A DNA stretch of 64,000 nt from an uncultured cyanobacterium (GTDB lineage: Bacteria > Cyanobacteriota > Cyanobacteriia > Cyanobacteriales > CAWUOF01): the NCBI GenBank assembly GCA_963744145.1, contig CAVUSO010000001.1, positions 5,376,001-5,440,000 of the forward strand. The letters are read 5' to 3'. This document shows positions 1-64,000 of this stretch, piece after piece. The notes beneath the pieces were generated by a model. That model did no database searches. It saw nothing but the letters and a program-made list of their open reading frames with translations, and was not told where the DNA came from. Each line of letters starts with the position of its first letter. Within the stretch, counting starts at the first letter, position 1. The translations under genes were made by a program, and so were the position numbers.

Positions 1-253
1 TGAAACTACCTTCCAAAAGCTTGAAAAAGCGAGGAGAACCTCGTTTAAATAAAGAGGTTCCAGACTTATTGAAATCATTTTTAATTTTGACTAACCGCGA
101 TCGCACGGGGGTTAGTTAATTTTGTTTATTTATTGACACTCTTTAGGAGTGTTAAGAGAGGTTTTTGTTGTTTTTTAAACAACTACCATTCAACGGAATT
201 GTCAATTAATTAGGAGTAGGAACAGTCTGGGTCGACCAGGTTGGATTTTTTGT

Positions 254-1231
254 ATGAAAACCATAAAAAGAAGACCCTATTTGGGTGAAACAGATCGAAA
301 AGCGATCGCAGATTTTCTCAATGCTTATGAAGCTCATAGTCAACTGGAGCAAGATCAATCTGTTTCACAAATTCATCGAGAAATAGATGCTCCAGGGGTA
401 GATAAGACTCAAAATTTGCGTTTGTGGGAAGATGAAGATGGTAAATTAATGGGTTTTGGATATTTATATATGCTCAATCCCAGCCCAGTAATTGATGCTT
501 ATCTTTCCCTCTGTGTAGAAAGACCAGAGATCGGAGAAAATGACTTTAGTGCCCATGATTTAGCAAGAGATATTATTAACTGGGGTGAAGAGCGGTTACG
601 AGAAGTGGGCAAAAAAGTAGATTTACCAGTTAATCTACGTTTCTGTGTTCATGAGGATCGGAAGGATCGGATTTCCTTGTTAACGGAAAGAGGATTTAAA
701 GTTGATCGTTACTATTTGACCATGAAGCGATCGCTAAATCTAGATATTCCCTTACCACAATTTCCGGCTGGGTTTAGATTATCTCATCGCACTAAAAAAG
801 GAGATTTACAAGCTTGGGTGGAGCTATTTAATGAGTCATTTATTGACCATTGGAATCACCATGACTTAAATATTGCAACTTTAAAACATTGGTTAAATGA
901 TCCCAACTATAATCCTGAACTGGATTTAATTGCGATCGCACCGAATGGCAAATTTGCAGCTTTTTGTTACTGTAATATTAATCCCATTGAAAATTTGCGG
1001 TATGGACATAACGAAGGTTGGATTGAATGGTTAGGAACACAGCGTAATTTCCGGAAACTGGGTTTAGGAAAAGCCATGTTGTTAGCTGGGTTACACTGTT
1101 TAAAAAAAGCTGGTGTTGCTACAGCAAAATTAAGTGTGGATGCGGACAGTTTGACGGGTGCTACTAGACTCTACGAATCGGTTGGGTTTAGACCGGTTGA
1201 AACTTGGGTAGACTATGTGAAAGCGATTTAA
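254..1231 (+). CDS. GNAT-family N-acetyltransferase (tandem GNAT, MshD-like)
   Basis: C-terminal acetyl-CoA motif (LGTQRNFRKLGLGKAML) and GATRLYESVGF; N-terminal half resembles a degenerate second GNAT. Confidence 0.85.
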   Translation: MKTIKRRPYLGETDRKAIADFLNAYEAHSQLEQDQSVSQIHREIDAPGVDKTQNLRLWEDEDGKLMGFGYLYMLNPSPVIDAYLSLCVERPEIGENDFSAHDLARDIINWGEERLREVGKKVDLPVNLRFCVHEDRKDRISLLTERGFKVDRYYLTMKRSLNLDIPLPQFPAGFRLSHRTKKGDLQAWVELFNESFIDHWNHHDLNIATLKHWLNDPNYNPELDLIAIAPNGKFAAFCYCNINPIENLRYGHNEGWIEWLGTQRNFRKLGLGKAMLLAGLHCLKKAGVATAKLSVDADSLTGATRLYESVGFRPVETWVDYVKAI

Positions 1232-1240
1232 AAACTCGCG

Positions 1241-1336
1241 GTAGGGGCGTATTGCAATACGCCCCTACAGTTAATACGCCCCTACAGTTAATACGCCCCT
1301 ACAGTTAATACGCCCCTACAGTTAATACGCCCCTAC
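1241..1336. repeat. REP-like palindrome GTAGGGGCGTATTGCAATACGCCCCTAC followed by four tandem 17-bp copies of AGTTAATACGCCCCTAC
   Basis: Directly visible; the same palindrome recurs at 47643-47670. Confidence 0.9.
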
Positions 1337-3345
1337 AAAGCAGATCTAATTGGTAATTCGATCGTAAATTCTGTACCTTTACCAGGAGTAGAATCTACCT
1401 GTAACTTTCCACGATGCTTTTCCACCACAATTTGATAACTAATCGATAACCCTAACCCAGTACCTTTACCGACTGGTTTGGTGGTAAAAAATGGGTCAAA
1501 TAACTTTTGATGGACTTCCGGAGTTATCCCTGACCCATTATCACCAATCCGAATTGCTACCTTATCGTCATCAATTACTTCTGTCCGAATCCATAAGGTA
1601 GGTACTAAGTCTGACCCCCAATCCTTTTTCCCTGTTTCCAAAGCATCGATCGCATTGGCTAAAATATTCATAAATACCTGGTTGATTTGACTAGCATAGC
1701 AATCAACTTCCGGTAAATTTCCGTATTCTTTTACTAATTCAATTCGGGGAAAGTCTGATTTTGCTTTCAAGCGATGTTGTAAAATTAACAAGGTACTATC
1801 GAGACCTTGATGAAGATTGACTGACTTAATCACACTTTCATCAAGACGTGAAAAATTACGGAGAGATAGAACTATTTCCCGAATGCGATCGGCACCTAAT
1901 TTCATAGAAGAAAGTAAATTTGGTAAGTCTTCAATTAGGAAATCTAATTCGATCGCATCGATTTCGGCTTGAATTTCTGCAACTGGAGCAGGATAATACT
2001 GCTGATAGATATTGACTAGACTAAGTAAATCTTCTAGATATTGAGTAACATGAGTAATATTCCCATAGATAAAATTGATGGGATTATTAATTTCATGGGC
2101 AACTCCAGCAACTAGCTGTCCTAAAGAAGACATTTTTTCAGTTTGAATTAGTTGCGATTGGGTAGCTTGTAATTCGTGCAGTAATTTTTTTAGCTCTGTT
2201 GCTTGTTGACGATAGCGTTCCTCACTTTCTCTTAGTGCTGTTTCTTCTATGGTTAATCTCTCATTAGCTTGTTGCAATTGGAGCGTTCGTTCTAAAACTC
2301 GATTCTCTAATTGATTATTAATTTCTTTGAGAGCTATTTCTGCTTGATATCTCTGCCCATCAATTCGGCTCATTGTCTTGGCGCTAGACCAAATTAAAAT
2401 CGAAAAAAATATCATATTTAACATTCCCAGTAGGGATATTCCCATGTCAGAGGTGTAGATTTCTGTGCGATAACCTAATAAGATTAACCACCCACTCAAT
2501 GGTGGAAATATTAGGGCTGGTAGCAATAATTTTCTCGCCATTATTCCCCCAGCATCATTACTAGCGATCGCCCTCATTAAACCGCGTTCTGGAGAGCAAA
2601 ACAAAATTCCCAAACTCATAACAATAAACGCTAATGCTGTATGTAACGCCATGGCTGTATAGCTTTTACCAAAATGATAAAAATAGGCATTACCGTAGAC
2701 ATAACCTAACAATCCCAGACAAGAAATTAAAAATCCTCCTAAAGTAAATAATTGCGCTGGAAGATAATTTGGTCGAGGTAGATGCAATAACAATAGAGCC
2801 GAACCAAATAATAAAAAAGTTAGGGCTGTATTGGGAGCCATTCTCCCAGGAGCTGCTGTACTAACTGCATTTACTCGATCTTGGAAAAATATTTCATCAA
2901 TTCCTAAGTTAAGGTTAAAACTATACTGAATCAGGGTTAATAAGCTGATTAAAATAACTAAACTAGGCAAAAGATAAGTAATAAAGTTAATTGAAAAGAT
3001 TTTTCTTTTATTGGTTTGGTTCTTTCTGCTCAAATGTTGTTGATGGTAGGACCACAAAGATAAACTTCCCAGAATAAAACAAATGGCAGTATTAGCTTTC
3101 ATGCTTACCAGTCCTGGTAAGATACTTTTGAAAGTTGTAATATCAAAAATCCAACCGCAAATAACTATACAACCAATTAATGTTACTGCGATACTAGCTT
3201 TTCTGGAGATAGCTTGTAAAGTTAGTATTACCCTTGACGGCACAACTACTTGCTTGCTTGCCAAGGGGATATTGATCGTTGATAATAACGTTTCCATTGG
3301 GTTGAATACCAAATTTATTTTTGCTGTTGATAATCTTACAAACAA
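1333..3345 (-). CDS. Membrane-bound sensor histidine kinase
   Basis: Multiple TM helices, H-box VAHEINNP, N-box NQVFMNILANAIDA, G-boxes DNGSG and GKGTGLGL; true start may lie downstream of 3345. Confidence 0.92.
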   Translation of the reverse strand: MFVRLSTAKINLVFNPMETLLSTINIPLASKQVVVPSRVILTLQAISRKASIAVTLIGCIVICGWIFDITTFKSILPGLVSMKANTAICFILGSLSLWSYHQQHLSRKNQTNKRKIFSINFITYLLPSLVILISLLTLIQYSFNLNLGIDEIFFQDRVNAVSTAAPGRMAPNTALTFLLFGSALLLLHLPRPNYLPAQLFTLGGFLISCLGLLGYVYGNAYFYHFGKSYTAMALHTALAFIVMSLGILFCSPERGLMRAIASNDAGGIMARKLLLPALIFPPLSGWLILLGYRTEIYTSDMGISLLGMLNMIFFSILIWSSAKTMSRIDGQRYQAEIALKEINNQLENRVLERTLQLQQANERLTIEETALRESEERYRQQATELKKLLHELQATQSQLIQTEKMSSLGQLVAGVAHEINNPINFIYGNITHVTQYLEDLLSLVNIYQQYYPAPVAEIQAEIDAIELDFLIEDLPNLLSSMKLGADRIREIVLSLRNFSRLDESVIKSVNLHQGLDSTLLILQHRLKAKSDFPRIELVKEYGNLPEVDCYASQINQVFMNILANAIDALETGKKDWGSDLVPTLWIRTEVIDDDKVAIRIGDNGSGITPEVHQKLFDPFFTTKPVGKGTGLGLSISYQIVVEKHRGKLQVDSTPGKGTEFTIELPIRSAL

Positions 3346-3728
3346 ACTAATTATCAGAAGTGTTTTATAAGTTACAATTTAGCGCAATTAGATAATGATA
3401 ATTTTTTTTAATTTCTCTCTATAAAAAAAAGGATAAAATTTTATTAATTATTAATAGGTTCAGTTACTTGCTACTATAAAAATAGGATATTTATCCAAAT
3501 CAAGTCCTAATTCTAGCTGAGGCGATCGCAGTTCTGAACAAAGTTAATGATGAATATAATCGAATTTTGGCAAGTAATAACCTAGTGAGACGAAATGGAT
3601 TGAGAAAATGTTCCCGATCAAAATTAAAACGGGGTGACAATTTTTACATCTCTAGAAACTTAAGCGCCAAAACCATTCATCATGATTTTTTCTAGTTGAG
3701 CGTCACTCCGTTAATATTACCAATTTAG

Positions 3729-3905
3729 TTAGTCTTGGAGTACCCAATGGGCAACTAGACGTGACCGATCGCCATCAGGTTCTAGTAACCAAATCATGGA
3801 CAGTCTAGCTTGGGCCGTTGCTTTTTGAGATTTTAACGATTTTTCTGAAGATAATGCTGCTTGCACAATTGCATCAGAAGTAGTAGAATCACTTACGAGA
3901 TACAT
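3729..3905 (-). CDS. Small 58-aa protein absent from the ORF track (MYLVSDSTTSDAIVQAALSSEKSLKSQKATAQARLSMIWLLEPDGDRSRLVAHWVLQD)
   Basis: ATG at 3905 preceded by a GGAGG Shine-Dalgarno; open to TAA at 3729-3731; lies in an otherwise empty 800-bp gap. Confidence 0.6.
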   Translation of the reverse strand: MYLVSDSTTSDAIVQAALSSEKSLKSQKATAQARLSMIWLLEPDGDRSRLVAHWVLQD

Positions 3906-4141
3906 ATTAAACCCTCCTTTAAAAAGTTCTTAAACTCTCCTTAATCAATTTCATACTTATAATATGCAACATGGGAGATGCAATTGGTGTGATTTGAAAT
4001 ACCATTTACCTGTAATTGAAAGCAGAGTAAACAGTGATTGATCGCACAAAAGATTCTGGAAGTAACTTAATTAAGTTTTATTAACAAAAAAAGCGATCGA
4101 GCGATTAAAATTAAAACAAACCGGAGACGAAAAAAGTAACT

Positions 4142-5260
4142 ATGAATTCTGGCAAATCAAAAAGCAAAAATGCGCCCACTGCAACCGCATTGCTCCGAGA
4201 ACACGCAGAACACCAATTTGCTGAGGAATTTCAAGCATTGGCAAAAGTAGATACTAAACAGCGTCCTCCCAATTGGCAACTTTCACCTTGGGCAGTAGCT
4301 AAATATCTTTTGGGGGGAAAATTAGAAAATGGCTTTGAGATTACACCAAAGTATATTGGCGATCGCCGTCTGATGGAAATCGCGATCGCGACTCTGACCA
4401 CAGATCGAGCTTTATTACTAATTGGAGTCCCCGGAACTGCTAAATCATGGGTTTCTGAACATCTAGCAGCAGCAATTAGTGGTAATTCTACCCTATTGAT
4501 TCAAGGTACAGCCGGAACCAGTGAAGAATCAATTCGCTATGGTTGGAATTATGCCAAACTCTTAGCAGATGGACCATCTCTTGATGCGTTAGTCGCAAGT
4601 CCCTTAATGCGGGCTATGCGCGAGGGAAAAATTGCCCGTGTTGAAGAATTAACTCGGATTCCAGCGGATGTCCAAGATACACTGATTACCATTTTATCAG
4701 AAAAAACCTTACCAATCCCAGAACTAAATAACGAAGTTCAAGCAAATAAAGGATTTAGTGTGATTGCGACAGCTAATGATCGAGATAAGGGAGTAAATGA
4801 ACTATCTAGTGCTTTAAAACGAAGATTTAATACAGTAGTTTTACCCTTACCGAAAACTGTAGAAGAAGAAGTAGAAATTGTACAACGTCGAGTCGAAAGT
4901 CTGGGACGTGCTTTAGAATTACCAGCAGAAACCCCTGCGATCGAAGAAGTCCGTCGCATTGTGACGATTTTTCGAGAATTGCGGAGTGGTTTAACGACAG
5001 ATGGGAAAACTAAGTTGAAATCTCCTAGTAGTACCTTGAGTACAGCAGAAGCTATTTCTGTGGTGAATAATGGTTTAGCTTTAGCAGCTCATTTCGGAGA
5101 TGGGGTGATTAGTGCTAGTGATGTTGCATCGGGATTGATTGGTGCTGTGATTAAAGATCCAGTTCAAGATCAAATTGTGTGGCGCGAGTATTTGGAAACT
5201 GTGATTAAAGAAAGAAATGATTGGAAAGACTTATATCGTGCTTGTCGTGATTTATCTTAG
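4142..5260 (+). CDS. MoxR-type AAA+ ATPase (YehL-like)
   Basis: Walker A GVPGTAKS, VEELTR, SSALKRRF; N-terminal LREHAEHQFAEE..PPNWQLSPWAV typical of the YehL family. Confidence 0.88.
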   Translation: MNSGKSKSKNAPTATALLREHAEHQFAEEFQALAKVDTKQRPPNWQLSPWAVAKYLLGGKLENGFEITPKYIGDRRLMEIAIATLTTDRALLLIGVPGTAKSWVSEHLAAAISGNSTLLIQGTAGTSEESIRYGWNYAKLLADGPSLDALVASPLMRAMREGKIARVEELTRIPADVQDTLITILSEKTLPIPELNNEVQANKGFSVIATANDRDKGVNELSSALKRRFNTVVLPLPKTVEEEVEIVQRRVESLGRALELPAETPAIEEVRRIVTIFRELRSGLTTDGKTKLKSPSSTLSTAEAISVVNNGLALAAHFGDGVISASDVASGLIGAVIKDPVQDQIVWREYLETVIKERNDWKDLYRACRDLS

Positions 5261-5277
5261 CAGCCACTAATCAAAGT

Positions 5278-7521
5278 ATGAGCATACATCTTTTTGGGAT
5301 TAGACATCATGGTCCTGGTTCAGCTCGCAGTTTAAAGAGAGCTTTAGAGTCTTTACAACCAGATACAATTTTAGTAGAAGGACCACCAGAAGCTGATCAA
5401 ATGTTACCATTAATGCTTCATCCAGACATGGAGCCTCCGGTAGCTTTACTAATTTATGCACCAGATCAGCCGCGTTTATCGGTATATTATCCTTTTGCAA
5501 TTTTTTCGCCAGAATGGCAAGCAATTCGTTATGGTTTAACTAATCAGATTCCGGTGCGGTTTATGGATTTACCCCAAACCCATCGGTTAGCAAAAGAAAG
5601 CGATCGCGAAGCTGAACAAACAACAGAAGTAATTCCCCAAACAGAAGAGATTCATCGTGATCCGTTAGGTTGGTTAGCCCAAGCAGCTGGTTATAGTGAC
5701 GGAGAACGGTGGTGGGAACATTTTATTGAACATCGACGCGATCGCGAAAACCAATTTGATGCAGTATTAGAAGCTATGACAGCTTTACGTGAAGCAGCTC
5801 CTCCTAGTTCGGATTTACAGGAAGCAAAACGGGAAGCTTATATGCGAAATACAATTCGCGCTGCTCAAAAAGAAGGTTTTCAAAAGATTGCTGTGGTTTG
5901 TGGGGCGTGGCACACTCCAGCATTAGCTAAAATGCCACCTGTTAAAGAAGATAATAGCTTACTTAAAGGGTTATCTAAAACTAAAGTAGAAGCAACTTGG
6001 GTTCCTTGGACTTATGGGAGACTTGCTTATCGTAGTGGTTATGGTGCTGGGATTGAATCTCCTGGTTGGTATGATCATTTATGGAGGGTAGACTCGGAAC
6101 AATCTGATCTTCATCAAGCCAAAAGTGAAGTAGTGATTCGCTGGATTACTAAAGTTGCTCGATTACTAAGAGCAGAAGATTTAGATGCTTCCTCTGCTCA
6201 TATTATTGAAGCAGTCAGATTAGCAGAAGCTTTAGCAGCACTTCGCGATCGCACTCTTCCGGGATTATTAGAATTAAATGAAGCAATTCAGTCTGTGCTT
6301 TGTTTCGGTAGTGACATTCAAATGAAATTAATCCATGAGAAATTAATCGTGGGAGAAAGACTGGGAAAAGTCCCCGATGAAACTCCCATGGTGCCGTTAC
6401 AACAGGACTTAAGAAGTTTACAAAAAAAATTGCGACTTCCACCTGAACCTACTAAAAAAACCTATGATCTTGATCAACGTAAACCTAATGATCTACAACG
6501 TAGTCAATTATTGTATAGATTAGACTTACTGGAAATTCCCTGGGGAAAAAGAGAAAAAGAAAGTAAAAATGTCAAAGGTACATTTCACGAAATTTGGAGT
6601 TTACAATGGCAACCTGAATTTGAAGTGATGGTGATTGAAAAAGGGATTTGGGGAAATACTATTGATCATGCTGCTGCTAATTATGCGATCGATATTGCTC
6701 AAAAAATTACTGAATTACCAAAACTAGCAGAACTTTTAGATAAATTATTACTAGCAGATTTGCCGAATGGATGTAGTTTCTTAATGAAACGTCTAGAATC
6801 AGAAGCAGCAGTTGCTAGTGATATCGGACATTTAATGGAAACATTACCAGCATTAGCGAGAATTATGCGTTATGGTAATATTCGGAAAACTGATACTGAA
6901 ACTATTAGTGAGATTGTCAATGGGTTAATCACCCGAATTTGCATCGGATTACCAAATGCTTGTGCTTCTTTAGATGATGATGCTGCTAGGATTATGTATG
7001 AGCGGATTAATCAAGTAAATAGTGCGATCGCTTTAATTCAAAATCAGGAATATCAAACAGTTTGGCACAATCTGCTCGTGGAATTGACAGAAAAACCCAA
7101 TTTACACGGATTATTAGGGGGAAGATGTTGTCGTTTACTACTAGATGCAGGTATATTTGTCATTGATGAAGCAGCTCGAAGGATGGGACTAGCATTATCT
7201 ACAGCAATTGAACCACATCAAGCCGCAGTTTGGGTAGAAGGATTTATTAAAGGTAGTGGTTTATTGCTACTCCATGATGATAAATTATGGGAAGTGCTAG
7301 ATCGTTGGGTAACTCAGCTTAATGGGGATACATTTACAGCTTTACTACCATTATTACGTCGGACGTTCTCCTCATTTTCTGCACCAGAACGTCGTCAAAT
7401 GGGAGAAAAAGTCAGAGGTGGTAAGAAAATCACCATGATTGCTGCTAATATAAGTAACGATTTTGACGAAGAACGGGCTAATTCTGTATTACCCTTACTC
7501 GGACAAATATTAGGATTATAA
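5278..7521 (+). CDS. DUF5682 / YehM-like protein
   Basis: GIRHHGPGSA start, VCGAWH motif, directly downstream of the YehL-like ATPase. Confidence 0.85.
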   Translation: MSIHLFGIRHHGPGSARSLKRALESLQPDTILVEGPPEADQMLPLMLHPDMEPPVALLIYAPDQPRLSVYYPFAIFSPEWQAIRYGLTNQIPVRFMDLPQTHRLAKESDREAEQTTEVIPQTEEIHRDPLGWLAQAAGYSDGERWWEHFIEHRRDRENQFDAVLEAMTALREAAPPSSDLQEAKREAYMRNTIRAAQKEGFQKIAVVCGAWHTPALAKMPPVKEDNSLLKGLSKTKVEATWVPWTYGRLAYRSGYGAGIESPGWYDHLWRVDSEQSDLHQAKSEVVIRWITKVARLLRAEDLDASSAHIIEAVRLAEALAALRDRTLPGLLELNEAIQSVLCFGSDIQMKLIHEKLIVGERLGKVPDETPMVPLQQDLRSLQKKLRLPPEPTKKTYDLDQRKPNDLQRSQLLYRLDLLEIPWGKREKESKNVKGTFHEIWSLQWQPEFEVMVIEKGIWGNTIDHAAANYAIDIAQKITELPKLAELLDKLLLADLPNGCSFLMKRLESEAAVASDIGHLMETLPALARIMRYGNIRKTDTETISEIVNGLITRICIGLPNACASLDDDAARIMYERINQVNSAIALIQNQEYQTVWHNLLVELTEKPNLHGLLGGRCCRLLLDAGIFVIDEAARRMGLALSTAIEPHQAAVWVEGFIKGSGLLLLHDDKLWEVLDRWVTQLNGDTFTALLPLLRRTFSSFSAPERRQMGEKVRGGKKITMIAANISNDFDEERANSVLPLLGQILGL

Positions 7522-7530
7522 ATTGATTTA

Positions 7531-9312
7531 ATGAAATTTGCGATCGCATCCCCACTGAACAAATTTAATCTGCTTCTGCTCCTGCTCTGGGTCATCATCG
7601 GGACAGGGTTACGCTTTACTCTCCTAGAAGAAAAACCACCCTGGACTGATGAAATTGCTACCATGGTATTTAGTTTAGGTCACAGTTTTCAGACAATCCC
7701 TCTTGATCAAGCAATCACGATCGACACTATTTTACAGCCACTCCAATTCGATGTCAATTCTAGCATTAGTGATGTTACCCACAATTTAATGACCGAAAGC
7801 ACTCATCCTCCGATTTATTTTGTGCTAACACATCTCTGGTTAAAACTATTTTCCCATCCCGGTGAAATAATTTCACTTTGGGTGCTACGTTCTTTGAGTG
7901 CTTTATTAGGAGTTCTCTCAATTCCCGCGATATTTGGACTTGCTTGGATCGGATTTGAATCTCAGGTAGTAGCTCAAATTGCAGCGGGAATTATGTCGGT
8001 TTCTCCCTATGGAATCTACCTCGCTCAAGAAGCACGTCACTATACTTTAGCGATCTTATTTATTATCGCTTCTCTTAGTTGTTTAATTATTACTATTCGG
8101 GCTTTACAAAATCATCATTCCCTACCTATTTGGCTCGTTCCTACCTGGATTGTAGTTAACAGTTTAGGTGTCGCTATCCATTATTTTTTAGCAGTTACTC
8201 TCTTAGCTGAAGGATTAGTAGTATTAAAATATTGGTGGGTAAATATAATTTTATCCGACGGTCAAACAGTCGAAAAAATTACTAATAGGTTATTGGCTAA
8301 ACCTTGGCTCCAAATCTATACTATAGCGATAGGAACTCTAGTGGGATGTTTAGTTTGGGTGCCTTTTTTAGGTGGAATTTCCTCAAGTAAATTAACCGAA
8401 TGGATTTACTATCATAGCGATAATGTTAATAAATTTATTGCTCCTTTTGCTAGAGTTATAGCTTGGATATTAACCATGCTATCCTTATTACCAGTAGAAA
8501 GACAACCGCTAGCGATCGTCATTATATCTGGATTGGTGATGGTGATTTTTATAGTTTGGTTATTGCCAATTATCGGACGGGGTATAAAAATTCAAATGCA
8601 GCGATCGCCCCATCGTCTCAGTCTCCAAGTATTAGGAGAATTTATGATGGTAGCTCTCGGTTTAATTTTCGCCATTACATTTATTTTAGGAACAGATTTA
8701 ACATTAGCTGCCCGCTATCAATTTATCTATTTTCCTGCTTGCGTCGTTTTATTAGCAAGTGCGATCGCTCCTAGCTGGGAAAGTGATACTTCAGGAACAA
8801 AAAACCTCCAAAAATATTCTTTACCGATCAAGGGAAAGAAAGCAGTTGTCATTATTTTGATCATGGGATTAATGGGAGGATTGACAGTAGCACTACATCT
8901 AGGATATCAAAAAGGCGATCGCCCAGACTTAGTTGCACCTGTAATGATCGCAAGACAAAATGATTTAGTCACTCCCATTCCAGCATTAATCGCTAATGTC
9001 CAAAAAACCCATGAACAAACGGGAGAAATAATCGGATTAGCTTGGGAATTAAAATTTCTTCAGAATTCCTTATCTTCAGTCAATCAAACATCACCCAATT
9101 TTCCTCAATTTCTCTTAGCACATAAACAGGAAGGTCCCAAACACCTGACCGACTTACTGCACCAAACCATGACTAACTTTTCCCGTCCTTTAGATTTATG
9201 GACAGTCAATTTTTCTGTACCGATTCCAGCTGAAGCAGAAAATTGTGAAAATAAATCTGGACCTGTGCAAAAAGTAGCAGGGTATAATTATCGACTTTAT
9301 CATTGTCGATAA
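7531..9312 (+). CDS. GT-C fold membrane glycosyltransferase (GT39/PMT-like)
   Basis: WTDE motif, HPPIYF, QEARHY, many TM helices. Confidence 0.8.
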   Translation: MKFAIASPLNKFNLLLLLLWVIIGTGLRFTLLEEKPPWTDEIATMVFSLGHSFQTIPLDQAITIDTILQPLQFDVNSSISDVTHNLMTESTHPPIYFVLTHLWLKLFSHPGEIISLWVLRSLSALLGVLSIPAIFGLAWIGFESQVVAQIAAGIMSVSPYGIYLAQEARHYTLAILFIIASLSCLIITIRALQNHHSLPIWLVPTWIVVNSLGVAIHYFLAVTLLAEGLVVLKYWWVNIILSDGQTVEKITNRLLAKPWLQIYTIAIGTLVGCLVWVPFLGGISSSKLTEWIYYHSDNVNKFIAPFARVIAWILTMLSLLPVERQPLAIVIISGLVMVIFIVWLLPIIGRGIKIQMQRSPHRLSLQVLGEFMMVALGLIFAITFILGTDLTLAARYQFIYFPACVVLLASAIAPSWESDTSGTKNLQKYSLPIKGKKAVVIILIMGLMGGLTVALHLGYQKGDRPDLVAPVMIARQNDLVTPIPALIANVQKTHEQTGEIIGLAWELKFLQNSLSSVNQTSPNFPQFLLAHKQEGPKHLTDLLHQTMTNFSRPLDLWTVNFSVPIPAEAENCENKSGPVQKVAGYNYRLYHCR

Positions 9313-9574
9313 ATTGTGCTGTATTCCTCATTATCCAAGCTAAATAATCAAGTCAGTTCAGGTTAAAGTTCTTAGTTCAGACTACCTCTGGTTAATTTTA
9401 ATGCTCAAAACAGATTAATACCTATGCTACAGTTATACTCTATCAATAAACCGGATCAACAGCCCAATGCTTTTTCACCGATCTAACCAGCAATATTTCT
9501 TAGGAGGTCGATCGCTGTAAACCTATGAACACAAAGTATTTAAAAGATCACTGAGTATCAGCGATAACCAGAAT

Positions 9575-11509
9575 ATGGAAACCCATTTTGATATAACACT
9601 GCTGATAGTTCTCACAGTCATTGCAGGGATTGGTGCCCAAGTTTTGGCTGACTATCTCAAAGTCCCTGCGATCGTATTTTTGCTGCTATTTGGCATTCTT
9701 CTGGGTCCCGATGGCTTTGGTTTACTACATCCCCACCTGTTGGGTACTGGTTTGGAAGTGATGGTTTCCCTGTCTGTCGCACTAATTTTATTTGAGGGAG
9801 GTCTTAATCTAGAGCTAAAAGAACTGGGCAAGGTTTCTGGTAGTTTGCGAAATCTAGTCACTTTTGGCACTCTCATTACTTTAATGGGAGGTAGTATCGC
9901 AGCTCACTGGCTCGGTGAATTTCCCTGGTCTCTAGCTTTTCTCTATGCTTCTTTAGTCGTGGTCACTGGTCCAACAGTTATTGGTCCACTACTCAAACAA
10001 GTACAGGTAGATCGGCAAGTAACAGCTTTACTAGAAGGGGAAGGTGTTTTAATCGATCCAGTTGGAGCAATTTTAGCAGTTTTAGTGCTAAATATCATTT
10101 TAAACGGGGGTGCTGATCCGATCGGGTTACTGACGGATTTAATTATTCGTTTAGGTATTGGTGTTGTTATTGGTGGGATTGGTAGTTGGTTGTTAGGCTT
10201 TTTTCTCAAACGAGCCCAATTTCTTTCGGAAGATTTAAAAAGTTTAGTAGTTTTAGCCGGATTGTGGGGTTTATTTGGTTTAGCCCAATTAATTCGCTCA
10301 GAAGCAGGATTAATGGCCACAGTAGTTGGTGGGATGGTGTTAAGAGCATCCTCTGTACCCGAAGAGCGATTATTGCGACGATTTAAAGGAAAGCTAACGA
10401 TTCTGGCTATTTCGGTCTTATTTATCCTTTTGTCAGCAGATCTATCGATCGCGAGTATTATCGCTTTAGGCTGGGGTAGTGTTTTTACTGTTTTGGCGTT
10501 AATGTTTATTGTCCGTCCGTTAAATATCGGGTTTTGTACCTGGAATAGCGGATTTAATTGGAGACAAAAATTATTTTTATGTTGGGTCGCTCCACGGGGC
10601 ATAGTTTCAGCGTCTGTCGCGTCTTTATTTTCGATTTTGCTCACCCAGCGCGGTATTACTGGTGGAGATTCCATTAAAGCACTTGTTTTCTTGACGATTA
10701 TTTTAACTGTTTTTATCCAAGGACCAACTGCTAAATTATTAGCCCATTGGTTGCAAATCACCTCAACTCAAGCAACTGGAGTGGTAATTGTTGGCAGTAA
10801 TCCTTTAAGTCGATTAATTGCACGGTTATTTCAAGAGCGTGAAGAATCAGTAGTTGTAATTGATACAGATGCGGAAGCTAGTCGTTTAGCAGAACAAGAA
10901 AATATTAAAGTTTTTGTTAGCAGTGGTTTAGATACTGCGGTATTAGAAGAAGCGGGATTAGCATCGGTTGGCACTTTTCTCGCCATGACCAATAATGGTG
11001 AAGTAAATTTAGTCTTAGCCCAAAGAGCGGCTGAAGAATTTAAACCTCCCAGAGTATTAGCTGTATTCCCTCGTGATCCTCAAGTAAATACAGTCAATCA
11101 TAGCCTCAAAATTGATCAGGCTTTTCTTCCCGATATCGTGATTAAAATTTGGAATCAATATTTGATTGATGGTGATGTTAAGTTAGGAGAAACGATTCTC
11201 AAAGAATTAGAATTTGAATTTCAAGAAATTCATTTACAAGCATTGATTCGTTCTGGAGAATTAATGCCCTTGTTAATTGAACGGGATGAGCATTTAATGG
11301 TAATTCCAGCTACTGAAACCTGGGAACCGGGCGATCGAATTATTTATTTGTTCCATGATCCCAAACCGAAAATATTAAAACTTCTATCTGGTACTAGTCA
11401 AGCTAAACTGATTTTGGAAAAACAACCAGCTGTAGAAGAAGTCCCAATTCCAGTTTCTGCTCGAGAAAATTCCCTAGCAGAAACCGAAGCATCTCTCCCT
11501 CAGCCCTAA
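9575..11509 (+). CDS. CPA1 cation:proton antiporter with C-terminal TrkA-N/RCK domain
   Basis: ILFEGG, VVTGPTVI, EGVLIDP and APRGIVSA motifs; Rossmann-like VVIVGS C-domain. Confidence 0.88.
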   Translation: METHFDITLLIVLTVIAGIGAQVLADYLKVPAIVFLLLFGILLGPDGFGLLHPHLLGTGLEVMVSLSVALILFEGGLNLELKELGKVSGSLRNLVTFGTLITLMGGSIAAHWLGEFPWSLAFLYASLVVVTGPTVIGPLLKQVQVDRQVTALLEGEGVLIDPVGAILAVLVLNIILNGGADPIGLLTDLIIRLGIGVVIGGIGSWLLGFFLKRAQFLSEDLKSLVVLAGLWGLFGLAQLIRSEAGLMATVVGGMVLRASSVPEERLLRRFKGKLTILAISVLFILLSADLSIASIIALGWGSVFTVLALMFIVRPLNIGFCTWNSGFNWRQKLFLCWVAPRGIVSASVASLFSILLTQRGITGGDSIKALVFLTIILTVFIQGPTAKLLAHWLQITSTQATGVVIVGSNPLSRLIARLFQEREESVVVIDTDAEASRLAEQENIKVFVSSGLDTAVLEEAGLASVGTFLAMTNNGEVNLVLAQRAAEEFKPPRVLAVFPRDPQVNTVNHSLKIDQAFLPDIVIKIWNQYLIDGDVKLGETILKELEFEFQEIHLQALIRSGELMPLLIERDEHLMVIPATETWEPGDRIIYLFHDPKPKILKLLSGTSQAKLILEKQPAVEEVPIPVSARENSLAETEASLPQP

Positions 11510-11584
11510 TCAAAAAGCTCAACCGCTCCATAAATGGAAAAAGGGTGTTGTTACACCCTCTGTTACCTGATGCGAGTTTAGAAC

Positions 11585-12373
11585 TTAAATTTCTACATCA
11601 GAGTTAGTCATTAACTGTTTCAGAGAATCTAAGCCTTTTTTAACTCGACGGGAAACGGTGACAGCACTGATCCCTAACCGATCGGCTGTTTCTTTCTGGG
11701 TCAGATCGTGAAGAAACACGAATTCTAAAATGTCACGAGTCCGCTCTTCTAATTTAGCCAGAGCTTGTTGGAGACGCATGACATCTTCTTGCGCTAGTTG
11801 AAAACTACGATAATTATGATCCGGAACCAAATCCCCTAGGGAAGTAGCATCATCATCATCATCACCATCCTTAAGTGGGGCATCAAGACTTAAGGGAACC
11901 CGATTCCGACAAGCCAATTTAATTTCCTGCCATTCTGAGACTGTAATTCCCAGAGCCGCAGATATTTCTTTATCTGTAGGTTGTCTATTTAGCTGTAAAT
12001 GTAGATTTTGAATTACGACCGCGGCTTGACGTTCCAAATCAAGCCAATGTCTGGGAATCCGCACCGATGGACTTTTATCTCGTAAGTAATGTTGAATCTC
12101 TCCGCGAATATACGGAATCGCGAAGGAACTAAAAGCATGGCCTTTAGAAATATCAAATCTTTCGATCGCCCGGATTAATCCTAAACTACCTACCTGAAGC
12201 AAATCATCATAGCTTTCAGTACATTGATTAATCCAGTGGTGTGCTTCTTTTCTAACCAGTCCAAAGTTTAATTTAACTAACTGGTTACGGATTTGAGTTG
12301 AAGGAGAGCGATGATACTCCGCCAACAATTCTAAATTTTCGTTTCTGAGTTCGTTGATGACTGGGGTAATCAT
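11585..12373 (-). CDS. sigF: RNA polymerase sigma factor SigF
   Basis: DLLQVGSLGLIRAIERFD, FSSFAIPYIRGEIQHYLRD, region 4 LTQKETADRLGISAVTVSR; start placed at ATG 12373 (ORF is open to 12478). Confidence 0.92.
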   Translation of the reverse strand: MITPVINELRNENLELLAEYHRSPSTQIRNQLVKLNFGLVRKEAHHWINQCTESYDDLLQVGSLGLIRAIERFDISKGHAFSSFAIPYIRGEIQHYLRDKSPSVRIPRHWLDLERQAAVVIQNLHLQLNRQPTDKEISAALGITVSEWQEIKLACRNRVPLSLDAPLKDGDDDDDATSLGDLVPDHNYRSFQLAQEDVMRLQQALAKLEERTRDILEFVFLHDLTQKETADRLGISAVTVSRRVKKGLDSLKQLMTNSDVEI

Positions 12374-12781
12374 GGCAACATTCAGCTGGTGAGGAAACCT
12401 AAGTAGTAATTTGTTATACTTAAGTCTTAATTTATTTTCGAGAGCTTTGTCGTGATTTGCGACACATTTCTTCAACAAAAAGGCCAGATAAACTTTGATC
12501 TACAAGATTTGCTTGCAAATAACCATATTAGAGGGAAAACTTGATCAATTTATGGCCAGAGTTAGAACTTTGATGATCTACCTGGGCAGCCCTAAATTAG
12601 CGGCCTTCTCTTTTATATTATATTTATCTGCCGATCCGATCCAAAACAGTAGTTATACTAAAATTACACCCAAAAACCGGATCAATTGATTAAGATTCAT
12701 AACTCTGATTAACACTTAATCCGAATTATGGCAAATTACCTGCCTCAGACGGGTCCTGAGGGAGGTAAAAGCCAATATTAT

Positions 12782-13615
12782 TTAGGACTGTGCTGGTTGG
12801 ATGCGAGCATAAAACGTACCACTAATCTTAACTTCGAGAGCTTCTTTCGCTCCTAAGTCAGTATCAGAAGGCTGTTCACTCAGAAAAGTTCCGGCAATTT
12901 CGCCAGTGTTGCTGTCAACTTGAGCGACTTGCAGAGAGATTTTACCTTTTGTGGTTTCAAAACGCTTGCTGTTAGAACGAGTTAGTTCTTCGCTATCTGC
13001 ATGGGATGGAAGAGCAACTGCATTATCATATCCTGTGGCTAATCCACGACCTTTGGGATCAAGGAAATTAGAAGTCCGATAAGATGGGACTTTAAATTCT
13101 CCACTAAAGTCAGTTGAAGTAGTAATGCTCGATGTGTCGGGTTTGCTGCTTGCTACTAAACCTTTAATTGAGAAGAGGAAAGGTACACGCTCACCTCCAG
13201 GTAATTGAACTGTGATGGCTTGATAGTCAAATCCATCTTTTTCAAAAAAAGTTAGACTACCATCAGCTTGAGGTTTTAAATCACCTTGGACTTGAGCAAT
13301 GGTCGTAGTATATCTGGTCATCAATTTCCCAGGTACAAATTCCGCTTCTAAGCGTTTGCTCGAACTTTCTTCTTTGACCTGATAGCTAGTGGGCTGTAAA
13401 CACAATTCGCTCAAAGTGTAGGATTGGCTAGGATCAATGGGAATTGCTCCTCGAGTTGTTTCTTGAAGTTCAGGACATTTATTGGCTATTCCTGTTCCGA
13501 GAATATCATCGTAGGTCAGTTTAGCCGGATTGGCTGATGCCGGTCCTTCGCTACAAGCGGTTAATATACTTAAGCAAAATGCTAAAAAAGCAACAATTAA
13601 AGCGCGATATTTCAT
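12782..13615 (-). CDS. psbO: Photosystem II manganese-stabilising protein PsbO
   Basis: GTGIANKCP, TVQLPGGERVPFLF, FLDPKGRG, QPSDTDLGAK. Confidence 0.97.
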   Translation of the reverse strand: MKYRALIVAFLAFCLSILTACSEGPASANPAKLTYDDILGTGIANKCPELQETTRGAIPIDPSQSYTLSELCLQPTSYQVKEESSSKRLEAEFVPGKLMTRYTTTIAQVQGDLKPQADGSLTFFEKDGFDYQAITVQLPGGERVPFLFSIKGLVASSKPDTSSITTSTDFSGEFKVPSYRTSNFLDPKGRGLATGYDNAVALPSHADSEELTRSNSKRFETTKGKISLQVAQVDSNTGEIAGTFLSEQPSDTDLGAKEALEVKISGTFYARIQPAQS

Positions 13616-13908
13616 TGTAAACCTCTATCCAAAATGGGCTAAGATTCGGGGCCAGTGAAATTGTGAATCGGGGCGAAAGAGCTGATCCCTAGAGGAGACC
13701 GTGATTGGAAATGAGCGAATCACCTGAATTTGGCGATCGCTAGCTGCTCCTCATGGTCCATTAAACTGCTGCCAGATGTAGGTCTATTATTAAGAATTTC
13801 TGGAATTTTTCGGCCCGATCCCGTAAAGCATTTTACAGAAAAAAGTAACCTTATGCACAATTCATTTTTAATAGTGGATAATTGCTACTTTAGATTTCTG
13901 GTAATTTA

Positions 13909-13976
13909 TGGGACAGACAAGATGTCCGTCCCACCAGAAAAAAAAACTCTTGTGGGACAGTCATCTTGACTGTCCT
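13909..13976. repeat. Inverted pair of REP-like palindromes (TGGGACAGACAAGATGTCCGTCCCA / GGACAGTCATCTTGACTGTCC)
   Basis: Two imperfect hairpins with complementary loops, downstream of the 14032-14286 gene. Confidence 0.65.
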
Positions 13977-14031
13977 AGTTATTTTTGCAAGAGATTTTTT
14001 GACTAATGAGATTTACCACTCCAGTTTGAGG

Positions 14032-14286
14032 TTAGGTATTTAATTGCTGTAACAACCAGTCATCTACGGGTTGACCATCTCGACGTTTGAGTTCAACTTC
14101 TACTACTTTGACTAAGTTTGACCCAGGTGGTGCAGGTTTTTCACGAAAATTAATCTCATACAATGCTGGATCTTGATTTCTTTCACGTAACCAATCTTGT
14201 ACCTTCATGGTGGCAAAAAATGATTGTCCTTCTGCAAACATGCGGGTAATTTGCATTTGTAAATTATAGGGCTCAAACCGAGGCAT
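14032..14286 (-). CDS. Small hypothetical protein, probably conserved in cyanobacteria
   Basis: GGAG RBS, 84 aa, co-oriented downstream of alaS. Confidence 0.75.
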   Translation of the reverse strand: MPRFEPYNLQMQITRMFAEGQSFFATMKVQDWLRERNQDPALYEINFREKPAPPGSNLVKVVEVELKRRDGQPVDDWLLQQLNT

Positions 14287-14343
14287 ACATAACTCCTGGA
14301 TCTGATTATCTATCTTTGGGCAGAGTTGGGTCTGCCCAATTTC

Positions 14344-16992
14344 TTAATGACTTAAAGCTGACTTTAACTGACTATAGGCATATTTCAGTGCTTCTGATAA
14401 TTTGCTTGGGTCACGTCCCCCCGCTTGGGCTAAATTGGGTTTTCCCCCACCACTACCTCCACAAATTTTGGCGATCGCCCCAATAAATTTCCCAGCTTGT
14501 AATCCTGTACTATTGACACTGGGACTAAAAGCTGCGACCAAACGCACTTTATCTGGTTCAGGAATTGACCCCAAAATTACCGCTCCCTGACTACCCAATT
14601 TTTGTAACAATCGTTCAGCGACAATTTTTAAGGATTCAGGGTCAACATCAGCTAAATCAGCGACAATGATTTGGAAATCACCGATAGTTTCCACTTGATT
14701 AAGTAATTGGTCAGATTTAGCGATCGCTAAATCAGTTTTCAAGACTTCTAAATGCTTCTGAGTAGTTTTCAGTTCTCCCTGTAAAGCACTGACCCGTTCT
14801 GGTAATTCTTCTGGTTTAACCTTAAAGCGATCGCACAGTTCCCGGACTACTTGATCGCGCACTTGCAGATACTCTAACACCGATAGACCAGCCACAGCTT
14901 CAATCCGTCGCACTCCAGCCGCTACACCAGACTCAGATATAATCTTAAACAACCCAATTTCCGCTGTATTACTAACATGTGTTCCTCCGCACAATTCCAT
15001 TGATACACCAGGAAAATCCAATACTCGGACAGTTTCACCGTATTTTTCCCCAAACATCGCGATCGCACCTTGAGCTTTTGCTTGTGCTAAGGACATTTGC
15101 GTAATTTGAGCCAGATGAGCTTCACTAATCCAGGTATTTACCTGTGCTTCAATTTTTTGTAAGTCGGTTGTATTCACAGGTTTAGAACTATTAAAATCAA
15201 ACCTCAGTCGCTCAACCGTTACCAATGAACCAGCTTGAGATATATTCGGATCAACTATTTTCTTCAAAGCTGCTTGTAATAGATGGGTTGCTGTATGATG
15301 AGCTTGAATTCGACGACGACTAGCTTGATCAATCTGAGCCGTTACTACATCATTGACTCCTAATGTACCACGTTCAATCCGACCAAAATGAATAAAAAAA
15401 TCGGCTTCTTTTTGTACATCTTCAATCTGCACTAAAACATCCGCACCAGTTAGATAACCTCGATCACCAATTTGCCCTCCCGATTCAGCATAAAAAGGTG
15501 TACGATCTAAGATAATTTGCACCTGATTTCCCGCTGATACAACTGGTTCAGATTTACCATCAATCAGGATCATTTCTACTTTTGCGATCGCTTGGGTGTG
15601 ATCATATCCTACAAACTCAGTAGCTGACATATTTTCGGCTAACTGAGCTAAGGAACCTTGCACAGTCAGATCAATAGTTTCGTGAGCTGCTTGCGATCGC
15701 TGAGTTTGTGCTTCCATTGCTGTTTCATACCCAGTCACATCAACCGTAAATCCTTGTTCCTGGGCAATTTCCTGAGTTAATTCTAAAGGAAAACCGTAGG
15801 TATCATAGAGAGTAAAAGCATCCCGACCATCAATTTGACTGGTTCCTGCTTGCTTGACTCGCTCTAAAATTTCTGATAGTAATTTTTCACCTCTTTCTAA
15901 AGTTTTCAGAAATTGAGATTCTTCTCGTTGCAATTCTGCTTTAATCGCTGTTTCTTTTTGACGAACTTGGGGATAAGCGCTTTCTGACAACTCGATCGCT
16001 GTTTCTGCTACTTGAGTAGTAAATTCCTCGGAAATCCCAATCAATCTACCATGACGTACTACTCGACGAATTAATCGACGTAACACATAACCTCTGCCCA
16101 CATTAGATGCCCGAATTTCATCCGCAATCATGTGGACGATCGCTCGAATATGGTCTCCAATTACTTTCAGTGAAACTTTCGTTTTATCGTCGGCTTTAGT
16201 ATAGTCAATCTGAGCAATTTCCGCTGCGGTTTTGATAATTGGTAAAATTAGATCGGTTTCATAATTATTCGGCACTTTTTGGAGAATTTGTGCCATCCGT
16301 TCTAATCCCATTCCCGTATCAATATTTTTGCTTTGGAGGGGAGTTAAGTTTCCTTCGCTATCACGATTATATTGCATGAACACCAGATTATAAAATTCGA
16401 TAAATCTGGTGTCATCTTCTAGATCAATATCAGCGTTACCTTGTTCTGGGTGAAAATCATAGTAGATTTCTGAACATGGACCACAAGGACCAGTGGGACC
16501 AGAGACCCAGAAATTATCTGCTTCTCCCATCCGTTTAATTCTTTCTGGGACTACCCCAATGCGATCGCGCCAAATTGCATAAGCTTCATCATCTTCAACA
16601 AAAACACTCACTACCAGATTGTCTGGGGATAAACCAAATATTTTGGTCGATAGTTCCCAACCCCAAATAATTGCTTGTTCTTTGAAATAGTCTCCAAAAC
16701 TAAAGTTACCGAGCATTTCAAAGAAAGTATGATGTCTGGCTGTGTGCCCGACATTTTCGATATCATTAGTACGAATACATTTTTGGGAAGTAGTAGCGCG
16801 TTTAAATTCACTAATTCTCTGTCCAAGGAAAATTGGTTTAAATGGCAACATTCCGGCAATTGTTAATAGTACCGTCGGATCTTCAGGTACTAAGGATGCA
16901 CTCGGCAGAATTTGGTGTCCTCGCTCGGCAAAAAAGTCGAGAAATTTTTGTCGAATGTCACTACCGCTAAGAAATTGGGGAGAGGAAGGCAT
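14344..16992 (-). CDS. alaS: Alanine--tRNA ligase
   Basis: [55 protein letters not shown]-terminal DHHA1 domain. Confidence 0.98.
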
Positions 16993-17124
16993 AGTTTAGA
17001 TCAGCAATGTTGGTCAACTAGACATCTATTTTCACATTTTGGTTCAAGTTCCAGCCACTTGATTTATGTCAAATTTTCACTCAATGTAAACATAAATTAA
17101 GGTAGCGCCAACTAGCCAGCAAAA

Positions 17125-17177
17125 AGTTTAAATTAATGTAAATAACTATTGTAGTTTCAGAGATGGTCTGTTAGGTT
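17125..17177 (+). promoter_or_regulatory. Promoter of candidate sRNA 1 with an imperfect HLR1 (RpaB-type) repeat
   Basis: AGTTTAAA-TT-AATGTAAA (17125-17142), then TTGTAG-N17-TAGGTT with extended TG. Confidence 0.5.
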
Positions 17178-17183
17178 AATAAT

Positions 17184-17468
17184 TATAGATAAGAGGGCAA
17201 GAAAAAAGGAGGAAAAACCAAGGCTGTTGCAGTTTAATGTCCATGATCACGAACCTAATCGCAGTATTCGCGCTAGCATAGTGGGTAATGGCAAAAAGCC
17301 TTGAGTGTCTAGGGCATAGTCAAACCAAAGTCCAGAAAGACTTAACTATGCACAATCTGATCAAGTTATAGCTGCGAAGTAAGTTCACTTGTTGATGGTT
17401 AATTTTGGAAAAATCTCAATTCTTACCTAATCGCCAGCCCAGTCCAACTTGACTGGGCTTGAGTTTTT
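17184..17468 (+). ncRNA. Candidate structured sRNA, paralogue 1 (ends approximate)
   Basis: Promoter, stems AAGGCTGTTGC/GCAAAAAGCCTT and GCATAGT/ACTATGC, terminator; colinear similarity to 17553-17865. Confidence 0.55.
17436..17468 (+). terminator. Intrinsic terminator
   Basis: AGCCCAGTC-caactt-GACTGGGCT followed by a T-rich tail. Confidence 0.75.
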
Positions 17469-17493
17469 GGGGAGAAATTCGGGGCGATCGCCA

Positions 17494-17546
17494 AATGTAA
17501 ATTAATGTAAATAACTCTTGGCAATAATTAGCGATAGTGCTAAGTT
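17494..17546 (+). promoter_or_regulatory. Promoter of candidate sRNA 2 with a perfect HLR1 (RpaB-type) repeat
   Basis: AATGTAAA-TT-AATGTAAA (reverse strand TTTACATT-AA-TTTACATT), then TTGGCA-N17-TAAGTT with extended TG. Confidence 0.6.
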
Positions 17547-17552
17547 AATAGT

Positions 17553-17865
17553 AGAGATCAATCAGCTCGAAAGAAAAAACGAGCAACCCAAAAGGTCTAG
17601 GCGTGGTCTCTCCGGTCTAAGACCAGATCGTAACAGCAATGAAAGTAAAGTGGAAAAGGCTAAAGACCCCTAGTTAGATAGGGCGAGGCGATCAGTCCGA
17701 TTAGGACATCACTTGTAAGAATGTTATAGTTGCCAAGTTGCGATAATTTGTAAACCCTTAGCAAGCTGACCGTTAACAAATCTCTGGTATTGTCTCCAAT
17801 TGAACAATTTTGTCATTGATTTTCCACCGGGCTTAGTTACCGTTAACTAAGCCCGTTGAGTGTTG
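17553..17865 (+). ncRNA. Candidate structured sRNA, paralogue 2 (ends approximate)
   Basis: Same promoter layout as copy 1; stems GGTCT/AGACC, TGGTCT/AGACCA, GTCC/GGAC; terminal hairpin. Confidence 0.55.
17828..17855 (+). terminator. Terminator-like hairpin
   Basis: CGGGCTTAGTTA-ccgt-TAACTAAGCCCG, perfect 12-bp stem. Confidence 0.7.
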
Positions 17866-17895
17866 GCGGCAATAATTAATTATCAGATCAAGTAA

Positions 17896-19632
17896 ATGGG
17901 CTCTACCATCCAACCCTTACCCGTAGAAGTAGTAAATCTGATTGCTGCGGGTGAAGTAATTGATTCTTTAGCCGCAGTAGTACGAGAATTAGTAGAAAAT
18001 GCGATCGATGCAGGTGCCACCAGAATAGTTGTTTCTGTGTGGCCCGAGCTTTGGCGGGTCAGAGTAGCTGATAATGGAATGGGAATGGATTTAGCAGATT
18101 TACAGCAAGCGGCGATCGCCCATAGTACCAGCAAAATTCATCATCGTGAAGATTTATGGAAAATTACCAGTTTAGGATTTCGGGGTGAAGCTTTACATAG
18201 TTTAACTCAATTAGCAGAACTGGAGATAATTAGCCGGAAAATTAACAGTCCGGAAGCTTGGCGGGTCGTTTATAATGCCCAAGGAGAGACAATTGAGGTA
18301 GAACCAGCAGCGATCGCACCTGGGACGATCGTCACAATCTCAAATTTATTCGGTAGTTGGACAATTCGTCGTCAAGGATTACCAACACCAGCACAACAAC
18401 TGCGAACAGTTCAAGCGACAATTAATCAAATTGCCATTTGTCATCCGCAGATTACTTGGAAAATTCAACAGGAATTTCGTGATTGGTTTACAATTAGTCC
18501 TGGGATTACCGCTCAACATATTCTCCCACAAATTATTCGTGATGTTAGCTTTAGTGACTTGCAACAGTTAAAAATTAAAGTTCCAAGTGGGCATGAGAAT
18601 CAATTATTAACCGATGATTTTATTACTGAATCGACCAGCACTACAGAACCAAAGTCTGATGCAGAAATTGAAGTAATTCTAGGTTTACCAGATCGATGTC
18701 ATCGACGCAGACCGGATTGGGTAAAAGTAGCAGTGAATAAAAGGATTGTGCGATCGCCAGAGTTAGAACAAATTTTAATTAATGGGTTTGCTCGGACCTT
18801 ACCGCGCGATCGCTATCCCCTCTGTTTTCTCCATCTGGAAATTTGCCCAAGTCAAATTGATTGGAATCGACATCCAGCTAAAACCGAAATCTACCTACAT
18901 CACCTTAGTTATTGGCAAACCCAAATAGCGAGTGTAATTGAACAAGCTTTACGCTTAAATCAAGAAACCATTACGGAAACAGCTCTAACTGGGCAAGTAA
19001 GTAAATTAATCAAAGCTGCCGAAGCCAAGAGCGGTTATCATGTCAACCGTACTATCACTAATACTAGCACAGATCGTCAGGGTTGGCCAGGGATAGAACT
19101 ACGTGCGATCGCCCAAGTTCGCCAGACCTATATTTTAGCAGAATATCCGGATGGAGCCTGGTTAGTAGAGCAACATATTGCACATGAGCGCGTCTTATAT
19201 GAACAGTTATGCGATCGCTGGCAATTAGTCTCTCTCGAACCACCGATAATTTTGAATCAACTATCTCCAGCTCAATTAGATCAACTACAACGAATTGGAA
19301 TCGAAGTGGAACCCTTTGGGGAACAACTTTGGGCAGTACGCAATGCTCCGGAGAGTCTGGTCCGCAGAGCCGATTGTTCACCAGCGCTATTAGAACTAAG
19401 TTTAGGAGGTGACTTACAAACCGCTCAAGTAGCTACAGCTTGTCGTACTGCCATTCGTAATGGTACTAAGCTTAACCTAGAAGAAATGCAAACTTTATTA
19501 AACCAATGGCAACAGACACGGAATCCGCGGACTTGTCCCCATGGACGTCCAATTTATTTATCATTAGCAGAGTCCCATCTTGCTCGTTTTTTTCGCCGAC
19601 ATTGGGTAATTGGCAAAAGTCATGGTATTTAA
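17896..19632 (+). CDS. mutL: DNA mismatch repair endonuclease MutL
   Basis: IAAGEVI, ELVENAIDAGA, LGFRGEAL, EQHIAHER, ACR, CPHGRP. Confidence 0.95.
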   Translation: MGSTIQPLPVEVVNLIAAGEVIDSLAAVVRELVENAIDAGATRIVVSVWPELWRVRVADNGMGMDLADLQQAAIAHSTSKIHHREDLWKITSLGFRGEALHSLTQLAELEIISRKINSPEAWRVVYNAQGETIEVEPAAIAPGTIVTISNLFGSWTIRRQGLPTPAQQLRTVQATINQIAICHPQITWKIQQEFRDWFTISPGITAQHILPQIIRDVSFSDLQQLKIKVPSGHENQLLTDDFITESTSTTEPKSDAEIEVILGLPDRCHRRRPDWVKVAVNKRIVRSPELEQILINGFARTLPRDRYPLCFLHLEICPSQIDWNRHPAKTEIYLHHLSYWQTQIASVIEQALRLNQETITETALTGQVSKLIKAAEAKSGYHVNRTITNTSTDRQGWPGIELRAIAQVRQTYILAEYPDGAWLVEQHIAHERVLYEQLCDRWQLVSLEPPIILNQLSPAQLDQLQRIGIEVEPFGEQLWAVRNAPESLVRRADCSPALLELSLGGDLQTAQVATACRTAIRNGTKLNLEEMQTLLNQWQQTRNPRTCPHGRPIYLSLAESHLARFFRRHWVIGKSHGI

Positions 19633-19682
19633 TTAGTGGTTAGTTGTTGTGTTAGTTTTGCAAAAAAAAGGTAAATAGACAA

Positions 19683-20474
19683 ATGACCAAAGCTCTAGCA
19701 TCTCTCAAGAATAACATTTGGTTTCGGATTTCTATTTATGTCAATATTTTTCTCATTTATGCTATTGGTTACTCGGCTTATAAGCTCGGTCTGATCGACC
19801 AGTTTGTATCTAATGTGATGCAGATGAATCCTCAAATAGTTAATAGTATGGCTGCGTACTTAGTACCAGGAGATAATCTCAGCTCTACTCCCTGGTGGCA
19901 AGATGAAGTCAAAAATCAAGTTTTAATCACGCAAACTAAAAAATATAATGCCTGTTTATTTGGAGATTCAATCTCTTCGATGTTGGGAAATACCCTGGGG
20001 AATAATAATTTTAATTTTTCCTTATCAGGGATGAGTACGGTTTCTCTAATTGAACAACTAAAAATTTTAAATAATGCTCAGGTAAAATGCGATCGGGCTA
20101 TTATTGCGATCGGTACTAATGATGCTGCTTATGCGATCGAAGATGAGCCATTTGTGAATAATATGAAAGATATAATTGCCAAAGTGAGACAGATGGGGGC
20201 AAGCCGAATCACTCTAATTCCTGCGTTTTATTCAACCCTAGAAGCTAGCTTCAATCCAGGTCTTGCGGGAACAATTACTAGAGTAGAAGAAATTAATGCT
20301 CTGATTCGTCAGGTAGCAGTGAGTGAAAATGTTTTGGTATCGGTCGAAACAATTAAACCTTTATTTAAGGAACAAGAGTTAAAATCAAATTTGACCATAG
20401 ACGGAGTTCATCTGAATGCTGATGGTAGAGATATTTATCGAAAATCGTTATTAAAAATAATTGGTGGTTCATAA
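19683..20474 (+). CDS. SGNH/GDSL hydrolase, paralogue 1 (N-terminal TM anchor)
   Basis: FGDSI, IGTND, DGVH. Confidence 0.85.
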   Translation: MTKALASLKNNIWFRISIYVNIFLIYAIGYSAYKLGLIDQFVSNVMQMNPQIVNSMAAYLVPGDNLSSTPWWQDEVKNQVLITQTKKYNACLFGDSISSMLGNTLGNNNFNFSLSGMSTVSLIEQLKILNNAQVKCDRAIIAIGTNDAAYAIEDEPFVNNMKDIIAKVRQMGASRITLIPAFYSTLEASFNPGLAGTITRVEEINALIRQVAVSENVLVSVETIKPLFKEQELKSNLTIDGVHLNADGRDIYRKSLLKIIGGS

Positions 20475-20625
20475 AATGATCGGAGGGTAATCAAGTTAGA
20501 GTCGGAGTAAATCAGCATAAAATTATCTAGCTAAATGCTACTAATCTGGTAAACTAGTATAGATTTATGGTATTTAATTAAGTATTAGTGCTATTACTTT
20601 CGCATCTAAAAAGGTAAATTAGCCC

Positions 20626-21414
20626 ATGACAAAATGTCGAAAACCAATCAAAACTAACATCTGGGTCAAGATTTCAGTGCATTTGCATATTTTTCTGATC
20701 TATATGATTGGTTACTCAGCTAATCGACTCGGTATTCTGGATGCTAACTTATCTAAGGTATTTCCGCTCAACCTAGAAATAGTTAGTAGTGCTGTTGCGT
20801 CCTCAGTACCAGGAGATCATCTCACTGATGACCCAGCGTGGCAAGATCAAGTCCAATATGAAGTTTTCCTAACTCAAAATAAAAAATATAATGCTTGCTT
20901 GTTTGGAGACTCTATCTCTTTTACACTTGGTAATAACTTGGGAGATCATAATTTCAACTTTGCCCTCCCATCAGCGATGAGTACCGTTTCTCTAATTGAA
21001 CAACTCAAAATCTTAAATAATGGTAACTTAAAATGTGATCATGCGATTATTGCGATCGGCACCAATGATGCTGCTGATGCGATCGAAGATCAGCAATTTA
21101 TCAGCAATATGCAGAATGTAATTAGCCAAGTAAGACAGATGGGGGCAAATCGAATCACTCTGATTCCAGCTTTTTACTCAACTTTAGCAGCAATCAACAA
21201 CCATCAAGCCGGAACCATCAGTAGAGTAGAACAAATTAACACTTTGATTGGTTATATAGCAGCCAAGGAAAAGGTAAAAGTTGCCGCAGCAGTAATTCAA
21301 CCTTTATTTACTCAACAAACATTAAATCCAAATTTCACTATAGATGGATTTAATCTAAATGTAGATGGTCGAAAAATCTATCGAGCATCCTTATTAAACA
21401 TGATCGCAGAGTGA
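20626..21414 (+). CDS. SGNH/GDSL hydrolase-like protein, paralogue 2 (catalytic His absent)
   Basis: FGDSI and IGTND present, but DGFN replaces DGVH. Confidence 0.8.
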   Translation: MTKCRKPIKTNIWVKISVHLHIFLIYMIGYSANRLGILDANLSKVFPLNLEIVSSAVASSVPGDHLTDDPAWQDQVQYEVFLTQNKKYNACLFGDSISFTLGNNLGDHNFNFALPSAMSTVSLIEQLKILNNGNLKCDHAIIAIGTNDAADAIEDQQFISNMQNVISQVRQMGANRITLIPAFYSTLAAINNHQAGTISRVEQINTLIGYIAAKEKVKVAAAVIQPLFTQQTLNPNFTIDGFNLNVDGRKIYRASLLNMIAE

Positions 21415-21466
21415 GCAAATTAGAGTCAGAATGAAAAGATGATATTAAACCTAGTAAGATAGAACT

Positions 21467-22186
21467 ATGAAAAGAAAACTTTTAGCGATCGCTCTGAGTC
21501 CGGTACTAATATCTTCATTAGTTACCCCAGTTAAAGCTGCAAATAGGCTCGAACTTAAACAATCACGAGAAATATTAGTCGCACATCTATCTCTCATTGA
21601 GACTCCTTGGTGGCAAGATGAAGTCAAATATCAAGTTTTTCTGACTCAAAATCAACAATTAAATGCCTGTTTATTTGGAGACTCTCTTTCTTCCTGGTTA
21701 TGGAATACCCTGGGAAAGAATAATTTTAATTTTTCCTTATCGGAAATGAGTACCATTTCTCTTACTGAACAACTAAAAATATTACATAACGCTAAGGTAA
21801 GATGCAATCACGCGATCATTGCGATCGGCACCAATGATGCTTCTTATCCGACGATGACAGGTGAACAATTTTTCCTGAATCTGAAAAATATTATCATGCA
21901 AGTGAGGAGTATGGGGGCAACCCGAATCACTCTAATTCCAGCTTTTTACTCAACCTTAGCAGCAATCAACAAGCATTATGCAGGAACAGTTGCCAGAATA
22001 GAAGAAATGAACTATCTGATTCGTCTGATCGGAGTCAGTGAAAATGTCATAGTTGCCGAAACAGCAATTCAACCCTTATTTACCCAACAATCATTAAAAT
22101 CAAATTTCACACTTGATGGAGTTCATCTCAATGCTGATGGGAAAAAACTCTATCGAGAATCCTTGTTAAAAATTATTGGGGAATAA
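21467..22186 (+). CDS. SGNH/GDSL hydrolase, paralogue 3 (signal peptide)
   Basis: FGDSL, IGTND, DGVH; N-terminus resembles that of the downstream pentapeptide protein. Confidence 0.85.
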   Translation: MKRKLLAIALSPVLISSLVTPVKAANRLELKQSREILVAHLSLIETPWWQDEVKYQVFLTQNQQLNACLFGDSLSSWLWNTLGKNNFNFSLSEMSTISLTEQLKILHNAKVRCNHAIIAIGTNDASYPTMTGEQFFLNLKNIIMQVRSMGATRITLIPAFYSTLAAINKHYAGTVARIEEMNYLIRLIGVSENVIVAETAIQPLFTQQSLKSNFTLDGVHLNADGKKLYRESLLKIIGE

Positions 22187-22237
22187 GCAAATTTGGGGAA
22201 GAGTAGAATAGTCTTAAATCTAGTAATATGTAGGTAT

Positions 22238-23357
22238 ATGCAAAGAAAATTTTTAGCGATCGCTGCTAGTTCAGTCCTAATCTGCTGGTTAGCTACCCCA
22301 GCTCAAGGAGCAAATAGTCTCCAGGTTAAACAGTTACGGGATACCAATAAATGTCCAAGATGTGATTTAAGTAGTGCCCATCTGGGTGGACTGGATCTGA
22401 GTGGAGCAGATTTAACCGAAGCTAATCTAAGTGATGCTGATTTAGTAGGAACTAATTTAACCGGTGCTAAACTATGGAATGCTAACTTAGTCAAAGCTGA
22501 TTTAAGAGGTGCTATTTTAGCAGTAGCAAATTTAGAAAGAGCTCAACTAGGAAGTGCCAAATTCTGGGGTGCTGATCTGAGAGGAATTAACCTCAATTAC
22601 GCTAAATTAGGAAGAGCGAACCTTAAGGGTGTCGATCTCAGAGAAGCGAAATTAATTAATGCTAAGTTAACTTTTACTAATTTAATCGAAGCTAACCTCA
22701 AAGGTGCCCAGCTAAATGCGGCTGATTTAAGTAATGCTAACCTGAATATGGCTGACTTAGAAAGTACCGATTTGGATGGTGCTAATCTCACTGGTGCAGA
22801 TTTAAGACAAACTTATTTAGGTGATAGTAATTTACGTGGTGCCACTCTGATCGGTGCCAAACTTCAGGGTGCAACTTTAGTAGCAGCTAGTTTAGCTTCA
22901 ACTAAGTTAAATTTAGCAGATTCTGAGTTTAGCAAAATTAGCAGATGCGAATCTCAGTGGTGCTGATTTAACTGGAGCAAATTTAGCAAATGCAGACTTA
23001 AGAAAAGCGATTTTAAGTAAAGCCAATCTCACGGGGGCTAATTTGACTGGTGCTAAACTTATTAAGGCTTATTTATATACGGCTAATTTATTGACAGCAA
23101 ACTTAAATAAAGCCGATCTCAGTGGTGCTAATTTAACTCAAGCAATTTTGAAATTAGCAAACTTAAAAGGTGCAAATTTAGCAGGTGCTGATTTAACTCA
23201 GGCTGATTTAACTCAAGCAAATTTAAGGTTAGCTAATTTAAACGAAGCTAATCTCACTAATGCTAATCTAACCAATGCTAATTTGAGGGATACGGATTTT
23301 ACCTCAACTAACTTAACTGGTACTAATGTCACTGGGACACTTTTAAGCGATCGCTAG
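22238..23357 (+). CDS. Exported pentapeptide-repeat protein, split by a +1 frameshift near 22921
   Basis: Signal peptide, CPRCDL, A(D/N)Lxx repeats; removing one T in GATTCTG gives continuous ...LADLSLAKLADANLSGA into the 23043-23357 frame. Confidence 0.85.
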
Positions 23358-23503
23358 TTTTCCCAGATTGATTGAGACTAACAAGCAGCGATTATCCGGA
23401 CAGAAAGAGGACTTCAGCAATTAAATCCTGTGGGACAACAGACGGAGTAAAAATTATGGGTAAGTTGGCAAAACGCGAGATTAGTTAATTCTAAACCTGA
23501 TTT

Positions 23504-23779
23504 ATGGAATTTGAATGGAATCCAGATAAAGCAACGCGAAACTTTGAGAAGCATGCTGTTTCATTTCAGGAAGCAGCAACTGTATTTAATGACCCCCTAT
23601 CTGTCACATTTCTCGATCCTCAGCATTCCATCAGAGAGCATCGCTATGTTATAATTGGCAGATCTGTTTTTGGGCAACTTTTAATTGTTGCACATACTGA
23701 TCGAAAAGAAAAAATACGAATTATCAGCGCCCGAAAAGCTACTCGCCAAGAGCAGAGGTTTTATGAAGAAGGATATTGA
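23504..23779 (+). CDS. BrnT-family toxin
   Basis: MEFEWNPDKA..NFEKHAVSF..A, RIISARKAT. Confidence 0.9.
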   Translation: MEFEWNPDKATRNFEKHAVSFQEAATVFNDPLSVTFLDPQHSIREHRYVIIGRSVFGQLLIVAHTDRKEKIRIISARKATRQEQRFYEEGY

Positions 23780-24008
23780 GAACGAAATGGAAGATGAATT
23801 ACTTTCTGAGTATAACTTTGCTCAGATGTCAGGAGGTGTTAGAGGTAAGTATGTTGAACGATATCGTGCAGGGACAAACTTAGTGCTTTTAGATCCCGAT
23901 GTTGCCCAAGCTTTTCCCAATGAGACAGCAGTAAATGACGCACTGAGGATGTTAATCCAGATTGCACAGCGTCAACAATTAAATCCTGTGGTGCAACAGA
24001 CGGAATAA
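23763..24008 (+). CDS. BrnA-like antitoxin
   Basis: Overlaps the toxin 3' end; VRGKY..LLDPDVAQAF..AVNDALR; start placed at ATG 23763. Confidence 0.75.
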   Translation: MKKDIENEMEDELLSEYNFAQMSGGVRGKYVERYRAGTNLVLLDPDVAQAFPNETAVNDALRMLIQIAQRQQLNPVVQQTE

Positions 24009-24024
24009 AAATTATCAGTGAGAT

Positions 24025-24053
24025 GCGTAGGTGTAGCCAGCCGCAGGCATCGC
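24025..24053. mobile_element. 21-nt insertion within a HIP1 site (SDR5-like)
   Basis: GCG + TAGGTGTAGCCAGCCGCAGGC (21 nt) + ATCGC. Confidence 0.6.
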
Positions 24054-24115
24054 AATTCCGGGACTTCCGAATAATCAGGTAGTAATATAGAGATAATTTC
24101 TAGAAGGCAATAAAT

Positions 24116-24490
24116 ATGACAACCCTAACCAACGAACAAACAGCGATTATCCGGACAGAAAGAGGACTGGCGATCGCAGGTACACGCATCACGATCTACG
24201 ACATTATGGACTATGTGACGGCTCAATATCCGCCGAAGTTTATCAGGGGATTATTTGACCTGACAGAGGAACAAATTAACGCGGCTTTAGCTTATATTGA
24301 TGTCAATCGTGCCAGTGTTGAAGCCGAGTATCAAATGGTTCTTAAGGAAGCAGAAGAACTGCGACTGTACTATGAAGAAAAAAATCGCGATCTCATTGCT
24401 CGACTTGCAGCCCAACCACCACAACCAGGAACCGAAGCTGCATGGGAAAAACTGCGAGCAGCCAAGGCAAAACGTGAGGCTAAAGCATGA
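24116..24490 (+). CDS. DUF433 antitoxin-like protein
   Basis: IAGTRITIYDIM...LTEEQINAALAY. Confidence 0.88.
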   Translation: MTTLTNEQTAIIRTERGLAIAGTRITIYDIMDYVTAQYPPKFIRGLFDLTEEQINAALAYIDVNRASVEAEYQMVLKEAEELRLYYEEKNRDLIARLAAQPPQPGTEAAWEKLRAAKAKREAKA

Positions 24491-24883
24491 TTTTTTTTGA
24501 TCGATCATAATCTCAATGGACAGGCCCTAATTTTCTTTGGCTCTATTGCTAATCAAGGTTGGCTTGATATCATTCCAATTCGTTTTGTTACCTTTGCACA
24601 AATGGAATTGCCAATCAATAGCGATGACAGAGTAGTTTGGCGACTTGCTCAAGCAAATCAAATGATTTTACTTACAGCTAGTCGCAGTATGAAAGGTAAG
24701 GATTCTTTAGAACAAATAATGCGCGAAGAAAATACTCCTAATTCATTACCTGTGATTACTATTGGAAACGCGGATCGATTACTGAATGATTCGGAATATC
24801 GAGAACGTTGTGTGGAAAGTCTAATTGAGATTGTGCTTAATATTAATAGCTATATAGGTGTAAGTAGGCTTTTGATCCCATAA
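24487..24883 (+). CDS. DUF5615 PIN-like protein (partner of DUF433); one extra T in the T8 run just after the ATG
   Basis: ATGA overlap at 24487; a T7 run would give MIFLIDHNL; DDRVVWRLAQANQMILLT. Confidence 0.75.
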
Positions 24884-25167
24884 TGTGGGGTCGGGAGATT
24901 GTAGAAATAGTGCGATCGCCCTCAGTTTTTATGAGAACCGCAAAGATGCAGAGGGAAAGATAATTGTAAATTTTTGAGGCGATCGCACTTTACTTTTTTC
25001 CGGGTTCTGAAGTGAGAGGAGAGATGAATTTATGGAAGCAATCTTAACCCCGATTTGGTTTTAGCGATCGCCATAATTGACTATCCAGTTTCTAGCGATC
25101 GCAATTTTCATCTCCAAATAAGGATTAATTAGTTAAACTAGAGGGATCAAAATGGAGGAAACGCCGG

Positions 25168-25989
25168 ATGGTACAAAAATTACCAACCCCAACTCAACCA
25201 GAGGTCATTTACCCGGATGATGATGGTCTACCCATGTCAAATAATACTGAACAATTTCGTTGGATCGTCATTATTAAAGAAAATTTAGAGCTGTTATTTG
25301 CTAAATCGACGGAAGTATTTGTCGCGGGAGACTTGCTCTGGTATCCGGTAGAAGGAGATAACACAATTCGTCAAGCACCAGATGTGATGGTTGTGTTTGG
25401 CAGACCAAAAGGAAGAAGAGGTTCCTATCAACAATGGTTAGAAAATCACATCGTACCCCAGGTGGTATTTGAAATTTTATCTCCAGGAAATCGCCGACTA
25501 GAGATGGCCAAAAAGTTCGAGTTTTATGACCAGTATGGAGTGGAGGAATATTATATTTATGATCCTCAGAAGGTAAAATTAACAGGATTAATTCGTACTC
25601 AAACCAAATTAGCAGCAATCAGAGAAATGAATGGTTGGGTCAGTCCGCGATTGGGGATCAGGTTTGAGTTAACATCAGATACCTTGGTAATTAGGCGTCC
25701 GGATGGGGGGCGATTTCTGAGTACCTTAGAATTAGATGCGGTTCGAGAACAGGAATATCTGCGGGCCGAACAGGAACGTCTTCGTGCTGAACAGGAACAT
25801 CTTCATGCCCAACAGGAACGTCAACGCGCTCAAGAACAGACCCAATTAGCTGAACAAGAGCGTTTGCGGGCCGAACAGGAACGTCTGAGGGCTGAACAAG
25901 AACGTCTTCGTGCTGATCAAAATTATCAACAATATCAAGATTTGTTACAAAAATTGCAAGAAAAAGGAATTAATCCCGAACAATTATAA
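25168..25989 (+). CDS. Uma2-family endonuclease with C-terminal coiled-coil repeats
   Basis: YPDDDGLPM, APDVMVVFGRPKG, VVFEILSPGN, GVEEYYIYDP; EQERLRA repeats. Confidence 0.9.
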   Translation: MVQKLPTPTQPEVIYPDDDGLPMSNNTEQFRWIVIIKENLELLFAKSTEVFVAGDLLWYPVEGDNTIRQAPDVMVVFGRPKGRRGSYQQWLENHIVPQVVFEILSPGNRRLEMAKKFEFYDQYGVEEYYIYDPQKVKLTGLIRTQTKLAAIREMNGWVSPRLGIRFELTSDTLVIRRPDGGRFLSTLELDAVREQEYLRAEQERLRAEQEHLHAQQERQRAQEQTQLAEQERLRAEQERLRAEQERLRADQNYQQYQDLLQKLQEKGINPEQL

Positions 25990-26205
25990 GCTATTAGCGC
26001 GATCGCTTCTTAGCTATTTAGATCAGGCGCGATCGCACTTTAAATGGATGAGCGCTAGGTTTTGATTAGCCTCAGAACCAACAGCGATTATCCGGATAGA
26101 AAAAGGACTCGCGATCGCCATGTGATTACCAACAAATATACAGTGTTCTAACTACTATAATTTACCTGTTTGACTGAAAATTAATCTAAAGGTTAGGACA
26201 TCCTC

Positions 26206-26520
26206 TTAGGAAGACTTATTATTAATTAACTTTTTATCAAATTCAATAATATCAGCAATAGCTTCTAAATTATCAACTCTAGTTTGTAAAGTTTTAAATT
26301 TTTGATCGTTTTCTAGGTTTTTAGAATTTCCAAAAAACCAAATAGATGCAGTGCTTATAGCAACAGAAATAAGCACTGCAAAAGGCAGCCAAATGCCATT
26401 TTCTGTAAGAGCTAGGATTGGCACACAAGCTAAGAGTAAAAAAATCGATAAAACCCAAATCCAAATAGTTGCTACTAGACGAATATCTTTTTTTTGTTCG
26501 CCATACTCTAACTTAGCCAT
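26206..26520 (-). CDS. Small two-TM hypothetical protein with C-terminal coiled coil
   Basis: Two hydrophobic helices, then LQTRVDNLEAI. Confidence 0.7.
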   Translation of the reverse strand: MAKLEYGEQKKDIRLVATIWIWVLSIFLLLACVPILALTENGIWLPFAVLISVAISTASIWFFGNSKNLENDQKFKTLQTRVDNLEAIADIIEFDKKLINNKSS

Positions 26521-26565
26521 CAGATTTTACCTTTTCTACTGTATGAACTCAAGTGCTTGCTATTC

Positions 26566-27117
26566 CTAGTTAGAAGAATAAAGCGAAGTAGCAGTTTCCT
26601 GTGATGAAATATTAGGTTTCTGTGATTCTTTAAAAGGATTAATCCAGTCCCAAGCGTTCTTGGCAACAAAACCAACACCAACAGCAGTTGCTACAGGAAC
26701 CGCAGCTGAGACTGCTAATCCAGCAACCATTCCACCACCTACAATGCTACCAATTGCCGCTAAACCCGAAGTTACTCCAGCAGCACTTAGTCCAATTACT
26801 GAACCCGTACCTGAAACTGCTGTAATCGTAGCCATAGCTCCACCTACAGCTCCACCTACAGCTCCAATTCCAGCAGCTATAAGGTTACTATTGTCCGTTA
26901 CAGGAGGATCAACGTGTTTAACTGGTGTGGAAGAATTATTAATAGTCACATTAGTCACATTAACTTGCGTACATTCCGTGTGACTCATTTTGTCAGAAGA
27001 ACAGTTAAGAGTTTCAGCCCAAGCATCGCTATAGGGTAAGGTAAACTGAATAGTTACCAAAAATATAGTCAGAGTCATAACTGCAACTAACCGATGCCAA
27101 AAGCTTTTTGATTGCAT
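26566..27117 (-). CDS. Exported or membrane protein with Gly/Ala-rich glycine-zipper segments
   Basis: Signal-like N-terminus; GIGAVGGAVGG, GLAAIGSIVGGGMVAG. Confidence 0.7.
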   Translation of the reverse strand: MQSKSFWHRLVAVMTLTIFLVTIQFTLPYSDAWAETLNCSSDKMSHTECTQVNVTNVTINNSSTPVKHVDPPVTDNSNLIAAGIGAVGGAVGGAMATITAVSGTGSVIGLSAAGVTSGLAAIGSIVGGGMVAGLAVSAAVPVATAVGVGFVAKNAWDWINPFKESQKPNISSQETATSLYSSN

Positions 27118-27241
27118 AACTTTTTCCTGTTATTTGCTAATACGAATTACTTAGTTTACTGATAATTTTATTATATAAAATTTAGTTTTGACAACTCAAA
27201 ATAGTCTGATTTAGTACCCAATTTTTTTTAAATCCTAAACC

Positions 27242-27298
27242 AATTTAGTAGAATTTGGTAGAATTTGGTTGACAAGATAGGATTTGGTAGGATATAGT
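27242..27298 (+). promoter_or_regulatory. Promoter TTGACA-N18-TATAGT overlapped by four direct repeats of consensus ATTTGGTAG
   Basis: Repeats at 27242, 27252, 27262 and 27281. Confidence 0.5.
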
Positions 27299-27325
27299 TC
27301 AATAAATCTCACTCAACGCTGACCC

Positions 27326-28708
27326 ATGAATATTGAAGATATTTTACAATGGGCTGACAATTTGATTGTTGAAAAAACGGGAGAAAATCTCACACCCATA
27401 CATGAAGCAATACTAACGGGTGTTTGGCAAAGACAAAAATATTCTCAAATTGCTCAAGATTTCCATTGTAGTGAATCTCACATTAAAAAAGAAGCGGCTA
27501 AGTTATGGGAAAAGCTGGGTGAGGAATTAGGAGAAGATCTCAATAAATATAATTTTCTTTCCAAGTTAGAGAAAAAGCATAGGGTTTCGCAAGGATCTAA
27601 TTTTGGTTACTGCGTACAAATTAATGAGGGAAGTATTAATATTTGTGGTGAATGTTTACATTCTTTGAACAATTTACAAACGCGATCGCCCTCTCCCCCT
27701 GATTCTCCCCAAACCAAAAATGAATTTCCGCTCATCGATTTAACAGAAGCACCCGAATTAAATTGCCATGCCGATCGCACCTCAGAACTCTCCACCCTCA
27801 AACAATGGATTTTACAACACACTCGTCTAATTACTATCTACGGTTTAAGTGGAATTGGCAAAAGCGCGATCGCTCTCAAACTGATCGAACAAATCCAAAC
27901 TGAATTTGATTATATCATCTGGCAAAGTCTCAATAACACACCTACCCTTTTAACTCTCCAAACCAAACTCAAACAATTTTTTTCCCAATCCCAACCAACT
28001 CCATTACCCACATTTATCGATTATTTTCGCACCTCACGCTGTTTAGTAATTCTTGATGATTTGCAAAACATCTTTAAATCTGGTGAATTAGCTGGTCAAT
28101 ATTTAACGGACTATGAAGACTATGGCAAATTTTTTCAACAAATTGCCACATCATCTCACCCAAGTTGTTTAATTCTCCTCAGTTGGGAAAAACCCAGAGA
28201 AATTACTGCTTTAGAAGCAGTGAACAGTTCCACCCAAACTTTACAGCTCAAAGGTTTAGGGGAACAATCCACAGAAATTTTAGCGAGAAAAGGATTAACA
28301 GATCAGGAAAAATGGTCAGAATTAATTACTCTTTATCAAGGTCATCCTTTCTGGCTAAATATCATCGCTGCCACAATTTGGGAATTATTTGATGGGAGTG
28401 TATCTCTATTTTTAGCCGATGGAACTGATTTATTTTTAGGTGATTTATCACCAATTTTAGCAGCTCAATTAGAGCGGTTATCAACATCAGAAAAACAGGC
28501 GCTGTACTGGTTAGCTAGTCAAATTGAATCTATCGATATTTCTCAAAAATTTGCTGATTGCAATTTATCCAAACCTGAATTATGGTCAGCTATCCAATCT
28601 TTATCCAGACGTAGTTTAGTTGAAAAAGTGTCAGGAGAAGGGCGATCGATGTTTCACGTTAATTCCGTATTCAAAGCCTATATTCAGTCCCAAATAAATC
28701 TGATCTAA
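27326..28708 (+). CDS. N-terminal HTH-like domain + NB-ARC (STAND) NTPase, no C-terminal repeat domain
   Basis: Walker A GLSGIGKS, Walker B LVILDDL, GHPFWL; N-terminus of the type found on cyanobacterial NB-ARC-WD40 proteins. Confidence 0.85.
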   Translation: MNIEDILQWADNLIVEKTGENLTPIHEAILTGVWQRQKYSQIAQDFHCSESHIKKEAAKLWEKLGEELGEDLNKYNFLSKLEKKHRVSQGSNFGYCVQINEGSINICGECLHSLNNLQTRSPSPPDSPQTKNEFPLIDLTEAPELNCHADRTSELSTLKQWILQHTRLITIYGLSGIGKSAIALKLIEQIQTEFDYIIWQSLNNTPTLLTLQTKLKQFFSQSQPTPLPTFIDYFRTSRCLVILDDLQNIFKSGELAGQYLTDYEDYGKFFQQIATSSHPSCLILLSWEKPREITALEAVNSSTQTLQLKGLGEQSTEILARKGLTDQEKWSELITLYQGHPFWLNIIAATIWELFDGSVSLFLADGTDLFLGDLSPILAAQLERLSTSEKQALYWLASQIESIDISQKFADCNLSKPELWSAIQSLSRRSLVEKVSGEGRSMFHVNSVFKAYIQSQINLI

Positions 28709-28767
28709 CCTCTGGATAGTTGCACGACATTGAAAAGCAATTAAACTATAGAATTACTTTTTTCAAT

Positions 28768-29352
28768 TTATGACATCAACAATTTCATCAAATCATTCAC
28801 GGCATCATATTGATCAGACATCCGCGAATAAAATTCGATCAATCTCAAATCTAACTCTGGCAAAAGTTCACTCTTACTTACCAATTCATATCCGGTAGAA
28901 CGCAAACAATAAACTGAAATCACTCCATCTTCCCAGAACCAAACTTCCCCTACTCCCACTCGTCGATAAATTTCTAGTGTATCAATTCCACCACTAGTTA
29001 CTACTATCTCGATCGCCAAATCTGGAATTGACTTCTTTCTATCCAAACAATAAGACTCATCAGGTTCTTTCCTTGCCCCCAATTCCTTCATTCCAATCGT
29101 TGTACTACCACTTGCATAAAAACGAATGTTTTTTATTCGCATATATATTTCTAAAAGCTGACATAAAGTCTTTTTTGGTTCTTCATGAGCATCAGATAAG
29201 GGAGCCATAATTTCTAAATATCCATCTAAATAAGTTAAACGTGCGCCTGTTTTTGCTAACTCTACATCCAGCTTTTCCAAAGTCTCCCAGGTCAGATTTG
29301 ACAGTAATGCTCCACTTTGACCTAATTCTATTTGAGAAGTTGCAATAACCAT
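28768..29352 (-). CDS. Uma2-family endonuclease
   Basis: RLTYLDGYLEIMAP, EPDESY, PDLAIEIVVTSG. Confidence 0.9.
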   Translation of the reverse strand: MVIATSQIELGQSGALLSNLTWETLEKLDVELAKTGARLTYLDGYLEIMAPLSDAHEEPKKTLCQLLEIYMRIKNIRFYASGSTTIGMKELGARKEPDESYCLDRKKSIPDLAIEIVVTSGGIDTLEIYRRVGVGEVWFWEDGVISVYCLRSTGYELVSKSELLPELDLRLIEFYSRMSDQYDAVNDLMKLLMS

Positions 29353-29472
29353 CTGATTTACCGTTGATAATCATTTTTTCAGTATAGCTAATTTTTGGTA
29401 CGATCGCACATCTTAACCCCAAATAAGGATTAATTAGTTAAACTAGAGTAATCAAAATAGAGGAAACGCAGG

Positions 29473-30000
29473 ATGGTACAAAAATTACCAACCCCAACTC
29501 AACCAGAGGTCATTTACCCGGATGATGATGGTCTACCCATGTCAAATCATACTGAACAATTTCGTTGGATCGTCATTATTAAGGAAAATTTAGAGCTGTT
29601 ATTTGCTAAATCGACGGAAGTATTTGTCGCGGGAGACTTGCTCTGGTATCCGGTAGAAGGAGATAACACAATTCGTCAAGCACCAGATGTGATGGTCGTG
29701 TTTGGGAGACCAAAAGGAAGAAGAGGTTCCTATCAACAATGGTTAGAAAATCACATCGTGCCCCAGGTGGTATTTGAAATTTTATCTCCAGGAAATCGCC
29801 GACTAGAGATGGTCAATCGCGCTGATGTTGAAGCTGAGTATCAAATCGTGCTTAAGGAAGCTGAAGAACTGCGGCTGTATTATGAAAAAAAGAATCGCGA
29901 TTTGATTGCGAGAATTGCGGCGCAATCACCACAACCAGGAACCGAGGCTGCATGGGAAAAACTGCGAGCAGCTAAGGCTAAGTTTAAGTCTGAACTATAG
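29473..30000 (+). pseudogene. In-frame chimera of a Uma2 N-terminal half and a DUF433 C-terminal helix
   Basis: 29473-29811 near-identical to 25168-25506; about 29812-29980 resembles about 24303-24470. Confidence 0.8.
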
Positions 30001-30053
30001 TTTTTTATCCCAAAGTATGATAGAGTTAGTGTGTCAAAAAATAATTAAATACT

Positions 30054-30494
30054 ATGACTATTGAAAATCTGGAAGCTGAGGTTCTTGCACTTCCACAAGA
30101 CTCTCAAGTAATATTGCTCTCGCGACTCCTAAAACACTTGGGACAAAGTAGGGAAATTGATCCAGAAGTTGCATCTAGCTGGGGTGAGGAAGCCCAAAGA
30201 CGCGATCGCGAAATGGATAGTGGTGAAGTTACTGGCATTCCGGCTGAACAAGTCTTTGATAAACGGGGTAAAGAACTTTATGAAAATGTGATCCGCGCTC
30301 AAGTAGAAACACCGGAGAATATTGGCAAGATTGTTTCAATTAATGTGGAGACGGGTGAATATGAAATTGGTGAAGACTTGGTAGTAACGAGTCGCAAATT
30401 ACAGGCTAAACAGGCTAATGCAATAATTTGGGCGGAACGGATTGGTTTTGATGCGGTTTATGCTGTTGGTGGTACATTGGTCAGGACTGCATAA
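30054..30494 (+). CDS. Apparent fusion of an addiction-module antitoxin-like N-part and a DUF5678-like C-part
   Basis: EVLALP..W.EEAQRR..EMDSGEVTGIPAEQVF joined to GKELYE..GKIVSINVETGEY. Confidence 0.6.
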   Translation: MTIENLEAEVLALPQDSQVILLSRLLKHLGQSREIDPEVASSWGEEAQRRDREMDSGEVTGIPAEQVFDKRGKELYENVIRAQVETPENIGKIVSINVETGEYEIGEDLVVTSRKLQAKQANAIIWAERIGFDAVYAVGGTLVRTA

Positions 30495-30869
30495 ATGATG
30501 CAAGGAAATGTAGTTGGGCGACAAGCTAGAATTAGTTTAACTTTGCGTCTGCCAGAAAATTCAGATATAGAAATTGAGTGTGTTGTTGATACAGGTTTTG
30601 AAGGTTTCTTGACTTTGCCATCGACTGCGATTGCTAAACTTGCGTTGCCTGATCTTGGACAAATTAATGCAAAGTTAGCTGATCATTCTAATGTGGCAAC
30701 TAACGTTTATTTGGCAACGATTTTGTGGAATGGTGTAGAAAAAGATGTTGCAGTGCTAGGAATGGGTCGTCGTCCGCTCATTGGGACTGCACTACTTGAA
30801 GATTATCATCTCAGTATAGACTTCTGTGATGGTGGTACGGTTCTTGTCGATGATATTTTGCGATCGTGA
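30495..30869 (+). CDS. Clan AA (retropepsin-like) aspartic protease
   Basis: VVDTGFEG catalytic motif, PLIGTALL. Confidence 0.85.
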   Translation: MMQGNVVGRQARISLTLRLPENSDIEIECVVDTGFEGFLTLPSTAIAKLALPDLGQINAKLADHSNVATNVYLATILWNGVEKDVAVLGMGRRPLIGTALLEDYHLSIDFCDGGTVLVDDILRS

Positions 30870-31038
30870 GTGAGGAGGAATTTGATTGTAATTTTGGGTG
30901 CGATCGCAATTTGATTACCAACAGATATAGGGTGTGTCACCTGCGATAATTAATCGTATTAGTCAAAAATTGCCAGGTGACATACCCTACTACTAATTGC
31001 CAAAACATTAGTATTTTCATCTTTCATCTTTCATCTCA

Positions 31039-31767
31039 TCAAACTAGAGCTAAGAGAGCACCAATATTTTTTTTGACTTTATTTTCCTCTTCTAATCGTT
31101 TTTGTCTCTCTTTTCTTTCCGCTTCTTCTCTTTCTAATCTCTCTTTCCTTTTTCTTTCGTCTTTAGTTACTTCACGATAAATCAAATAACCAGCGCCACC
31201 AACAGCAGCCGCTCCAATTACCCAAGGTGCAGCAGCTCTTGGTGCTGCTCCTAAACCAGCAGCACCAAGAGCACCTTCACCCGAATTATGTCTATGAGGT
31301 GCATGATAGTGAGGCTGATGGGAATGTTTGTGATTAGATAAGTGACTGGAAGTTGAAGGTGCATATACCCTCTGCCAAAAGTACCATCCACAGTAAGGTA
31401 AGTGTCCTCTTGGTCCATTACCTTCCCAAAAAAAGATATCGTCATAGCTTAACCAAGAATCTCCTTTATACCATCCTACATTGGTAATAAACTGTTGATA
31501 ATTTTCCCGGTTATAGATGTCTTTTTGTGTGCTAAAGCCAAAGTGAGAACTACGATCTAGCCATAGCTGGTCGATTTCTTTAATTTCTTTGTCCAGGCAG
31601 TTATCAATATCTAAATATAAATAACTACCATCTTTTCGAGAAGATATTTTGAGCATCAAAACTTTGGTCAGTTGATCAGCTTCTTTCCACAGATTTGCTG
31701 CTAGTTTTTCCTTTAGCAAAGTCATTAATTGCGCTTGACCTTGATCGGCATATTCACTATAAGACAT
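31039..31767 (-). CDS. GUN4-like domain protein with His-rich linker, Gly/Ala hydrophobic segment and charged tail
   Basis: WKEADQLT, IDQLW..S.HFGFSTQK.IY, VGW, P.GHLP. Confidence 0.75.
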   Translation of the reverse strand: MSYSEYADQGQAQLMTLLKEKLAANLWKEADQLTKVLMLKISSRKDGSYLYLDIDNCLDKEIKEIDQLWLDRSSHFGFSTQKDIYNRENYQQFITNVGWYKGDSWLSYDDIFFWEGNGPRGHLPYCGWYFWQRVYAPSTSSHLSNHKHSHQPHYHAPHRHNSGEGALGAAGLGAAPRAAAPWVIGAAAVGGAGYLIYREVTKDERKRKERLEREEAERKERQKRLEEENKVKKNIGALLALV

Positions 31768-31829
31768 AAAAAATCCCCCAATTTAGTCAAGCCCACTGGT
31801 GTTGTATTCACTAATTTTATTTTGTGCGT

Positions 31830-32236
31830 TTTAGCTTTGACAACTCCAAACCGTGCAATATTAATATTTGTAATGAATTTGTACAAACTATTGAAGATAC
31901 AAAAACGCGCTCGCTATCTCCCCCAAACTCTCCCCAAACCCAAAATCAATCCCCCATAATCGACTTAACAGACGCGCCCGACTTCCCTGACTACTACGAT
32001 CGCACCTCAGAACTCTCCACCCTCAAACAATGGATTTTACAACAACACACTCGTCTGATTACTATCTATGGCTTAAGTGGAATTGGTAAAAGCGCGATCG
32101 CTCTCAAAGTGATCGAACAAATCTAAACTGAATTTGATTATCTGAGCTGGAAAAGTGCCAGGAGAAGGGCGATCGATGTTTCACGTTAATTCCGTATTCA
32201 AAGCCTATATTCAGTCCCAATTAAATCGGCTCTAAC
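31830..32236 (+). pseudogene. Deleted and truncated duplicate of the 27326-28708 NB-ARC gene
   Basis: Matches about 27182-27200, 27630-27915 and 28620-28708 with two deletions; CAA>TAA stop at 32124. Confidence 0.85.
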
Positions 32237-32292
32237 CTCTGGATAGTTTCACCCCAAAAAAGCAATTAAACCACAGAATTGCTAGGATCAAT

Positions 32293-32877
32293 TTATGGCA
32301 TCAACAATTTCATAAAATCATTCACGGCATCATATTGATCAGACATCCGCGAATAAAATTCGATCAATCTCAAATCTAACTCTGGCAAAAGTTCACTCTT
32401 ACTTACCAATTCATATCCAGTAGAACGCAAACAATAAACTGAAATCACTCCATCTTCCCAAAACCAAACTTCCCCTACTCCCACTCGTCGATAAATTTCT
32501 AATGTATCAATTCCACCGCTTGTTACTATCACTTCAATTGCTAAATCTGGAACTGACTTTCTTGTACCCAAACAATAAGACTCATCAGGTTCTTTCCTTG
32601 CTCCCAATTCCTTCATTCCAATTGTTGTACTACCACGTCCATAAAAACGAATGTTTTTTATTCGCATATAGATCTCTAAAATCTGACCTAAAGTATTTTT
32701 CGGTTCTTCATGAGCATCAGATAAGGGAGCCATAATTTCTAAATAGCCATCTAAATAAGTTAAACGTGCGCCAGTTTCTGCTAACTCTACATCCAACTTT
32801 TCCAAAGTCTCCCAGGTCACATTTGACAGTAATGCTCCACTTTTACCTAATGGTTTTTGAGAAGTTGCGATAACCAT
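32293..32877 (-). CDS. Uma2-family endonuclease (recent paralogue of 28768-29352)
   Basis: Same length, near-identical protein and flanks. Confidence 0.9.
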   Translation of the reverse strand: MVIATSQKPLGKSGALLSNVTWETLEKLDVELAETGARLTYLDGYLEIMAPLSDAHEEPKNTLGQILEIYMRIKNIRFYGRGSTTIGMKELGARKEPDESYCLGTRKSVPDLAIEVIVTSGGIDTLEIYRRVGVGEVWFWEDGVISVYCLRSTGYELVSKSELLPELDLRLIEFYSRMSDQYDAVNDFMKLLMP

Positions 32878-33010
32878 CTGATTTACCGTTGATAACCACT
32901 GTTTAAGTATAGCTAATTTTTAGTGCGATCGCCATTTTCATTCCTTAGTATAATTAATAAAAAACGGGCATATAAATATACGCCCGGATCACAACTTACT
33001 GAAAAAAACC

Positions 33011-34525
33011 TTAAGCTGCTAAATTTTCACTCACGACTCGGACTAAATTTTCTGTCCAATAATGAGCTAGTTCTAAACTGATCGCTTCCACCATTACCCG
33101 AATTACAGGTTCAGTTCCAGAAGCTCTTACCAAAATTCGTCCCTGATCTCCCATTGCTGTTTCTGCTTGGGCGATCGCTTCCATGAGAGGTTCACATTTT
33201 TGCCAATTCACCCGACGTTCCCGATCTTCTACGCGCACATTTTTCAATAACTGGGGATAAGTTTGAAAACTTTCATCCCGAAGTTCGGCTAAAGAACCAC
33301 CCGACTGCTGGACTAATGAAGCTAAATGTAAAGCAGTCATCAATCCATCACCAGTCACCCCATAATGTCTACAAAGAATATGACCAGATTGCTCTCCTCC
33401 GAGCATTCCTCCTAAACGGAGCATTTCTGCATGGACATATTGATCTCCTACCGCAGTACGAATCAATTTACCACCTAGCTGTTCCCAGGCTCGCTCAAAA
33501 CCTAAATTTGCCATTACTGTCGAAACAATCACATTACCCGGTAATTGCCCACGCTGATGCAGGGTTTTTCCCCATAAATATAAAATATAATCACCATCAA
33601 CACATCGACCTTGACTATCAACTGCCAAAACTCGATCTGCATCACCATCAAAAGCAAATCCTAAATCGGCATTATGCAATTTAACTGCTGTTTGGAGCGG
33701 TTCGAGATGAGTAGAACCACAACCCACATTAATGCGATCGCCATTAGGTTGATTATGTAAGCAGGTCACCTTAGCTCCCATTGCTTGAAAAACTCGAGGA
33801 GCGATCCCGACTGCTGCACCCCAAGCTAAATCTAAGACAATCTGCATTCCCTCTAAATTAATTTCTGGGACTAGGGGTTGCTGTAAAGACTTGATATAGT
33901 CCTCCACTAATTTCGGTCGGTGGTAATGCTTTCCCCAGTCATGATTATTACTAGGACTTACTTTTCCTCTTAATCCTGCTTCGATTTGTGCTTGAATCGA
34001 TGGAGATAACTTACTACCATTCTGACCAAAAAACTTAATCCCGTTATCTTCTGGGGGATTATGACTAGCAGAGATCATCACTCCACCCACACCTTCATAT
34101 TCTCTAGTCAGATAAGCGACACAGGGAGTTGGACATAACCCTAAATTCCATACTTCTAAACCAGCAGCCGTTAACCCAGCAGACAATGCTACTGCTAGCA
34201 TATCACTCGATTTACGTGAGTCCTGACCTAAAATAATTGGCCCTGAAGTGGTCGCCTGCTCCTTTAGCACTTGACCTCCCCAGAAACCCACTTGTAAAGC
34301 TAGAGATACCGTCAGTAACTCTCCTACTTTTCCCCGAATCCCATCTGTTCCAAATAAAGGTGTTGTCGGTAAATTAGTTAAGGTTTCCGTAAAAATTGCT
34401 CTTTGTTCTGGACTAAAATTAAGGTGTGTTGTTGATTGTTCACTATTAGTACCAGAACTCTCAACCAAAGACAGAGCGGTACTTAGAGAGCTAGAATCAG
34501 GAAAATTGGCCACAGATTTAACCAT
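33011..34525 (-). CDS. glmM: Phosphoglucosamine mutase
   Basis: [36 protein letters not shown]; start uncertain. Confidence 0.93.
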
Positions 34526-34845
34526 AAAATCACTCACTCCACACATAATCAGACTCACAGTGGAGAATAACATTTCTATGAGCTATGCCAAGTTAAACAG
34601 TCTTTGGTTGGCAATTCCGGATGGAAAAATGAAAAGGACTTAGCCCAATTTTTAAGCGATCGCCCAGCTTAAATAAATAGGTAATTAAGGAGATGGGATG
34701 GTATTTTGATCGTAAATTTCCGTAAAATGTCTAGCGACCTTTATGATAAATGAACAAAGATAACAGTGTAGTAGCTTTTAGCAACCCAACTCCAAGGGTT
34801 ATAAAAGAATAATCTAGATCCAAATTTCTATTCGGAAGAGCTTTC

Positions 34846-35529
34846 ATGCAGACCAAAGCTTTTAGTGAGCTTTTTCCCCTCTTTAACACGGCTAACCAAG
34901 ACACCTTGGCTTGGCTAGCATCTGTTGCGGTTACCCACGACTATCCAACCGGAAGAGCTGTCTTAATGGAAGATGCGTGGGGCAATGCAGTGTACTTTTT
35001 AGAATCGGGCTGGGTTAAAGTCAGACGTTTAGCTGGGGAAAATGTAGTCACCCTAGCGATTTTGGGGAAAGGTGACTTTTTTGGCGAAATGGCCATTTTA
35101 GATGAATCTCCCCGTTCTACGGATGTCATTGCTCTGAGTCCAGTCCAATTAGTCAGTATCTCCGCCCAGCAATTTCTGCAAGCCCTATTTAAAGATACCC
35201 AATTGCACCATCGGATGTTGCAGCTGATGGTAAAGCGTTTGCGTCAAACTAACCATCGCTTTCAACTCCGTAATCGACCACCAGCGGTGAAACTAGCCAA
35301 CACATTAGTTTTGCTAGCCGAAAGTTACGGTCAAACTAGCAAACAAGGGGCAGAAATTTATAATATTCCCTATAACGATTTAGCTGATGTTACCGATATT
35401 GGGGTCGAAGAAACTGCCAAAATTATCGAAAAGCTAGAAAGTAAAGGTTGGATTAAAATCAATGCCACCAATCAGACTATGAATTTGATCAACCTCAAAC
35501 AGTTAATTAACTTAGCTGGGCATATGTAA
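34846..35529 (+). CDS. Crp/Fnr-family transcriptional regulator
   Basis: cNMP-binding FGEMAIL..PRS, C-terminal HTH. Confidence 0.9.
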   Translation: MQTKAFSELFPLFNTANQDTLAWLASVAVTHDYPTGRAVLMEDAWGNAVYFLESGWVKVRRLAGENVVTLAILGKGDFFGEMAILDESPRSTDVIALSPVQLVSISAQQFLQALFKDTQLHHRMLQLMVKRLRQTNHRFQLRNRPPAVKLANTLVLLAESYGQTSKQGAEIYNIPYNDLADVTDIGVEETAKIIEKLESKGWIKINATNQTMNLINLKQLINLAGHM

Positions 35530-37329
35530 ATGACAGAAGCAACCAAAATTCGCCCTAGTAGTAGCTTAAGCACTAAACCAACCATATCCTACCAGGTTGC
35601 CATGCCTGAGCCGGAAACTCATCTCTTTGCAGTAACTTTACAAGTTCACAACTTTCAAGCACCAATTCTGGATCTAAAAATGCCAGTTTGGACTCCAGGA
35701 TCATATTTAGTTCGGGAGTATGCTAAACATCTTCAAGATTTTTCGGCTCAAAATCATGAGAATAAATCTCTACCTTGGCAAAAAGTAAGTAAAAATCATT
35801 GGCAAATTCAAACTCAGGGAAATGCTAAGGTCGTCGTGCGTTATCGGATTTTTGCCAATGAGCTAACTGTCCGAACTAACCATCTCGATTCTACCCACGG
35901 TTATTTTAATGGTTCTGCACTATTTTTTGATATTCCAGGGTTAGAAAAAAATCCGATCCAGATCAAAATAGTCCCACCACAACCAGGGTGGCGAGTGACT
36001 ACACCATTGTCAAGTCTGGGAGAAGCAAATACTTTCTTTGCTCCCGATTTTGATACCCTAGTAGATAGTCCCTTTGAGATTGGTAAACATAATTTATATA
36101 ACTTTGAAGTGTTGGGTAAACCCCACGAATTGGTGATTTGGGGACAGGGAAATCTTGAACCTAAACGCGCGATCGCTGATATCCAGAAAATTATTCAGGT
36201 AGAATCCGAAATGTTTGGCGGTTTACCCTATAATCGCTATGTATTTCTCCTCCATTTATCTGCTCAAGGATATGGTGGACTGGAACATAAAGACTCCTGT
36301 ACTTTAAATTATCCTCGGTTTGGATTTCGAGCCAAAGATCAGTATGAGCGGTTTATGCAACTGGTAGCGCATGAATTTTTTCACCTCTGGAATGTGAAGA
36401 GAATTCGACCGAAAGAGTTAGAAGTATTTAATTATAACGGCGAAAATTATACTACTTCTCTGTGGTTTTGTGAAGGCACAACGAGTTATTATGACTTGGT
36501 GTTTCCCTTACGAGCTGGAATTTATGATGGGAAAACGTTTTTCAATTTGTTAAGCAAAGAAATAACTCGATTGCAAACTACACCTGGTCGATTAGTTCAA
36601 CCATTAAGCGAATCTAGTTGGGATACATGGATTAAACTATATCGACCTGATGCTAATAGTAATAATTCCCAGATATCCTACTATTTGAAAGGGGAATTGG
36701 TGTCGGTATTGTTAGATTTGTTGATTCGTTACCGACAGGAAAATCAGCGATCGCTAGATCAGGTAATGCAAAAAATGTGGCAGGAATTTGGTCAAACGGA
36801 AAGAGGTTTTACTCCCACCCAATTACAAAATGCGATCGAGTCAGTCGCAGGGATAAATTTAGATGATTTTTTTGCTCGCTATATTCATGGTACAGAAGAA
36901 TTACCCTTTAACGAATACCTGGAACCCTACGGATTGCAACTAGAACAAGATCATCCCAGTGAACTAGCACCATATTTAGGGATAAATGTCAAGACTGAAA
37001 ACGGACGAGAAATAATTAAATTTGTCGAATCTGGTTCACCTGCTCAACGAGCGGGAATTGACCCAGGTGATGAATTGTTAGCGATAAATGGGATACGGGT
37101 CAGTGCAGAAAACCTCAGCGATCGACTCAAAGACTATCAATCCGGAGATCAGATTAAAATAGCGTTATTCCATCAAGATGAACTCCGTCACTATCACGTT
37201 ACCTTAACTACTTCAAGCCCAAAAACCTGGAAAATTGTCCCAGTTACCCAGCCCAACCCAACCCAAAAAACCCGCTTTCTGGGGTGGTTAGGGACACCTT
37301 TAACCAAAGTATTTAACTTGGAAATTTGA
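35530..37329 (+). CDS. M61-family metallopeptidase with PDZ domain
   Basis: PVWTPGSY, GGLEH, HEFFHLWN, C-terminal PDZ (SPAQRAGI). Confidence 0.92.
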   Translation: MTEATKIRPSSSLSTKPTISYQVAMPEPETHLFAVTLQVHNFQAPILDLKMPVWTPGSYLVREYAKHLQDFSAQNHENKSLPWQKVSKNHWQIQTQGNAKVVVRYRIFANELTVRTNHLDSTHGYFNGSALFFDIPGLEKNPIQIKIVPPQPGWRVTTPLSSLGEANTFFAPDFDTLVDSPFEIGKHNLYNFEVLGKPHELVIWGQGNLEPKRAIADIQKIIQVESEMFGGLPYNRYVFLLHLSAQGYGGLEHKDSCTLNYPRFGFRAKDQYERFMQLVAHEFFHLWNVKRIRPKELEVFNYNGENYTTSLWFCEGTTSYYDLVFPLRAGIYDGKTFFNLLSKEITRLQTTPGRLVQPLSESSWDTWIKLYRPDANSNNSQISYYLKGELVSVLLDLLIRYRQENQRSLDQVMQKMWQEFGQTERGFTPTQLQNAIESVAGINLDDFFARYIHGTEELPFNEYLEPYGLQLEQDHPSELAPYLGINVKTENGREIIKFVESGSPAQRAGIDPGDELLAINGIRVSAENLSDRLKDYQSGDQIKIALFHQDELRHYHVTLTTSSPKTWKIVPVTQPNPTQKTRFLGWLGTPLTKVFNLEI

Positions 37330-37389
37330 ACTACTTCTAGCCACAAATGTCTTAAAATATTCTAGCAAGATGTTTATTTGGATCAAACT

Positions 37390-37884
37390 ATGCAATCACC
37401 TCCTCCTCCATCCATTACTCCCCGTCAAATGAACCTACTCCGAATCGTTGTTTCTATGGCTTGGGCTGATGGTCATTTAGCTGAAGAAGAAAAAGAATTA
37501 ATGCTCGATCGCTTTACCCACATATTTGCTACAGATGTTCAACATCAGCAACTAATTCAACAAGAACTGCAAGGTTATCTAATTCAAAATATCCCTTTAG
37601 AAGAATTAATTCCCCATTTGCAAACCGACGCAGAAAAAGAGTTAGTTTTAATGCTAGGTTATGAAGTAATCGCAGTTAGTTCCAGAACCCCAGAAGAAGA
37701 TAAAATTAATCAGGAAGAAGCAAAAGCTTATCAAAAACTGGTTCAATTGCTCAACTTACCTCCTGAATTAGTTAAACAGATCGAAACTCAATTGGCTAGC
37801 GAACAGCGTAGTCAATCGGGAATGATTGATAAATTAGTTAACAAGTTAGGACAATTTGTGAAAAGTCAGCATAAAAATAACTGA
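37390..37884 (+). CDS. TerB-family protein
   Basis: SMAWADGHLAEEE motif; start placed at ATG 37390. Confidence 0.75.
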   Translation: MQSPPPPSITPRQMNLLRIVVSMAWADGHLAEEEKELMLDRFTHIFATDVQHQQLIQQELQGYLIQNIPLEELIPHLQTDAEKELVLMLGYEVIAVSSRTPEEDKINQEEAKAYQKLVQLLNLPPELVKQIETQLASEQRSQSGMIDKLVNKLGQFVKSQHKNN

Positions 37885-38011
37885 GAAGCGCAAAATTAAT
37901 CCTACCTGATCACTAACTAAATTTGGTGCAACTCAAGATTATTGCGGATCAAGATCACGTAAATAGTAATTAGCCGATCGAATAGCTTTCCTTTAACTTT
38001 TCCAACAGGTT

Positions 38012-38988
38012 CTAAATACTCATTGCTAACATCCGTTGAATGGGTTGTAGTGCTGCTAAACGGGTTTCTTCGGGAAGCGTAATTTCTGGAGTACGGTTTT
38101 TCATGGCTAAATAAAGCTTTTCCAGAGTATTCAGACGCATATGAGGACACTCATTACAACTACACTGGTTCATGGGTGGTGCGGGAATGAAGTGTTTCTC
38201 TGGTGCTTGTTTTTGCATTTGATGAATAATTCCGGGTTCAGTAGCAACAATAAAACTCGAACTGGAACTGGAGCAAGCATATTTTAAGAGTGCAGTAGTA
38301 GAACCAATATAGTCTGCATGACGTAATACTGGTGGCTCACATTCTGGATGAGCAATCACTTCAGCATCGGGATGGACAATTTTCAGCTCGACAATTTTCT
38401 GTTCGGAAAATGTTTCATGGACGATACAACTACCTTGCCATAACACCATCTCTCTACCAGTCTGCTCCATTACATATCTCCCTAAATTACGATCTGGAGC
38501 AAAAATAATTGGTTGATCAGCGGGAATTTGATTAACAATTTTGACCACATTAGAACTGGTGCAAATAATGTCACTGAGAGCTTTAATATCGGCAGTACAG
38601 TTGATATAAGAAATGACTAAATGATTGGGATGGGCAGCTTTAAAAGCTGCAAAAGCATCTTTGGGACAACTATCAGCGAGGGAACAACCAGCTTTTAGAT
38701 CGGTAAAAGTACCAGTTTATTCGGGTTGAGAATTTTGGCAGTTTCTGCCATAAAGTGGACACCCGCAAAGACAATCACATCCGCATCGGTGTTGGCTGCT
38801 TTACGGGAAAGCTCTAGAGAATCACCAATGTAGTCAGCCACATCTTGAATATCAGGATCTTGGTAATAATGGGCTAAAACCACGGCATTCAGCTTTTTTT
38901 TCTCTTCTTCAATGAGAGTAAACAGATCCTGGTGGACTGGAATTGTAGTTTTGAGACTATCTTCGGAACGGATTAGAGTGGTAAACAC
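38012..38988 (-). CDS. nadA: Quinolinate synthase NadA, split by a one-base deletion near 38702
   Basis: [20 protein letters not shown], [P][32 protein letters not shown]; adding one base to CCG ATC restores the frame. Confidence 0.92.
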
Positions 38989-39181
38989 AGTTTAAAGTTT
39001 GAATAGGGTTATTTAAGATAATTATAGTTTTTTTTACCAAAATTTGCACTTAACTGAACTTGATCCTGAAAATTTTTCAGAATTTATATACAATTTGGAG
39101 AGAAAAATAGAATTTTCTACTGAAATATGGCTAAAACCCATATATAATAAAGATTTAAGCCTATTTCTATCCCTTTATTCT

Positions 39182-40150
39182 ATGCCTTATCTAGAAACTA
39201 CTGCCCAGTTTTACGCCCAAGCTGCTCAAACCCCTCAAATTGGACTTTGTTGTGCTAGCACTCCGCCACTCCAATTACCAGGGTTAAAGATTCCGAAAAT
39301 TATGCAGCAGATGAACTATGGCTGCGGCTCAACGGTGCATCCAACCGAGTTATTTGGAGAACCTACAATCCTATATATTGGCATTGGTGGAGGAATAGAA
39401 GCGCTTCAGTTTGCTTATTTTTCTCGTAAACCAGCAGGTGTGATTGCAGTTGAGCCGATTTCAGAAATGCGAACAGTAGCTGCCCACAATTTACAGATAG
39501 CTGCCGAAGATAACAATTGGTTTAATCCCGATTTTGTCAAAATTTTGGTAGGGGATGCCTTTACATTACCAGCACCAGATAACTCAGTGGATGTGGTAGC
39601 ACAAAACTGTTTGTTCAATATCTTTGAACCTGATGATCTGCAACGAGCCCTGCTTGAAGCTAATCGAGTGTTGAAACCTGGTGGAAGGTTAATTATGAGT
39701 GATCCGATCGCCACTCGTCCGATTCCACCAGAACTCCAGCAAGATGAACGGTTACGCGCTATGTGTTTATCCGGGGCACTTACTTATGATGAATATATCC
39801 AGCACCTAATTGCGATCGGGTTTGGGCAGATCGAGATTCGCGCTCGTCGTCCCTATCGTCTGTTAGATACCCACAATTACAATTTGGATACCCCCCTATT
39901 ACTGGAAAGTCTAGACTCCGTTTCTTTTAAAATACCTGTTCCAGAAGATGGAGCTTGCGTATTTACAGGTAAAACTGCCATTTATGCAGGTGCTGAATCC
40001 CTACTAAATGATCAGGCTGGACATTTACTACAACCGGGTATTCCTTTAGCAGTTTGTGACAAAACAGCAGCCAAACTTGCTCGGCAATTTCCACAAGATG
40101 TGATCATTACAGACTCCACTTGGCATTATCATGGTGGCGGATGCTGTTAA
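39182..40150 (+). CDS. arsM: Arsenite S-adenosylmethyltransferase, cyanobacterial arsenosugar-pathway type
   Basis: GLCC, MNYGCG, AQNCLFN, RAMCLSGA, VCDKT, C-terminal GGGCC; start ATG 39182. Confidence 0.85.
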   Translation: MPYLETTAQFYAQAAQTPQIGLCCASTPPLQLPGLKIPKIMQQMNYGCGSTVHPTELFGEPTILYIGIGGGIEALQFAYFSRKPAGVIAVEPISEMRTVAAHNLQIAAEDNNWFNPDFVKILVGDAFTLPAPDNSVDVVAQNCLFNIFEPDDLQRALLEANRVLKPGGRLIMSDPIATRPIPPELQQDERLRAMCLSGALTYDEYIQHLIAIGFGQIEIRARRPYRLLDTHNYNLDTPLLLESLDSVSFKIPVPEDGACVFTGKTAIYAGAESLLNDQAGHLLQPGIPLAVCDKTAAKLARQFPQDVIITDSTWHYHGGGCC

Positions 40151-40393
40151 AAGAATCGATCATAGGTTGAGCGATCGCGCCGGTCAGAACAAAAAACAAT
40201 TATTAATCAAATCACTTCTGATTCTATCTGCTCAACCTAGCTAATAGTTCATCGCGGTAACCGAACCATATTGATTGTCGATGGTCTATGATTTTAGCTC
40301 GGAATGGACAAGCGATCGCGGTGCTGATGACACTAAACGCTGTTCTAAATACTGAACCATATTGAATTGTAATAGTCTTTTTTCTATGCTAAC

Positions 40394-40587
40394 TTAAAAA
40401 GTAATATTCTCCCATTCTTGAGCTTCAATAAAACGGCTTAAATAGTTAACGTTGGTAGTAGCTATAATCAGAGATTGCCCCGGATATTCTTGTTGAAGGA
40501 GTGCCATTGTTTGCAAAGCAAAGCATCCCCAGAATTTTTAGGAGAGGAAGCTAAACCTAAAATTCCTGTATCTAAAAAAACAATCAT
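40394..40587 (-). pseudogene. PIN-domain toxin remnant with internal deletion and frameshifts
   Basis: MIVFLDTGILGLASSP.. joined out of frame to ..IIATTNVNYLSRFIEAQEWENITF*. Confidence 0.7.
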
Positions 40588-40826
40588 TCTTTACTAAAGA
40601 GTTTTTGTCCAGAGGGGCGATAACTATCAATAATTTTTTTGACTGCTTCCCAGTGTTGATCATTTTCTCTAGCTTCTTCTTCTGTGATCTCTTCCGCTAG
40701 TTTTCGTTTTAACCATTCCATTAAAGGTTGATTTTTTTCTAATTGTTCTTCTGGGGTTTTACCAAAGTGTTTGAGAGCGGGTGCAAATGAGTATTTCATA
40801 ACTTGATCCAATTGGTTTACTGACAT
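40584..40826 (-). CDS. Putative antitoxin partner of the PIN remnant
   Basis: ATGA overlap with the PIN start; ends KKIIDSYRPSGQKLFS. Confidence 0.65.
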   Translation of the reverse strand: MSVNQLDQVMKYSFAPALKHFGKTPEEQLEKNQPLMEWLKRKLAEEITEEEARENDQHWEAVKKIIDSYRPSGQKLFSKE

Positions 40827-40873
40827 GGTGAAGCATAGAACTGTTTTTAACCCTAGCAATAGCTTACAGCTAT

Positions 40874-41116
40874 TTATTGAGTGAAAGGCGATCGGGCATG
40901 ATCCATCTCGTCGATCGTTTTTGCTTCACGCCAAAATTTTAAACAACCTGCAACATCACTTAAGGTTGTTTCAGCAAAAGCTTTTTTTGGCTTGATTAAA
41001 ATTCCATCACCAGTATCAATCAAAAGTAATTCCTGACCCGCTTCCCAACCGTAAGCTTTCCCCAGAGATGGAGGAATAATCATTTGTCCTTGGTCTGATA
41101 CTCTGATTGTTTCCAT
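40874..41116 (-). CDS. AbrB/MazE/SpoVT-family antitoxin; 3' end possibly altered at a HIP1-like site
   Basis: VSDQGQMIIP...GWEAGQEL...GDGILIKP. Confidence 0.8.
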   Translation of the reverse strand: METIRVSDQGQMIIPPSLGKAYGWEAGQELLLIDTGDGILIKPKKAFAETTLSDVAGCLKFWREAKTIDEMDHARSPFTQ

Positions 41117-41276
41117 ATTAAAATAAACTGCGATAAATTATGGGAGACTCAAGTTTAGTTTAACTTGGCTGGTAGTGAAATTGCTAGACTATGCCACTTG
41201 ATAGTCGTTGGTATTGCACCCTAATTAATTGAGCTAGGCGATCGCATCAAAAAGAAAATAAACAATCAATCCGATT

Positions 41277-41340
41277 GTAGGGGCAGGTTCACCGATCAAT
41301 TCTATCACAAACGAGTAATCATCATAAACCTGCCCTCACC
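41277..41340. repeat. REP-like inverted repeat GTAGGGGCAGGTT...AACCTGCCCTCAC
   Basis: Imperfect inverted repeat of the GTAGGGG family. Confidence 0.55.
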
Positions 41341-41591
41341 CACCGATAAATCCCAAACTACAGATCATCTTAGCAAACGCGATCGCACAGTTCAAAATTC
41401 AGGCGATCGCATAATTATAATTAGATTCATTACTAGGAACTTGCTGTTTTAATACCCACCGCTTTTTTATATTTTTGGACAAAATTTTATCCCATTTCAA
41501 GGTTAAGATAGTTTAATTAATGGGACAACTGGTGGCATAATTAAATTAACTAAATTAAAATAACAGATAAAAACTTTCCCTGGTACAGATA

Positions 41592-42008
41592 ATGGACCCA
41601 ATAACTGCTGGTGCGATCGCACTAATTACTCTGCTGGTCAACAAAACTTTTGAGAAAACGGGCGAAATAGTTGTAAGTAAAGCTTTTGACCAAGCAGGTA
41701 ATGTTCTCAACTTGCTCAAACACAAATCTCCCGAAACTGCCAAAATGATTGCAGCAGCAGAAAATCCTGCTTTACCTCCTGGTGAAACGGTATATATGGA
41801 TGCTGTGGTAGAAAAGGTACAATCAGAAGCCCAACGTGACCCGGAAATTAAGGCAGAGTTGGAAAAATTAGGGGCTATGATCGAAGCAGCGAAAAAGGTA
41901 GATCCGCAATTGGCTAATACTATTAATGAAAATTGGCAGGGGATATGTTTTAAAAATGCTAATCCTACTATTTCTAATAATACTTTTAATTTTGGTGGCA
42001 AAGGATGA
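41592..42008 (+). CDS. Small helical protein (Bell/HeLo-like candidate effector) with a C-terminal motif shared with the adjacent NLR
   Basis: MDPIT hydrophobic N-terminal helix, helical core, C-terminal NWQGICFKNANPTISNNTFNF. Confidence 0.75.
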   Translation: MDPITAGAIALITLLVNKTFEKTGEIVVSKAFDQAGNVLNLLKHKSPETAKMIAAAENPALPPGETVYMDAVVEKVQSEAQRDPEIKAELEKLGAMIEAAKKVDPQLANTINENWQGICFKNANPTISNNTFNFGGKG

Positions 42009-43620
42009 ATATTGAAAAAAATTGGCAGGGAATAAATTTTGAAGATGCCAATCCTAGTATTACGGGTAATCAATTTATCTTTAATAATCAAACACCTTCA
42101 ATTCCTGTTTATAATATTCCTTATACTGGTGTTCTTAATTTTGTAGGACGAAAAACGGAACTGCAAACACTGCAAGGGCAATTCCAGAAGTGTGATGGTG
42201 TAGTCATTTCTGCTGTGGCGGGGATGGGTGGTGTGGGCAAAACTGAATTGGCGATTAAATATGCACGCACCCATGAACAAGATTATCCTGGAGGGATTTG
42301 CTGGTTATCTGCTAGAGATGAGGGTTTAGCTAATAATATTTTACAATTTGCGCTGCTTGATCTGAAGTTGGAAGTGCCGCAAAAATTAGGCGAAAAACTG
42401 CTATCTCTTAAAGAACAGGTAAGCTGGTGTTGGCAGCATTGGCAACCATCGGCGGGGGCAGTTTTATTGGTGTTAGATGATGTTACTATTTGGAAAAGTT
42501 GTCGAGATTTTATTCCCAAAATTAATCGCTTTAAGATTTTAATTACTACCCGATTACGACATCTCGATAGCAATTTTCTTCAGTTATCGTTAGATGTATT
42601 TTCACCGGATGAAGCTTTAGAATTTTTGAGGAATTTGCTTGGGGAAAAGCGAGTAGCACAGGAACTGGAAATTGCTAAAGATTTATGTAAATGGCTGGGG
42701 TATCTGCCTTTGGGGTTGGAATTGGTAGGACGATATTTGGTGGAAGATCCTGATTTGTCTTTAATGAAAATGTGGGAGAGGTTAAGACAAAAACGGTTGG
42801 AAGATGAGGCAGTTAATCCTGGAGATGAAGATTTACAGGATACAGAAATGACAGCAAAGAGAGGAGTAAAAACTGCGTTTGAGTTAAGCTGGCAAGAATT
42901 GGATGTGATGACACAGCAATTAGGGGAATTGTTGAGTTTGTTTGCGCCAGCTATTATTCCTTGGAAATTATTAGTTGAATCTATAGCTAAATTGCTGAAT
43001 TGGAATGAGGCAGAGGTTGATAAAGGAAAAAAGGAACTTTATAAGCGATTTTTAATTAAGAGGTTAGCAGAAAGAGAGGCTTGTTATGAAATTCACCCTT
43101 TGATTAGGGAGTTTTTGAAAGCAAAGATAGATGAGTCTGAACTAGCACAAGATGTCAAACAGGCTTTTGTAGAAGTGATGGTAACAATGGCCAAGGAAAT
43201 TCCTGATTCAATCACGATAGATTTAATTGAGAAGTTAAAAGTTGTAATTCCTCATCTAGAAGAAGTAGCGGAAAACTTGATTGATATAGTTAGGGATGAA
43301 GATTTATATTGCGTTTTTTTAATGGGTTAGGTAGATTTTATCAAGGTCAAGGATTATATAATTTAGCAGAACCCTGGTTAGAACAGTCTTTAAGCAAAAT
43401 AAAAGCAAAGTTGGGCAACGACCATCCCGATGTGGCTGCCAGTTTGAACAATCTGGCATTACTCTACAACAACCAAGGGAGATACGCAGAAGCGGAACCG
43501 TTATTCCTTGACGCTTTAGTAATATGCGAAAATTGTTTAGGAAAAGATCATCCTGGTACTATTGATATTCGTCAAAATCTAGATATACTTAAAGAATATC
43601 TCAGCCAGAGTAAATATTAG
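42005..43620 (+). CDS. NLR-like NB-ARC + TPR protein, frameshifted at a T7 run (43314-43320)
   Basis: GMGGVGKT, LLVLDDV, GYLPLGL, IHPL; continuation frame holds kinesin-light-chain-type TPRs (HPDVAASLNNLALLY..QGRYAEAEPL). Confidence 0.9.
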
Positions 43621-43729
43621 CGATCGCCTGATCTATCTGAAAATGTTTAAAATCATCTTAATAACTCTGTTTCGCGATCGCATATTCCTTACTCGCTAGG
43701 GAAACTGTCAAACAAGGATTTACAGGCTG

Positions 43730-43878
43730 AAACCTTCGATATCTTGCTTATTGATTGCCAAAAATTCTGTAAAACCTTTATCCAGCATAGCCTCAACCGG
43801 AAAAATTAATCCCTCTCCTGTAATCAACTCAATCTCAAAAAATAATTCCCCTTTGCTGCCAAACCTCCCCTCAATTAT
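43730..43878 (-). pseudogene. Clan AA aspartic protease remnant
   Basis: IIEGRFGSKGELFFEIELI..VEAMLD, then a one-base loss in the DTG motif, then GFTEFLAINKQDIEG; first codon is ATA. Confidence 0.7.
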
Positions 43879-44192
43879 ATTCTACCAGTTGCCCCTGATT
43901 CATTCAAACAAAACATACAGTGGATAGTGTTTGGGTGTTTTTGCTGTGCCTTTTGGCTGGCTATTTCCTGATCAGAATCAATAAAATAATCCCCACTATT
44001 GGGTTCAACTGCAATATACCAGCCATAGTGTTTCTCAATTAGTTCAGGAGATACTTGCTCAAAAATTTTTCGACAACGCTGATGAAAAGCTTCTCTCTCG
44101 GCTTTATGTCTAGCTTTTTCTGCGGGTGACCATTGAATTTCTGGAAAAATTCTGCCTCGACGGACAATTCTCTGGGGAGTAGATTGGGTCAT
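43875..44192 (-). CDS. DUF5678-like protein (upstream partner of the protease remnant)
   Basis: ELIEKHYGWYIAVEPNSGDYFI; same gene order as 30054-30869. Confidence 0.65.
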   Translation of the reverse strand: MTQSTPQRIVRRGRIFPEIQWSPAEKARHKAEREAFHQRCRKIFEQVSPELIEKHYGWYIAVEPNSGDYFIDSDQEIASQKAQQKHPNTIHCMFCLNESGATGRI

Positions 44193-44499
44193 AATTCGCT
44201 CTAAATACTCATTTTTGTCTATTTGGGATTTCAGCCAAAAGATAGTCAGAAACTAATTCAAATTTGTTTGCTGATTACACTATAATTATAGCAGATTTTT
44301 GTGATAAAATTTATACCAGCTAAGGCTAATTCGGTAAAAATCTTCTTCATGGTAACTGTAAAGTTGCAAAGTTATTTATCCCAAAAATGCAACAACTATG
44401 CTATAATAAAATTAGTTGATTAAACAAAACGTCAAACTTATTATTCTGGACTAGCATTAATTACCCCTCAAAAAATCGATCAAGGAGGGTCGATTTGTC

Positions 44500-44820
44500 A
44501 TGATAGAAACAGAAAAAATTCTGCAAATTAGTCGGGCTATTGCTAGGGAATTTAAGCCAAACAAAATTATTTTATTTGGTTCATACGCTTATGGGAATCC
44601 TCAAGATGACTCAGATGTTGATTTATTAGTCATTTTGCCGTACAAGGGGAGTAATTTTCAGAAAAGTTGGGAAATTTTAAATAAAATTCAACCGAATTTT
44701 GCTCTAGATTTGTTAGTGCGAACTCCTGGAGATGTGGAGCAACGTCTCGCCTGGAATGATTTTTTTCTGCGGGAAATCATTGAAAAAGGAAAAGTGATTT
44801 ATGAATCCGCTAACAGTTGA
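44500..44820 (+). CDS. Minimal nucleotidyltransferase (MNT) antitoxin
   Basis: ILFGSYAYG..DSDVDLLV. Confidence 0.9.
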   Translation: MIETEKILQISRAIAREFKPNKIILFGSYAYGNPQDDSDVDLLVILPYKGSNFQKSWEILNKIQPNFALDLLVRTPGDVEQRLAWNDFFLREIIEKGKVIYESANS

Positions 44821-44983
44821 ATGGGTTGATAAAGCTGAGGGGGATTTTATTACAGCTTTGCGGGAGTTACGAGCCAGGAAATCTCCCAACTATGATGCGG
44901 CATCTTTTCACGCTCAACAGTGTGTTGAGAAATATTTGAAAGCGCATTTGCAAGAATCTGGAATTGCTTTCAGTAAAACATAG
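44801..44983 (+). pseudogene. Truncated HEPN toxin
   Basis: EWVDKAEGD..FHAQQCVEKYLKA..FSKT*; stops before the usual KTHDL motif and C-terminal half. Confidence 0.8.
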
Positions 44984-45046
44984 CTGTATGGCATTCATAA
45001 ACCTGGAATAGGCTGTAAACTGTCAAGAAGTAATAGGAAAAATATA

Positions 45047-45331
45047 ATGCAAGCATATAAACTCAAAGGAAAAATAGATCCATCTGGTAATTTAGTGATT
45101 ACCGAAACCGTAAATTTACCCCCTGGAGATGTGGAAGTGATAGTCTGGCAAACTACTGAGATGTTTGATAACACTACAACTTCAGCAAGTGAACTACGAT
45201 CAGAAACACCAAAGAGAAAATCTAGGGTAAAAGCATTTGAGGGTTTATTTGAAAATGCTCCACCCATCCCACCAAACTTTGATCCAGACCTAGCTAAATG
45301 GGAATATTTAAAAGAGAAACATAAGCTGTGA
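45047..45331 (+). CDS. Putative antitoxin upstream of the PIN gene
   Basis: GTGA overlap with the PIN gene; ends WEYLKEKHKL. Confidence 0.65.
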   Translation: MQAYKLKGKIDPSGNLVITETVNLPPGDVEVIVWQTTEMFDNTTTSASELRSETPKRKSRVKAFEGLFENAPPIPPNFDPDLAKWEYLKEKHKL

Positions 45332-45747
45332 AAATCTTGCTAGATACTAATATAGTTGTTGATGATGCCCTGGAAAGACAGCCTTTTTGGGATGCAAGCG
45401 AGCAAGTTTTATCCCTGATTGAACAAAGACAAATTGAAAGTTATATTTCAGCTTCAACTTTTAGTGATTTGTATTACATCATCCGTAGAGCAAGAGGTAA
45501 AGATTGGACGTTTACTTATTTAAACCAGTTAGTTACCTTTTGCCGAATTGCTACTGTAAATCAGGCAGTAATTACAATGGCTATCACCGCAAATTTTAGT
45601 GATTTTGAAGATGCCATTCAATACGCCACTGCTGTATTAAATCAATTAGATGTGATTATTACCCGTAATCCTAAAGACTTCTCTGTTGTTCAACCGCGAA
45701 TTCTTACTCCTCAGCAATTAATTGAGGAATTAAAAAATTCTTGTTGA
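45328..45747 (+). CDS. PIN-domain (VapC-like) protein
   Basis: ILLDTNIVVD, DFEDAIQ, IITRNPKDF. Confidence 0.9.
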   Translation: MKILLDTNIVVDDALERQPFWDASEQVLSLIEQRQIESYISASTFSDLYYIIRRARGKDWTFTYLNQLVTFCRIATVNQAVITMAITANFSDFEDAIQYATAVLNQLDVIITRNPKDFSVVQPRILTPQQLIEELKNSC

Positions 45748-45837
45748 GTGATTTCAACAATGAAAAAATCGAATAATTTTCAAACTTTCAATCCCGCGAT
45801 CGCAACACCCAAGAAAATATATTTATTACTGTTATAT

Positions 45838-46170
45838 CTTGAGGCTTTAGTAATATGCGAAAGGGCGTTGCTGATTTACGGTATGAATAAAGAATTTGTA
45901 GGGGTGTATGGCTTTTGAGCCCAGGGCGCATAGCCATGCGCCCCTACAGAATTTTCATACCCTGATTAAGCAACGCCAGATCATCCTAATACTATTGTTA
46001 TTCGTGAAAATCTAAATATACTTAAAGAATCTCTCAGCCAGAGTAAAGATTAGCGATCGCCTGATCTATCTGAAAATGTTTAAAATCATCTTAATAACTC
46101 TCTTTCGCGATCGCATATTCCCTACTCGCTAGGGAAACTGTCAAATAAGGATTTACAGGCTGAAACCTAC
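45838..46170 (+). pseudogene. Diverged duplicate of the NLR 3' end and its downstream flank (about 43507-43735)
   Basis: Colinear high similarity, interrupted by the MITE-like element. Confidence 0.8.
45864..45977. mobile_element. MITE-like element containing a GTAGGGG...CCCCTAC REP-like hairpin
   Basis: Terminal inverted repeats GGCGTTGCTGATTTACGGTATGAA / TTCATACCCTGATTAAGCAACGCC; absent from the paralogous site near 43531. Confidence 0.75.
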
Positions 46171-46353
46171 TTATAATTCGCTCTAAATACTCATTTTTAT
46201 CTATGATTTTAGCTCGGAATTGACAAGCGATCGCGGTGCTGATGACACTAAATGCTACTCTAAATATAGACAGGATATTTAATATTAATAATTCTGGCGT
46301 GATGTTTAAATTACATTTTCGCTCATTAGGTTGATTGGGCAAGGGTGAAAATA

Positions 46354-46701
46354 TTACAAAGGTAAGTATTGAACTTGGTTGATTAAATCTTCAGGGTCAC
46401 TTACTTTCGCAAGTATTTCTAAGTCGCGCACACAATCGCCAACGGTTACATACTGTTGATGCGCGTAGATAACCCCACTAAAATTTATTCCCTCTTGCTG
46501 GTGATGATTTGCCATGACTAAAAAATCATCATCTTGGGTAAAAATAACCCGCTGAAGTTCCGTAGCACGATCAAGTAAAATCGGATCAGGTGTGCCAGTT
46601 CTGCCATCTTCTTGTACGGTGAGAACGTCTATCCCTCGCAATTTTAAACCATTTGTAATAGCTCGGCGGACATGTTCATCGATGTACAGAGCTAGGGTCA
46701 T
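46354..46701 (-). CDS. DUF5615 PIN-like protein
   Basis: LYIDEHV, DPILLDRATELQRVIFTQDDDF. Confidence 0.85.
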   Translation of the reverse strand: MTLALYIDEHVRRAITNGLKLRGIDVLTVQEDGRTGTPDPILLDRATELQRVIFTQDDDFLVMANHHQQEGINFSGVIYAHQQYVTVGDCVRDLEILAKVSDPEDLINQVQYLPL

Positions 46702-47015
46702 TTAATTAGCCCTTGGATGCGAAGTTTTTTAACTAAAGCAGATTCACCAGTTTGTTGACGTAACTTTTCAACCTGCTCGAATCGTTGCTGCATATCGGCA
46801 TCTAGTTCTTCTTTGTTATCCCAATAATAAGCTAAGGCAGAATAAATTTGACTCATGCTTAAATAGGGGTGTTGAAATTTAATTTCTTCGGGACTCCAGC
46901 CAAAACTAAGATGACCGGAAACTAATTCAATTACTTTCATCGTTGTTCCGGCGATGTAGGGAACTTTGTTTTCATCCAGTTCTATATATTTGTGTTGAGT
47001 AGCAGTCAAGTTCAT
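46698..47015 (-). CDS. DUF433 antitoxin-like protein
   Basis: PYIAGTTMKV..GWSPEEI..HPYLSMSQIYSALAYY; start placed at ATG 47015. Confidence 0.88.
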   Translation of the reverse strand: MNLTATQHKYIELDENKVPYIAGTTMKVIELVSGHLSFGWSPEEIKFQHPYLSMSQIYSALAYYWDNKEELDADMQQRFEQVEKLRQQTGESALVKKLRIQGLIK

Positions 47016-47115
47016 CAAATTTGCCTTGTTGCTGATTACACTATAATTATAGCAGATTTTTGTGATTCGGCTGATAAAGATACGGTGAGCGATTGAATCC
47101 GGTTGATTAATTCTG

Positions 47116-47490
47116 TTAACCTTGCCCGTTGCCTTGGTTTCTCTGTTGAAGTTGTAAATATTCCCAGATGCGTCTAATCTCGGCTCGATCTTCTGCACTA
47201 CGTTCTGCTAATTCCGTATTGCGTTGTGCTAGTTCGCGATCGTGTTGTGCTAATTCGATATTGCGTTGTGCCAATTCCAACATAAATCCGGACAAGTTGG
47301 TAACAGTAGCCGTCAATTGCCGTTGGCTCTCGAAGAGAGAATCTACCTTATCAGTAATAACCGAAAATTCTCCCTGAAGTGCGAGGATTTCATCAAGCAA
47401 GATATTCGTTCTTTTCCCAAATTCGGTCTCGTCCTGACTAACTCGTTCTCTTAACGCTGTTATTTGTTCTTGTAGTGAATTGGTTTCCAT
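47116..47490 (-). CDS. Coiled-coil hypothetical protein with 7-aa repeats
   Basis: ELAQRNI/ELAQHDR/ELAQRNT repeats, EIRRIWEYL. Confidence 0.7.
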   Translation of the reverse strand: METNSLQEQITALRERVSQDETEFGKRTNILLDEILALQGEFSVITDKVDSLFESQRQLTATVTNLSGFMLELAQRNIELAQHDRELAQRNTELAERSAEDRAEIRRIWEYLQLQQRNQGNGQG

Positions 47491-47642
47491 CTTGCTTTAG
47501 TTGATTTGGCTCAATCTTATTATAGCTGTCTGTTATATCAGTGGGTTGTCCTAGTTTTCCGGCGATCGCTGCTACCCAGATCGGAAATGTAGCTATTGTC
47601 CTAGGTCCACGCTGCGCGATTACCTACGGTATACTAAGTGAA

Positions 47643-47670
47643 GTAGGGGCGTATTGCAATACGCCCCTAC
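47643..47670. repeat. REP-like palindrome GTAGGGGCGTATTGCAATACGCCCCTAC
   Basis: Identical to 1241-1268. Confidence 0.9.
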
Positions 47671-47685
47671 GGTTTCTGATATCTA

Positions 47686-48246
47686 TTAGTCCTCAAAAAT
47701 CGCATCAACACTAATCACTATGTCCGGAAATGAAAGAGGTGAGATACTTTCACCGCGTCTAAATTGTTGGATACTTTCATAACCATTAGCTCCGGGATTA
47801 CGATAAACCTCAACTAATTCAGCCCGTACATCTACGATCCAAAGTTCAATAATCCCAGCTCTCCCATAGAGAACTGACTTCACATTGCGATCGTTGTCGA
47901 TGGTCGTATCTGCTACTTCGATCAATAAATATACGTCTTGGGGTTGGGGGTGTAACTTTCGGTATGAACGACGTTTCAAGATTGATACATCAGGTTGGGG
48001 TTCTAATCCCCCGTTTAGCCTGACTGGAGTTTGTGACAAGATTGAAATACGTTTACCCAAAGCGTCATAGAATAGTTCATACAAGCAACCAATACAGCCT
48101 GCATGACGACTACCCATCGGTGCCATAAGAATTATATCCCCATCAATTAGTTCAGTCCGTTCATCAGGTCCAATTATCCCAACTTCCCCCAGCTTGTAAT
48201 ATTCCTCCACAGTAAATTTCTTTCGCTCTGTTGCTACTACAGACAT
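47686..48246 (-). CDS. Uma2-family endonuclease
   Basis: FTVEEYYKL, ELIDG, EPQPD, LLIEVADTT; start placed at ATG 48246. Confidence 0.9.
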   Translation of the reverse strand: MSVVATERKKFTVEEYYKLGEVGIIGPDERTELIDGDIILMAPMGSRHAGCIGCLYELFYDALGKRISILSQTPVRLNGGLEPQPDVSILKRRSYRKLHPQPQDVYLLIEVADTTIDNDRNVKSVLYGRAGIIELWIVDVRAELVEVYRNPGANGYESIQQFRRGESISPLSFPDIVISVDAIFED

Positions 48247-48447
48247 AATCCTTATCCTATTGCTTGAATGGGGTCTATCTAACAATTAGATTTTACTCTG
48301 ATGGCTTTCTTCGTAGGCTGATTGTCCCGTAGGCGATCCAGTTCCCAGTCGCATATTTGGGATTGACTCAACTCTTCTCTGTAATGTTCAGATGTTGGTT
48401 AAAACTCACAGGAACCACAGCATCGATCGCATCTTTCGACTTGAGAA

Positions 48448-49770
48448 TTAAGTTCTCCCATTCACAAATAATCCCTCCACAATTACAGACGGAGTATAAC
48501 AAGCACCATTCCAATCCGCATCACCACCGATTTCTACAATATGGTTTAAAGCTGTATAAACATTTCCAGCTACCATAGTGTCTTTCACTCGACCAATTAC
48601 TTGACCATTCTTTACGAGATAACCAAGCTCAACATTAATCGAAAAATCACCGGAAATCCCGGCACTACTACCGAGAATTTGATCAACAATTAATCCATCA
48701 CCTAGAGTAGCAATTAAATCAAGTAAAGGACGTTTCCCTGGATCAATCATCAGGTTAAATAAACCTGGAGTGGGATAGCTGCCTAAACTGGGCCGAAATC
48801 CATTCCCCGTGGAACTACTCCCTAGCGATCGACCTACAGTGCGATCGGTATAAAATAGTTGTAAGATCCCATTTTGGATAAACACCAAAGGCCAAGTACG
48901 AGAACCTTCATCATCAAATGGACAACTAAATGGCCCTGCATCCGGTTGTTGACGTAAGGTAAGCAGAGGGGATACCACTGATTCACCCAAGCGATCGCTC
49001 CAAGGGGAAGCTTTTTCCAGGACTTGTTTCCCATTCAGGGCAGTTTGAACTGTTCCCCACAGCATATCCGCAGCTTTGGCTGTAAATAAAATGGGTATCC
49101 GGCCAGTTGGGGGCGCAACATTATTTTTAGCCCAATCAAGCCGCTGCAAAATTTGATGGATCAGAGCTAAGGGTTCAAGACTACCCCGTTGAGTTTGGCC
49201 ATCAGAGACACAGAGTAAGTCATCATTGCGAACCCACTCAGCGGCTAGATAACAACTAAGAGTAGTGTCAGTATAACCACAATCTAATCCATGGGAATTA
49301 ATTAAGCGAGTAGTTTCAATTTCGCATTCCCATTCTGCGGTGCAAAGGATTTCTGGGTTAGCATCTCGAATTAAAGCGATCGCTTCTTTTCCCCAACCGA
49401 TTAATTGCTCGACCGGCACCACTTGTCCGAGATCGGGATATTCGATCTGATCTGTAGGAGCAGCGATCTCAATCGTTTCTGGTTCATTCAAGGTGCTAAT
49501 CGCGATCGCCCGTTCCACCAGACTTTGAGGGTCGAATTGACCATAGGCCACGGCCAGACCTGGGCGACCATTGCGCCAGAGTCGGAGGGCTGTACCTTCT
49601 GATTGGATACTTTCTAATTGTTTGAGGCGGTTGGCTTCAAAAAAGATTGGTCGCGAAAGCGATCGCGAATGAAATACTTCGGCGGCTTGACTGCCTGACT
49701 TATGTGCTAACTCAAGCAGTTGTTCTGCTAGCTCATTTAATTGCAAATTCTCAGAACCCATAAAAGGCAA
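48448..49770 (-). CDS. TldD/PmbA-family protein (TldE/PmbA-like)
   Basis: PFDDEG, STGNG, SGDFS, AGN motifs; no TldD HExxH. Confidence 0.85.
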   Translation of the reverse strand: MPFMGSENLQLNELAEQLLELAHKSGSQAAEVFHSRSLSRPIFFEANRLKQLESIQSEGTALRLWRNGRPGLAVAYGQFDPQSLVERAIAISTLNEPETIEIAAPTDQIEYPDLGQVVPVEQLIGWGKEAIALIRDANPEILCTAEWECEIETTRLINSHGLDCGYTDTTLSCYLAAEWVRNDDLLCVSDGQTQRGSLEPLALIHQILQRLDWAKNNVAPPTGRIPILFTAKAADMLWGTVQTALNGKQVLEKASPWSDRLGESVVSPLLTLRQQPDAGPFSCPFDDEGSRTWPLVFIQNGILQLFYTDRTVGRSLGSSSTGNGFRPSLGSYPTPGLFNLMIDPGKRPLLDLIATLGDGLIVDQILGSSAGISGDFSINVELGYLVKNGQVIGRVKDTMVAGNVYTALNHIVEIGGDADWNGACYTPSVIVEGLFVNGRT

Positions 49771-49853
49771 AACTCAGAACTGTGCCAATCCAAAAGCCAC
49801 AACTCAAAATTACTTCTGACTTGAACACTTCTGACTCCTGAATTGTTTTTACT

Positions 49854-50744
49854 TTACGCTAAATTGACTTCTTGTAATAACCAAAATCCAGCAAATGATT
49901 CTGATTGGGGATGATCTTGCACGGCTAAAAAATGGACTTGTGCCGCTTTTTGTTTAGCTTGAGCAAATTTTTGTGCTTCTGCTTGGAGTTGAGGTTGGTT
50001 AAGATTAGCCAAAATCCAGGCTTCACTAGCTCCAGTTTCTAGGAGTAATCGGGCTGGGGGTTCTCCTTCTACTTTGAGAAAAGCTAAATCTAATCCTGAT
50101 GCCCAACCAGCGAGAGCTAAGGCCCGATTTGAAAAAATCACGACTCCAGGAATGGGGCTAGTTGGATCTAGGGGTGCAGTCACACCTTTTTTGTCGCCAA
50201 TTTGCAAAGGAAAAGCTTCCTGAAAGTCTATTGGCCATTCTCTCATGTCCTCAAAGTCCTGAGCTGCTAAGGTGACAAATGCCCACTTTTCCCCAATTAA
50301 AGCTTCGGGTAGGGGCTGATTTGCAGATGGTTCAAACCTTATTCCTGCTGCTATTGCGGCTGGATCAAATCCAGGTTGTTCAGGGTAAATAGTTTGCATT
50401 CGTTCTTCTAACCATTGATGTAGCGCATAGGTTCGTCGGCTTGGTTGCGGTTGAATCCCTAAATCATTGCAGGCTTTGGTAATCATATTATTCATCTGAC
50501 GACGAAAGAAGCGGATTTTATGCGGGGTTTGTCCAGCTTGAGCGATCGCTGCTGTAATCGCTTGACGTAACCACAGGGAATTTACCTCAGCACTACCACA
50601 ATATTGAGAGTAGCGAAATAAGGAATCTGGTTGACGATCGAAATCCAATGGACTCTCACAGACCAAGACTTCCCAAATTTTTTTCTGTTGTTCGTCCAGA
50701 ATTGGACGGGAATAAAAATCTAATTCCCAGATGATATTTCCCAT
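49854..50744 (-). CDS. Tab2/Atab2-family RNA-binding protein (DUF1092)
   Basis: WELDFYSRP..KKIWE, FFRRQM, HFLAVQ..FAGFWLL. Confidence 0.9.
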   Translation of the reverse strand: MGNIIWELDFYSRPILDEQQKKIWEVLVCESPLDFDRQPDSLFRYSQYCGSAEVNSLWLRQAITAAIAQAGQTPHKIRFFRRQMNNMITKACNDLGIQPQPSRRTYALHQWLEERMQTIYPEQPGFDPAAIAAGIRFEPSANQPLPEALIGEKWAFVTLAAQDFEDMREWPIDFQEAFPLQIGDKKGVTAPLDPTSPIPGVVIFSNRALALAGWASGLDLAFLKVEGEPPARLLLETGASEAWILANLNQPQLQAEAQKFAQAKQKAAQVHFLAVQDHPQSESFAGFWLLQEVNLA

Positions 50745-50827
50745 GCTCCTCAGTTTAAATTTTGCTCATCCTTTTATCATAGGGGGATGGGGTAATATAA
50801 TTTGAGTTGCTAGTTGAGATTAGGGTG

Positions 50828-52183
50828 ATGAATGAGTTAACTTTAGCCTGGTTTGAGTTGGGACGGGGAAAAACTTTCACCATCCGAGCTAATCCCATTA
50901 ATCAACAGTCAAGTCCAATTCGGATTGGTCGGAATCCAACTCAGTGTGATCTGGTTTTATCCCATCCCACGGTCCTGGATCTTCATGGGGAAATTTTTTT
51001 TAATGCTCAAAAGCAAAAATTTTTTCTGCGTTCTGTCCAAGCAGTTACTCCCCCTGTTGTGAATAAAGTTCCTTTGGTAACAGGAGAGGTGATGCTACAT
51101 GAAGGTGATTATATATGTTTAGGAAAATTACCTTTAAAAATTACCGCGATCGAGCTTAATTCTGGTTTAACTAAAAATTATCTTTCTAGTCCTTTAATAG
51201 GTAAATCAGATGCAGGATTTGGGTTTGAGTCCAATCATGTACCGATCTTTTCCACGAAAGTTATCCTCGGAATTGGGATCATGGCGATCGCAGTGGTTAG
51301 TGCGATCGGTGTTTATGCTTTTAATCAATTACCTGGAAAGAAAGATCAGACCAAATCAACATCACAATTAGCTGAAGTTACTTCAACCCAAACTAAAGAT
51401 TTAAAATCAAAAATCACCTCCCCTGAATCTGCTAAATCTTTGGAAAAAAAAGGATCAGAAAGTTGTGTGATAGTTAAGCATGATGAAAGTTTAAATGTGC
51501 GGAGTAGTCCTGATGGTGAAAAAACAGGTAATCTATTATCACCAGGAACAAAATTAAAAGTTACTGGAAAACAAGTAGGAGAATGGTTGGAGATTCAATC
51601 TCCGGTAATCGGTTGGGTAGAGAAAAATTATACTGCTAATGAATGTAATGCTAATAGTCAGGTAGTCGGTGAAAGCAAAACTAAAGTAAATTCAGGAGCA
51701 GCAGTAAATATTACGGTAGAAAAAGCGTTAGAAAAAGCGACAAATGGAGATATTAAAGGAGCGATCGCGATCGCTAAAAAAATTCCCCAAAAAAGTGATC
51801 AATATAGTGAAGCTGTGGGTTTGATTAGTCAATGGGAAGATGAATTAGCTGAACGAAAACGTCAGCATGATGCTCAGGGAAAAGAACTGATGGAAAATGC
51901 TTCAGCTCAAGCAGAAATAGGAGATTTTGGAGCTGCGATCGAAATTGCTAAACAAGTTAAAGCTGATAGTGCAGTTTATCAAGAAACTCAGAAAGCGATC
52001 GGTAAATGGCAAAAAGAGTTAGATAATCAATCTAAAAATAGTCTCACCAATCCCAAGAAAGCTAACACTATTACCTGGAATTGCTATAATAATGGACAAT
52101 TATCTGAACAGTTAGTTTTACCGATCGGCAAATATCCCTATGATGATCAAACCTATGCTGAAAATAATTGCGAAAAACTATAG
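50828..52183 (+). CDS. FHA domain + TM + SH3b-like + helical-repeat membrane protein
   Basis: IGRNP..CDLVL, TM segment, LNVRSSP..WLEI..GWV, AIAIAKKIP repeats; start may be 50807 or 50828. Confidence 0.75.
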   Translation: MNELTLAWFELGRGKTFTIRANPINQQSSPIRIGRNPTQCDLVLSHPTVLDLHGEIFFNAQKQKFFLRSVQAVTPPVVNKVPLVTGEVMLHEGDYICLGKLPLKITAIELNSGLTKNYLSSPLIGKSDAGFGFESNHVPIFSTKVILGIGIMAIAVVSAIGVYAFNQLPGKKDQTKSTSQLAEVTSTQTKDLKSKITSPESAKSLEKKGSESCVIVKHDESLNVRSSPDGEKTGNLLSPGTKLKVTGKQVGEWLEIQSPVIGWVEKNYTANECNANSQVVGESKTKVNSGAAVNITVEKALEKATNGDIKGAIAIAKKIPQKSDQYSEAVGLISQWEDELAERKRQHDAQGKELMENASAQAEIGDFGAAIEIAKQVKADSAVYQETQKAIGKWQKELDNQSKNSLTNPKKANTITWNCYNNGQLSEQLVLPIGKYPYDDQTYAENNCEKL

Positions 52184-52218
52184 TTAACCAAGTCCTCTAA
52201 TTTTGAAAGATCAAAAAG

Positions 52219-53523
52219 TTATTCGATCGGAATCCTAATCGCAAACTCTGTCCCCTGACCTAGGACAGAATTACACTCAATTTGACCACCATGTTTTTCG
52301 ACTACAATTTGATGAGAAATCGATAAACCTAATCCGGTTCCTTTACCGGTGGGTTTAGTAGTAAATAAATAATCAAACACTCGATTTTTCACCTCCGGTG
52401 ACATTCCTAACCCATTATCTTTAATTTTGATCAAAACCTGATCAGTATCTGCTAATACTTCGGTTTTAATCGTAATTGAATTAGTCCGATTAGCTTGCTC
52501 TAATGATGGGTTTAAACTAGCTTCATCAAAAGCGTCGATCGCATTAGCAATAATGTTCATAAATACCTGATTTAATTGTCCGGAATAACAAGAAACTAAA
52601 GGGAGGTCTCCATATTCTTTAAAAATCTCGATCGCGGAGCGTTTATTATCAGCTTTGAGACGATGCTGTAAAATCATTAAAGTGCTATCAATCCCATCAT
52701 GAATATCAACTTCAACCCGACTATCTTGATCAGCACGAGAAAAATTTCTGAGGGAAACGCTAATTTGACGAATCCGATCTGTACCTAATTTCATGGATGA
52801 AATCATTTTCGGTAAATCTTGTAGCACAAATTCTAAATCTATGCTTTCGGAATGACTTTTAATTTCTGGACTTGCTTGGGGTAATTGTTGTTGATAAAGT
52901 TGTAAATGATGGATAATATGCTGGATATAGGTTTGAGCATAATTCAGATTACCCGCAATGAATCCAACTGGATTATTAATTTCGTGAGCAATTCCAGCTA
53001 CTAACTGACCCAGAGTTGCCATTTTTTCATGCTGGACTAACTGAACTTGAGCTTTTTGCAGTTCGAGCAAAGTATGTTTGAGTTCCGCTGTCCGTTTTTC
53101 GACTTGTTTTTCTAATTCTTGACGAAATTGGACGATGATCAATTGACAACGGACACGAGCTAAAACTTCTTCACATTGAAATGGTTTAGTAATATAATCA
53201 ACCCCACCAATGGTAAAAGCTCTAACTTTATCTAAAACATCATCTAAAGCACTAATAAAAATGATGGGGATAGCTTGAGTTCGGGAGTCAGCTTTTAATT
53301 GATCACATACTTCATAACCATTCATGTCGGGCATTTTAATATCGAGCAAAATTAAATCGGGAGGAGCAGCAAAAGCTGATTTGAGAGCCATTTCTCCATT
53401 TAAAGCTTTCCGAACTGCATAACCTTGTTCAGTCAGAATCGTTGATAACAATCGCAGATTTTGTGGGGTGTCATCAACGATCAGAATATCTCCCGTTGGT
53501 AGATCTGGTAAGTTGGTTTTCAT
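52219..53523 (-). CDS. Hybrid receiver-histidine kinase
   Basis: ILIVDD/LLDIKMP/ITKP; AHEINNP; GKGTGLGL. Confidence 0.92.
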   Translation of the reverse strand: MKTNLPDLPTGDILIVDDTPQNLRLLSTILTEQGYAVRKALNGEMALKSAFAAPPDLILLDIKMPDMNGYEVCDQLKADSRTQAIPIIFISALDDVLDKVRAFTIGGVDYITKPFQCEEVLARVRCQLIIVQFRQELEKQVEKRTAELKHTLLELQKAQVQLVQHEKMATLGQLVAGIAHEINNPVGFIAGNLNYAQTYIQHIIHHLQLYQQQLPQASPEIKSHSESIDLEFVLQDLPKMISSMKLGTDRIRQISVSLRNFSRADQDSRVEVDIHDGIDSTLMILQHRLKADNKRSAIEIFKEYGDLPLVSCYSGQLNQVFMNIIANAIDAFDEASLNPSLEQANRTNSITIKTEVLADTDQVLIKIKDNGLGMSPEVKNRVFDYLFTTKPTGKGTGLGLSISHQIVVEKHGGQIECNSVLGQGTEFAIRIPIE

Positions 53524-53615
53524 TGATGCTCTTCAATAATTAAAATTTATTTTTCGTTGATGATCCAAATCAACATATCTCGCACTAACTATACCAGTTT
53601 GGTCGCGATCGCTAA

Positions 53616-54938
53616 TCACTGATTCATCTGGGATGATTGGGTTGGTAAACATAAGGTAAAAGTAGATCCTTGACCTAATACACTCTCTAGTGTTACATAT
53701 CCTCCCATAATTTGACATAACTTTTGCGTCAGAGCTAAACCCAATCCTGTACCACCATATTTCCGGGTACTTGACTCATCTACCTGGGTAAAGGGGTGAA
53801 AAATTCTTGACTTTTGTTCCTCACTAATTCCAATTCCCGTATCCCTGACCTGAAAATATATAAATTCTTTAACCAAAAAATTATCTGTGTTTTTATCTGC
53901 TCCTAAAACTAAGGGAAAGGTCTTTTTGAAGATTTGACTATTAACTCCTACTGGACAACGCTCAATGGTAAGGGAAATCTTACCTTTTTCTGTAAACTTA
54001 CAAGCGTTGCTAAGTAAATTTAGTAAACTCTGATGGACTTTATTGACATCATTATAGATAATACCCGGATCATTAAGATAAGTTACTTGTAAACTATTAT
54101 CTTTTTCTTCTACTAAAGGTTGAATTTTAGTAACTAAGGATTCCACTAATTTCATAACGTGAATTTTTTCGATTAAAAGACTCTCATTTCCGACTTCAAT
54201 ATTAGACAAATCAAGGATATCATTCACCAAAGTTAATAGATGATGACCAGCTTGAGAAATTTTCTCTAAATCTGGGATAAAATTTGGTTGTCCTAATTCT
54301 TCAGATTCTTCTTTAAGAATTTGACTATAGCCAATAATAGCATTGAGAGGAGTCCGGAGTTCATGACTCATATTTGCTAGAAATCTACTTTTAGCATAGT
54401 TAGCACTTTCGGCAACTTCTTTAGCTTTTATTAATTCTTGTAAAGACAATTCTAGCTGAATTTGAGTTTGTTGTAAATCTGATAGTGTTTTAGTTAACTC
54501 AGCGGTGCGCTCCTCCACGCGTTTTTCTAATTCTTTAGTCAATTGACGTAAATGAAGATGAGTTTTCACCCGGGCTAAAACTTCTTCATATTCAAAGGGT
54601 TTGGTAATATAGTCTACTCCACCAATTGCAAAACATTTAACTTTATCTAAAATATTATCTAAAGCACTAATAAAAATTATCGGTATATCCCGGAATTTTT
54701 CGTTAGCTTTGAGATGTTCACATAACTCATAACCATTCATTTCGGGCATATTAATATCCAGTAAGATCAAATCGGGAAGAACCGATTGGACTGATTTCAG
54801 AGCCATAGGTCCATTCAACGCTTTGCGAACTAAATAACCTGCTTCAGTCAGGATTGTAGATAAAATGCGGAGGTTCTGGGGCAGATCATCAACAATCAAA
54901 ATATATCGATTATCTTTACTGTTGTTATCATTAATCAT
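53616..54938 (-). CDS. Hybrid receiver-histidine kinase
   Basis: N-terminal REC domain; [16 protein letters not shown]. Confidence 0.92.
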
Positions 54939-57900
54939 TGGCGATAATTTTGAATTAAGTTTATGATTTTGTCAAATCGAAAATTATTAGACCAATCAGC
55001 TAATGTATCAGCTAATAGAGTATATTCAGGCGGGATTTCCGTCCCTAGTTGTAAAATTAATTCATCATAGCCTTTGATGGCTGCTGTATGCAAACGTTCT
55101 AACCATTCATCGGGCATTTTAGATAACTGGAAATTTAGGTCTATCTTGCCATTATTTTCCTCATTTTTGACTTTGCTGACATGATTTTTAACGGTTGAAT
55201 CTTCATAGATATAAACTACTCCTAAATATTCAGCCATTTTCGCTAACAACACTTCCTCACGGAATGGTTTGCGGACAAAATCGTCACAACCTGCGGACAT
55301 CACAATGCTACGATCTTCATCTAAAGCACTAGCTGTCAGCGCAATAATCACTGTCGCTTGACCTTTTAAATGTGCTTTAATCTGTTTAGTAGCTTCATAA
55401 CCATCCATCACGGACATTCGCATATCCATCCAAATTAGATGTGGTTCCCACTCTGACCAAATTTCTACTGCAACTGCACCATTTTCAGCTTCTTTGACCT
55501 CAAACCCAATCGTTGACAGTAGTCTAACTAATAACAAGCGACTTTCAAAGCGATCTTCAACTACTAAAATCCGATAGGAAGGTTGATCAGGAGCTAGTTT
55601 CAAAACTTTTCCTGTCGATTGTCCATAATGAATCTCCTGGGGGTCTGCTAAACTAACTTGTACGTTAAATTTAAAAATAGTTCCTCGATCTAATGTACTA
55701 CTAACGCTAATTTCTCCACCCATCATTTCCACAAATTTACGACTAATGGGTAAACCCAGTCCAGTCCCAGTTTGGGATTTTCGTCCGGTTTCAGTTTGGA
55801 CAAAAGGTTCAAATAACAGATTAAGTTCGGAAGGGGCAATTCCTGGACCGGTGTCTTCGATTTCAAAGAACAAGTTTACTGGTTGTCTATAAGGAGAATT
55901 TTTTGGCTGATTAATTGTGTCTAATAATGGTTGTTTAAAGATCCGCAGCACCACACCTCCTGTTTCCGTAAATTTAATTGCATTACCGAGTAAGTTAATT
56001 AATACTTGGCGAACTTTACTTTCATCAGCATATATATAATGGGGAACGTTGCTCGCAATTTCAAAAATTAATTCTAAGTCTTTCGATTTAGCTTTTAGTT
56101 GTAACATATCTTCCAGAATATCTAGCAGTCGATATAAATCAAAACCATTTTCATTGAGAGTTAGTCTTCCTGCTTCAATTTTTGACATATCCAAAATATC
56201 ATTAATTAGTTCCAGTAAATGTTCCCCACTACCACTAATAATTGCTAAGGTTTTTTTCTGCTCCTCTGACAGTGCAGGATCTCGGTTCATAAGTTGAGCA
56301 AAACCTAGAATCGCATTCAGAGGAGTTCGCAATTCATGGCTCATATTTGCCAAAAATTCACTTTTAGAACGATTCGCGGTATTAGCAGCGATCGCGACTT
56401 GTTTAAGAGCTGCTTCTGCACGTTTGCGATCGCTAATATCATTTGATAGAGACAGCAAACATTTTTGTCCATTTAAGTAAATAATTTCCGTAGATAATAG
56501 CCCAGTTTTTATTTCTCCTGATTTGGTCTGAAATTCAAATTCATAATTACGAATTGCGGTATTACCTGTCATCATATCAAACATTTGTGCCCGCGCTTCA
56601 GGATTGACCCACAGATTTAATTCGGATGAAGTATGACCGATTACTTCTTCTCTGGTATAACCAATCATCCGACAAAAAGCATCATTTACCTCTAGATGAG
56701 AGCCATCATTCAAACTGGTAATGGTAATGGGATTAGGTGAGGAAACAAAAGCTCGAAAAAACTTTTCTTCTGAATGTAATAAAGCAGCTGTACGTTGTTC
56801 TATTTGGGTTTCTAAATCTTTATTTGTCTGTTCCCATGCACTAAAAGTAGTACCTAATTGCTGTGACATTAAATTAAAAGAGGTAGCTAAAATTTCTAAT
56901 TCTTTAATCCCATGTCCTTGAATATTTTGGTTTAATTCACCACGACTAATTGCTTGAGTTGCTTGGCTTAATTGTAAAATGGGTTTGATAATCAAACGGG
57001 ATGTAAAAATTCCGCTAATTATGCTTAATCCTAATACTCCTAAACAAATAAATATCGTATTATATATATGGGAATTAATTTGTCCCATCAAATCTTCAGT
57101 GGGAATTACTACCACCATCAACCAATCTAAACCAAATTGATCTTGGATGGGGGATACTTGGACAATTTGGGTTTTACCAGCTAGTTCAAAGCTAAGTGTT
57201 TCACGATTTTTAATTTGACTAAACTTGCCAAATTGATTTAATAAAAATTTTCCAGTTGCTTGCATAACTGGAATACTACTCTCCATCACAGATAACCGTT
57301 TTTGTTGACCATTGCTAGTAATAAAAGGTGACTCATTACTAGAATTAGCAATCAGTTTGCCGGTGCGATCGATAATGAAAGCTTTACCTGATTCACTAAT
57401 TTTTTCTTGGCGCAATAAGTCACTAATTTGGTCTAAACTAATATCATTACCTAATCCTCCTAAAAATTCTCCAGTCCGAGTATAAATTGGGGTAGCATGG
57501 GTAAGGGTAAACAGTGAATGTTCATTTACTTGATAGATCAGACTCCAGATCGGTTTTTTTGCTTTTGCAACTGCTTGATACCAGGGGGGAAGTCCAGCAG
57601 CATCATTAATACTACTAATTAAGGTATTTCGATTACCAAAGTTATCCAGCGTATAGGTATTAACTTTTCCCAGGGTAGATTGATCTTTAATCTCTACAAC
57701 TGGTAGATTATTGTCACGCTTTCTGATCGTAATAAATTGTCTATTTTTATTAATAAACCGGATTAAAGATACTGAATTTGAGCTTCTAATTTGAACCCAG
57801 AAATACTGTTGCAAAACCTGGAAATTACTAAAATTGATAATTTGAGTACGTTGGGCATCTAAGCTAACTTGATTAAGCCCAGGAGCTGACTTTAAATATG

Positions 57901-58141
57901 TTTGTACTTCTTGCTCAAGATTGACAGCTATCTTCCCGCTCAACTGACTAGCTAAATCAGTCATAACTCTACGTCCGTTTCGCAAGGATAGATATCCCGT
58001 AATGCCCACTATTCCTAAAGTTTGGAGGACAAACGGAATACTTAAAACTAGACGTAGCGGGACTTGAAAATAATGTTGCTTCAACCTACTGGTAAGAGTT
58101 TTAAATAACATTGATAGTACCTGACCATTTGCACTGTACAA
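54935..58141 (-). CDS. Cache-HAMP-PAS hybrid histidine kinase with C-terminal receiver
   Basis: Two TMs flanking a Cache-like region, HAMP, PAS ([12 protein letters not shown]), [12 protein letters not shown] (WMDMRM, VRKP); start uncertain. Confidence 0.92.
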
Positions 58142-58735
58142 GATTTTCGGGAGTTAGCTGCTGTTACTAAGATTTATCCATCAATTTTGAATGTAAAAAT
58201 ATAAGCTAGTTAATGATTTTTGCCAAAAGAATACTTCCTAATTAAAAATTTTGCTTGCCCATAATTACCAATATTTGAACCCTCAAAGTTAGAATTGTAG
58301 CTGACTCAAGCATTAACTCGGTTCCCCATTGAGCAATCGCTTTGATTGCTTAAATTAACTACTTGGTCTCAATTAACCTTTTATATGATCTGGACCAAAA
58401 ACTTACAGAACGTCAGCTCGGCCCTAATTCATATATTATAAGGAGTGAAGATGAAAACCCCCAAAAATGCTTTTAGTGTTCTATGTCAAGCTCGGGGATG
58501 TTTCAACTATGCCCCCTCGCTATACCAGACTGAGGAACGTTAATCTCATCCAGGTTGAAATTTCTTCTGATCTAGGATTGAGTCGGTCTTTTGCCATTTT
58601 ACCTGGTCTTCCATATCATAAAATTGCACCAATATTCTGTCTTCCTTAAGGAAATTTTCTGTTAAAAAATATAAAATTTTTGTAAAATTACTAATTTTTC
58701 CACCACTATTCAGCAAAAGGTGTTATATTGAATAG

Positions 58736-59310
58736 TGAAAGTTGTTCATCTAGTTGGGTTGCACAGATAAATTGAAACTCCATGCAATAGCTGACTATAA
58801 CTGGCGAATCCTCTGGTCCCTAGACCTGAAATTAAAGCGGAAACGTCATTGCGATCCCACCTTATCGTGGACTGATAGTTGTGAAGTGCCCAGTATGTGC
58901 TGATCGACCTGTAAGTTCAGGTTTGCAACTGCCAAGTTAAATCAAGGCACCGTAGAGACGCGATCGGTGTAAAAATGGCAAGCAAACTGGGTCGATCAAG
59001 CTCATGCAAATGAGATTTTTTTAATAATCTAATGGTAGATGCGGCAAAACGCGCTGCTGAAATAGCTGGATTTGTTTTAAATTAGGCTGGGATCGCTCCT
59101 TGGGAAATGGTCATTTACCCATGGGAAGAATCAAAAAGCTTGGTTTAGGAACAATAATGTACGTGCTATTAGCTGAAGTAAGCCCAAACTGTTTGGAACT
59201 GTTTAGATCAGATCCGGACTGTGATCACTTGGAAGTGATTTTTAGCTACTGATAGTCTCAGCTAATCGGACAACACCTAATCTGCGTCAGTTAACCTGTT
59301 AATCCTACTT
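58736..59310 (+). ncRNA. Candidate large structured RNA or long 5' leader (ends approximate)
   Basis: No ORF of 60 aa or more; extended -10 TGnTATATT at 58721-58729; many nested stems, including GNRA-capped hairpins. Confidence 0.45.
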
Positions 59311-59326
59311 TTGGAGATGAAAAAAA

Positions 59327-60532
59327 ATGTCTAAAATCCTTAATCACAAAATTGCTCCTGCACCAATTCCCTCCACCATTAATGTGGTTGATTTAATTGA
59401 TGGTTACTTCACCGCTTATAATTCAGCGCGTTTGCGGGAAATCTGTCATCTGCTCAGTCAGAAAGTAATGTGTCAAGGAGTGACGGTAGGACTCAGTTTA
59501 TCAGGTGCAATGACACCTGCTGGTTTTGGAGTTTCGGCTTTATCACCTTTGATCCGCAATGGTTTTATTGACTATATCATCAGCACTGGAGCCAATTTAT
59601 ACCACGACATCCATTATGGATTGGCTTTAGATCTATATGCCGGTAATCCATTTGTTGATGATGTGCAACTACGTGAAGAAGGTCATATTCGGATCTATGA
59701 CATTGTCTTTGACTACGATGTCTTATTACAAACAGACGCATTTATTCGGAAAATTCTCCGCGCACCAGCTTTTCAAAAACGGATGGGCACAGCTGAGTTT
59801 CACTATTTACTAGGCTACTATGTCCGGGAAGTGGAAAAACAATTAGGTGTCAAACATTCTTGTTTACTAGCTACAGCATACGAATGTGGTGTACCCATTT
59901 ATACTTCTTCTCCAGGAGATAGCTCAATTGGGATGAATGTTGCAGCTTTAGCTTTAGAAGGTTCGCAGTTAATCATTGACCCAGCAATTGATGTGAATGA
60001 AACCGCAGCGATCGCTTACTGTGCTCGGGAAAGCGATCTACCTGGGGTAGAAGGTAAAAGTGCCGCAGTGATTATCGGTGGTGGTAGTCCGAAAAACTTT
60101 CTTCTCCAAACTCAACCTCAAATCCACGAAGTTTTGGGTTTACCAGAACGTGGTCACGATTTCTTTGTGCAAGTAACTGATGCTCGTCCAGATACTGGTG
60201 GACTTTCCGGTGCTACTCCTAGTGAAGCAGTGAGTTGGGGAAAAGTTGACCCCCATGAATTACCTAACACCGTTGTTTGTTACACCGATAGCACGATCGC
60301 TTTACCGCTCATTGCTGCTTACATTATGAATCAAAACCCCTCCCGTCCTTTAAAACGGCTGTATGACCGGAGATCGCAGTTGTTGACCAAACTCCAATTA
60401 GATTATCAATTAGCCCAAGCTAATGCGGCTCAATCCGTACCAGTCATGGTAGCTCCCAACCCAACCGGGCGATCCGTCGCTACTTATCCTTGTGGTACAC
60501 CAATTCGCAATGGTCATTCTGGTCATGGTTAG
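59327..60532 (+). CDS. speY: Deoxyhypusine synthase-like homospermidine biosynthesis protein
   Basis: [40 protein letters not shown]. Confidence 0.85.
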
Positions 60533-60555
60533 CTATCCGCTAATCTAACCAACTA

Positions 60556-60619
60556 AGAAACCGGGTTTCTCGACCAAATGGTCGGTTGTTGACCGATCGC
60601 TAGAGAGAAACTCGGTTTT
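60556..60619. repeat. Paired AGAAACCGGGTTTCT-type palindromic repeats between convergent genes
   Basis: AGAAACCGGGTTTCT (60556-60570) and AGAAACTCGGTTTT (60606-60619). Confidence 0.6.
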
Positions 60620-60675
60620 CGATCGCGAATAGTTATTTTCAGCTAGGCATAATTCAGATCAAAATCTGCTTCTAT

Positions 60676-61803
60676 TTACATAATTGCTAGAACGAATTCA
60701 CCCTCATTAACAGACTGGTTAATCGCAACATGAAAAACTAATCCACATCGGTCTGAATGAACATTTTTAACACTAGGGAACTGCTGTGACTTATCAAAAT
60801 TCAAAACCTGGTACAGCAGATCCCCTGGCTCAACTGAAGTACCAAGTGCTACCCTGGATTGAACCATACCACCTACCGGTGACCAGTATTTTTTTACCTG
60901 GCTTACGGGTCTGAAACTCATGTTGAGTTGGATTAATTGTTCTGGGAACAAGTTTTCTAGATTGAGAATATGTTTTTGAACTAGGTAGTTCTTTACTCCC
61001 AAAACTCCATGGGAAACTGAATTTGGATTCATTTCCATTCCCGGACCTAGTTCTAGGGTGTATGCTTCTACATCGAATTTGATTTGTTTCCCTAATTTAG
61101 ATAGGATATTCTCTAAAGCCAACCAAGGCTTTATAAACGCTTCATCAAAAGCATCCCCATCATAATCATCCAACATAATCCCATGCTCAAACAAGAATAA
61201 CTTGGCACTTTCTTCGCGATCGCGGAAGTAATACAAATATTCCAACCCATAATTAGTATTACTGTGCAAATCGATCAAATAGTCAGCGTCTAAACAGAGA
61301 GATTGCATCTTATACCGATATTTATCAGTTAATTGAACACTACTAGGGGCATCAATTTTAGTTTTAATCTCTGCAAAGCTAGTTTTAATTTTCTGTTTAT
61401 AGTTCTGCTTAATGAGTTCTGGAGCAAAATCAATTTGAGACTGGGCAAACTCTTCTAAATCTTGACAAACTTTTTCATAGTCCCAGTAGATGCGATTCCA
61501 ATCCTTACCATCATAGGTATTGAATCGTCCGGTAGCAAACTGATGGGAACGCTGGTTTGTTGCTAAGGGATTACAGACCGGAACCAGCCAAATTTCTCCA
61601 GTTAAGACTTCTGATTCAAGAGTCATCAAAAACTCAATTAATTGATAAATGACAGCATTACCGACAATTTCACTACCATGTAAGTTAGCTTGGAGGTAAA
61701 CTTTCTTACCCGGTCTAGCACCAGAGAACCTATAGACTTTGATCGATAGGTGATCACCAGAAGCAAGTTGTAGGAGGGGAATAGTTTCAATGGTTGGAAT
61801 CAT
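60676..61803 (-). CDS. Succinylglutamate desuccinylase/aspartoacylase-family (M14) protein
   Basis: HGSE, DWNR, IDLH, TLELG. Confidence 0.85.
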   Translation of the reverse strand: MIPTIETIPLLQLASGDHLSIKVYRFSGARPGKKVYLQANLHGSEIVGNAVIYQLIEFLMTLESEVLTGEIWLVPVCNPLATNQRSHQFATGRFNTYDGKDWNRIYWDYEKVCQDLEEFAQSQIDFAPELIKQNYKQKIKTSFAEIKTKIDAPSSVQLTDKYRYKMQSLCLDADYLIDLHSNTNYGLEYLYYFRDREESAKLFLFEHGIMLDDYDGDAFDEAFIKPWLALENILSKLGKQIKFDVEAYTLELGPGMEMNPNSVSHGVLGVKNYLVQKHILNLENLFPEQLIQLNMSFRPVSQVKKYWSPVGGMVQSRVALGTSVEPGDLLYQVLNFDKSQQFPSVKNVHSDRCGLVFHVAINQSVNEGEFVLAIM

Positions 61804-61911
61804 CTCAATAGCTTAATTAGGGTTAGGAAAGGTGACTAACGGTTGGACAAACTGTTGATGGGTATTTAACCACAAGAGATTTGCTATGGGTGGTGGCGAT
61901 CGCCCAAAATA

Positions 61912-63090
61912 TTATTTATCCCAAATACAAATAGACTCTGGTTTAACTGGACAAACTTTGTTATTAATTGGATTATTTTTGAGATAAACTCTATAAAGTT
62001 TAGTTAAAAATTGTAATGGGGTTAGATCAGTAATTTGATTATTATTAATGTAAATGTCACGAAGATTAGGTAAAGATTTTAATGGGCTTATATCTCTAAT
62101 CTGATTACGGTCAAGCTGAAGATATTCAAGATTAATCAAAGGTTTTAATGGGGTTATATCAACAATTTGATTATCGTTAAGATAGAGAAAATCAAGATTA
62201 GTTAAAGATGCTAATGAGGTGATATCACTAATTTGATTATTAGTAATATAGAGAGAGCCAAGATTAATCAAAAATTTTAATGAGGTTATATGATTAATGT
62301 GATTATTATTAAGATAAAGAAATTTAAGATTAATCAAAGATTGTAAGGGCGTTATATTACTAATTTGATTATTATCAAGCTGGAGAGCTTTCAGATTAAT
62401 CAAAGATTGTAATGGGTTGATATCACTAATCTTATTGTAACCAAGATCAAGAATTTTAAGATGAGTGAAAGATCGTAATTTAGTTATATCACTGATTTGA
62501 TTCTTGCCAAGAGTTAGAGATTGAAGATTAGTCAATGATTGTAAGGGAGTTAGATCACTAATCTGATCATTAAAAAGAGTTAGAGATTGAAGATTAGTCA
62601 ATGATTGTAAGGGAGTTAGATCACTAATCTTATTGTAACTAAGATTAAGAATTTTCAGATAAGTGAAAGATCGTAATTGAGTTAGATCACTAATCGGATT
62701 ATTAAAAATAGTTAGAGATTGAAGATTAGTCAATGATTGTAAGGGAGTTAGATCACTGATTTGATTGTTACCAAGAGTTAGGGATTGAAGATTAGTCAAT
62801 GATTGTAAGGGAGTTAGATCACTAATTTTTTTGTACCATGGTTCTATTAGTTCTATATTTGTTAACTTTAAAAGTCTTTGATTAGCCTGATCACAATCAT
62901 TGCTATTGACATAGTTCAATAACGCCTGAACTGTATATTTAACTGGAGCAGCCAAACTATCTTTATTATTACACCAGTCAGCAAAAGTTTTATAATTGCT
63001 GGTTGGTTCTTGGGCTGCTACAGACAATAAGCTAGACCCCAATATTAGAGCGATCGCACTTCCAACCCCTATCAATTTCCCTAACCGCAT
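61912..63090 (-). CDS. Exported internalin-like leucine-rich repeat protein
   Basis: Signal peptide, FADWC cap, about 13 22-aa LRRs (NQISDLTPLQSLTNLQSLTL). Confidence 0.9.
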   Translation of the reverse strand: MRLGKLIGVGSAIALILGSSLLSVAAQEPTSNYKTFADWCNNKDSLAAPVKYTVQALLNYVNSNDCDQANQRLLKLTNIELIEPWYKKISDLTPLQSLTNLQSLTLGNNQISDLTPLQSLTNLQSLTIFNNPISDLTQLRSFTYLKILNLSYNKISDLTPLQSLTNLQSLTLFNDQISDLTPLQSLTNLQSLTLGKNQISDITKLRSFTHLKILDLGYNKISDINPLQSLINLKALQLDNNQISNITPLQSLINLKFLYLNNNHINHITSLKFLINLGSLYITNNQISDITSLASLTNLDFLYLNDNQIVDITPLKPLINLEYLQLDRNQIRDISPLKSLPNLRDIYINNNQITDLTPLQFLTKLYRVYLKNNPINNKVCPVKPESICIWDK

Positions 63091-63377
63091 AAATCTAGCT
63101 CCTCAATACTTGGGACAAACTAACCCATTTTAACTGATTTTTTATGTAGCTATATAGTCCCACTTTGAGAGAAATCGCGATCGGCAGCACTCAGATTAAA
63201 GCATGATAGCTTTCTGGGTGCTGGTCTATGCAATTAGTCATGGTAGAGACAGTAACTATCAGCATCCTGCAACTCATTACTTTCTAGACTGTTGCTAAAA
63301 GAATTAAAAACATAAGCTGTTAACAGATAGAAAACAGACCACACAAAAACACAAGCAAAAAAAAGGAAGTCAAAAAT

Positions 63378-63812
63378 ATGCGTTTCAACAAATCGTTAGC
63401 TCTAGTCGGTATCGTTAGCTTAATGTTAGGTGGAATTGCCATCCCTGCTCGTGCTGATAGCTACTATTCAAATAATAATAGTTATAGTCAACAACGCATT
63501 CAAGCAGAGCGCCAAGCTGAACAACGCAGAATAGAAGCACAACGTCAAGCTGAACAACGCAGAATAGAAGCACAACGTCAAGCTGAACAACGCAGAATAG
63601 AAGCACAACGTCAAGCAGCAGCACAACATACACAAAACCAATATCACGCACAAGCACAAACTAATTCTAATACCAATGGGTATAACCAATATCACGCACA
63701 AGCACAAACTAATTCTAATACTAATGGGTATAACCAATATCACGCACAAGCACAAACTAATTCTAATACCAACGGATATAATACCACCAATGGATATAAC
63801 AATAATCACTAA
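63378..63812 (+). CDS. Exported low-complexity repeat protein (Q/N-rich)
   Basis: Signal peptide ending PARA; 3x AEQRRIEAQRQ; 3x QYHAQAQTNSNTNGYN. Confidence 0.75.
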   Translation: MRFNKSLALVGIVSLMLGGIAIPARADSYYSNNNSYSQQRIQAERQAEQRRIEAQRQAEQRRIEAQRQAEQRRIEAQRQAAAQHTQNQYHAQAQTNSNTNGYNQYHAQAQTNSNTNGYNQYHAQAQTNSNTNGYNTTNGYNNNH

Positions 63813-63959
63813 ATTATTCAAGTAATCAACTTAAATCTTTAGAAAAAAGACACACCAAATTAGACGACAAAAATCGATCGCAGTAGCTGGTTTTCTCTGA
63901 AATTGCTCTTAGGTTTTTCTTAGGTTTTTTAACTCAATCTCATGCACCCTGATTAAATA

Positions 63960-63984
63960 CCTCACTGTAATAGTGGGGTTTTTT
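63960..63984 (+). terminator. Intrinsic terminator
   Basis: CCTCACT-gtaat-AGTGGGG followed by a T run. Confidence 0.65.
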
Positions 63985-64000
63985 ATTGGAATTTAAAGAT

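What the first reader, a model, noticed from the sequence alone, without database searches (positions are those of the whole stretch)
17125..17865. Tandem pair of paralogous structured sRNA candidates with HLR1 promoters between alaS and mutL
Seen: a gap of about 780 bp without ORFs holds two units with the same layout. Each has AATTAATGTAAATAACT(A/C)TTG, an HLR1-like repeat 6 bp before the -35, a 17-bp spacer, TGnTA(G/A)GTT, about 280-300 nt of body, and a strong hairpin followed by TTGAG. The bodies are diverged but colinear (AGTGGGTAATGGCAAAAAGCC vs AGTGGAAAAGGCTAAAGACC; GTTATAGCTGC vs GTTATAGTTGC). Equivalent stems differ in sequence: GGCT/AGCC vs GGTCT/AGACC, and a following stem with an AGTCC-led inner hairpin. 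Established: HLR1 is the RpaB site, and sites just upstream of -35 are generally activating. Inference: two light-regulated structured RNAs of one family that I cannot name.
Basis: partly seen in the sequence, partly recalled or inferred. Interest (0 to 1): 0.75.

Follow-up and report, generated by a model that had tools for sequence, protein, structure and literature searches.

The report
Widespread pseudoknotted cyanobacterial RNA family
Two side-by-side genes between alaS and mutL belong to a family of large, predicted-pseudoknotted non-coding RNAs found across many cyanobacteria, likely switched on by the light regulator RpaB and likely acting by binding a protein; the family also unites two very abundant Nostoc RNAs that were reported separately and left unexplained.

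Summary
Both units have an HLR1 box centred at -50.5, an extended -10 and a terminal hairpin.

They belong to a family with no Rfam match. A covariance model finds it at 35 bits or more in 65 of 150 genomes of the order (my count), and a broader model finds it in other cyanobacterial orders. Stems covary, including a pairing of the 5' end with a hairpin loop (predicted pseudoknot; 104 of 110 copies). A near-invariant, apparently unpaired UGU(A/C)(A/C)ACC(C/U)UAGU follows a dispensable multi-helix domain. Arrays reach six copies.

Two Northern-verified, unnamed Nostoc PCC 7120 sRNAs (2462444f, 268249f; PMC4734099), described separately as heterocyst-group specific, are both members. It is not PmgR1, which this genome carries elsewhere. 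Unit 2 keeps the pseudoknot and motif; unit 1 keeps the central domain.

RpaB control is inferred and the mechanism is untested. My best guess is a protein-titrating RNA (0.45); a base-pairing sRNA is the main rival (0.3).

The parts
14344..16992 (-). alaS, divergent neighbour; upstream neighbour of the RNA in 29 of 76 family loci
   Evidence: Pfam tRNA-synt_2c E 6e-211; neighbour clustering
17125..17142 (+). HLR1 (RpaB-type) box of unit 1, 2 mismatches, centre -50.5
   Evidence: a site at about -51 is the low-light-activating position (PMC6525291 passages)
17149..17177 (+). -35 (17149-54) and extended -10 (17169-77) of unit 1; predicted +1 about 17184-17185
   Evidence: sequence; promoter consensus of 106 family promoters
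17184..17466 (+). unit 1 RNA (predicted): pseudoknot module eroded, central domain intact, motif degenerate
   Evidence: R1 106 bits (in training), R2 58 bits (not in R2 training); P1 only 5.5 of 7
17260..17376 (+). unit 1 central domain: P3 17260-65/17371-76, P4 17276-81/17346-51, P5 17289-92/17319-22, P7 17329-32/17339-42
   Evidence: all pairs standard; matches the MFE of this segment
17380..17394 (+). degenerate copy of the conserved motif in unit 1
17436..17468 (+). unit 1 terminal hairpin with U-rich tail (intrinsic-terminator-like)
17494..17511 (+). HLR1 box of unit 2, perfect match, centre -50.5
17518..17546 (+). -35 (17518-23) and extended -10 (17538-46) of unit 2; predicted +1 about 17553-17554
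   Evidence: sequence; the mapped TSS of the Nostoc member lies 8 nt after its -10
17553..17860 (+). unit 2 RNA (predicted): pseudoknot module and motif intact, central domain partly eroded (P4 weak)
   Evidence: R1 101 bits, R2 73 bits (in training of both); one metatranscriptome contig lies on 17598-17771
17553..17624 (+). unit 2 pseudoknot module: P1 17553-59/17605-11 (7 of 7 pairs, changed against the consensus), P2 17594-17624
17629..17742 (+). unit 2 P3-closed central domain (P3 6 of 6, P6 5 of 5, P7 4 of 4)
17749..17761 (+). conserved, apparently unpaired motif UGU(A/C)(A/C)ACC(C/U)UAG of unit 2
   Evidence: profile over 94 copies; position
17825..17858 (+). unit 2 terminal hairpin (12 bp core) without a U-run, 37 nt before the mutL start
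17896..19632 (+). mutL, downstream neighbour, possibly read through from unit 2
   Evidence: Pfam; read-through is inference

Best explanation
The two units are paralogous genes of a widespread cyanobacterial non-coding RNA family, each with an HLR1 box at -50.5 so that RpaB likely drives them in low light or stress, and the abundant RNA likely works by binding and titrating a protein through a predicted 5' pseudoknot and a conserved unpaired motif. Shown: the family, its covarying helices, the conserved promoter layout, and transcription of two Nostoc members at the predicted start and length (published). Inferred from established RpaB rules: activation in low light and shut-off in high light. 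Inferred only: that P1 and P2 form together as a pseudoknot; that P3 brings the pseudoknot and the motif together as the binding core; that the P4-P7 junction is a second, separable binding module; and that extra copies with their own promoters raise dose. In this genome, and in the sister-genus locus L082, the two modules appear split between the two tandem copies.
For: Covariation on a structure-blind MAFFT alignment: 17 of 28 pairs changed on both sides, 46 such cells vs 18.8 shuffled, 0 of 500. P1, P2b and terminator: 16 of 22 pairs, 0 of 500. Model-fitted alignment of 100 distinct copies: 27 of 28 (leans to the model). P1 lies outside both models, yet cognate pairing reaches 6 or more of 7 in 104 of 110 copies, mean 6.58 vs 5.72 for swapped partners, and 6 or more in 14 of 14 held-out hits from other orders. 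Protein-binding-like traits: conserved unpaired junction residues and a large fold; motif positions 2-3 are A or C and never G in 94 copies, which is not a wobble pattern; 151,091 and 608,990 dRNA-seq reads for the Nostoc members; arrays of up to 6 copies, each with its own promoter; free-standing genes with varied neighbours. No frame is conserved and the motif gives no mRNA-target signal.
Against: No protein partner was identified and no neighbouring gene travels with the RNA. The HLR1 match is loose in many copies: 2 or fewer mismatches in only 50 of 109, with best centres at -50 (51), -60 (18) and -70 (27). No light-response data were found for any member; the one measured response is nitrogen step-down. 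The loop left across a 7-bp P1 is only about 3 nt, so P1 and P2 could be alternatives rather than a pseudoknot. A C(C/U)CC anti-Shine-Dalgarno-like run sits in the P2 region of 77 of 110 copies and the motif has a C/U position, both of which fit base pairing. Related sequences inflate all shuffle tests. No match was found in the genus g10 genomes searched, so the RNA is dispensable in some lineages or missed there.
Confidence: 0.45

Rival explanations
1. A trans-acting base-pairing sRNA under RpaB control, like PsrR1 or ApcZ. The seed is the unpaired motif or the CUCC/CCUCCU run of the P2 loop, which the 5' strand (P1) masks until processing or refolding exposes it.
For: C(C/U)CC in the P2 region of 77 of 110 copies and CCUCC in 14; C/U variation in the motif; own promoter and terminal hairpin; RpaB-sRNA loops are established for PsrR1 (passages).
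Against: The motif's best hybrids against 6,038 ORF start regions of this genome (top-10 mean -19.1 kcal/mol) are no better than four shuffled seeds (-17.6 to -20.3). The A/C-only positions would change target letters. About 200 nt of covarying multi-helix fold is more than a seed-plus-terminator sRNA usually keeps (own knowledge).
Confidence: 0.3
2. A ligand-sensing or catalytic RNA in which P1 and P2 switch, or the P4-P7 junction binds a metabolite or ion, acting in trans or on its own read-through into the next gene (mutL here).
For: Pseudoknot plus multi-way junction with conserved joining residues; unit 2's hairpin lacks a U-run and ends 37 nt before mutL.
Against: Downstream genes vary and are often convergent; the Nostoc RNAs accumulate at full predicted length; the junction is deleted in many copies; no Rfam riboswitch or ribozyme match.
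Confidence: 0.12
3. A domesticated guide or scaffold RNA of a mobile-element nuclease (omegaRNA- or tracrRNA-like), kept as chromosomal arrays.
For: Tandem arrays, 5' pseudoknot and modular inserts resemble such scaffolds (recalled, not tested); a TnpB-like ORF (my reading of the translation, not Pfam-tested) lies next to 2 of 76 loci.
Against: Array copies are near-identical with no variable guide-length stretch; no match in plasmids or phages; stable synteny with alaS or an aldo/keto reductase; no Rfam HEARO, tracr or IS-RNA match.
Confidence: 0.07
4. A dual-function or small-peptide mRNA; some copies, including unit 1, have AGGAG(G) in the 5' linker.
For: AGGAG before the loop in 20 of 69 copies; small ORFs of 22-51 aa inside the units.
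Against: No frame is open in more than 34 of 69 copies and landmark-to-motif distances fall in all three classes mod 3; peptides are unrelated between copies.
Confidence: 0.06

Closest known systems
Nostoc sp. PCC 7120 sRNA 2462444f (Brenes-Alvarez et al. 2016, PMC4734099)
   Same: Same family. Locus L326 reads the same as the published 258-nt sequence (compared by eye) and scores 70 bits with R1, which was built without Nostocales copies. Same promoter layout, start at the P1 strand, P2, central domain, motif and terminal hairpin.
   Different: Published as an unnamed sRNA restricted to heterocystous cyanobacteria (24 homologues by BLASTN). In the passages I read it has no structure, RpaB link or mechanism. 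It lies beside an aldo/keto reductase in relatives, not alaS, and is single-copy.
Nostoc sp. PCC 7120 sRNA 268249f (same paper)
   Same: A second subfamily (type B): same order of P1, P2, P3, P4 and motif; a type-B profile reciprocally hits type-A loci; same reported regulation.
   Different: 340 nt, longer central domain, 5' AGG(C/U)ACA; only 15.9 bits with the type-A model R1, so membership rests on landmarks, the reciprocal profile and R2; not linked to 2462444f as a paralogue in the passages read.
PmgR1 / Ncr0700 of Synechocystis 6803
   Same: Similar size, very abundant, an HLR1-like run upstream of the -35, and a short AAACCCUAGU stretch.
   Different: No significant model match either way (3.8-6 bits); different long-range pairing; this genome has its own PmgR1 homologue at C1:5631348-5631655 (E 7.6e-18).
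PsrR1 and ApcZ (RpaB-linked base-pairing sRNAs)
   Same: RpaB-type promoter logic in cyanobacteria (for PsrR1; ApcZ function passage).
   Different: PsrR1 has HLR1 over the start site and is high-light induced; both are about half the size with little conserved structure; no Rfam match here.
CsrB/RsmZ-type and 6S-type protein-titrating RNAs
   Same: Works-like analogy: abundant, condition-induced, multi-copy RNAs with displayed single-stranded motifs (own knowledge).
   Different: No repeated GGA loops and no 6S-type long hairpin with a central bubble; no Rfam match.

Membership tests
2462444f/268249f family (defined here) | covariance-model match to the P2-P7-motif core | tested here: met
   unit 1 58 bits with R2, which lacked it in training; unit 2 73 bits; the published 2462444f locus scores 70 bits with R1 built from the units and non-Nostocales copies
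2462444f/268249f family (defined here) | 5' strand pairs with the P2 loop (P1) | tested here: met
   unit 2: 7 of 7 pairs; unit 1: 5.5 of 7, eroded
2462444f/268249f family (defined here) | motif UGU(A/C)(A/C)ACC(C/U)UAGU after P3 | tested here: met
   unit 2 17749-61 with one extra base; unit 1 degenerate
2462444f/268249f family (defined here) | transcribed as a discrete RNA from the predicted start | tested here: inconclusive
   for this organism only one 201-nt metatranscriptome contig on unit 2 (the run was found with this stretch); shown for the Nostoc members in print
RpaB low-light-activated regulon | HLR1 direct repeat centred near -51 | tested here: met
   0 and 2 mismatches, centre -50.5 (rule)
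RpaB low-light-activated regulon | RpaB binding and high-light repression | not testable with these tools
   needs EMSA or ChIP and a light-shift Northern
PmgR1/Ncr0700 | profile match to PmgR1 homologues | tested here: not met
   PmgR1 profile scores the units at or below -3.3 bits and finds a separate locus in the same genome; R1 gives 3.8-6 bits on PmgR1 loci
Any Rfam 15 family (6S, PsrR1, Yfr, NsiR, riboswitches, HEARO, tracrRNA) | cmscan match | tested here: not met
   only a chance Y_RNA hit (E 3.6) on the unit 1 hairpin; none on family copies in the loci scanned
CsrB/6S-like protein-titrating RNA (works-like) | stoichiometric binding of a regulatory protein | not testable with these tools
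   the PatR CLIP-seq table could not be reached; no pull-down data seen
trans-acting base-pairing sRNA | seed with conserved mRNA targets | tested here: inconclusive
   single-genome scan of the motif shows no excess over shuffles; the CUCC loop and cross-genome conservation were not scanned
TnpB/IscB omegaRNA or Cas12 tracrRNA | linked nuclease gene and variable guide segment | tested here: not met

The most novel reading that the evidence does not exclude
This is an undescribed class of large structured RNA, older than the split of several cyanobacterial orders, that forms the RNA arm of the RpaB light/redox response. Among the most abundant small RNAs of filamentous cyanobacteria, it sequesters a core factor (a transcription, translation or RNA-decay protein) through a pseudoknot-plus-motif core. 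A plug-in multi-helix domain gives a second binding function, and the two functions can be split between tandem paralogues, as in this window.
Probability: 0.3. Interest if true: 0.88.

Novelty: new variant of a known kind. Interest (0 to 1): 0.72.

Why it matters
Large, highly structured bacterial RNAs with covarying pseudoknots are rare and have often turned out to be new RNP or ribozyme classes (own knowledge). This one is present in most filamentous cyanobacteria sampled, including Nostoc, Microcoleus and Oscillatoria, and two members are already verified as abundant transcripts in a genetically tractable model. Linking 2462444f and 268249f as paralogues explains why a single knockout could look silent, and gives a direct experiment: a double deletion, with an RpaB-based prediction of when the RNAs matter. 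It also overturns the 'heterocystous only' distribution and adds a conserved RNA output to the RpaB regulon that the Synechocystis-based literature would not have seen.

Tried and rejected
PmgR1 membership: rejected. One search's profile contained two mis-extracted rows; they were dropped.

Rfam: no match. Direct blastn with the window region found mostly chance hits; 14 of 61 genomes matched at E 0.01 and I read 11 of those loci. L013 was a real homologue and L005 proved to be one on the other strand.

A helix between the purine-rich 5' linker and the U-rich stretch after the motif: no cognate preference in 73 copies (permutation p 0.83); it appears only in short copies by eye. Pairing of the motif with the 5' end: the variants do not track each other (by eye). 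Templating of heptamer repeats: this genome has few such repeats and none fits. mRNA targets of the motif: no signal. Conserved peptide: none. Mobile element: no plasmid or phage match.

R1 gives false hits below about 25 bits. L276, L278, L279, L280 and L330 lie in coding DNA, as do R2 hits L378 and L382. I therefore count 65 rather than 81 of 150 genomes; G068 and G083 were not inspected.

A type-B-only model was too long to calibrate, and alignment A13 was too poor to model. The metatranscriptome run X2 has no contig at 90% identity elsewhere in window 9000-25000; a hole proves nothing. Literature searches for a prior family description found none. The CRS screen PMC12873609 says it recalled only 7 of the 327 Nostoc sRNAs, all in Rfam, but its supplement was unreadable. 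The supplement of PMC11797042 was cut before the CLIP table. Four look-ups in earlier scan findings returned nothing.

Full report
WHAT IS THERE. The window is cyanobacterial by gene content: psbO, a group-3-type sigma factor, alaS and mutL. Between alaS (14344-16992, minus) and mutL (17896-19632, plus) lie two units of the same layout. Each has an HLR1 direct repeat (17125-17142, 2 mismatches; 17494-17511, none) centred at -50.5, a -35, a 17-nt spacer, an extended -10, about 280-310 nt of body and a strong hairpin. The bodies align better than all 500 dinucleotide shuffles. Unit 1 finds unit 2 as its only other relative in the 7.7-Mb genome, and both later RNA models find just these two strong copies. 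Rfam has no match.

THE FAMILY. A weak blastn hit (L013) proved to be a full homologue, also divergent from alaS. With it as query, 26 of 301 genomes of the order matched. Model R1 (21 copies, core P2 to motif) matched 81 of 150 order genomes at E 0.01. Some hits under 25 bits are false, so I count the 65 of 150 at 35 bits or more; training genomes are included. A pattern scan of named genomes stopped at 120 stretches and listed 80. Of these, 77 score with R1 at 41 bits or more; they are Nostoc, Anabaena, Nodularia, Calothrix, Tolypothrix, Chlorogloeopsis, Microcoleus, Oscillatoria, Symploca, Microseira and others. The three that do not score are non-cyanobacterial chance matches. A mixed model R2 matched 19 of 22 genomes of family f7, most with two or more hits, and 27 of 150 genomes in a class-wide sample centred on another order. 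I inspected 14 held-out hits from other orders: all have the P1 5' strand a few bases after an extended -10, and by eye an HLR1-like run, none of which is in the model. Two unicellular-family genomes also carry a full copy (L375, L376). Many families show no hit at this sensitivity, and none was found in the genus g10 genomes searched.

STRUCTURE. The order is: 5' strand of P1; a variable purine-rich linker; hairpin P2, whose loop holds the 3' strand of P1; P3 closing a central domain (P4, P5/P6, P7 with a GGAA-type loop); the motif; a U-rich stretch; the terminal hairpin. On structure-blind MAFFT alignments, 17 of 28 core pairs and 16 of 22 pairs of P1, P2b and the terminator change on both sides, with 0 of 500 shuffles reaching the covariation score. 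Sliding partners drops pairing from 82-92% to 27-44%. The model-fitted alignment gives 27 of 28 (it leans to the model). P1 pairs at 6 or more of 7 in 104 of 110 copies, mean 6.58 against 5.72 for swapped partners (kin are not independent, and three of the six low scores are a mis-picked -10). The motif over 94 copies is U-G-U-(A/C)-(A/C)-A-C-C-(C/U)-U-A-G-U. I found no covarying partner for it (by eye), and the tested linker-to-tail helix failed. Only about 3 nt separate P1 from P2's 3' strand, so coexistence as a pseudoknot is predicted, not shown.

MODULES. Four forms occur: type A (alaS-linked in 29 and aldo/keto-reductase-linked in 11 of 76 loci); type B (longer, often convergent with a metallophosphoesterase); short copies lacking the central domain, in arrays of up to one long plus five short, each with its own promoter; and copies with only the central domain. 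In the window, unit 2 has a perfect P1, P2 and motif but a weak P4. Unit 1 has intact P3-P7 but an eroded P1/P2 and motif. The sister-genus locus L082 shows the same split in the reverse order, which suggests divided function rather than simple decay (inference from two genomes).

WHAT IS IN PRINT. Brenes-Alvarez et al. 2016 (PMC4734099; I read part 2 of the text, the passages on Figure 5, and rows 22 and 122 of Table S3) list two unnamed Nostoc PCC 7120 sRNAs: 2462444f (258 nt, 151,091 reads, 24 homologues) and 268249f (340 nt, 608,990 reads, 18 homologues). Both were confirmed by Northern at the predicted size, were induced by nitrogen step-down independently of NtcA and HetR, and were called exclusive to heterocystous cyanobacteria. 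Locus L326 reads the same as 2462444f and scores 70 bits with R1, which had no Nostocales copy in training. Its mapped start sits at the P1 strand, 8 nt after the -10, with the HLR1-like run centred near -51. The 268249f locus scores only 15.9 bits with R1 but shows every landmark in order. A type-B profile hits type-A loci at the matching place, 123 hits against 1 on reversed sequences, and its P2, P3 and P4 pair in 77% of cells. I therefore treat the two as paralogues. Searches that found no description of the family. Subscription papers and two supplements could not be seen and may bear on novelty. Riediger et al. 2019 (PMC6525291, passages) place low-light-activating HLR1 sites at about -51. 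PmgR1 (passages of PMC6596454, PMC5386190, PMC8682795, PMC6693541, PMC8136920; sequence in the PMC6596454 supplement) is a different family, and this genome has its own copy elsewhere. I also read passages of PMC3610870, PMC11797042 and PMC12873609; none names these RNAs in the passages shown.

HOW IT MOST LIKELY WORKS. Step 1, shown for Nostoc members and inferred here: each gene makes a discrete, abundant RNA from the -10 to the hairpin. One 201-nt metatranscriptome contig lies on unit 2 with two substitutions and a 2-base gap, a weak hint only. Step 2, inferred: RpaB activates it from the -51 site. The -35 is poorly conserved while the repeat and extended -10 are kept, as expected for an activator-dependent promoter, but only 50 of 109 copies match HLR1 within 2 mismatches. 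Step 3, inferred: the RNA binds a protein through the pseudoknot and motif, with the central domain as a second module. For this: the size of the conserved fold, the A/C-only motif positions, the abundance, the copy-number expansion and the lack of a target or coding signal. Against: no partner is known, and an anti-Shine-Dalgarno-like C(C/U)CC in 77 of 110 P2 regions keeps base pairing alive. I give titration 0.45, base pairing 0.3, ligand sensing or catalysis 0.12, a domesticated guide scaffold 0.07 and a peptide 0.06.

VERDICT. The feature is real and not an artefact. Two members are known as transcripts, but I found no description of the family, its fold, its breadth, its RpaB-type promoter or the paralogy of the two Nostoc RNAs. 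Interest 0.72.

Noticed in passing
G000:C1:5631348-5631655 (outside the window): A PmgR1/Ncr0700 homologue (E 7.6e-18) with an HLR1-like run upstream, in the same genome as the new family.
   Followed up: partly
window 17858-17896: mutL starts 37 nt after unit 2's U-less hairpin with no TAnnnT in between, so it may be transcribed by read-through (actuaton-like); in L130 mutL is instead divergent from the RNA pair.
   Followed up: no
L099, L101, L103, L108, L118, L282, L283, L285, L384: Copies holding only the central domain, most followed by a conserved GGAGG-containing tail and a hairpin; possibly a separate sub-family.
   Followed up: partly
L109:2940-6380 and L110:2580-4373: Arrays of one long and four to five short copies beside alaS; short copies differ mainly in a 5-nt patch where the central domain is missing.
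   Followed up: partly
L041:957-1624, L027:960-1785, L045:1203-1664, L112:2947-3516: Family copies interrupted by insertions between the promoter, core and terminator; the inserts were not examined.
   Followed up: no
window 19683-22186: Three tandem GDSL/SGNH hydrolase-like paralogues directly after mutL (first confirmed by Pfam).
   Followed up: no
window 14032-14286: An 84-aa ORF downstream of alaS with no Pfam match.
   Followed up: no
L049:1430-1480 and homologues L287-L300: PmgR1 promoters also carry an HLR1-like run just upstream of the -35; PmgR1 is not named in the main text of the RpaB regulon paper.
   Followed up: no
window 17059-17101: A third, weaker GTAAA-containing repeat and a 12-bp inverted repeat between alaS and unit 1; may belong to the alaS promoter.
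   Followed up: no

What the first reader, a model, noticed from the sequence alone, without database searches (positions are those of the whole stretch)
41592..43620. Two-gene NLR locus sharing a terminal motif: candidate amyloid/prion-type signalling system
Seen: the 138-aa protein ends in NWQGICFKNANPTISNNTFNF (41931-41993). The translationally coupled NB-ARC-TPR protein (ATGA overlap) begins with NWQGINFEDANPSITGNQFIF (42020-42082). The motifs are 13/21 identical without gaps, N/Q/G-rich with spaced hydrophobic residues, and the NLR has no other N-terminal effector domain. Established: fungal NWD2/HET-S and bacterial Bell/BASS loci have this layout. The oligomerised NLR templates an amyloid fold onto the C-terminal motif of an adjacent helical, membrane-targeting effector. 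Inference: the MDPIT-starting protein is a Bell/HeLo-like effector in a cell-death or anti-phage module within a TA-rich island. I do not recognise this motif as a named BASS or RHIM family, so it may be a new amyloid class.
Basis: partly seen in the sequence, partly recalled or inferred. Interest (0 to 1): 0.92.

Follow-up and report, generated by a model that had tools for sequence, protein, structure and literature searches.

The report
Known-type amyloid-signalling NLR gene pair
A cyanobacterial cell-death effector and the sensor gene next to it carry the same short amyloid-type tag, as in a bacterial signalling family described in 2020, and here the sensor gene is interrupted by a frameshift.

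Summary
A 138-aa ORF (41592-42008) and the ATGA-overlapping NB-ARC ORF (42005-43330) share a 21-residue motif, 13/21 identical; 0 of 200 shuffles exceed 9.

The system-level interpretation is supported. It is a Bell-type effector plus NLR pair of the BASS amyloid-signalling kind (Dyrka et al. 2020). The pairing recurs in 19 of 24 related loci with the same motif.

The "new amyloid class" claim is not supported. Near-identical motifs are in the published BASS training set as cluster C12, probably BASS7.

The effector motif also has Cys where 19/20 effector-side and 20/20 NLR-side motifs have Asn. The copy may be decaying, or the frameshift may be an assembly error, since nadA in the window is also frameshifted.

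Amyloid formation and function are inferred, not tested.

In passing: 26 of 73 related loci have one motif copy, then an in-frame TGA (23/26 TGA-C) and a covarying hairpin 8 nt downstream, then the NB-ARC. This is a candidate programmed readthrough and is absent from the window.

The parts
41592..42008 (+). Effector gene, 138 aa: Bell-like helical domain plus C-terminal BASS-type motif
   Evidence: ORF. 67 homologues of 75-242 aa at E<=0.01; every source name that gives an organism is cyanobacterial, and most rows carry no name. 534 cluster representatives at E<=1e-3. No Pfam or PADLOC family.
41592..41927 (+). Helical N-terminal domain (aa 1-112), starting MDPIT with a hydrophobic first helix
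   Evidence: AF2 gives six helices with pLDDT 72.1 and pTM 0.58. M1, P3, T5, G7, A8, I9, A10 are invariant in 70/70 relatives.
41931..41993 (+). Effector-side motif NWQGICFKNANPTISNNTFNF
   Evidence: Motif HMM E 1.8e-10. pLDDT <50 in the monomer model. TIGR03804 parallel beta-helix repeat at aa 109-133, E 2.4e-4. Cys at motif position 6, where 19/20 effector-side and 20/20 NLR-side motifs have Asn.
42005..42008 (+). ATGA stop/start overlap
   Evidence: The same overlap occurs in 8 of 31 paired related loci.
42005..43330 (+). NLR gene, first frame (441 aa): motif, linker, NB-ARC, winged-helix/DUF7779
   Evidence: NB-ARC aa 50-267, E 7.4e-15. DUF7779 aa 295-379, E 3.3e-5, which is below the Pfam cut-off. 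Colinear with aa 4-435 of 700-1089-aa homologues.
42020..42082 (+). NLR-side motif NWQGINFEDANPSITGNQFIF
   Evidence: Motif HMM E 1.7e-7. Carries the NLR-side-typical Asp at motif position 9.
43314..43320 (+). T7 run at the frame break between the NB-ARC module and the TPR
   Evidence: Homologues align up to about 43309-43321 in the first frame and from 43306-43321 (43318 for five of the seven) in the other frame. U UUU UUA is in phase at 43315-43321 (read sequence). The junction is continuous in 35 of 53 related loci examined.
43309..43620 (+). TPR remnant (103-aa ORF, about 2 TPR units) in another frame
   Evidence: TPR_12 E 4.1e-28, TPR_10 E 8.2e-25. Aligns to aa about 438-535 of homologues.

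Best explanation
The locus is a two-gene amyloid-signalling module of the Bell/BASS-NLR kind described for filamentous bacteria. The 138-aa protein is the executioner: a small helical Bell-like domain with a hydrophobic N-terminal helix (MDPIT...), held inactive, followed by a roughly 21-residue motif that is disordered in the monomer. The adjacent NB-ARC/TPR protein is the sensor and carries the same motif at its N-terminus. The following steps are inferred by analogy with NWD2/HET-S, with the BASS1/BASS3 tests and with Bab/Agp. When the sensor oligomerises, its clustered N-terminal motifs adopt a cross-beta fold. That fold templates the effector's motif, which releases the helical domain to attack the membrane and kill the cell, as abortive infection or another regulated death. 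The motif is not a new class. It belongs to a cyanobacterial BASS family already present in published data sets (cluster C12, probably BASS7). In this genome the sensor gene is split by a frameshift at a T7 run, keeps only about two TPR units, and the effector motif has an unusual Asn-to-Cys change. The copy may therefore be inactive, unless the frameshift is an assembly error.
For: Shown here. (1) The motif pair is real and far beyond chance. (2) The domains fit: NB-ARC E 7.4e-15 and TPR_12 E 4.1e-28, and an all-helical effector whose motif region has pLDDT <50. (3) Pairing is conserved. Of 73 usable related loci, 31 show a significant effector-tail/partner-head motif pair. Within this motif class it is 19 of 24, of which 16 have an NB-ARC partner. 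(4) Cognate pairs are more alike than non-cognate ones (13.95 vs 12.41 of 21; 0/5000 permutations), and each side has its own typical residues. (5) The same conserved helical domain carries at least six different tail motifs, each matched by its own partner (NB-ARC or NACHT), which is the cassette behaviour of BASS systems. (6) The motif is in the published BASS set, and the L015 homologue's tail is identical to entry C12_s015. From papers: the definition of Bell/BASS pairs, 91.3% of pairs collinear and 42% overlapping, and BASS7-10 found only in cyanobacteria (Dyrka et al. preprint, Results read). [quoted passage not shown] Bab/Agp is an abortive-infection system, and the Bell N-terminus carries a 'MEPIS' motif (Ibarlosa et al. 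preprint, Introduction and Discussion read).
Against: No experiment or computation here shows amyloid formation for this motif family; per the papers read, only BASS1, 3 and 11 were tested. Fold searches gave no significant match to HeLo, MLKL, CC or any other structure (best E 1.5 and 0.81), and models are only moderate (pLDDT 66.6 and 72.1). No Pfam, NCBIfam or PADLOC family covers the effector domain. The sensor ORF is interrupted, so as written it would lack its TPR sensor. Motif position 6 is Cys instead of the near-invariant Asn. The BASS number is an inference from data-set sizes, not a look-up.
Confidence: 0.78

Rival explanations
1. Same kind of system, but a dead remnant. The frameshift is real, the sensor is truncated before its TPR domain, the TPR array has collapsed and the effector motif is mutating, so nothing signals any more.
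For: Frame break at 43314-43320. Only about 100 aa of TPR against 260-650 aa in most homologues. Cys at a position that is Asn in 39 of 40 motifs examined, 20 per side including the window's. A neighbouring HEPN gene is also truncated. Breaks near the same NB-ARC/TPR junction occur in L027 and L065.
Against: nadA, normally a housekeeping gene, also carries a single frameshift in this window, so indel errors of the assembly are plausible. An intact homologue (L036, 531 aa) has an equally short TPR part. Both ORFs are otherwise open, and the motif HMM still scores both copies strongly.
Confidence: 0.35
2. The shared motif is a docking or co-folding tag, or a neutral leftover of a duplication, without prion-like templating.
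For: No amyloid test exists for this motif family. A TIGR03804 beta-helix repeat hit fits any beta-solenoid rung, not only amyloid.
Against: Terminal placement on both partners, the length, the N/Q/G-rich pattern with spaced hydrophobics, side-specific residues and cassette swapping all match families for which templating was shown. Conservation across 19 of 24 loci argues against a neutral leftover.
Confidence: 0.08
3. The NLR is made whole by programmed -1 ribosomal frameshifting on U UUU UUA (43315-43321).
For: The heptamer is in the right phase and the zero-frame stop follows three codons later (sequence).
Against: The site is not conserved. The junction is continuous in 35 of 53 related loci. 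The two other broken ones, L027 and L065, break at different positions without this heptamer. No stimulatory structure was looked for or seen.
Confidence: 0.04
4. A new amyloid motif class unrelated to named BASS families.
For: No Pfam motif model (RHIM, Ses_B, HET-s, NACHT_sigma) matched at E<=1. The strings are in no main text of the paper library.
Against: Near-identical sequences, on both the Bell side and the NLR side, are in the BASS data set of PMC8086366.
Confidence: 0.03

Closest known systems
Bell-domain / NLR gene pairs with BASS motifs (Dyrka et al. 2020, bioRxiv 10.1101/2020.01.06.895854)
   Same: A roughly 120-140-aa helical effector with an acidic residue at position 2, a collinear overlapping NB-ARC/TPR gene, a 20-25-aa motif shared by the effector C-terminus and the NLR N-terminus, a cyanobacterial host, and a motif present in their data (cluster C12).
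   Different: The sensor is frameshifted with a short TPR part, and the effector motif has Cys at a near-invariant Asn. No experiment exists for this motif family.
HET-S / NWD2 of Podospora anserina (HRAM motif)
   Same: Adjacent effector and NLR genes. The NLR N-terminal motif templates the effector C-terminal motif. The two sides show typical sequence differences (PMC8086366, Materials section read).
   Different: HET-S carries two pseudo-repeats whereas this effector has one motif copy. The NLR there is NACHT/WD rather than NB-ARC/TPR. There is no sequence similarity.
Bab/Agp (BASS11) abortive-infection system of E. coli (bioRxiv 10.1101/2024.11.07.622273)
   Same: [quoted passage not shown]
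   Different: The sensor there is TPR-GreA/B-C-PIN, not an NLR. The motif family differs. Function has been shown there and not here.
RHIM / PP / BASS3
   Same: A short amyloid signalling motif that controls cell death.
   Different: The G-phi-Q-phi-G core that defines this group is absent, and no Pfam RHIM or Ses_B hit was found.

Membership tests
Bell/BASS-NLR amyloid-signalling pair | Short (about 120-140 aa) effector with an alpha-helical N-terminal domain | tested here: met
   138 aa. AF2 models are all-helical, with pLDDT 66.6 and 72.1.
Bell/BASS-NLR amyloid-signalling pair | Hydrophobic N-terminal helix with an acidic residue at position 2 or 3 ('MEPIS'-type start) | tested here: met
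   The protein starts MDPITAGAIALITLL. M1, P3 and T5 are invariant in 70/70 relatives. The feature is described.
Bell/BASS-NLR amyloid-signalling pair | Effector is a sequence homologue of the Bell domain as the authors defined it (HMMER from ONI86675.1) | tested here: met
   The test is indirect. The L015 homologue (47% identity over residues 1-137, E 1e-28) has a tail identical over 36 residues to entry C12_s015, a fragment whose label and length fit the paper's BASS1-10 sets, which were drawn from Bell-domain homologues and their neighbouring NLRs. No Bell profile was on hand for a direct test.
Bell/BASS-NLR amyloid-signalling pair | Adjacent collinear NB-ARC or NACHT gene with TPR/WD repeats | tested here: met
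   ATGA overlap, NB-ARC E 7.4e-15, TPR_12 E 4.1e-28. The TPR is in another frame.
Bell/BASS-NLR amyloid-signalling pair | The same roughly 20-25-aa motif at the effector C-terminus and the NLR N-terminus | tested here: met
   13/21 identical, 0/200 shuffles at 10 or more. HMM E 1.8e-10 and 1.7e-7.
Bell/BASS-NLR amyloid-signalling pair | Motif belongs to one of the named families BASS1-10 | tested here: inconclusive
   The motif is in the published set under label C12. The link to BASS7 rests only on matching set sizes: C09 up to s110 for BASS6 (111), C12 up to s015 for BASS7 (17), C20 up to s014 for BASS8 (14), Ccya03 up to s037 for BASS9 (38). The figures and Table S2 could not be read.
Bell/BASS-NLR amyloid-signalling pair | Motifs form amyloid, act as prions and cross-seed | not testable with these tools
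   Complex prediction never accepted the job because its queue was full. Wet-lab assays are needed.
HeLo / Hell / MLKL-4HB / CC membrane-targeting superfamily | Structural similarity of the helical bundle | tested here: inconclusive
   There were 0 PDB matches at E<=0.001. The best were 8s5r_A (E 1.5) and Rx-CC 4m70_Q (E 0.81, prob 0.18, TM 0.30). The models are of moderate confidence.
RHIM / PP / BASS3 | Central G-phi-Q-phi-G core | tested here: not met
   The motif reads N-W-Q-G-I-N/C-F and has no such core. No Pfam RHIM or Ses_B match at E<=1.
HET-s/HRAM | [quoted passage not shown] | tested here: not met
   The HMM finds one copy in the effector.
Catalogued anti-phage defence systems (PADLOC-DB 2.0) | A match of the effector or sensor to a PADLOC model | tested here: not met
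   No hit for the effector or the NB-ARC ORF, and only a generic TPR model for the 103-aa ORF.

The most novel reading that the evidence does not exclude
The window's pair may be the 'unpacked' form of a family that also exists as a one-ORF recoding switch. In 26 of 73 related loci, and by eye in about 9 more with other sensor types, a single reading frame runs Bell domain, then motif, then UGA, then sensor. The stop is always UGA, mostly UGA-CUA or UGA-CUG, followed 8 nt later by a hairpin that covaries. Programmed readthrough would then give many free effectors and a few effector-motif-sensor fusions that carry the identical amyloid tag. On the NB-ARC tree the two architectures interleave, so they would interconvert. 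Programmed readthrough in bacterial cellular genes is rare: the review read lists one case. A recoding-set sensor-to-effector ratio for a prion-like death switch would be new.
Probability: 0.4. Interest if true: 0.8.

Novelty: new member of a known kind. Interest (0 to 1): 0.35.

Why it matters
For the window itself, the result is ordinary. It is one more Bell/BASS-NLR pair, possibly a decaying one, in a toxin-antitoxin island of a filamentous-type cyanobacterium. It adds a data point on how such death modules are lost: a break at the NB-ARC/TPR junction, TPR shrinkage, and a motif mutation at an Asn that is near-invariant across relatives.

The wider value lies in the family survey it prompted. 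One conserved helical executioner domain is combined with many tail motifs and several sensor types. About a third of the loci use an in-frame UGA plus a conserved hairpin instead of a second motif copy. If that is readthrough, it offers a simple, testable bacterial model of how a cell sets the ratio of sensor to effector in amyloid signalling.

Tried and rejected
It was never queued, so there is no result of any kind.

2. Fold searches of two AF2 models against the PDB gave no match at E<=0.001. A PDB sequence search with the family profile found nothing beyond designed coiled coils.

3. The Atlas lead 'HetE-N' (PF20701 on 20% of the nearest cluster) was not confirmed: 0 of 70 family members match it at E<=0.1.

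4. A search for fused Bell-motif-NB-ARC proteins found none. There were no hits among 658 longer candidates. Only 3 of the best 150 profile hits exceed 220 aa, and none has an NB-ARC.

5. The -1 frameshifting idea for the T7 run is not supported by relatives.

6. The pseudoknot idea (loop GGG pairing with downstream CCC) could not be discriminated, because the two-motif loci use the same codons there.

7. The hairpin is not more stable than shuffled sequence (z about -0.5), so its support is covariation only.

8. Rfam has no family for the post-TGA element, and the element is absent from the window.

9. The exact BASS number could not be established.

10. The first related-loci run failed on too diverse an alignment. 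It was repeated with 10 closer sequences.

Full report
**1. Observation**

ORF listing and sequence show a 138-aa ORF at 41592-42008 (+). A 441-aa ORF at 42005-43330 (+) starts inside an ATGA overlap with it. The first ORF ends ..NENWQGICFKNANPTISNNTFNFGGKG and the second begins MNIEKNWQGINFEDANPSITGNQFIF.

- In 200 shuffles of both proteins, the best 21-mer identity found anywhere was at most 9.
- The effector tail aligned to the downstream DNA scores 80, against 27.0 +/- 4.0 (maximum 40) for 100 shuffles.
- Pfam gives NB-ARC (aa 50-267, E 7.4e-15) and a weak DUF7779 hit in the 441-aa ORF. It gives nothing for the 138-aa protein.

The TPR part (TPR_12, E 4.1e-28) is a separate 103-aa ORF in another frame, at 43309-43620.

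**2. The sensor gene is interrupted**

Seven full-length homologous NLRs (700-1089 aa) were compared with the window. Six of them align colinearly across the break. Their residues 4-435 match 42017-43309/43321 in the first frame, and residues about 438-535 match 43318-43617 in the other frame. The seventh, L021, matches the TPR part only as a separate weak piece (E 3e-13).

- The break lies at a T7 run, 43314-43320.
- Only about 100 aa of TPR follow, against 260-650 aa in most homologues. One intact homologue (L036, 531 aa) is equally short.
- The heptamer U UUU UUA is in phase for -1 slippage. However, the junction is continuous in 35 of 53 related loci examined, and the two other broken loci (L027, L065) break at other positions. 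I therefore rate programmed frameshifting as unlikely.
- nadA (about 38012-38988, minus strand) also carries a single frameshift, while 41 ORFs of 150 aa or more are open across the window. An assembly indel at the homopolymer is thus as plausible as a real mutation.

**3. Relatives of the effector**

- A word-indexed search found 67 proteins of 75-242 aa at E<=0.01. Every source name that gives an organism is cyanobacterial, and most rows carry no name.
- A profile of the N-terminal domain found 534 cluster representatives at E<=1e-3 and 216 at E<=1e-10.
- The N-terminus is highly conserved. M1, P3, T5, G7, A8, I9 and A10 are invariant in 70/70 relatives, with consensus MEPLTAGAIA. The C-terminal 25-30 residues switch between several unrelated motif classes.
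- AF2 models are all-helical (pLDDT 66.6 for the whole protein, 72.1 for residues 1-112), and the motif region has pLDDT below 50.
- Fold searches against the PDB gave no match at E<=0.001. The top hits were 8s5r_A (E 1.5) and the potato Rx coiled-coil domain 4m70_Q (E 0.81, probability 0.18, TM 0.30). Structural kinship with HeLo, MLKL or CC domains is therefore not shown.
- Pfam, NCBIfam and PADLOC have no model for the domain.
- NCBIfam does match residues 109-133 to a parallel beta-helix repeat (TIGR03804, E 2.4e-4).

**4. Is the pairing conserved?**

One scan of genome contigs returned 80 loci. All are from cyanobacteria apart from two contigs of a MAG bin labelled Acetobacteraceae and one MAG (L008) titled only 'uncultured bacterium'. 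Five have a truncated effector and two lack downstream DNA, which leaves 73 usable loci.

- In 31 of 73 loci, the effector tail has a significant match at the head of the downstream gene. "Significant" means a score above all 100 shuffles and z>4.
- Among the 24 loci with the window's motif class (ENW[QK]GI...), 19 are paired. Sixteen of these have an NB-ARC partner, and three (L001-L003) have a 258/259-aa partner without NB-ARC.
- Other motif classes pair with NACHT proteins (L014, L018, L023, L061).
- Over the 20 pairs of this class, including the window, cognate motifs share 13.95 of 21 residues and non-cognate motifs 12.41 (0 of 5000 permutations reach the observed value). Relatedness inflates this test.
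- The two sides differ systematically. The NLR side favours D at motif positions 9 and 16 and K at position 15.
- A motif HMM built without the window finds exactly the two expected sites in the 64-kb six-frame translation (E 1.8e-10 and 1.7e-7; next best E 0.8).
- The window's effector has Cys at motif position 6. Asn occupies this position in 19/20 effector-side and 20/20 NLR-side motifs.

**5. What is known**

Dyrka et al. (bioRxiv 10.1101/2020.01.06.895854; I read the Results parts 1-2, the first part of the Discussion and the supplement legends) define this layout exactly.

- Bell-domain proteins are about 120-140 aa, with a hydrophobic N-terminal helix and an acidic residue at position 2 or 3.
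- They sit next to NB-ARC/NACHT-TPR/WD genes. Of these pairs, 91.3% are collinear and 42% overlap.
- The two genes share a motif of about 25 aa, called BASS. There are ten families, of which BASS7-10 occur only in cyanobacteria.
- BASS1 and BASS3 formed prions and fibrils, and NLR-side motifs converted Bell-side motifs.

Ibarlosa et al. (bioRxiv 10.1101/2024.11.07.622273; Introduction part 1 and Discussion read) show that a Bell-related effector with a BASS11 motif executes abortive infection in E. coli. They also note a conserved N-terminal 'MEPIS' motif. The window protein starts MDPIT.

The supplementary data file of PMC8086366 (searched by string; Materials section read) contains short fragments labelled C12.

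- ..NENWQGINFKNANPTISGNTFNFGK differs from the window's 24 residues NENWQGICFKNANPTISNNTFNFG at two positions.
- PEVEKRLTTVIENWQGINIKGGKPIIKNNTLNFGSK is identical to the tail of the L015 effector.
- NLR-side entries such as MSENWHGINIKGGKNEIKGNTFIFNSTEK are also present.

The paper states that such fragments come from the BASS1-10 families. The label-to-size pattern suggests that C12 is BASS7: C09 up to s110 for BASS6 (111 sequences), C12 up to s015 for BASS7 (17), C20 up to s014 for BASS8 (14), and Ccya03 up to s037 for BASS9 (38). This is an inference, not a look-up. The motif strings occur in no main text of the library.

The motif is therefore catalogued, not new.

**6. Setting**

The flanks hold the following genes:

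- a MazE/AbrB antitoxin (40874-41116, minus strand);
- a nucleotidyltransferase with a HEPN gene truncated at 60 aa (44500-44983);
- a PIN toxin with an upstream partner (45047-45747);
- a DUF5615/DUF433 pair (46354-47198, minus strand);
- a Uma2 nuclease (47686-48285, minus strand).

GC is 36-39% across 40-47 kb and 42-45% from 47 kb on. Promoter-like sites are no more frequent than chance, and no terminator-like site lies between the genes.

**7. Mechanism**

What is shown: the anatomy, its conservation, and the match to the published family.

What is inferred by analogy: oligomerisation of the NB-ARC sensor brings the N-terminal motifs together. They adopt a cross-beta fold that templates the effector's tail. 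The helical domain is then released to damage the membrane.

For this copy the outcome depends on whether the frameshift is real.

**8. Noticed in the relatives (not in the window)**

In 26 of the 73 loci there is no second motif copy. Instead the effector ORF and the NB-ARC ORF are in one frame with exactly one stop between them.

*The stop codon*
- The stop is TGA in 26/26 loci. One search lists no in-frame locus with TAA or TAG.
- The next base is C in 23/26, and the next codon is CTA in 14 and CTG in 7.
- Spaced two-motif pairs use TAA 17 times, TAG 5 times and TGA once, out of 23 (Fisher 4.6e-13; the loci are not independent).

*No usable start codon*
- In 19/26 loci the first ATG, GTG or TTG after the TGA lies beyond the conserved FVGR motif.
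- In 3 loci it lies only inside or after the P-loop.
- Codons 25-40 nevertheless show coding constraint, with pN/pS 0.41 against 0.90 and 1.59 in the two other frames.
- A two-gene-type NLR aligns straight through the TGA, placing its N-terminal motif on the effector's tail. For example, L005 aligns at query 2-560.

*The downstream hairpin*
- Eight nucleotides after the TGA lies a 5-bp hairpin, GCCCG-AACGGGAA-CGGGY.
- In 36 sequences, 98.3% of cells pair, 4 of 5 pairs show compensatory changes, and 0/500 shuffles reach the covariation score. Slid controls pair at 42% or less (26-sequence version, where RNAalifold finds the same helix unaided).
- Synonymous divergence drops to 0.12 there, against 0.63-0.69 in the NB-ARC.
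- The 38-nt element occurs 24 times in all loci. It is always 4 nt after the effector's TGA and never elsewhere.
- It is absent from the window and from Rfam.

*Other sensor types*
- Twelve further TGA loci were inspected by eye. Nine stay open in frame for about 100 codons and run into other sensor types, such as P-loop NTPases of other kinds and a membrane protein.

*Fusions and phylogeny*
- No sense-codon fusion was found.
- On a quick NB-ARC tree (48 rows), the two architectures interleave, with at least 9 changes forced by well-supported branches.

*Evidence against, or neutral*
- The hairpin is no more stable than shuffled sequence (z about -0.5).
- Seven of the 26 loci have a GTG before FVGR that could serve as a start.
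- Selenocysteine was not excluded by any genome check.

*Context from the literature*
- A review (PMC7026636, passages read) states that UGA is the leakiest stop and that C at +4 and UGA-CUA promote readthrough. It adds that 3' structures stimulate it, and its table lists one bacterial cellular case.
- Three searches of the paper library and a term search in the Dyrka preprint found no mention of readthrough in these loci.

I read this as a candidate programmed UGA readthrough that makes effector and effector-sensor fusion from one ORF. My probability for this is about 0.4.

**9. Verdict**

It is a new member of a known kind with a catalogued motif, and this copy is possibly defective. Interest for the window is modest. 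The family-wide UGA architecture is the item worth following.

**10. Unchecked**

- Amyloid behaviour was not tested. Complex prediction never ran.
- The BASS number is not fixed, because the figures, Table S2 and the bioRxiv supplements could not be read.

Noticed in passing
L005:5397-5460 and the same place in 25 other loci (L006, 8, 9, 11, 13, 16, 17, 35, 40, 43, 44, 48, 50, 51, 53, 55, 60, 62, 65, 68, 70, 72, 77, 78, 79): The effector and the NB-ARC sensor lie in one frame, separated by a single TGA (26/26 TGA, 23/26 TGA-C). A covarying 5-bp hairpin follows 8 nt downstream. In 19/26 there is no usable start codon before the conserved FVGR. This is a candidate programmed readthrough replacing the second motif copy.
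   Followed up: partly
L033, L038, L039, L045, L054, L056, L010, L037, L071 (just after each effector stop): The same TGA-plus-hairpin junction runs in frame into other downstream proteins, including other P-loop NTPases and a protein with predicted membrane helices. The junction is therefore modular and not tied to NB-ARC (by eye).
   Followed up: partly
L001:5465-6241, L002:5465-6244, L003:5492-6268: In Brasilonema and Scytonema the partner that carries the matching N-terminal motif is a 258/259-aa protein. It has no NB-ARC and no Pfam family. Atlas neighbours are unnamed, and pore-forming-toxin clusters appear only at chance-level score 0.81.
   Followed up: partly
window 38012-38988 (-): The quinolinate synthase gene nadA is split by a single frameshift near 38690 into a 97-aa N-part and a 178-aa C-part. 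This hints at indel errors in the assembly, or at a real pseudogene.
   Followed up: partly
window 44801-44983 (+): The HEPN toxin gene of the nucleotidyltransferase/HEPN pair stops after 60 aa of a 117-position domain. It does not continue in any other frame.
   Followed up: yes
L027:6827-6838, L065:6677-6682: Two other loci also break frame near the NB-ARC/TPR junction, at positions different from the window's. The start of the TPR array may be a recurrent breakpoint.
   Followed up: partly
L001, L012, L040, L068 (all Brasilonema sp. CT11); L035 and L038 (same contig of Dendronalium): One genome can hold several paralogous effector/sensor modules with different tail motifs and different architectures. 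This fits motif-specific, non-cross-talking pairs.
   Followed up: no
L063, L069: Two contigs of a MAG bin labelled Acetobacteraceae carry this otherwise cyanobacterial gene family. Mis-binning is the likely cause.
   Followed up: no
window 41555-42091 (-): A 178-aa antisense ORF overlaps the effector gene. The conserved homologues are all on the + strand, so this ORF is most likely spurious.
   Followed up: no
P0167, P0127: Rare longer relatives are deletion fusions. The Bell-like N-terminus is joined directly to the winged-helix/DUF7779 and TPR part, and the NB-ARC core is missing.
   Followed up: partly

Follow-up and report, generated by a model that had tools for sequence, protein, structure and literature searches.

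The DNA analysed here, a 64,000-nucleotide stretch from an uncultured cyanobacterium (the window), contains two overlapping genes whose products share a short motif, placed at the end of the first protein and near the start of the second. This arrangement raises the question of whether the pair is an amyloid-signalling immune module, and of how effector and receptor come to bear the same motif in this locus and in its relatives. Reading the evidence jointly, we consider it likely that the window holds a two-gene BASS7 immune module and that its relatives also occur in a one-frame form, in which a Bell domain, a BASS motif, a UGA codon, a hairpin and a sensor follow one another. Taken alone, the window locus is one more BASS7 pair and is ordinary; what is new, at the level of the family, is the proposed readthrough form.

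A two-gene locus with a shared motif

The locus comprises the following features, all on the plus strand:

41592..42008, candidate Bell-family effector, 138 aa (open reading frame), with a helical domain over approximately residues 3-115 followed by a C-terminal BASS7 motif
41598..41639, N-terminal hydrophobic helix, residues 3-16, predicted to insert into the membrane (a helix in both structural models)
41921..42082, 73-nt direct repeat, two copies 74% identical and 89 nt apart, spanning both motifs
41928..41996, effector-side BASS7 motif, residues 113-135 (21/23 identical to C12_s007 by hand count)
42005..42008, ATGA stop/start overlap between effector and receptor (sequence)
42020..42082, receptor-side BASS7 motif, residues 6-26 (13/21 identical to the effector motif and 15/21 to C12_s012 by hand count)
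42152..42805, NB-ARC domain of the receptor, residues 50-267 (PF00931, E 7.4e-15)
42221-42244, Walker A motif of the receptor, residue 73, intact
43309..43620, short TPR sensor region of two to three 42-aa repeats (TPR_12, E 4.1e-28; TPR_10, E 8.2e-25)
43312..43316, frame break between the NB-ARC region and the TPRs (two fewer bases there in contigs of runs X1 and X2)

The sequence and its open reading frames bear out the 138-aa frame, the ATGA overlap and the coordinates of both motifs in the initial annotation, and recomputing the comparison of effector residues 114-134 with receptor residues 6-26 returned the same 13 of 21 identities without gaps (47/63 in the DNA). The annotation had also held that the NLR has no other N-terminal effector domain, and Pfam agrees: the NB-ARC domain starts at residue 50, and ahead of it lie the motif and a linker, with no domain. 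The overlap of the two frames suggests that their translation is coupled. In tblastn searches of the 7.7-Mb genome each motif is the other's top match after itself (E approximately 3e-5), while the next-best matches of the two stand at E 0.045 and 0.10. Promoter-like sites are at chance level (8 versus 8.6), and a search for a terminator found none. The hydrophobicity of the effector peaks in the 15 residues from residue 3 (mean 1.84), and comparison with Bab and HET-S suggests a membrane role for this first helix.

The motif belongs to BASS7

The possibility of a new amyloid class had been raised for this motif, and neither the motif nor the effector has a Pfam family above cut-off, as a new class might be expected to show. 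However, the published class C12, which the supplement of PMC8086366 equates with BASS7 in the part consulted, contains an entry (C12_s007) identical to the effector motif at 21 of 23 positions, and the receptor motif matches C12_s012 at 15 of 21 positions, both counted by hand against the published entries. By this sequence comparison the motif is BASS7 and already catalogued, which makes the window locus an ordinary two-gene Bell/NLR pair; a new class was rejected, with a probability that we put at next to nil. The effector motif of the window has a Cys after Gly-Ile; of 51 motif copies, 47 carry Asn there. The same Cys is present in the X1 contig.

Passages of the preprint of Dyrka et al. 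(bioRxiv 10.1101/2020.01.06.895854) describe BASS7-10 as specific to cyanobacteria, give overlapping ORFs for 42% of cases in a gene-distance analysis, and name BASS1 and BASS3, with BASS7 not among them, as tested experimentally. They also describe a two-gene and an all-in-one form; the window locus is of the two-gene form. As far as these published cyanobacterial BASS7 Bell/NLR pairs are described there, the window locus resembles them in its motif, its adjacent and collinear NB-ARC-TPR gene, the short overlap and the host, and its Bell protein falls within their 120-140 aa, with an acidic residue 2 and a hydrophobic first helix. It departs from them in the Asn-to-Cys change of the effector motif, the short TPR array and the frame break in the assembly.

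The frame break in the receptor

The second gene had been described as a coupled NB-ARC-TPR protein; both domains are present, but they do not form one ORF in this assembly. The NB-ARC frame, 441 aa long, ends at a stop at 43330, and a different frame, at 43309-43620, encodes the TPRs; by arithmetic, the receptor without the break would have approximately 537 aa. A contig of run X1 (1874 nt, depth 6.7) covers 41494-43369 and differs from the window there by two substitutions and two fewer bases, all of them within 43312-43316. X1 is possibly the sample behind this assembly and so need not represent a second strain. In run X2, a more distant contig likewise has two fewer bases at the break and keeps the frame. 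Since the break is missing from an otherwise identical X1 contig, we regard an assembly error as quite probable. The housekeeping gene nadA (quinolinate synthase; 38012-38988, minus strand), 3 kb away, is also split into two ORFs with a frame change near 38700, which suggests indel errors in this assembly. Provided that the break is an error, the sequence indicates that the receptor combines NB-ARC and a repeat sensor in one polypeptide.

If the frameshift were real, the window copy would be a decaying BASS7 locus, with a receptor deprived of its TPR sensor and a weakened effector motif. The Cys at the usual Asn position, the effector, which is approximately 17 residues shorter than its closest homologues, and the short TPR array make decay possible, and the stop at 43330 and a neighbouring HEPN ORF of only 60 aa would also fit. 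Against it stand the X1 contig, identical across 1.87 kb save four changes clustered at the break, the in-frame X2 contig, the equally split nadA and the intact Walker A of the receptor, and we judge decay to be unlikely.

Two further observations concern these contigs. At 43410-43592, X2 and X3 contigs show joints that go back 110-124 nt within the TPR region, consistent with extra TPR repeats in related strains or paralogues. In the upstream intergenic region, at 41238-41340, several contigs and a high summed depth in X1 and X2 resemble a multi-copy repeat.

Effector family and fold

Searches with the effector returned 67 homologous proteins at E≤0.001, itself included; of 401 genomes of the order, 113 contain matches to the family profile, while a search of genome contigs with the single protein gave one locus. 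The profile retrieves proteins whose tails are equal or close to entries of the published Bell set, and the tail of one of them (L040) is exactly C07_s027 over 35 residues. By its sequence family, the effector thus appears to carry a Bell domain.

Two AlphaFold models of the effector (pLDDT 66 and 73) are all-helical with a low-confidence tail. The best fold matches, at Z 5.1 and 3.9, are to unrelated helical proteins, four fold searches gave no Foldseek match at E≤0.001, and sequence searches of solved structures returned helical look-alikes only; these null searches exclude no fold for the effector, and they gave no confirmation of a membrane-targeting helical bundle of the Babybell/HeLo/4HB kind around its hydrophobic first helix. 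No PADLOC family matches the effector above cut-off, as with Pfam, and no system-specific PADLOC model matches the window, where a generic TPR model alone matches, on the TPR piece. The comparison of 130 homologues with PADLOC gave scattered weak matches, with at most two members per family. The ESM Atlas returned unnamed cyanobacterial clusters, the first of which has HetE-N on 20% of its members; its recognition value is below the mark of the tool, which makes it no more than a lead. Two proteins of 349 aa, P0217 and P0218, contain a CHAT domain (PF12770), which in P0217 precedes a Bell domain with a BASS7 end; these two could each be two genes called as one.

Motif pairing is conserved in two-gene relatives

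We examined 91 loci, made up of 30 returned loci, 60 taken from the better-scoring profile matches and L001, with lower-scoring ones left out; one fused ORF was set aside, which leaves 90 unfused loci. Since the loci are related, counts over this set overstate independence. A matching tail and head were found in 21 of the 22 two-gene loci, the window included, with scores of 34-92; the exception, L080, has an aberrant effector tail. The cognate tail/head score averages 64.8, versus 30.7 with the partners permuted and a maximum of 46.5 among 10,000 permutations; this result is not a probability, because several loci are near-copies. Across the two-gene loci the motif type shifts in step on the effector and receptor sides, and ten of the 90 loci, again with the window, are two-gene BASS7 loci. 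Matched motifs thus recur at effector C-termini and at adjacent NLR N-termini, where the initial annotation had proposed to look, and the matched pairs, together with the overlap with the published Bell set, support its reading of a Bell effector and an NLR joined by amyloid signalling.

When the two motif regions were modelled as a complex, the prediction scored 0.41 versus 0.03 for the best control, with contact agreement of at least 94% and partner pLDDT of at least 64; this lends weak support, and in the calibration the passes at or below 0.60 came from 5 of 78 solved complexes and from all four passing mismatches of 180. The shared motif could instead serve a non-amyloid pairing or be a by-product of local duplication, as the position of its two copies in a DNA direct repeat 89 nt apart and the weak complex prediction might suggest. 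Such a reading has to contend with matching tail/head pairs of several motif types across families, and with the related BASS motifs that, according to passages of the preprint 10.1101/2024.11.07.622273, form amyloid and signal in E. coli Bab/Agp; we consider it highly improbable.

Most relatives continue in frame past a UGA codon

The effector stop among the 90 unfused loci is TGA in 63 and TAA or TAG in 27. The frame continues for at least 100 codons past this stop in 52 of the 63 TGA loci versus none of the 27 others; as background, 25 of 738 TGA-ending ORFs of at least 200 aa continue in frame in the window's genome. No second motif copy lies in the first 60 residues past the stop in any of the 52 in-frame loci (motif score there at most 20, median 14), versus 21 of 22 two-gene loci with one. 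The downstream in-frame partners are NB-ARC-TPR, NB-ARC with an APAF1 helical domain, NACHT-HEAT, nSTAND1, CHASE2, PsbP-like and PPC, with no Pfam match in 6 of the 52. Most of the in-frame NB-ARC loci have their first ATG inside the Walker A motif. The annotation of three named plasmids starts the downstream protein at an in-frame TTG or GTG, 30-103 codons past the stop. Examples of the in-frame form are L017, L020, L031 and, at L147:2803-2847, the Nostoc sp. UHCC 0870 plasmid NZ_CP091916.1, whose effector is WP_237997355.1. Non-NLR, nSTAND1 or Pfam-less partners are found at L043, L033, L066, L094, L100, L016, L047, L071 and L072, where the frames without a Pfam match have 124-126 aa.

Since the in-frame sensors lack a second motif, reading through the stop is the simplest way for them to bear one. 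We consider it likely, from these sequence patterns, that programmed UGA readthrough makes a free effector and a motif-bearing receptor from one gene, and this would explain the many BASS-tailed Bell proteins that have no matching receptor head. The initial annotation had counted fusion of the two ORFs in relatives against a functional pairing. This is half of what is seen: most relatives have one frame, split only by the TGA and hairpin, and a single frame interrupted in this way by a conserved element strengthens the functional link and does not refute it.

In the window locus itself the frame closes 8 codons past the effector stop and the second motif has its own ATG; neither a matrix scan nor a covariance model found the UGA-hairpin element in the window's genome. 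BASS7 tails are divided among 10 two-gene, 6 readthrough and 4 unassigned loci. Of 63 NB-ARC domains, 37 were long enough and had a GMGG-type Walker A; on a quick tree of these 37 the architecture labels change 10 times, at least 7 of which are forced by well-supported branches, and this is no fewer than for shuffled labels. Three other receptors, two of them readthrough and one two-gene, share a 99% clade with that of the window. Two-gene receptors such as that of L023 keep the same linker peptide behind the motif, and tandem duplication of the motif with gain of a new start could, on these sequences, convert one form to the other, in whichever direction. The NB-ARC domains of L080 and L070 are nearly identical and the two loci differ in architecture: one domain lies behind a readthrough element; the other starts on its own, with a match to a published BASS8 entry, and is paired with an effector whose tail is aberrant.

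A conserved UGA-CUR and hairpin element at the junction

The codon after the TGA is CTA or CTG in 41 of the 52 in-frame loci, and the third codon ends in CG in 48. A 5-bp stem starts at +12; in the ungapped alignment 70% of its cells are paired, with 28 two-sided changes, and 0 of 500 shuffles reach either the pairing or the change value, while slid controls give 20-37%, the hairpin having been derived from the same sequences that are used to score it. A perfect stem is present in 38 of the 52 loci (shuffle mean 5.2, maximum 15) and missing in 14, and 5 of the 36 other loci have one. The loops of the perfect stems measure 8 nt (30 loci), 5 nt (7) or 14 nt (1), in steps that are multiples of 3. 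RNAalifold reported no consensus structure for the ungapped alignment of the element, and Rfam gave no match in 12 readthrough loci. A weaker outer helix over the stop is also 70% paired, with only 2 two-sided changes and so no covariation support. Inspection by eye ruled against a mini-hairpin spanning the stop, as base changes break it.

When run on 150 genomes of the order, a context-blind covariance model of the element had matches in 28; on 150 of the phylum, it had matches in 11. A first search with it returned 30 loci, and all 21 outside the training set stay in frame for at least 127 codons; 15 of these 21 lie behind an ORF that matches the Bell profile. In a second search, 10 of 11 further loci, including one training locus, continue for at least 513 codons and one closes after 32. 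As the model includes linker codons, homologues are to be expected among its matches, and what counts in these searches is that stop and frame are preserved.

Readthrough and other ways of making the sensor

According to passages of the review PMC13517186, UGA-CUA and a structure at +12 behind an 8-nt spacer are both found in viral readthrough. The UGA-CUA or UGA-CUG, 8-nt spacer and +12 structure of the relatives are in this respect like the alphavirus UGA-CUA/CGG with its 3′ stem-loop and the MoMLV pseudoknot at +12. Unlike the viral elements, they sit in bacterial chromosomal and plasmid immune genes, have a short 5-bp hairpin, and would serve to place an identical amyloid tag on receptor and effector. 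The same passages count UGA readthrough in the phage Q-beta coat gene among the known cases and present the bacterial examples, Q-beta coat and cat-86, as leaky UGA codons. Two database proteins, P0216 and P0219, have Trp at the stop position; P0216 is identical to the readthrough locus L031 at 194 of 200 positions and P0219 comes from a Nostoc assembly, both being known from protein records alone, and the Trp of P0216 possibly stems from a code-4 gene call.

The sensor might also be made separately, by re-initiation right after the stop or at an internal start, in which case no fusion protein would arise and the hairpin would act as a signal for processing, regulation or recombination. In 25 of the 52 loci the stop is followed by a CTG or GTG codon, RefSeq places internal TTG or GTG starts in the three plasmid examples, and the frequent changes of architecture on the tree are what a recombination site would permit. 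However, the codon is CTA, CCA, CTC, CTT or ATA in the other 27, the first ATG falls within Walker A in most NB-ARC loci, and separate initiation leaves the strict frame keeping and the 3-nt loop steps unexplained, besides yielding a sensor without a motif to signal with. We hold this to be distinctly unlikely, and prefer readthrough.

A fusion could further arise by another kind of recoding, through A-to-I editing of UGA to UGG, ribosomal bypassing or selenocysteine insertion. The bacterial SECIS is a hairpin 3′ of a UGA, which the element recalls, and the weaker outer helix described above could bury the stop. The Rfam comparison argues against this, and SelA was found in 0 of 41 genomes, with positive controls in E. 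coli and M. jannaschii, on which ground selenocysteine was rejected; a tRNA-Sec model matched tRNAs in all 41 genomes and in 14 of 14 controls alike, three of them just over the cut-off. In addition, according to passages of PMC11126739, the residue that E. coli chiefly inserts at an unedited UGA is Trp. Recoding other than readthrough therefore seems very unlikely.

The text of the preprint 10.1101/2020.01.06.895854 makes no mention of readthrough, a stop codon or in-frame continuation in the part consulted, and its journal version or supplements may differ; nor was readthrough in Bell/BASS systems found in literature searches or in the available passages of PMC8195603, PMC13506858, PMC12261475 and the Bab/Agp preprint.

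Proposed mechanism and relation to known amyloid systems

By analogy with HET-S/NWD2 and Bab/Agp, binding of a ligand by the TPRs would lead to oligomerization of the receptor through its NB-ARC domain. The motifs of the oligomerized receptors would then stack into a cross-beta seed, which would convert the tail of the effector and release its hydrophobic first helix; the released helix may damage the membrane and so kill the infected cell. In the readthrough relatives, most ribosomes would stop at the UGA and give free effector, while a minority would insert a residue, probably Trp, and continue to a receptor with the identical motif.

In HET-S/NWD2 a motif at the receptor N-terminus templates an adjacent membrane-targeting effector, as described in passages of 10.1101/2020.01.06.895854 and 10.1101/2024.11.07.622273. 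That system differs in its HRAM motif, with two pseudo-repeats on the effector, its NACHT-WD40 receptor and its HeLo domain, whereas each protein of the window has one motif copy. Bab/Agp of E. coli (BASS11), as presented in parts of 10.1101/2024.11.07.622273, is alike in having an adjacent effector and sensor with a common motif and a Bell-related helical effector, and abortive infection is shown for it there. In contrast to the window, it has a TPR-GreA/B-PIN sensor in place of NB-ARC-TPR, another motif family and the shorter Babybell domain; between the window effector and Bab/Agp we found no profile or fold match.

Taken together, the data suggest that Bell/BASS modules probably toggle between a duplicated motif on a separate receptor, as in the window, and UGA readthrough with a virus-like UGA-CUR and hairpin. 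Structure-assisted programmed readthrough is familiar in viruses; here a conserved, covarying element lies at the effector-sensor junction of most loci examined. Readthrough would constitute a third architecture beside the two-gene and all-in-one forms. If this holds, the readthrough form would be a portable Bell-BASS-UGA-hairpin cassette for NLR and non-NTPase sensors alike, extending amyloid signalling to sensors other than NLRs; it would guarantee a perfect motif match and set a low ratio of receptor to effector, and stress might tune immunity through termination efficiency. It would also mean that structure-stimulated readthrough is widespread in bacterial cellular genes and missed by annotation pipelines, with readthrough receptors annotated with truncated N-termini.

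Genomic neighbourhood

Four more STAND-type frames occur in the genome (G000:C1, 4200755-4203289, 4272651-4276784, 4424541-4426355 and 5160756-5163110); none has a BASS7 head, and their N-terminal regions are longer. The GC content of the locus region is not unusual. The locus had been placed within a TA-rich island, and Pfam confirms MazE/AbrB, nucleotidyltransferase with HEPN, and PIN among the small toxin-antitoxin-like genes that cluster around it at 40584-41116 and 43875-48285. At 44500-44983 on the plus strand, the nucleotidyltransferase is followed by the 60-aa HEPN ORF, which covers half of the Pfam model and is truncated or frameshifted.

Follow-up and report, generated by a model that had tools for sequence, protein, structure and literature searches.

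The window analysed here, a 64,000-nt stretch of DNA from an uncultured cyanobacterium, carries speY, a gene for a deoxyhypusine-synthase-like homospermidine biosynthesis protein that matches NCBIfam family NF001980 (563.4 bits, cut-off 450) and Pfam family PF01916 (E 3.4e-68). For the region upstream of this gene, the original prediction had proposed a large structured RNA of about 550 nt, either a cis-regulatory leader for polyamine synthesis or an independent non-coding RNA. The conserved core of the region corresponds to window positions 58721-59025 and consists of a -10 box, a small ORF, a stem designated P1/P2, a weak hairpin and a T run. The features are as follows.

58721..58729, + strand: extended -10 promoter element (TG-n-TAnAnT; here TG-T-TATATT), aligned and conserved in alignment A1
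58757..58759, + strand: near-invariant GGT (columns G42, G43 and T44) within a conserved GGTTGC, in a ~35-nt 5' UTR
58772..58903, + strand: small ORF of 43 codons plus TGA stop, with TTG start (frame conservation, codon statistics)
58889..58897, + strand: Pro-Ser-Met codons (CCC AGT ATG), putative stall site (AGT constancy)
58893..58900, + strand: last ORF codons, candidate antiterminator extending P1 (minimum-energy fold of the window)
58901..58910, + strand: P1 5' arm, whose first three bases are the TGA stop of the ORF, 58901-58903 (covariation, RNAalifold)
58911..58920, + strand: conserved asymmetric internal loop of the TGTAAC type
58921..58926, + strand: P2 5' arm, GTTTGC (covariation)
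58927..58981, + strand: variable apical part of the stem (helices 58930-34/58976-80 and 58947-52/58965-70 in the minimum-energy fold)
58982..58998, + strand: 3' arms of P2 (58982-58987) and P1 (58989-58998) (covariation, RNAalifold)
59001..59022, + strand: weak hairpin resembling a terminator, CTCAT-GCAA-ATGAG (59001-59014), with one A and a run of seven T (59016-59022) behind it
59026..59326, + strand: spacer from the element to speY, with no detectable conservation and GGAG at 59313-59316
59327..60532, + strand: speY, the presumed regulated gene

The extended -10 had already been pointed out in the original prediction; it is missing from the output of the promoter consensus scan because it has no -35 match. 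Transcription would start about 6-9 nt 3' of this box, around 58735-58738. The GGT lies 13-15 nt ahead of the start codon and may be a distant, weak Shine-Dalgarno sequence. The predicted decrease in AT content was also observed, with G+C rising from 0.28 (58550-58774) to 0.43-0.48 (58775-59074). A further ORF of 30 codons is located at 58451-58540.

The small ORF and its peptide

Although the region had been described as having no ORF, the list of open reading frames contains one at 58754..58903, and its conserved form begins at TTG 58772. The frame is intact in all 38 aligned loci, at 42-47 codons. Of the differing codons, 49% are synonymous, as compared to 12.8% and 9.7% in the two shifted frames; these frames contain 143 and 92 stops, whereas the ORF frame contains none. 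Column entropies for codon positions 1, 2 and 3 equal 25.1, 17.7 and 46.9, respectively. Judged by these codon statistics, the small ORF is under protein-level selection. The start codon is TTG in all 64 main-type elements and ATG in the f58-type copies, so that sensing through UUG cannot be universal.

The peptide alignment (A2) has 11 invariant and 5 near-invariant columns of 43. Peptides of the main family are conserved over their full length, and the best-conserved part is a C-terminal core with the motifs KLKRKR and DP-LSW-D-CE-PS. Acidic residues D28, D35 and E38 are invariant or nearly so. One of the hairpins suggested earlier, GCG-GAAA-CGT, proved to be codons for Lys-Arg-Lys-Arg. The conserved residues mix W, L, R, D, P, S, C and E, and A2 contains no run of codons for one sensed amino acid; tRNA charging is unlikely to be the signal. 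Near the end of the ORF, the Ser codon is AGT in all 78 elements, with the wobble position of the preceding Pro codon varying between CCC (41), CCT (35), CCA (1) and CCG (1). The position of the stop codon is not conserved, with 4-5 extra codons carried by some lineages, which suggests a pause at or before Pro-Ser-Met.

A Pfam search of the peptide returned nothing at E <= 1, and the sole NCBIfam match was at chance level (E 0.08-0.14); in these two databases the peptide matches no described arrest-peptide family. A protein search with the window's peptide alone gave no candidate, and alignment A2 was needed to find matches. AlphaFold2 modeled residues 3-27 as a helix with moderate confidence, the lowest values falling in the best-conserved C-terminal part (block means 58 and 51). 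With a mean pLDDT of 67.9, this model separates none of the readings discussed below.

RNA structure between the ORF and speY

P1 and P2 covary strongly. The ten pairs of P1 (58901-58910/58989-58998) are 97.6% paired across 59 sequences, with five pairs changed on both sides, and the six pairs of P2 (58921-58926/58982-58987) are 94.6% paired, five of them with double changes. Altogether, double changes occur at 10 of 16 pairs, and the observed values were reached by none of 500 shuffles. RNAalifold returned the P1/P2 stem only, with no pairs within the ORF, while neither the length nor the sequence of the apical stem is conserved in alignments A1 or A3. The covarying 5' arm of P1 begins with the ORF stop codon, and loci of the f42 type retain this stop-in-stem layout. 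The putative stall site would therefore be placed to remodel RNA, both through the stop inside P1 and, in the compact loci described below, through last codons that pair with the region of the downstream ribosome-binding site. Within this stem, the original prediction had correctly identified the pairing of TGATCGACC (58901) with GGTCGATCA (58990) and the enclosed helices GTTTGC/GCAAAC (58921/58982), TGCCA/TGGCA (58930/58976) and GCACCG/CGGTGT (58947/58965). We rejected an alternative helix between CCnAGT (58889-94) and ACTnGG (58986-91): nearly all of its 87.6% pairing comes from invariant columns, and 13 of 59 sequences do not form its sole variable pair.

Structure beyond chance is confined to the stem at about 58893-59007. 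The folding z-score of the whole region is -2.77 on the plus strand vs -2.43 on the minus strand (20 shuffles each), and the proposed ~550-nt fold is reduced to a single significant part at 58886-59025 (z -3.53; 0 of 200 shuffles as good). The part containing the ORF (58735-58885) has a z-score of +0.69, with 154 of 200 shuffles folding as well, and the 3' part (59026-59326) one of -1.52, with 7 of 100 shuffles as good. The outer closure between TAGCTGAC (58788) and GTCAGTTA (59286) does exist, with one G-T pair, but at chance level: 116 such 8-bp helices occur in 606 nt, vs 90.6 +/- 11.8 in 10 shuffles. Its 5' half falls within the coding sequence. With a coding 5' half, a conserved stem of only ~110 nt and 300 unconserved nucleotides at the 3' end, the region does not qualify as a large non-coding RNA with extensive structure; of the two roles suggested in the original prediction, that of a cis-regulatory leader for polyamine synthesis fits the location of the element upstream of speY orthologues.

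Rfam 15 gave no matches in the whole window at the gathering cut-off, in agreement with the original prediction, which had correctly discounted rnpB, tmRNA and a group II intron. A permissive search of 58100-59500 gave two chance-level matches (E 3.1 and 6.3; 16 bits vs cut-offs of 100 and 59.5). The locus also lacks the make-up of a riboswitch, as the conserved part 5' of the stem is coding and unstructured and the stem apex is variable.

Where the original prediction saw no clear terminator ahead of the ribosome-binding site, a candidate one is present: the hairpin at 59001 (CTCAT-GCAA-ATGAG, correctly listed before) is followed by seven T. This hairpin is weak, having 5 bp with 2 G-C pairs, and falls below the criteria of the terminator scan. 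Of 59 family members, 39 carry a hairpin with a T run no more than 20 nt past P1, vs 17.4 +/- 3.2 in shuffles; the other 20 fail even the looser hairpin/T-run pattern that was used. The stems are weak here as well (4-8 bp, 1-3 G-C pairs). In the minimum-energy fold of the window, 58893-58900 pairs with 59000-59007 at 7 of 8 positions, taking up the 5' arm of the hairpin. In 29 of 39 family members, the minimum-energy fold contains the P1 stem extended in this way in place of the hairpin, vs 12.1 +/- 2.4 when the upstream segment is shuffled. However, permuting the upstream segments among sequences yielded 24.7 +/- 2.1 vs the observed 29, so that the extension, which is short (3-6 bp), shows no lineage-specific covariation.

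A different layout was found in four compact loci with a gap of 58-75 nt, where CCTAGTCC in the last ORF codons is complementary to GGACTAGG, which overlaps the downstream ribosome-binding site. The sign of the switch is ambiguous in these compact variants, as an alternative anti-SD hairpin (CTTCCT/AGGAGG) can form at the expense of base pairs that join the end of the ORF to the ribosome-binding site. A corresponding pairing of the main-type ORF end with the speY ribosome-binding site was discarded (-12.89 vs -12.32 +/- 0.41 kcal/mol, with 17 of 200 permutations as low).

None of the blastn and nhmmer matches reach beyond ~59022. The spacer contains two local hairpins that had been listed before, TGGGAAATG/CATTTACCCA (59101-59121) and ATCACT-TGGA-AGTGAT (59224-59239), the latter followed by TTTT, and the promoter scan found no promoter-like site in 59026-59326. 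The unconserved spacer, 254-532 nt in length, could house a promoter of speY itself.

Distribution and linkage to speY

The peptide profile matches 172 of 401 sampled cyanobacterial genomes, representing 77 of 170 genera, with about one copy each. Conservation upstream of orthologues, proposed as a check in the original prediction, was observed for a ~295-nt element (58728-59022) in 37 of 80 loci, always on the plus strand. In these orthologue loci with the element, the distance between the ORF stop and speY varies from 254 to 532 nt, with a median of 378. speY is located downstream in all 30 best peptide-profile loci. For the next 120 matches listed, manual reading of coordinates placed 91 near speY (250-1100 nt upstream, same strand) and 24 in a variant form, and left 5 unplaced. 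All 14 fetched loci of the 24 variant ones have an ORF of 344-379 aa located 56-706 nt downstream. The 11 downstream proteins that were compared by blastp are all 29-33% identical to the window's SpeY, and all six scanned against NCBIfam belong to NF002699 (583-593 bits). Genes for both SpeY paralogues thus have the element upstream of them: the NF001980 type, to which the window's protein belongs, and the ~30%-identical NF002699 type. The main and variant forms have only ~28 C-terminal residues in common and do not share the N-terminal half; a shared C-terminal core alone is expected of a peptide that is read inside the ribosome tunnel.

In three families, speY occurs in 14 of 17 (f7), 15 of 23 (f41) and 5 of 7 (f53) genomes and the ORF in none of the 17, 23 and 7, respectively; thus, the ORF is dispensable for the enzyme. 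When 41 related genomes were searched with DNA 58142-59400, only matches of 30-57 nt were found (E 7e-5 to 7e-4), none of them inside the conserved element. The family of the host genome contains one other genome, and the host genome itself has no second copy of 58600-59326.

Models for the control of speY

Coding selection, linkage to SpeY, covariation of P1 and P2 and the stop codon inside the stem all argue for a translated leader that acts in cis, either as an arrest peptide or as an attenuator, and probably controls speY, be it positively or negatively. A specific version with negative feedback by polyamines is put forward more tentatively and, on balance, falls somewhat short of an even chance. 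That the element is transcribed and translated, that ribosomes stall on it, which ligand acts and in which direction the switch works are all inferences. In this version, the extended -10 promoter would give rise to a transcript whose first gene is the 43-codon TTG-initiated ORF. When the 3' end of the ORF is free of ribosomes, its last codons would pair with the 5' arm of the hairpin and extend P1, blocking the terminator, and RNA polymerase would continue for ~300 nt into speY. A ribosome held at the ...CE-PS-M end of the peptide would cover the P1 5' arm and its extension, allowing the hairpin to form and transcription to stop. The signal would be the polyamine product of the pathway, which would increase ribosome loading at the inefficient UUG start with its distant GG motif, and polyamines or a pathway intermediate may also prolong the pause that depends on the nascent peptide. 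In E. coli, polyamines are reported to stimulate UUG- and GUG-dependent initiation as well as the translation of mRNAs with a distant Shine-Dalgarno sequence (PMC4405209, in the part of the text available). The weak hairpin, the short extension without lineage-specific covariation and the full-length conservation of the peptide in the main family speak against the leader model; the last of these would also suit a functional small protein.

Such a protein is the main rival. It would be encoded by an independent gene with its own promoter and terminator, the 43-residue product acting in trans, e.g. by partnering or inhibiting SpeY, with the speY promoter located in the spacer. Besides full-length conservation, this reading accommodates the predicted helix, the hairpin and T run after the gene and the long unconserved spacer before speY, and tight synteny is also typical of interacting partners. 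However, the ORF was not found in the three speY-bearing families, the N-terminal half is not common to both forms, the best-conserved C-terminal part has the lowest model confidence, and no promoter-like site was detected in the spacer. Together with the RNA constraints at the ORF end (the stop in a covarying stem, the AGT codon in 78 of 78 elements and the ribosome-binding-site pairing in compact loci), these observations make a trans-acting product unlikely. A dual-function or independent small RNA, i.e. a terminated transcript of ~290 nt that base-pairs in trans with the ORF being secondary, would account for the joint conservation of the promoter, the ~290-nt unit and the terminator-like end, and terminated attenuator RNAs can act in trans in other bacteria according to the accessible part of one report (10.1101/606483). 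No target is known for such an RNA, little sequence is conserved outside the ORF and P1/P2, and an RNA that acts in trans would not need to lie strictly next to speY-type genes; we consider this option quite improbable. In a further reading, the structured RNA would be entirely non-coding, as in a riboswitch or a large ncRNA, and the open frame incidental; the whole-region z-score and the conserved covarying stem speak for this view. It is hardly credible, being already contradicted by the codon statistics (three-periodic substitution, the synonymous share, the absence of stops and the frame intact in 38 of 38 loci), and the ORF part has neither a fold signal nor RNAalifold pairs, nor was an Rfam match found.

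A translated leader may also operate with the opposite logic, as SpeFL and TnaC do, where the nascent peptide captures a substrate or precursor such as agmatine or arginine in the tunnel and the stalled ribosome turns speY on by opening the downstream RNA or ribosome-binding site. SpeY enzymes couple two agmatine molecules (PMC13625781, available text), and SpeFL provides a precedent for substrate induction via a leader peptide (10.1101/604074, available text). D28, D35 and E38 could contact a cationic ligand, and in the four compact loci a ribosome on the last ORF codons would free the downstream ribosome-binding site. In the main type, however, a ribosome positioned on the last ORF codons would abolish the base pairs formed at the expense of the hairpin, which predicts an OFF response; the hairpin lies ~97 nt past the stop, so that a stalled ribosome could not mask it directly, and the invariant TTG start is left unexplained. 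Such substrate induction appears unlikely. Returning to negative feedback, its most far-reaching form would make the element the first prokaryotic polyamine-feedback leader peptide, one that senses homospermidine or guanidino/agmatine precursors in the tunnel, has an obligatory UUG start, uses at least two output platforms and serves two SpeY paralogues. We regard this combination as possible but rather unlikely. If true, a nascent chain would be conserved across cyanobacterial orders, with the obligatory UUG adding polyamine-dependent initiation, and its platforms, one attenuating transcription through a stem and the other sequestering the ribosome-binding site, would precede SpeY paralogues that are ~30% identical.

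The proposed leader can be compared with several known systems. The SpeFL system, which is located upstream of speF (ornithine decarboxylase) in γ-proteobacteria, likewise places a short conserved ORF ahead of a gene for polyamine biosynthesis, within its leader. SpeFL acts through Rho, whereas the downstream element here is a stem with a weak intrinsic-type hairpin. In SpeFL, the ribosome together with its nascent chain captures a small metabolite to regulate the gene downstream (10.1101/604074, in part); in contrast, stalling is only proposed here, the sequences are unrelated by Pfam and NCBIfam, and the phylum, the enzyme (DHS-like SpeY) and the TTG start all differ. For TnaC of the tryptophanase operon, the available text describes a few key residues near the C-terminus and a ribosome held at the end of the leader ORF (PMC8429421), and the function of the present peptide may by analogy depend on its sequence near the C-terminus. 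The two are not homologous, and TnaC stalls at the stop codon, the position of which is not conserved here. The odc1 uORF motif of α-proteobacteria, a conserved uORF in a conserved RNA structure before ornithine decarboxylase that was found by comparative genomics, codes for an 11-residue peptide and has been suggested to select one of two start sites that are separated by a few nucleotides (PMC8632094, in part). It likewise combines a conserved uORF and RNA structure ahead of a polyamine-pathway gene; the present ORF, however, has 43 codons, ends within a long stem and is separated from the regulated gene by 254-532 nt. The inefficient UUG start and distant or obscure Shine-Dalgarno sequence resemble the polyamine modulon of E. 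coli as partly described in PMC4405209, where a functional protein is stimulated, whereas here the stimulated product would, by analogy, be a regulatory leader. The trp, his and phe attenuators similarly combine a leader ORF with mutually exclusive RNA pairings and a terminator before the structural gene, both of which have candidates here; unlike them, the present ORF has no regulatory-codon runs and the amino-acid sequence itself is conserved. In eukaryotes, AZIN1 is a polyamine-responsive uORF/arrest peptide. A conserved upstream/extension ORF of AMD1 stalls ribosomes and controls a polyamine-pathway gene (PMC13025110, in part). Both use eukaryotic scanning and termination, so the likeness is one of analogy and not of homology; the proposed feedback leader, if real, would be a bacterial counterpart of these uORF sensors.

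To our knowledge, the regulation of polyamine synthesis in cyanobacteria is largely unknown. Full-text literature searches gave no description of the conserved leader ORF or element, and no description of a regulator of speY was found there or in the available part of the 2026 SpeY paper. The element is a candidate metabolite- or polyamine-sensing nascent peptide of small size, for which the effects of mutating the TTG start, C-terminal core or P1 arms can be clearly predicted; if confirmed, it could provide a compact regulatory element for cyanobacterial engineering. It also suggests caution in genome scans, where long "structured" intergenic regions may conceal TTG-started coding leaders. 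This widespread small gene is almost never reported by gene callers: a set of 1.84 billion representative proteins contains 23 matches, and alignment A2 found 13 entries, labelled "hypothetical", in a set of 5.8 billion proteins.

A conserved small ORF upstream of speY

The element sits in a 1185-nt gap flanked by two divergent genes.

Features of the speY locus (window positions; A1 and A3 are alignments of the element)
54935-58141, minus strand: hybrid histidine kinase, one flank of the 1185-nt gap
58721-58729: extended -10 box, conserved upstream of the ORF (A1)
13-15 nt before the TTG start: nearly invariant GGT (A1)
58901-58910/58989-58998: P1, 10 pairs, 97.6% of cells paired, 5 pairs changed on both sides (A3, 59 sequences)
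58921-58926/58982-58987: P2, 6 pairs, 94.6% of cells paired, 5 pairs changed on both sides (A3, 59 sequences)
59327-60532, plus strand: speY, deoxyhypusine-synthase-like protein of 401 aa (NCBIfam NF001980, homospermidine biosynthesis protein, 563.4 bits, cut-off 450)

Among 80 cyanobacterial orthologue loci (one genome per species, encoded proteins 75-82% identical to the window SpeY), blastn followed by nhmmer located a ~295-nt element, equivalent to 58728-59022, in 37 loci, always on the strand of the speY orthologue, and searching these loci at the protein level returned the same 37 carriers. Laspinema, Phormidesmis, Roseofilum, Hormoscilla, Egbenema, Desertifilum, Crinalium and Kaiparowitsia are among the carriers; the element is absent from 43 loci, among them those of Nostoc, Anabaena, Chlorogloeopsis, Fischerella, Microseira and Floridaenema. 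Some of these 43 have a long same-strand open frame ending 40-160 nt upstream of the speY orthologue, unlike the window. The distance from the ORF stop to the speY start is 254-532 nt in the carriers (median 378; 423 nt in the window). Conservation upstream of orthologues, as implied by the original prediction of a ~550-nt structured non-coding region at 58721-59326, holds for this element; 3' of ~59022 neither blastn nor nhmmer detected any across the 80 loci.

The region had also been described as lacking an ORF, which is incorrect, as an ORF listing gives 58754..58903. In A1 the variation is concentrated on every third base of the 5' half. The frame opened by an invariant TTG (58772) stays open for 42-47 codons in 38 of 38 sequences, with closely related peptides, and the TTG start is present in all 64 main-type elements. 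For the 36 distinct sequences, 49% of differing codons are synonymous in the ORF frame versus 12.8% and 9.7% in the shifted frames, stop codons number 0 versus 143 and 92, and column entropy summed over codon positions 1, 2 and 3 equals 25.1, 17.7 and 46.9. Judged by these codon patterns, the 5' half of the element is a gene. Its peptide matches no Pfam or NCBIfam family; 13 relatives, unnamed or "hypothetical", were found in 5.8 billion clustered proteins and 23 in 1.84 billion representative proteins. AlphaFold2 predicts a long helix with moderate confidence (mean pLDDT 67.9), lowest in the C-terminal part, which is the most conserved.

Folding, the P1/P2 stem and a candidate switch

All individual pairings listed in the original prediction were located at the coordinates given there, and the region is indeed less AT-rich than the preceding spacer (G+C rising from 0.28 to 0.43-0.48 over 58775-59074). 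The proposed outer 8-bp closure (58788/59286) does not stand out, as the region contains 116 such helices, versus 90.6 ± 11.8 in 10 shuffles. Folding beyond chance was borne out in part, for 58886-59025 and not for 58735-58885 or 59026-59326.

Folding relative to shuffled sequences
58721-59326, plus strand: z -2.77; 0 of 20 shuffles fold as well
58721-59326, minus strand: z -2.43; 0 of 20
58735-58885: z +0.69; 154 of 200
58886-59025: z -3.53; 0 of 200
59026-59326: z -1.52; 7 of 100

No Rfam family matched at gathering scores, and permissive filters gave only two chance-level matches. RNAalifold on the full 460-column alignment returned only the P1/P2 stem (16 pairs, eight with compensatory changes); one P1 pair, for instance, occurs as C-G (31 sequences), U-A (24) and U-G (four). 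The whole structure is 90.3% paired, compared with 24-47% when the partner is slid by 1-3 columns, and none of 500 shuffles reached the observed pairing values. The apical part of the stem varies in length and sequence.

The ORF runs directly into the stem, whose P1 5' arm begins with the stop codon TGA (58901-58903). Within the Pro-Ser-Met end of the peptide all 78 elements use AGT as the Ser codon even though the Pro wobble base varies, which indicates a nucleotide-level constraint on the ORF end. In Laspinema-type loci (L013 and others) and in L118, L119 and L132 CGA or TGG takes the place of the P1-internal TGA, and the ORF is extended by 4-5 codons, ending at a TAG or TAA within the conserved internal-loop motif; the stop position is shifted and the stem retained.

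A short hairpin lies directly 3' of P1. With a stem of at least 4 bp followed by at least four T in six, the hairpin and T-run occur in 39 of 59 members versus 17.4 ± 3.2 in shuffles, and several of the remaining members have the hairpin, then an A-rich spacer, then T's. In the window seven T (59016-59022) follow the 59001 hairpin; a terminator-like site therefore lies between the region and the gene, contrary to the earlier statement that there was no clear one. The last ORF codons (58893-58900) can pair with 59000-59007 at seven of eight positions; this pairing lengthens P1, takes up the hairpin 5' arm and is the minimum-energy fold of the naked RNA. Naked-RNA folds of the 39 hairpin and T-run members gave extended P1 in 29, the hairpin in seven and neither in three. 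The count of 29 compares with 12.1 ± 2.4 (maximum 17 in 30 runs) for a shuffled upstream segment and 24.7 ± 2.1 for upstream segments permuted among sequences; extended-P1 pairing therefore reflects the conserved consensus and is not proven by covariation. Four compact loci (gap of 58-75 nt) are wired differently: the ORF ends in codons, CCTAGTCC, with complementarity to GGACTAGG, a segment overlapping the ribosome-binding site of the downstream gene, and a competing CTTCCT/AGGAGG hairpin is also present. Such coupling of one peptide to several output platforms is the pattern known from regulatory sensors.

Distribution and linkage to SpeY-type genes

When 401 genomes across the class were searched in six frames, the peptide profile matched in 172 genomes and 77 of 170 genera, nearly always as one copy per genome; the window SpeY matches in 179 of the 401. 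Of 150 listed peptide matches, the best 30 all have speY downstream (tblastn), and manual coordinate comparison placed 91 of the next 120 on the speY strand, 250-1100 nt 5' of that gene; this count leaves out five matches affected by contig ends or unlisted rows (G053, G143, G326 contig 47, G418 and G108). A second main-type copy was seen near a contig end in G326 contig 47 (L129).

The last 24 of the 150 are a shorter variant form in families without an NF001980-type gene; family f42, for instance, has the ORF in 37 of 39 genomes and NF001980-type speY in 0 of 39. The 14 of these 24 variant loci that were examined all carry, on the strand of the small ORF and 56-706 nt downstream of it, an ORF of 344-379 aa. 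Eleven of the encoded proteins, when compared, were 29-33% identical to the window SpeY, and all six scanned belong to NF002699, 1,9-bis(guanidino)-5-aza-nonane synthase (583-593 bits, cut-off 500). Both enzyme types fall in the SpeY group, and SpeY is described as joining two agmatine molecules en route to homospermidine (PMC13625781). The small genomes G102 and G281 (genus g87, 2.5 Mb; L127 and L128) each have two leader-ORF copies, one before an NF001980-type speY and one before an NF002699-type paralogue (NCBIfam scan for L127). The two peptide forms have in common only a C-terminal core of ~28 residues with the motifs W-L, KL, R and DP-LSW-D-CE-PS. In several families speY occurs without the ORF: f7 (speY 14/17, ORF 0/17), f41 (15/23, 0/23) and f53 (5/7, 0/7).

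Regulatory interpretation and related systems

The best-supported reading, which we consider probable from these sequence comparisons, is that the element acts in cis on speY as a translated leader, in the manner of ribosome-arrest peptides and attenuators. A ribosome halted at the ORF end would mask the P1 extension together with the P1 5' arm, and the hairpin could then form. Among the specific versions of such a leader we favour negative feedback, rated somewhat less likely than not: polyamines would increase ribosome loading at the UUG start and would also lengthen a nascent-chain-dependent pause at the ORF end, favouring the terminator. In E. coli, polyamines are reported to stimulate UUG- and GUG-dependent initiation as well as mRNAs whose Shine-Dalgarno sequence lies at a distance (PMC4405209).

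The same leader with induction by substrate, as for SpeFL, appears unlikely, and a similarly low probability is given to the peptide acting in trans as a small protein. A small RNA with dual function seems very improbable, and a purely non-coding RNA, being contradicted by the codon statistics, is hardly tenable. The original prediction, which left a cis-regulatory leader and an independent ncRNA side by side, is confirmed in part as an observation and supported in part as an interpretation.

The closest analogues are SpeFL-speF (10.1101/604074), TnaC (PMC8429421), the α-proteobacterial odc1 uORF motif (PMC8632094) and the eukaryotic AMD1 arrest peptide (PMC13025110), together with classical attenuators. 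The element resembles these in its predicted working and belongs to none of them: it matches none in sequence or model, lacks regulatory codon runs, has a different enzyme target, starts with TTG and buries its stop codon in a covarying stem. No description of it was found by full-text literature search or in the accessible portion of the 2026 SpeY paper. The element thus comprises a small ORF, widely distributed and hardly ever annotated, that is coupled to an RNA stem and precedes genes of the homospermidine pathway; it is a candidate leader-peptide-type regulator open to direct testing.

Several further features surround the element. A succinylglutamate desuccinylase/aspartoacylase-family (M14-like) protein is encoded at 60676-61803 (minus strand), convergent with speY, which is therefore monocistronic in the window. 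A 30-codon ORF in the same gap, 5' of the predicted leader promoter (ATG 58451, stop 58541-58543), has no Pfam match and is preceded at 5 nt by a perfect AAGGAG (58440-58445). Another terminator-like hairpin, ATCACT-TGGA-AGTGAT with TTTT directly after it (59224-59243), lies in the unconserved spacer ~85 nt before speY. Directly 3' of a GGAG (59313-59316), a 5-codon ORF (ATG 59317, stop 59332-59334) overlaps the speY start codon (59327) in a different frame, and may be a chance occurrence or a coupling device.
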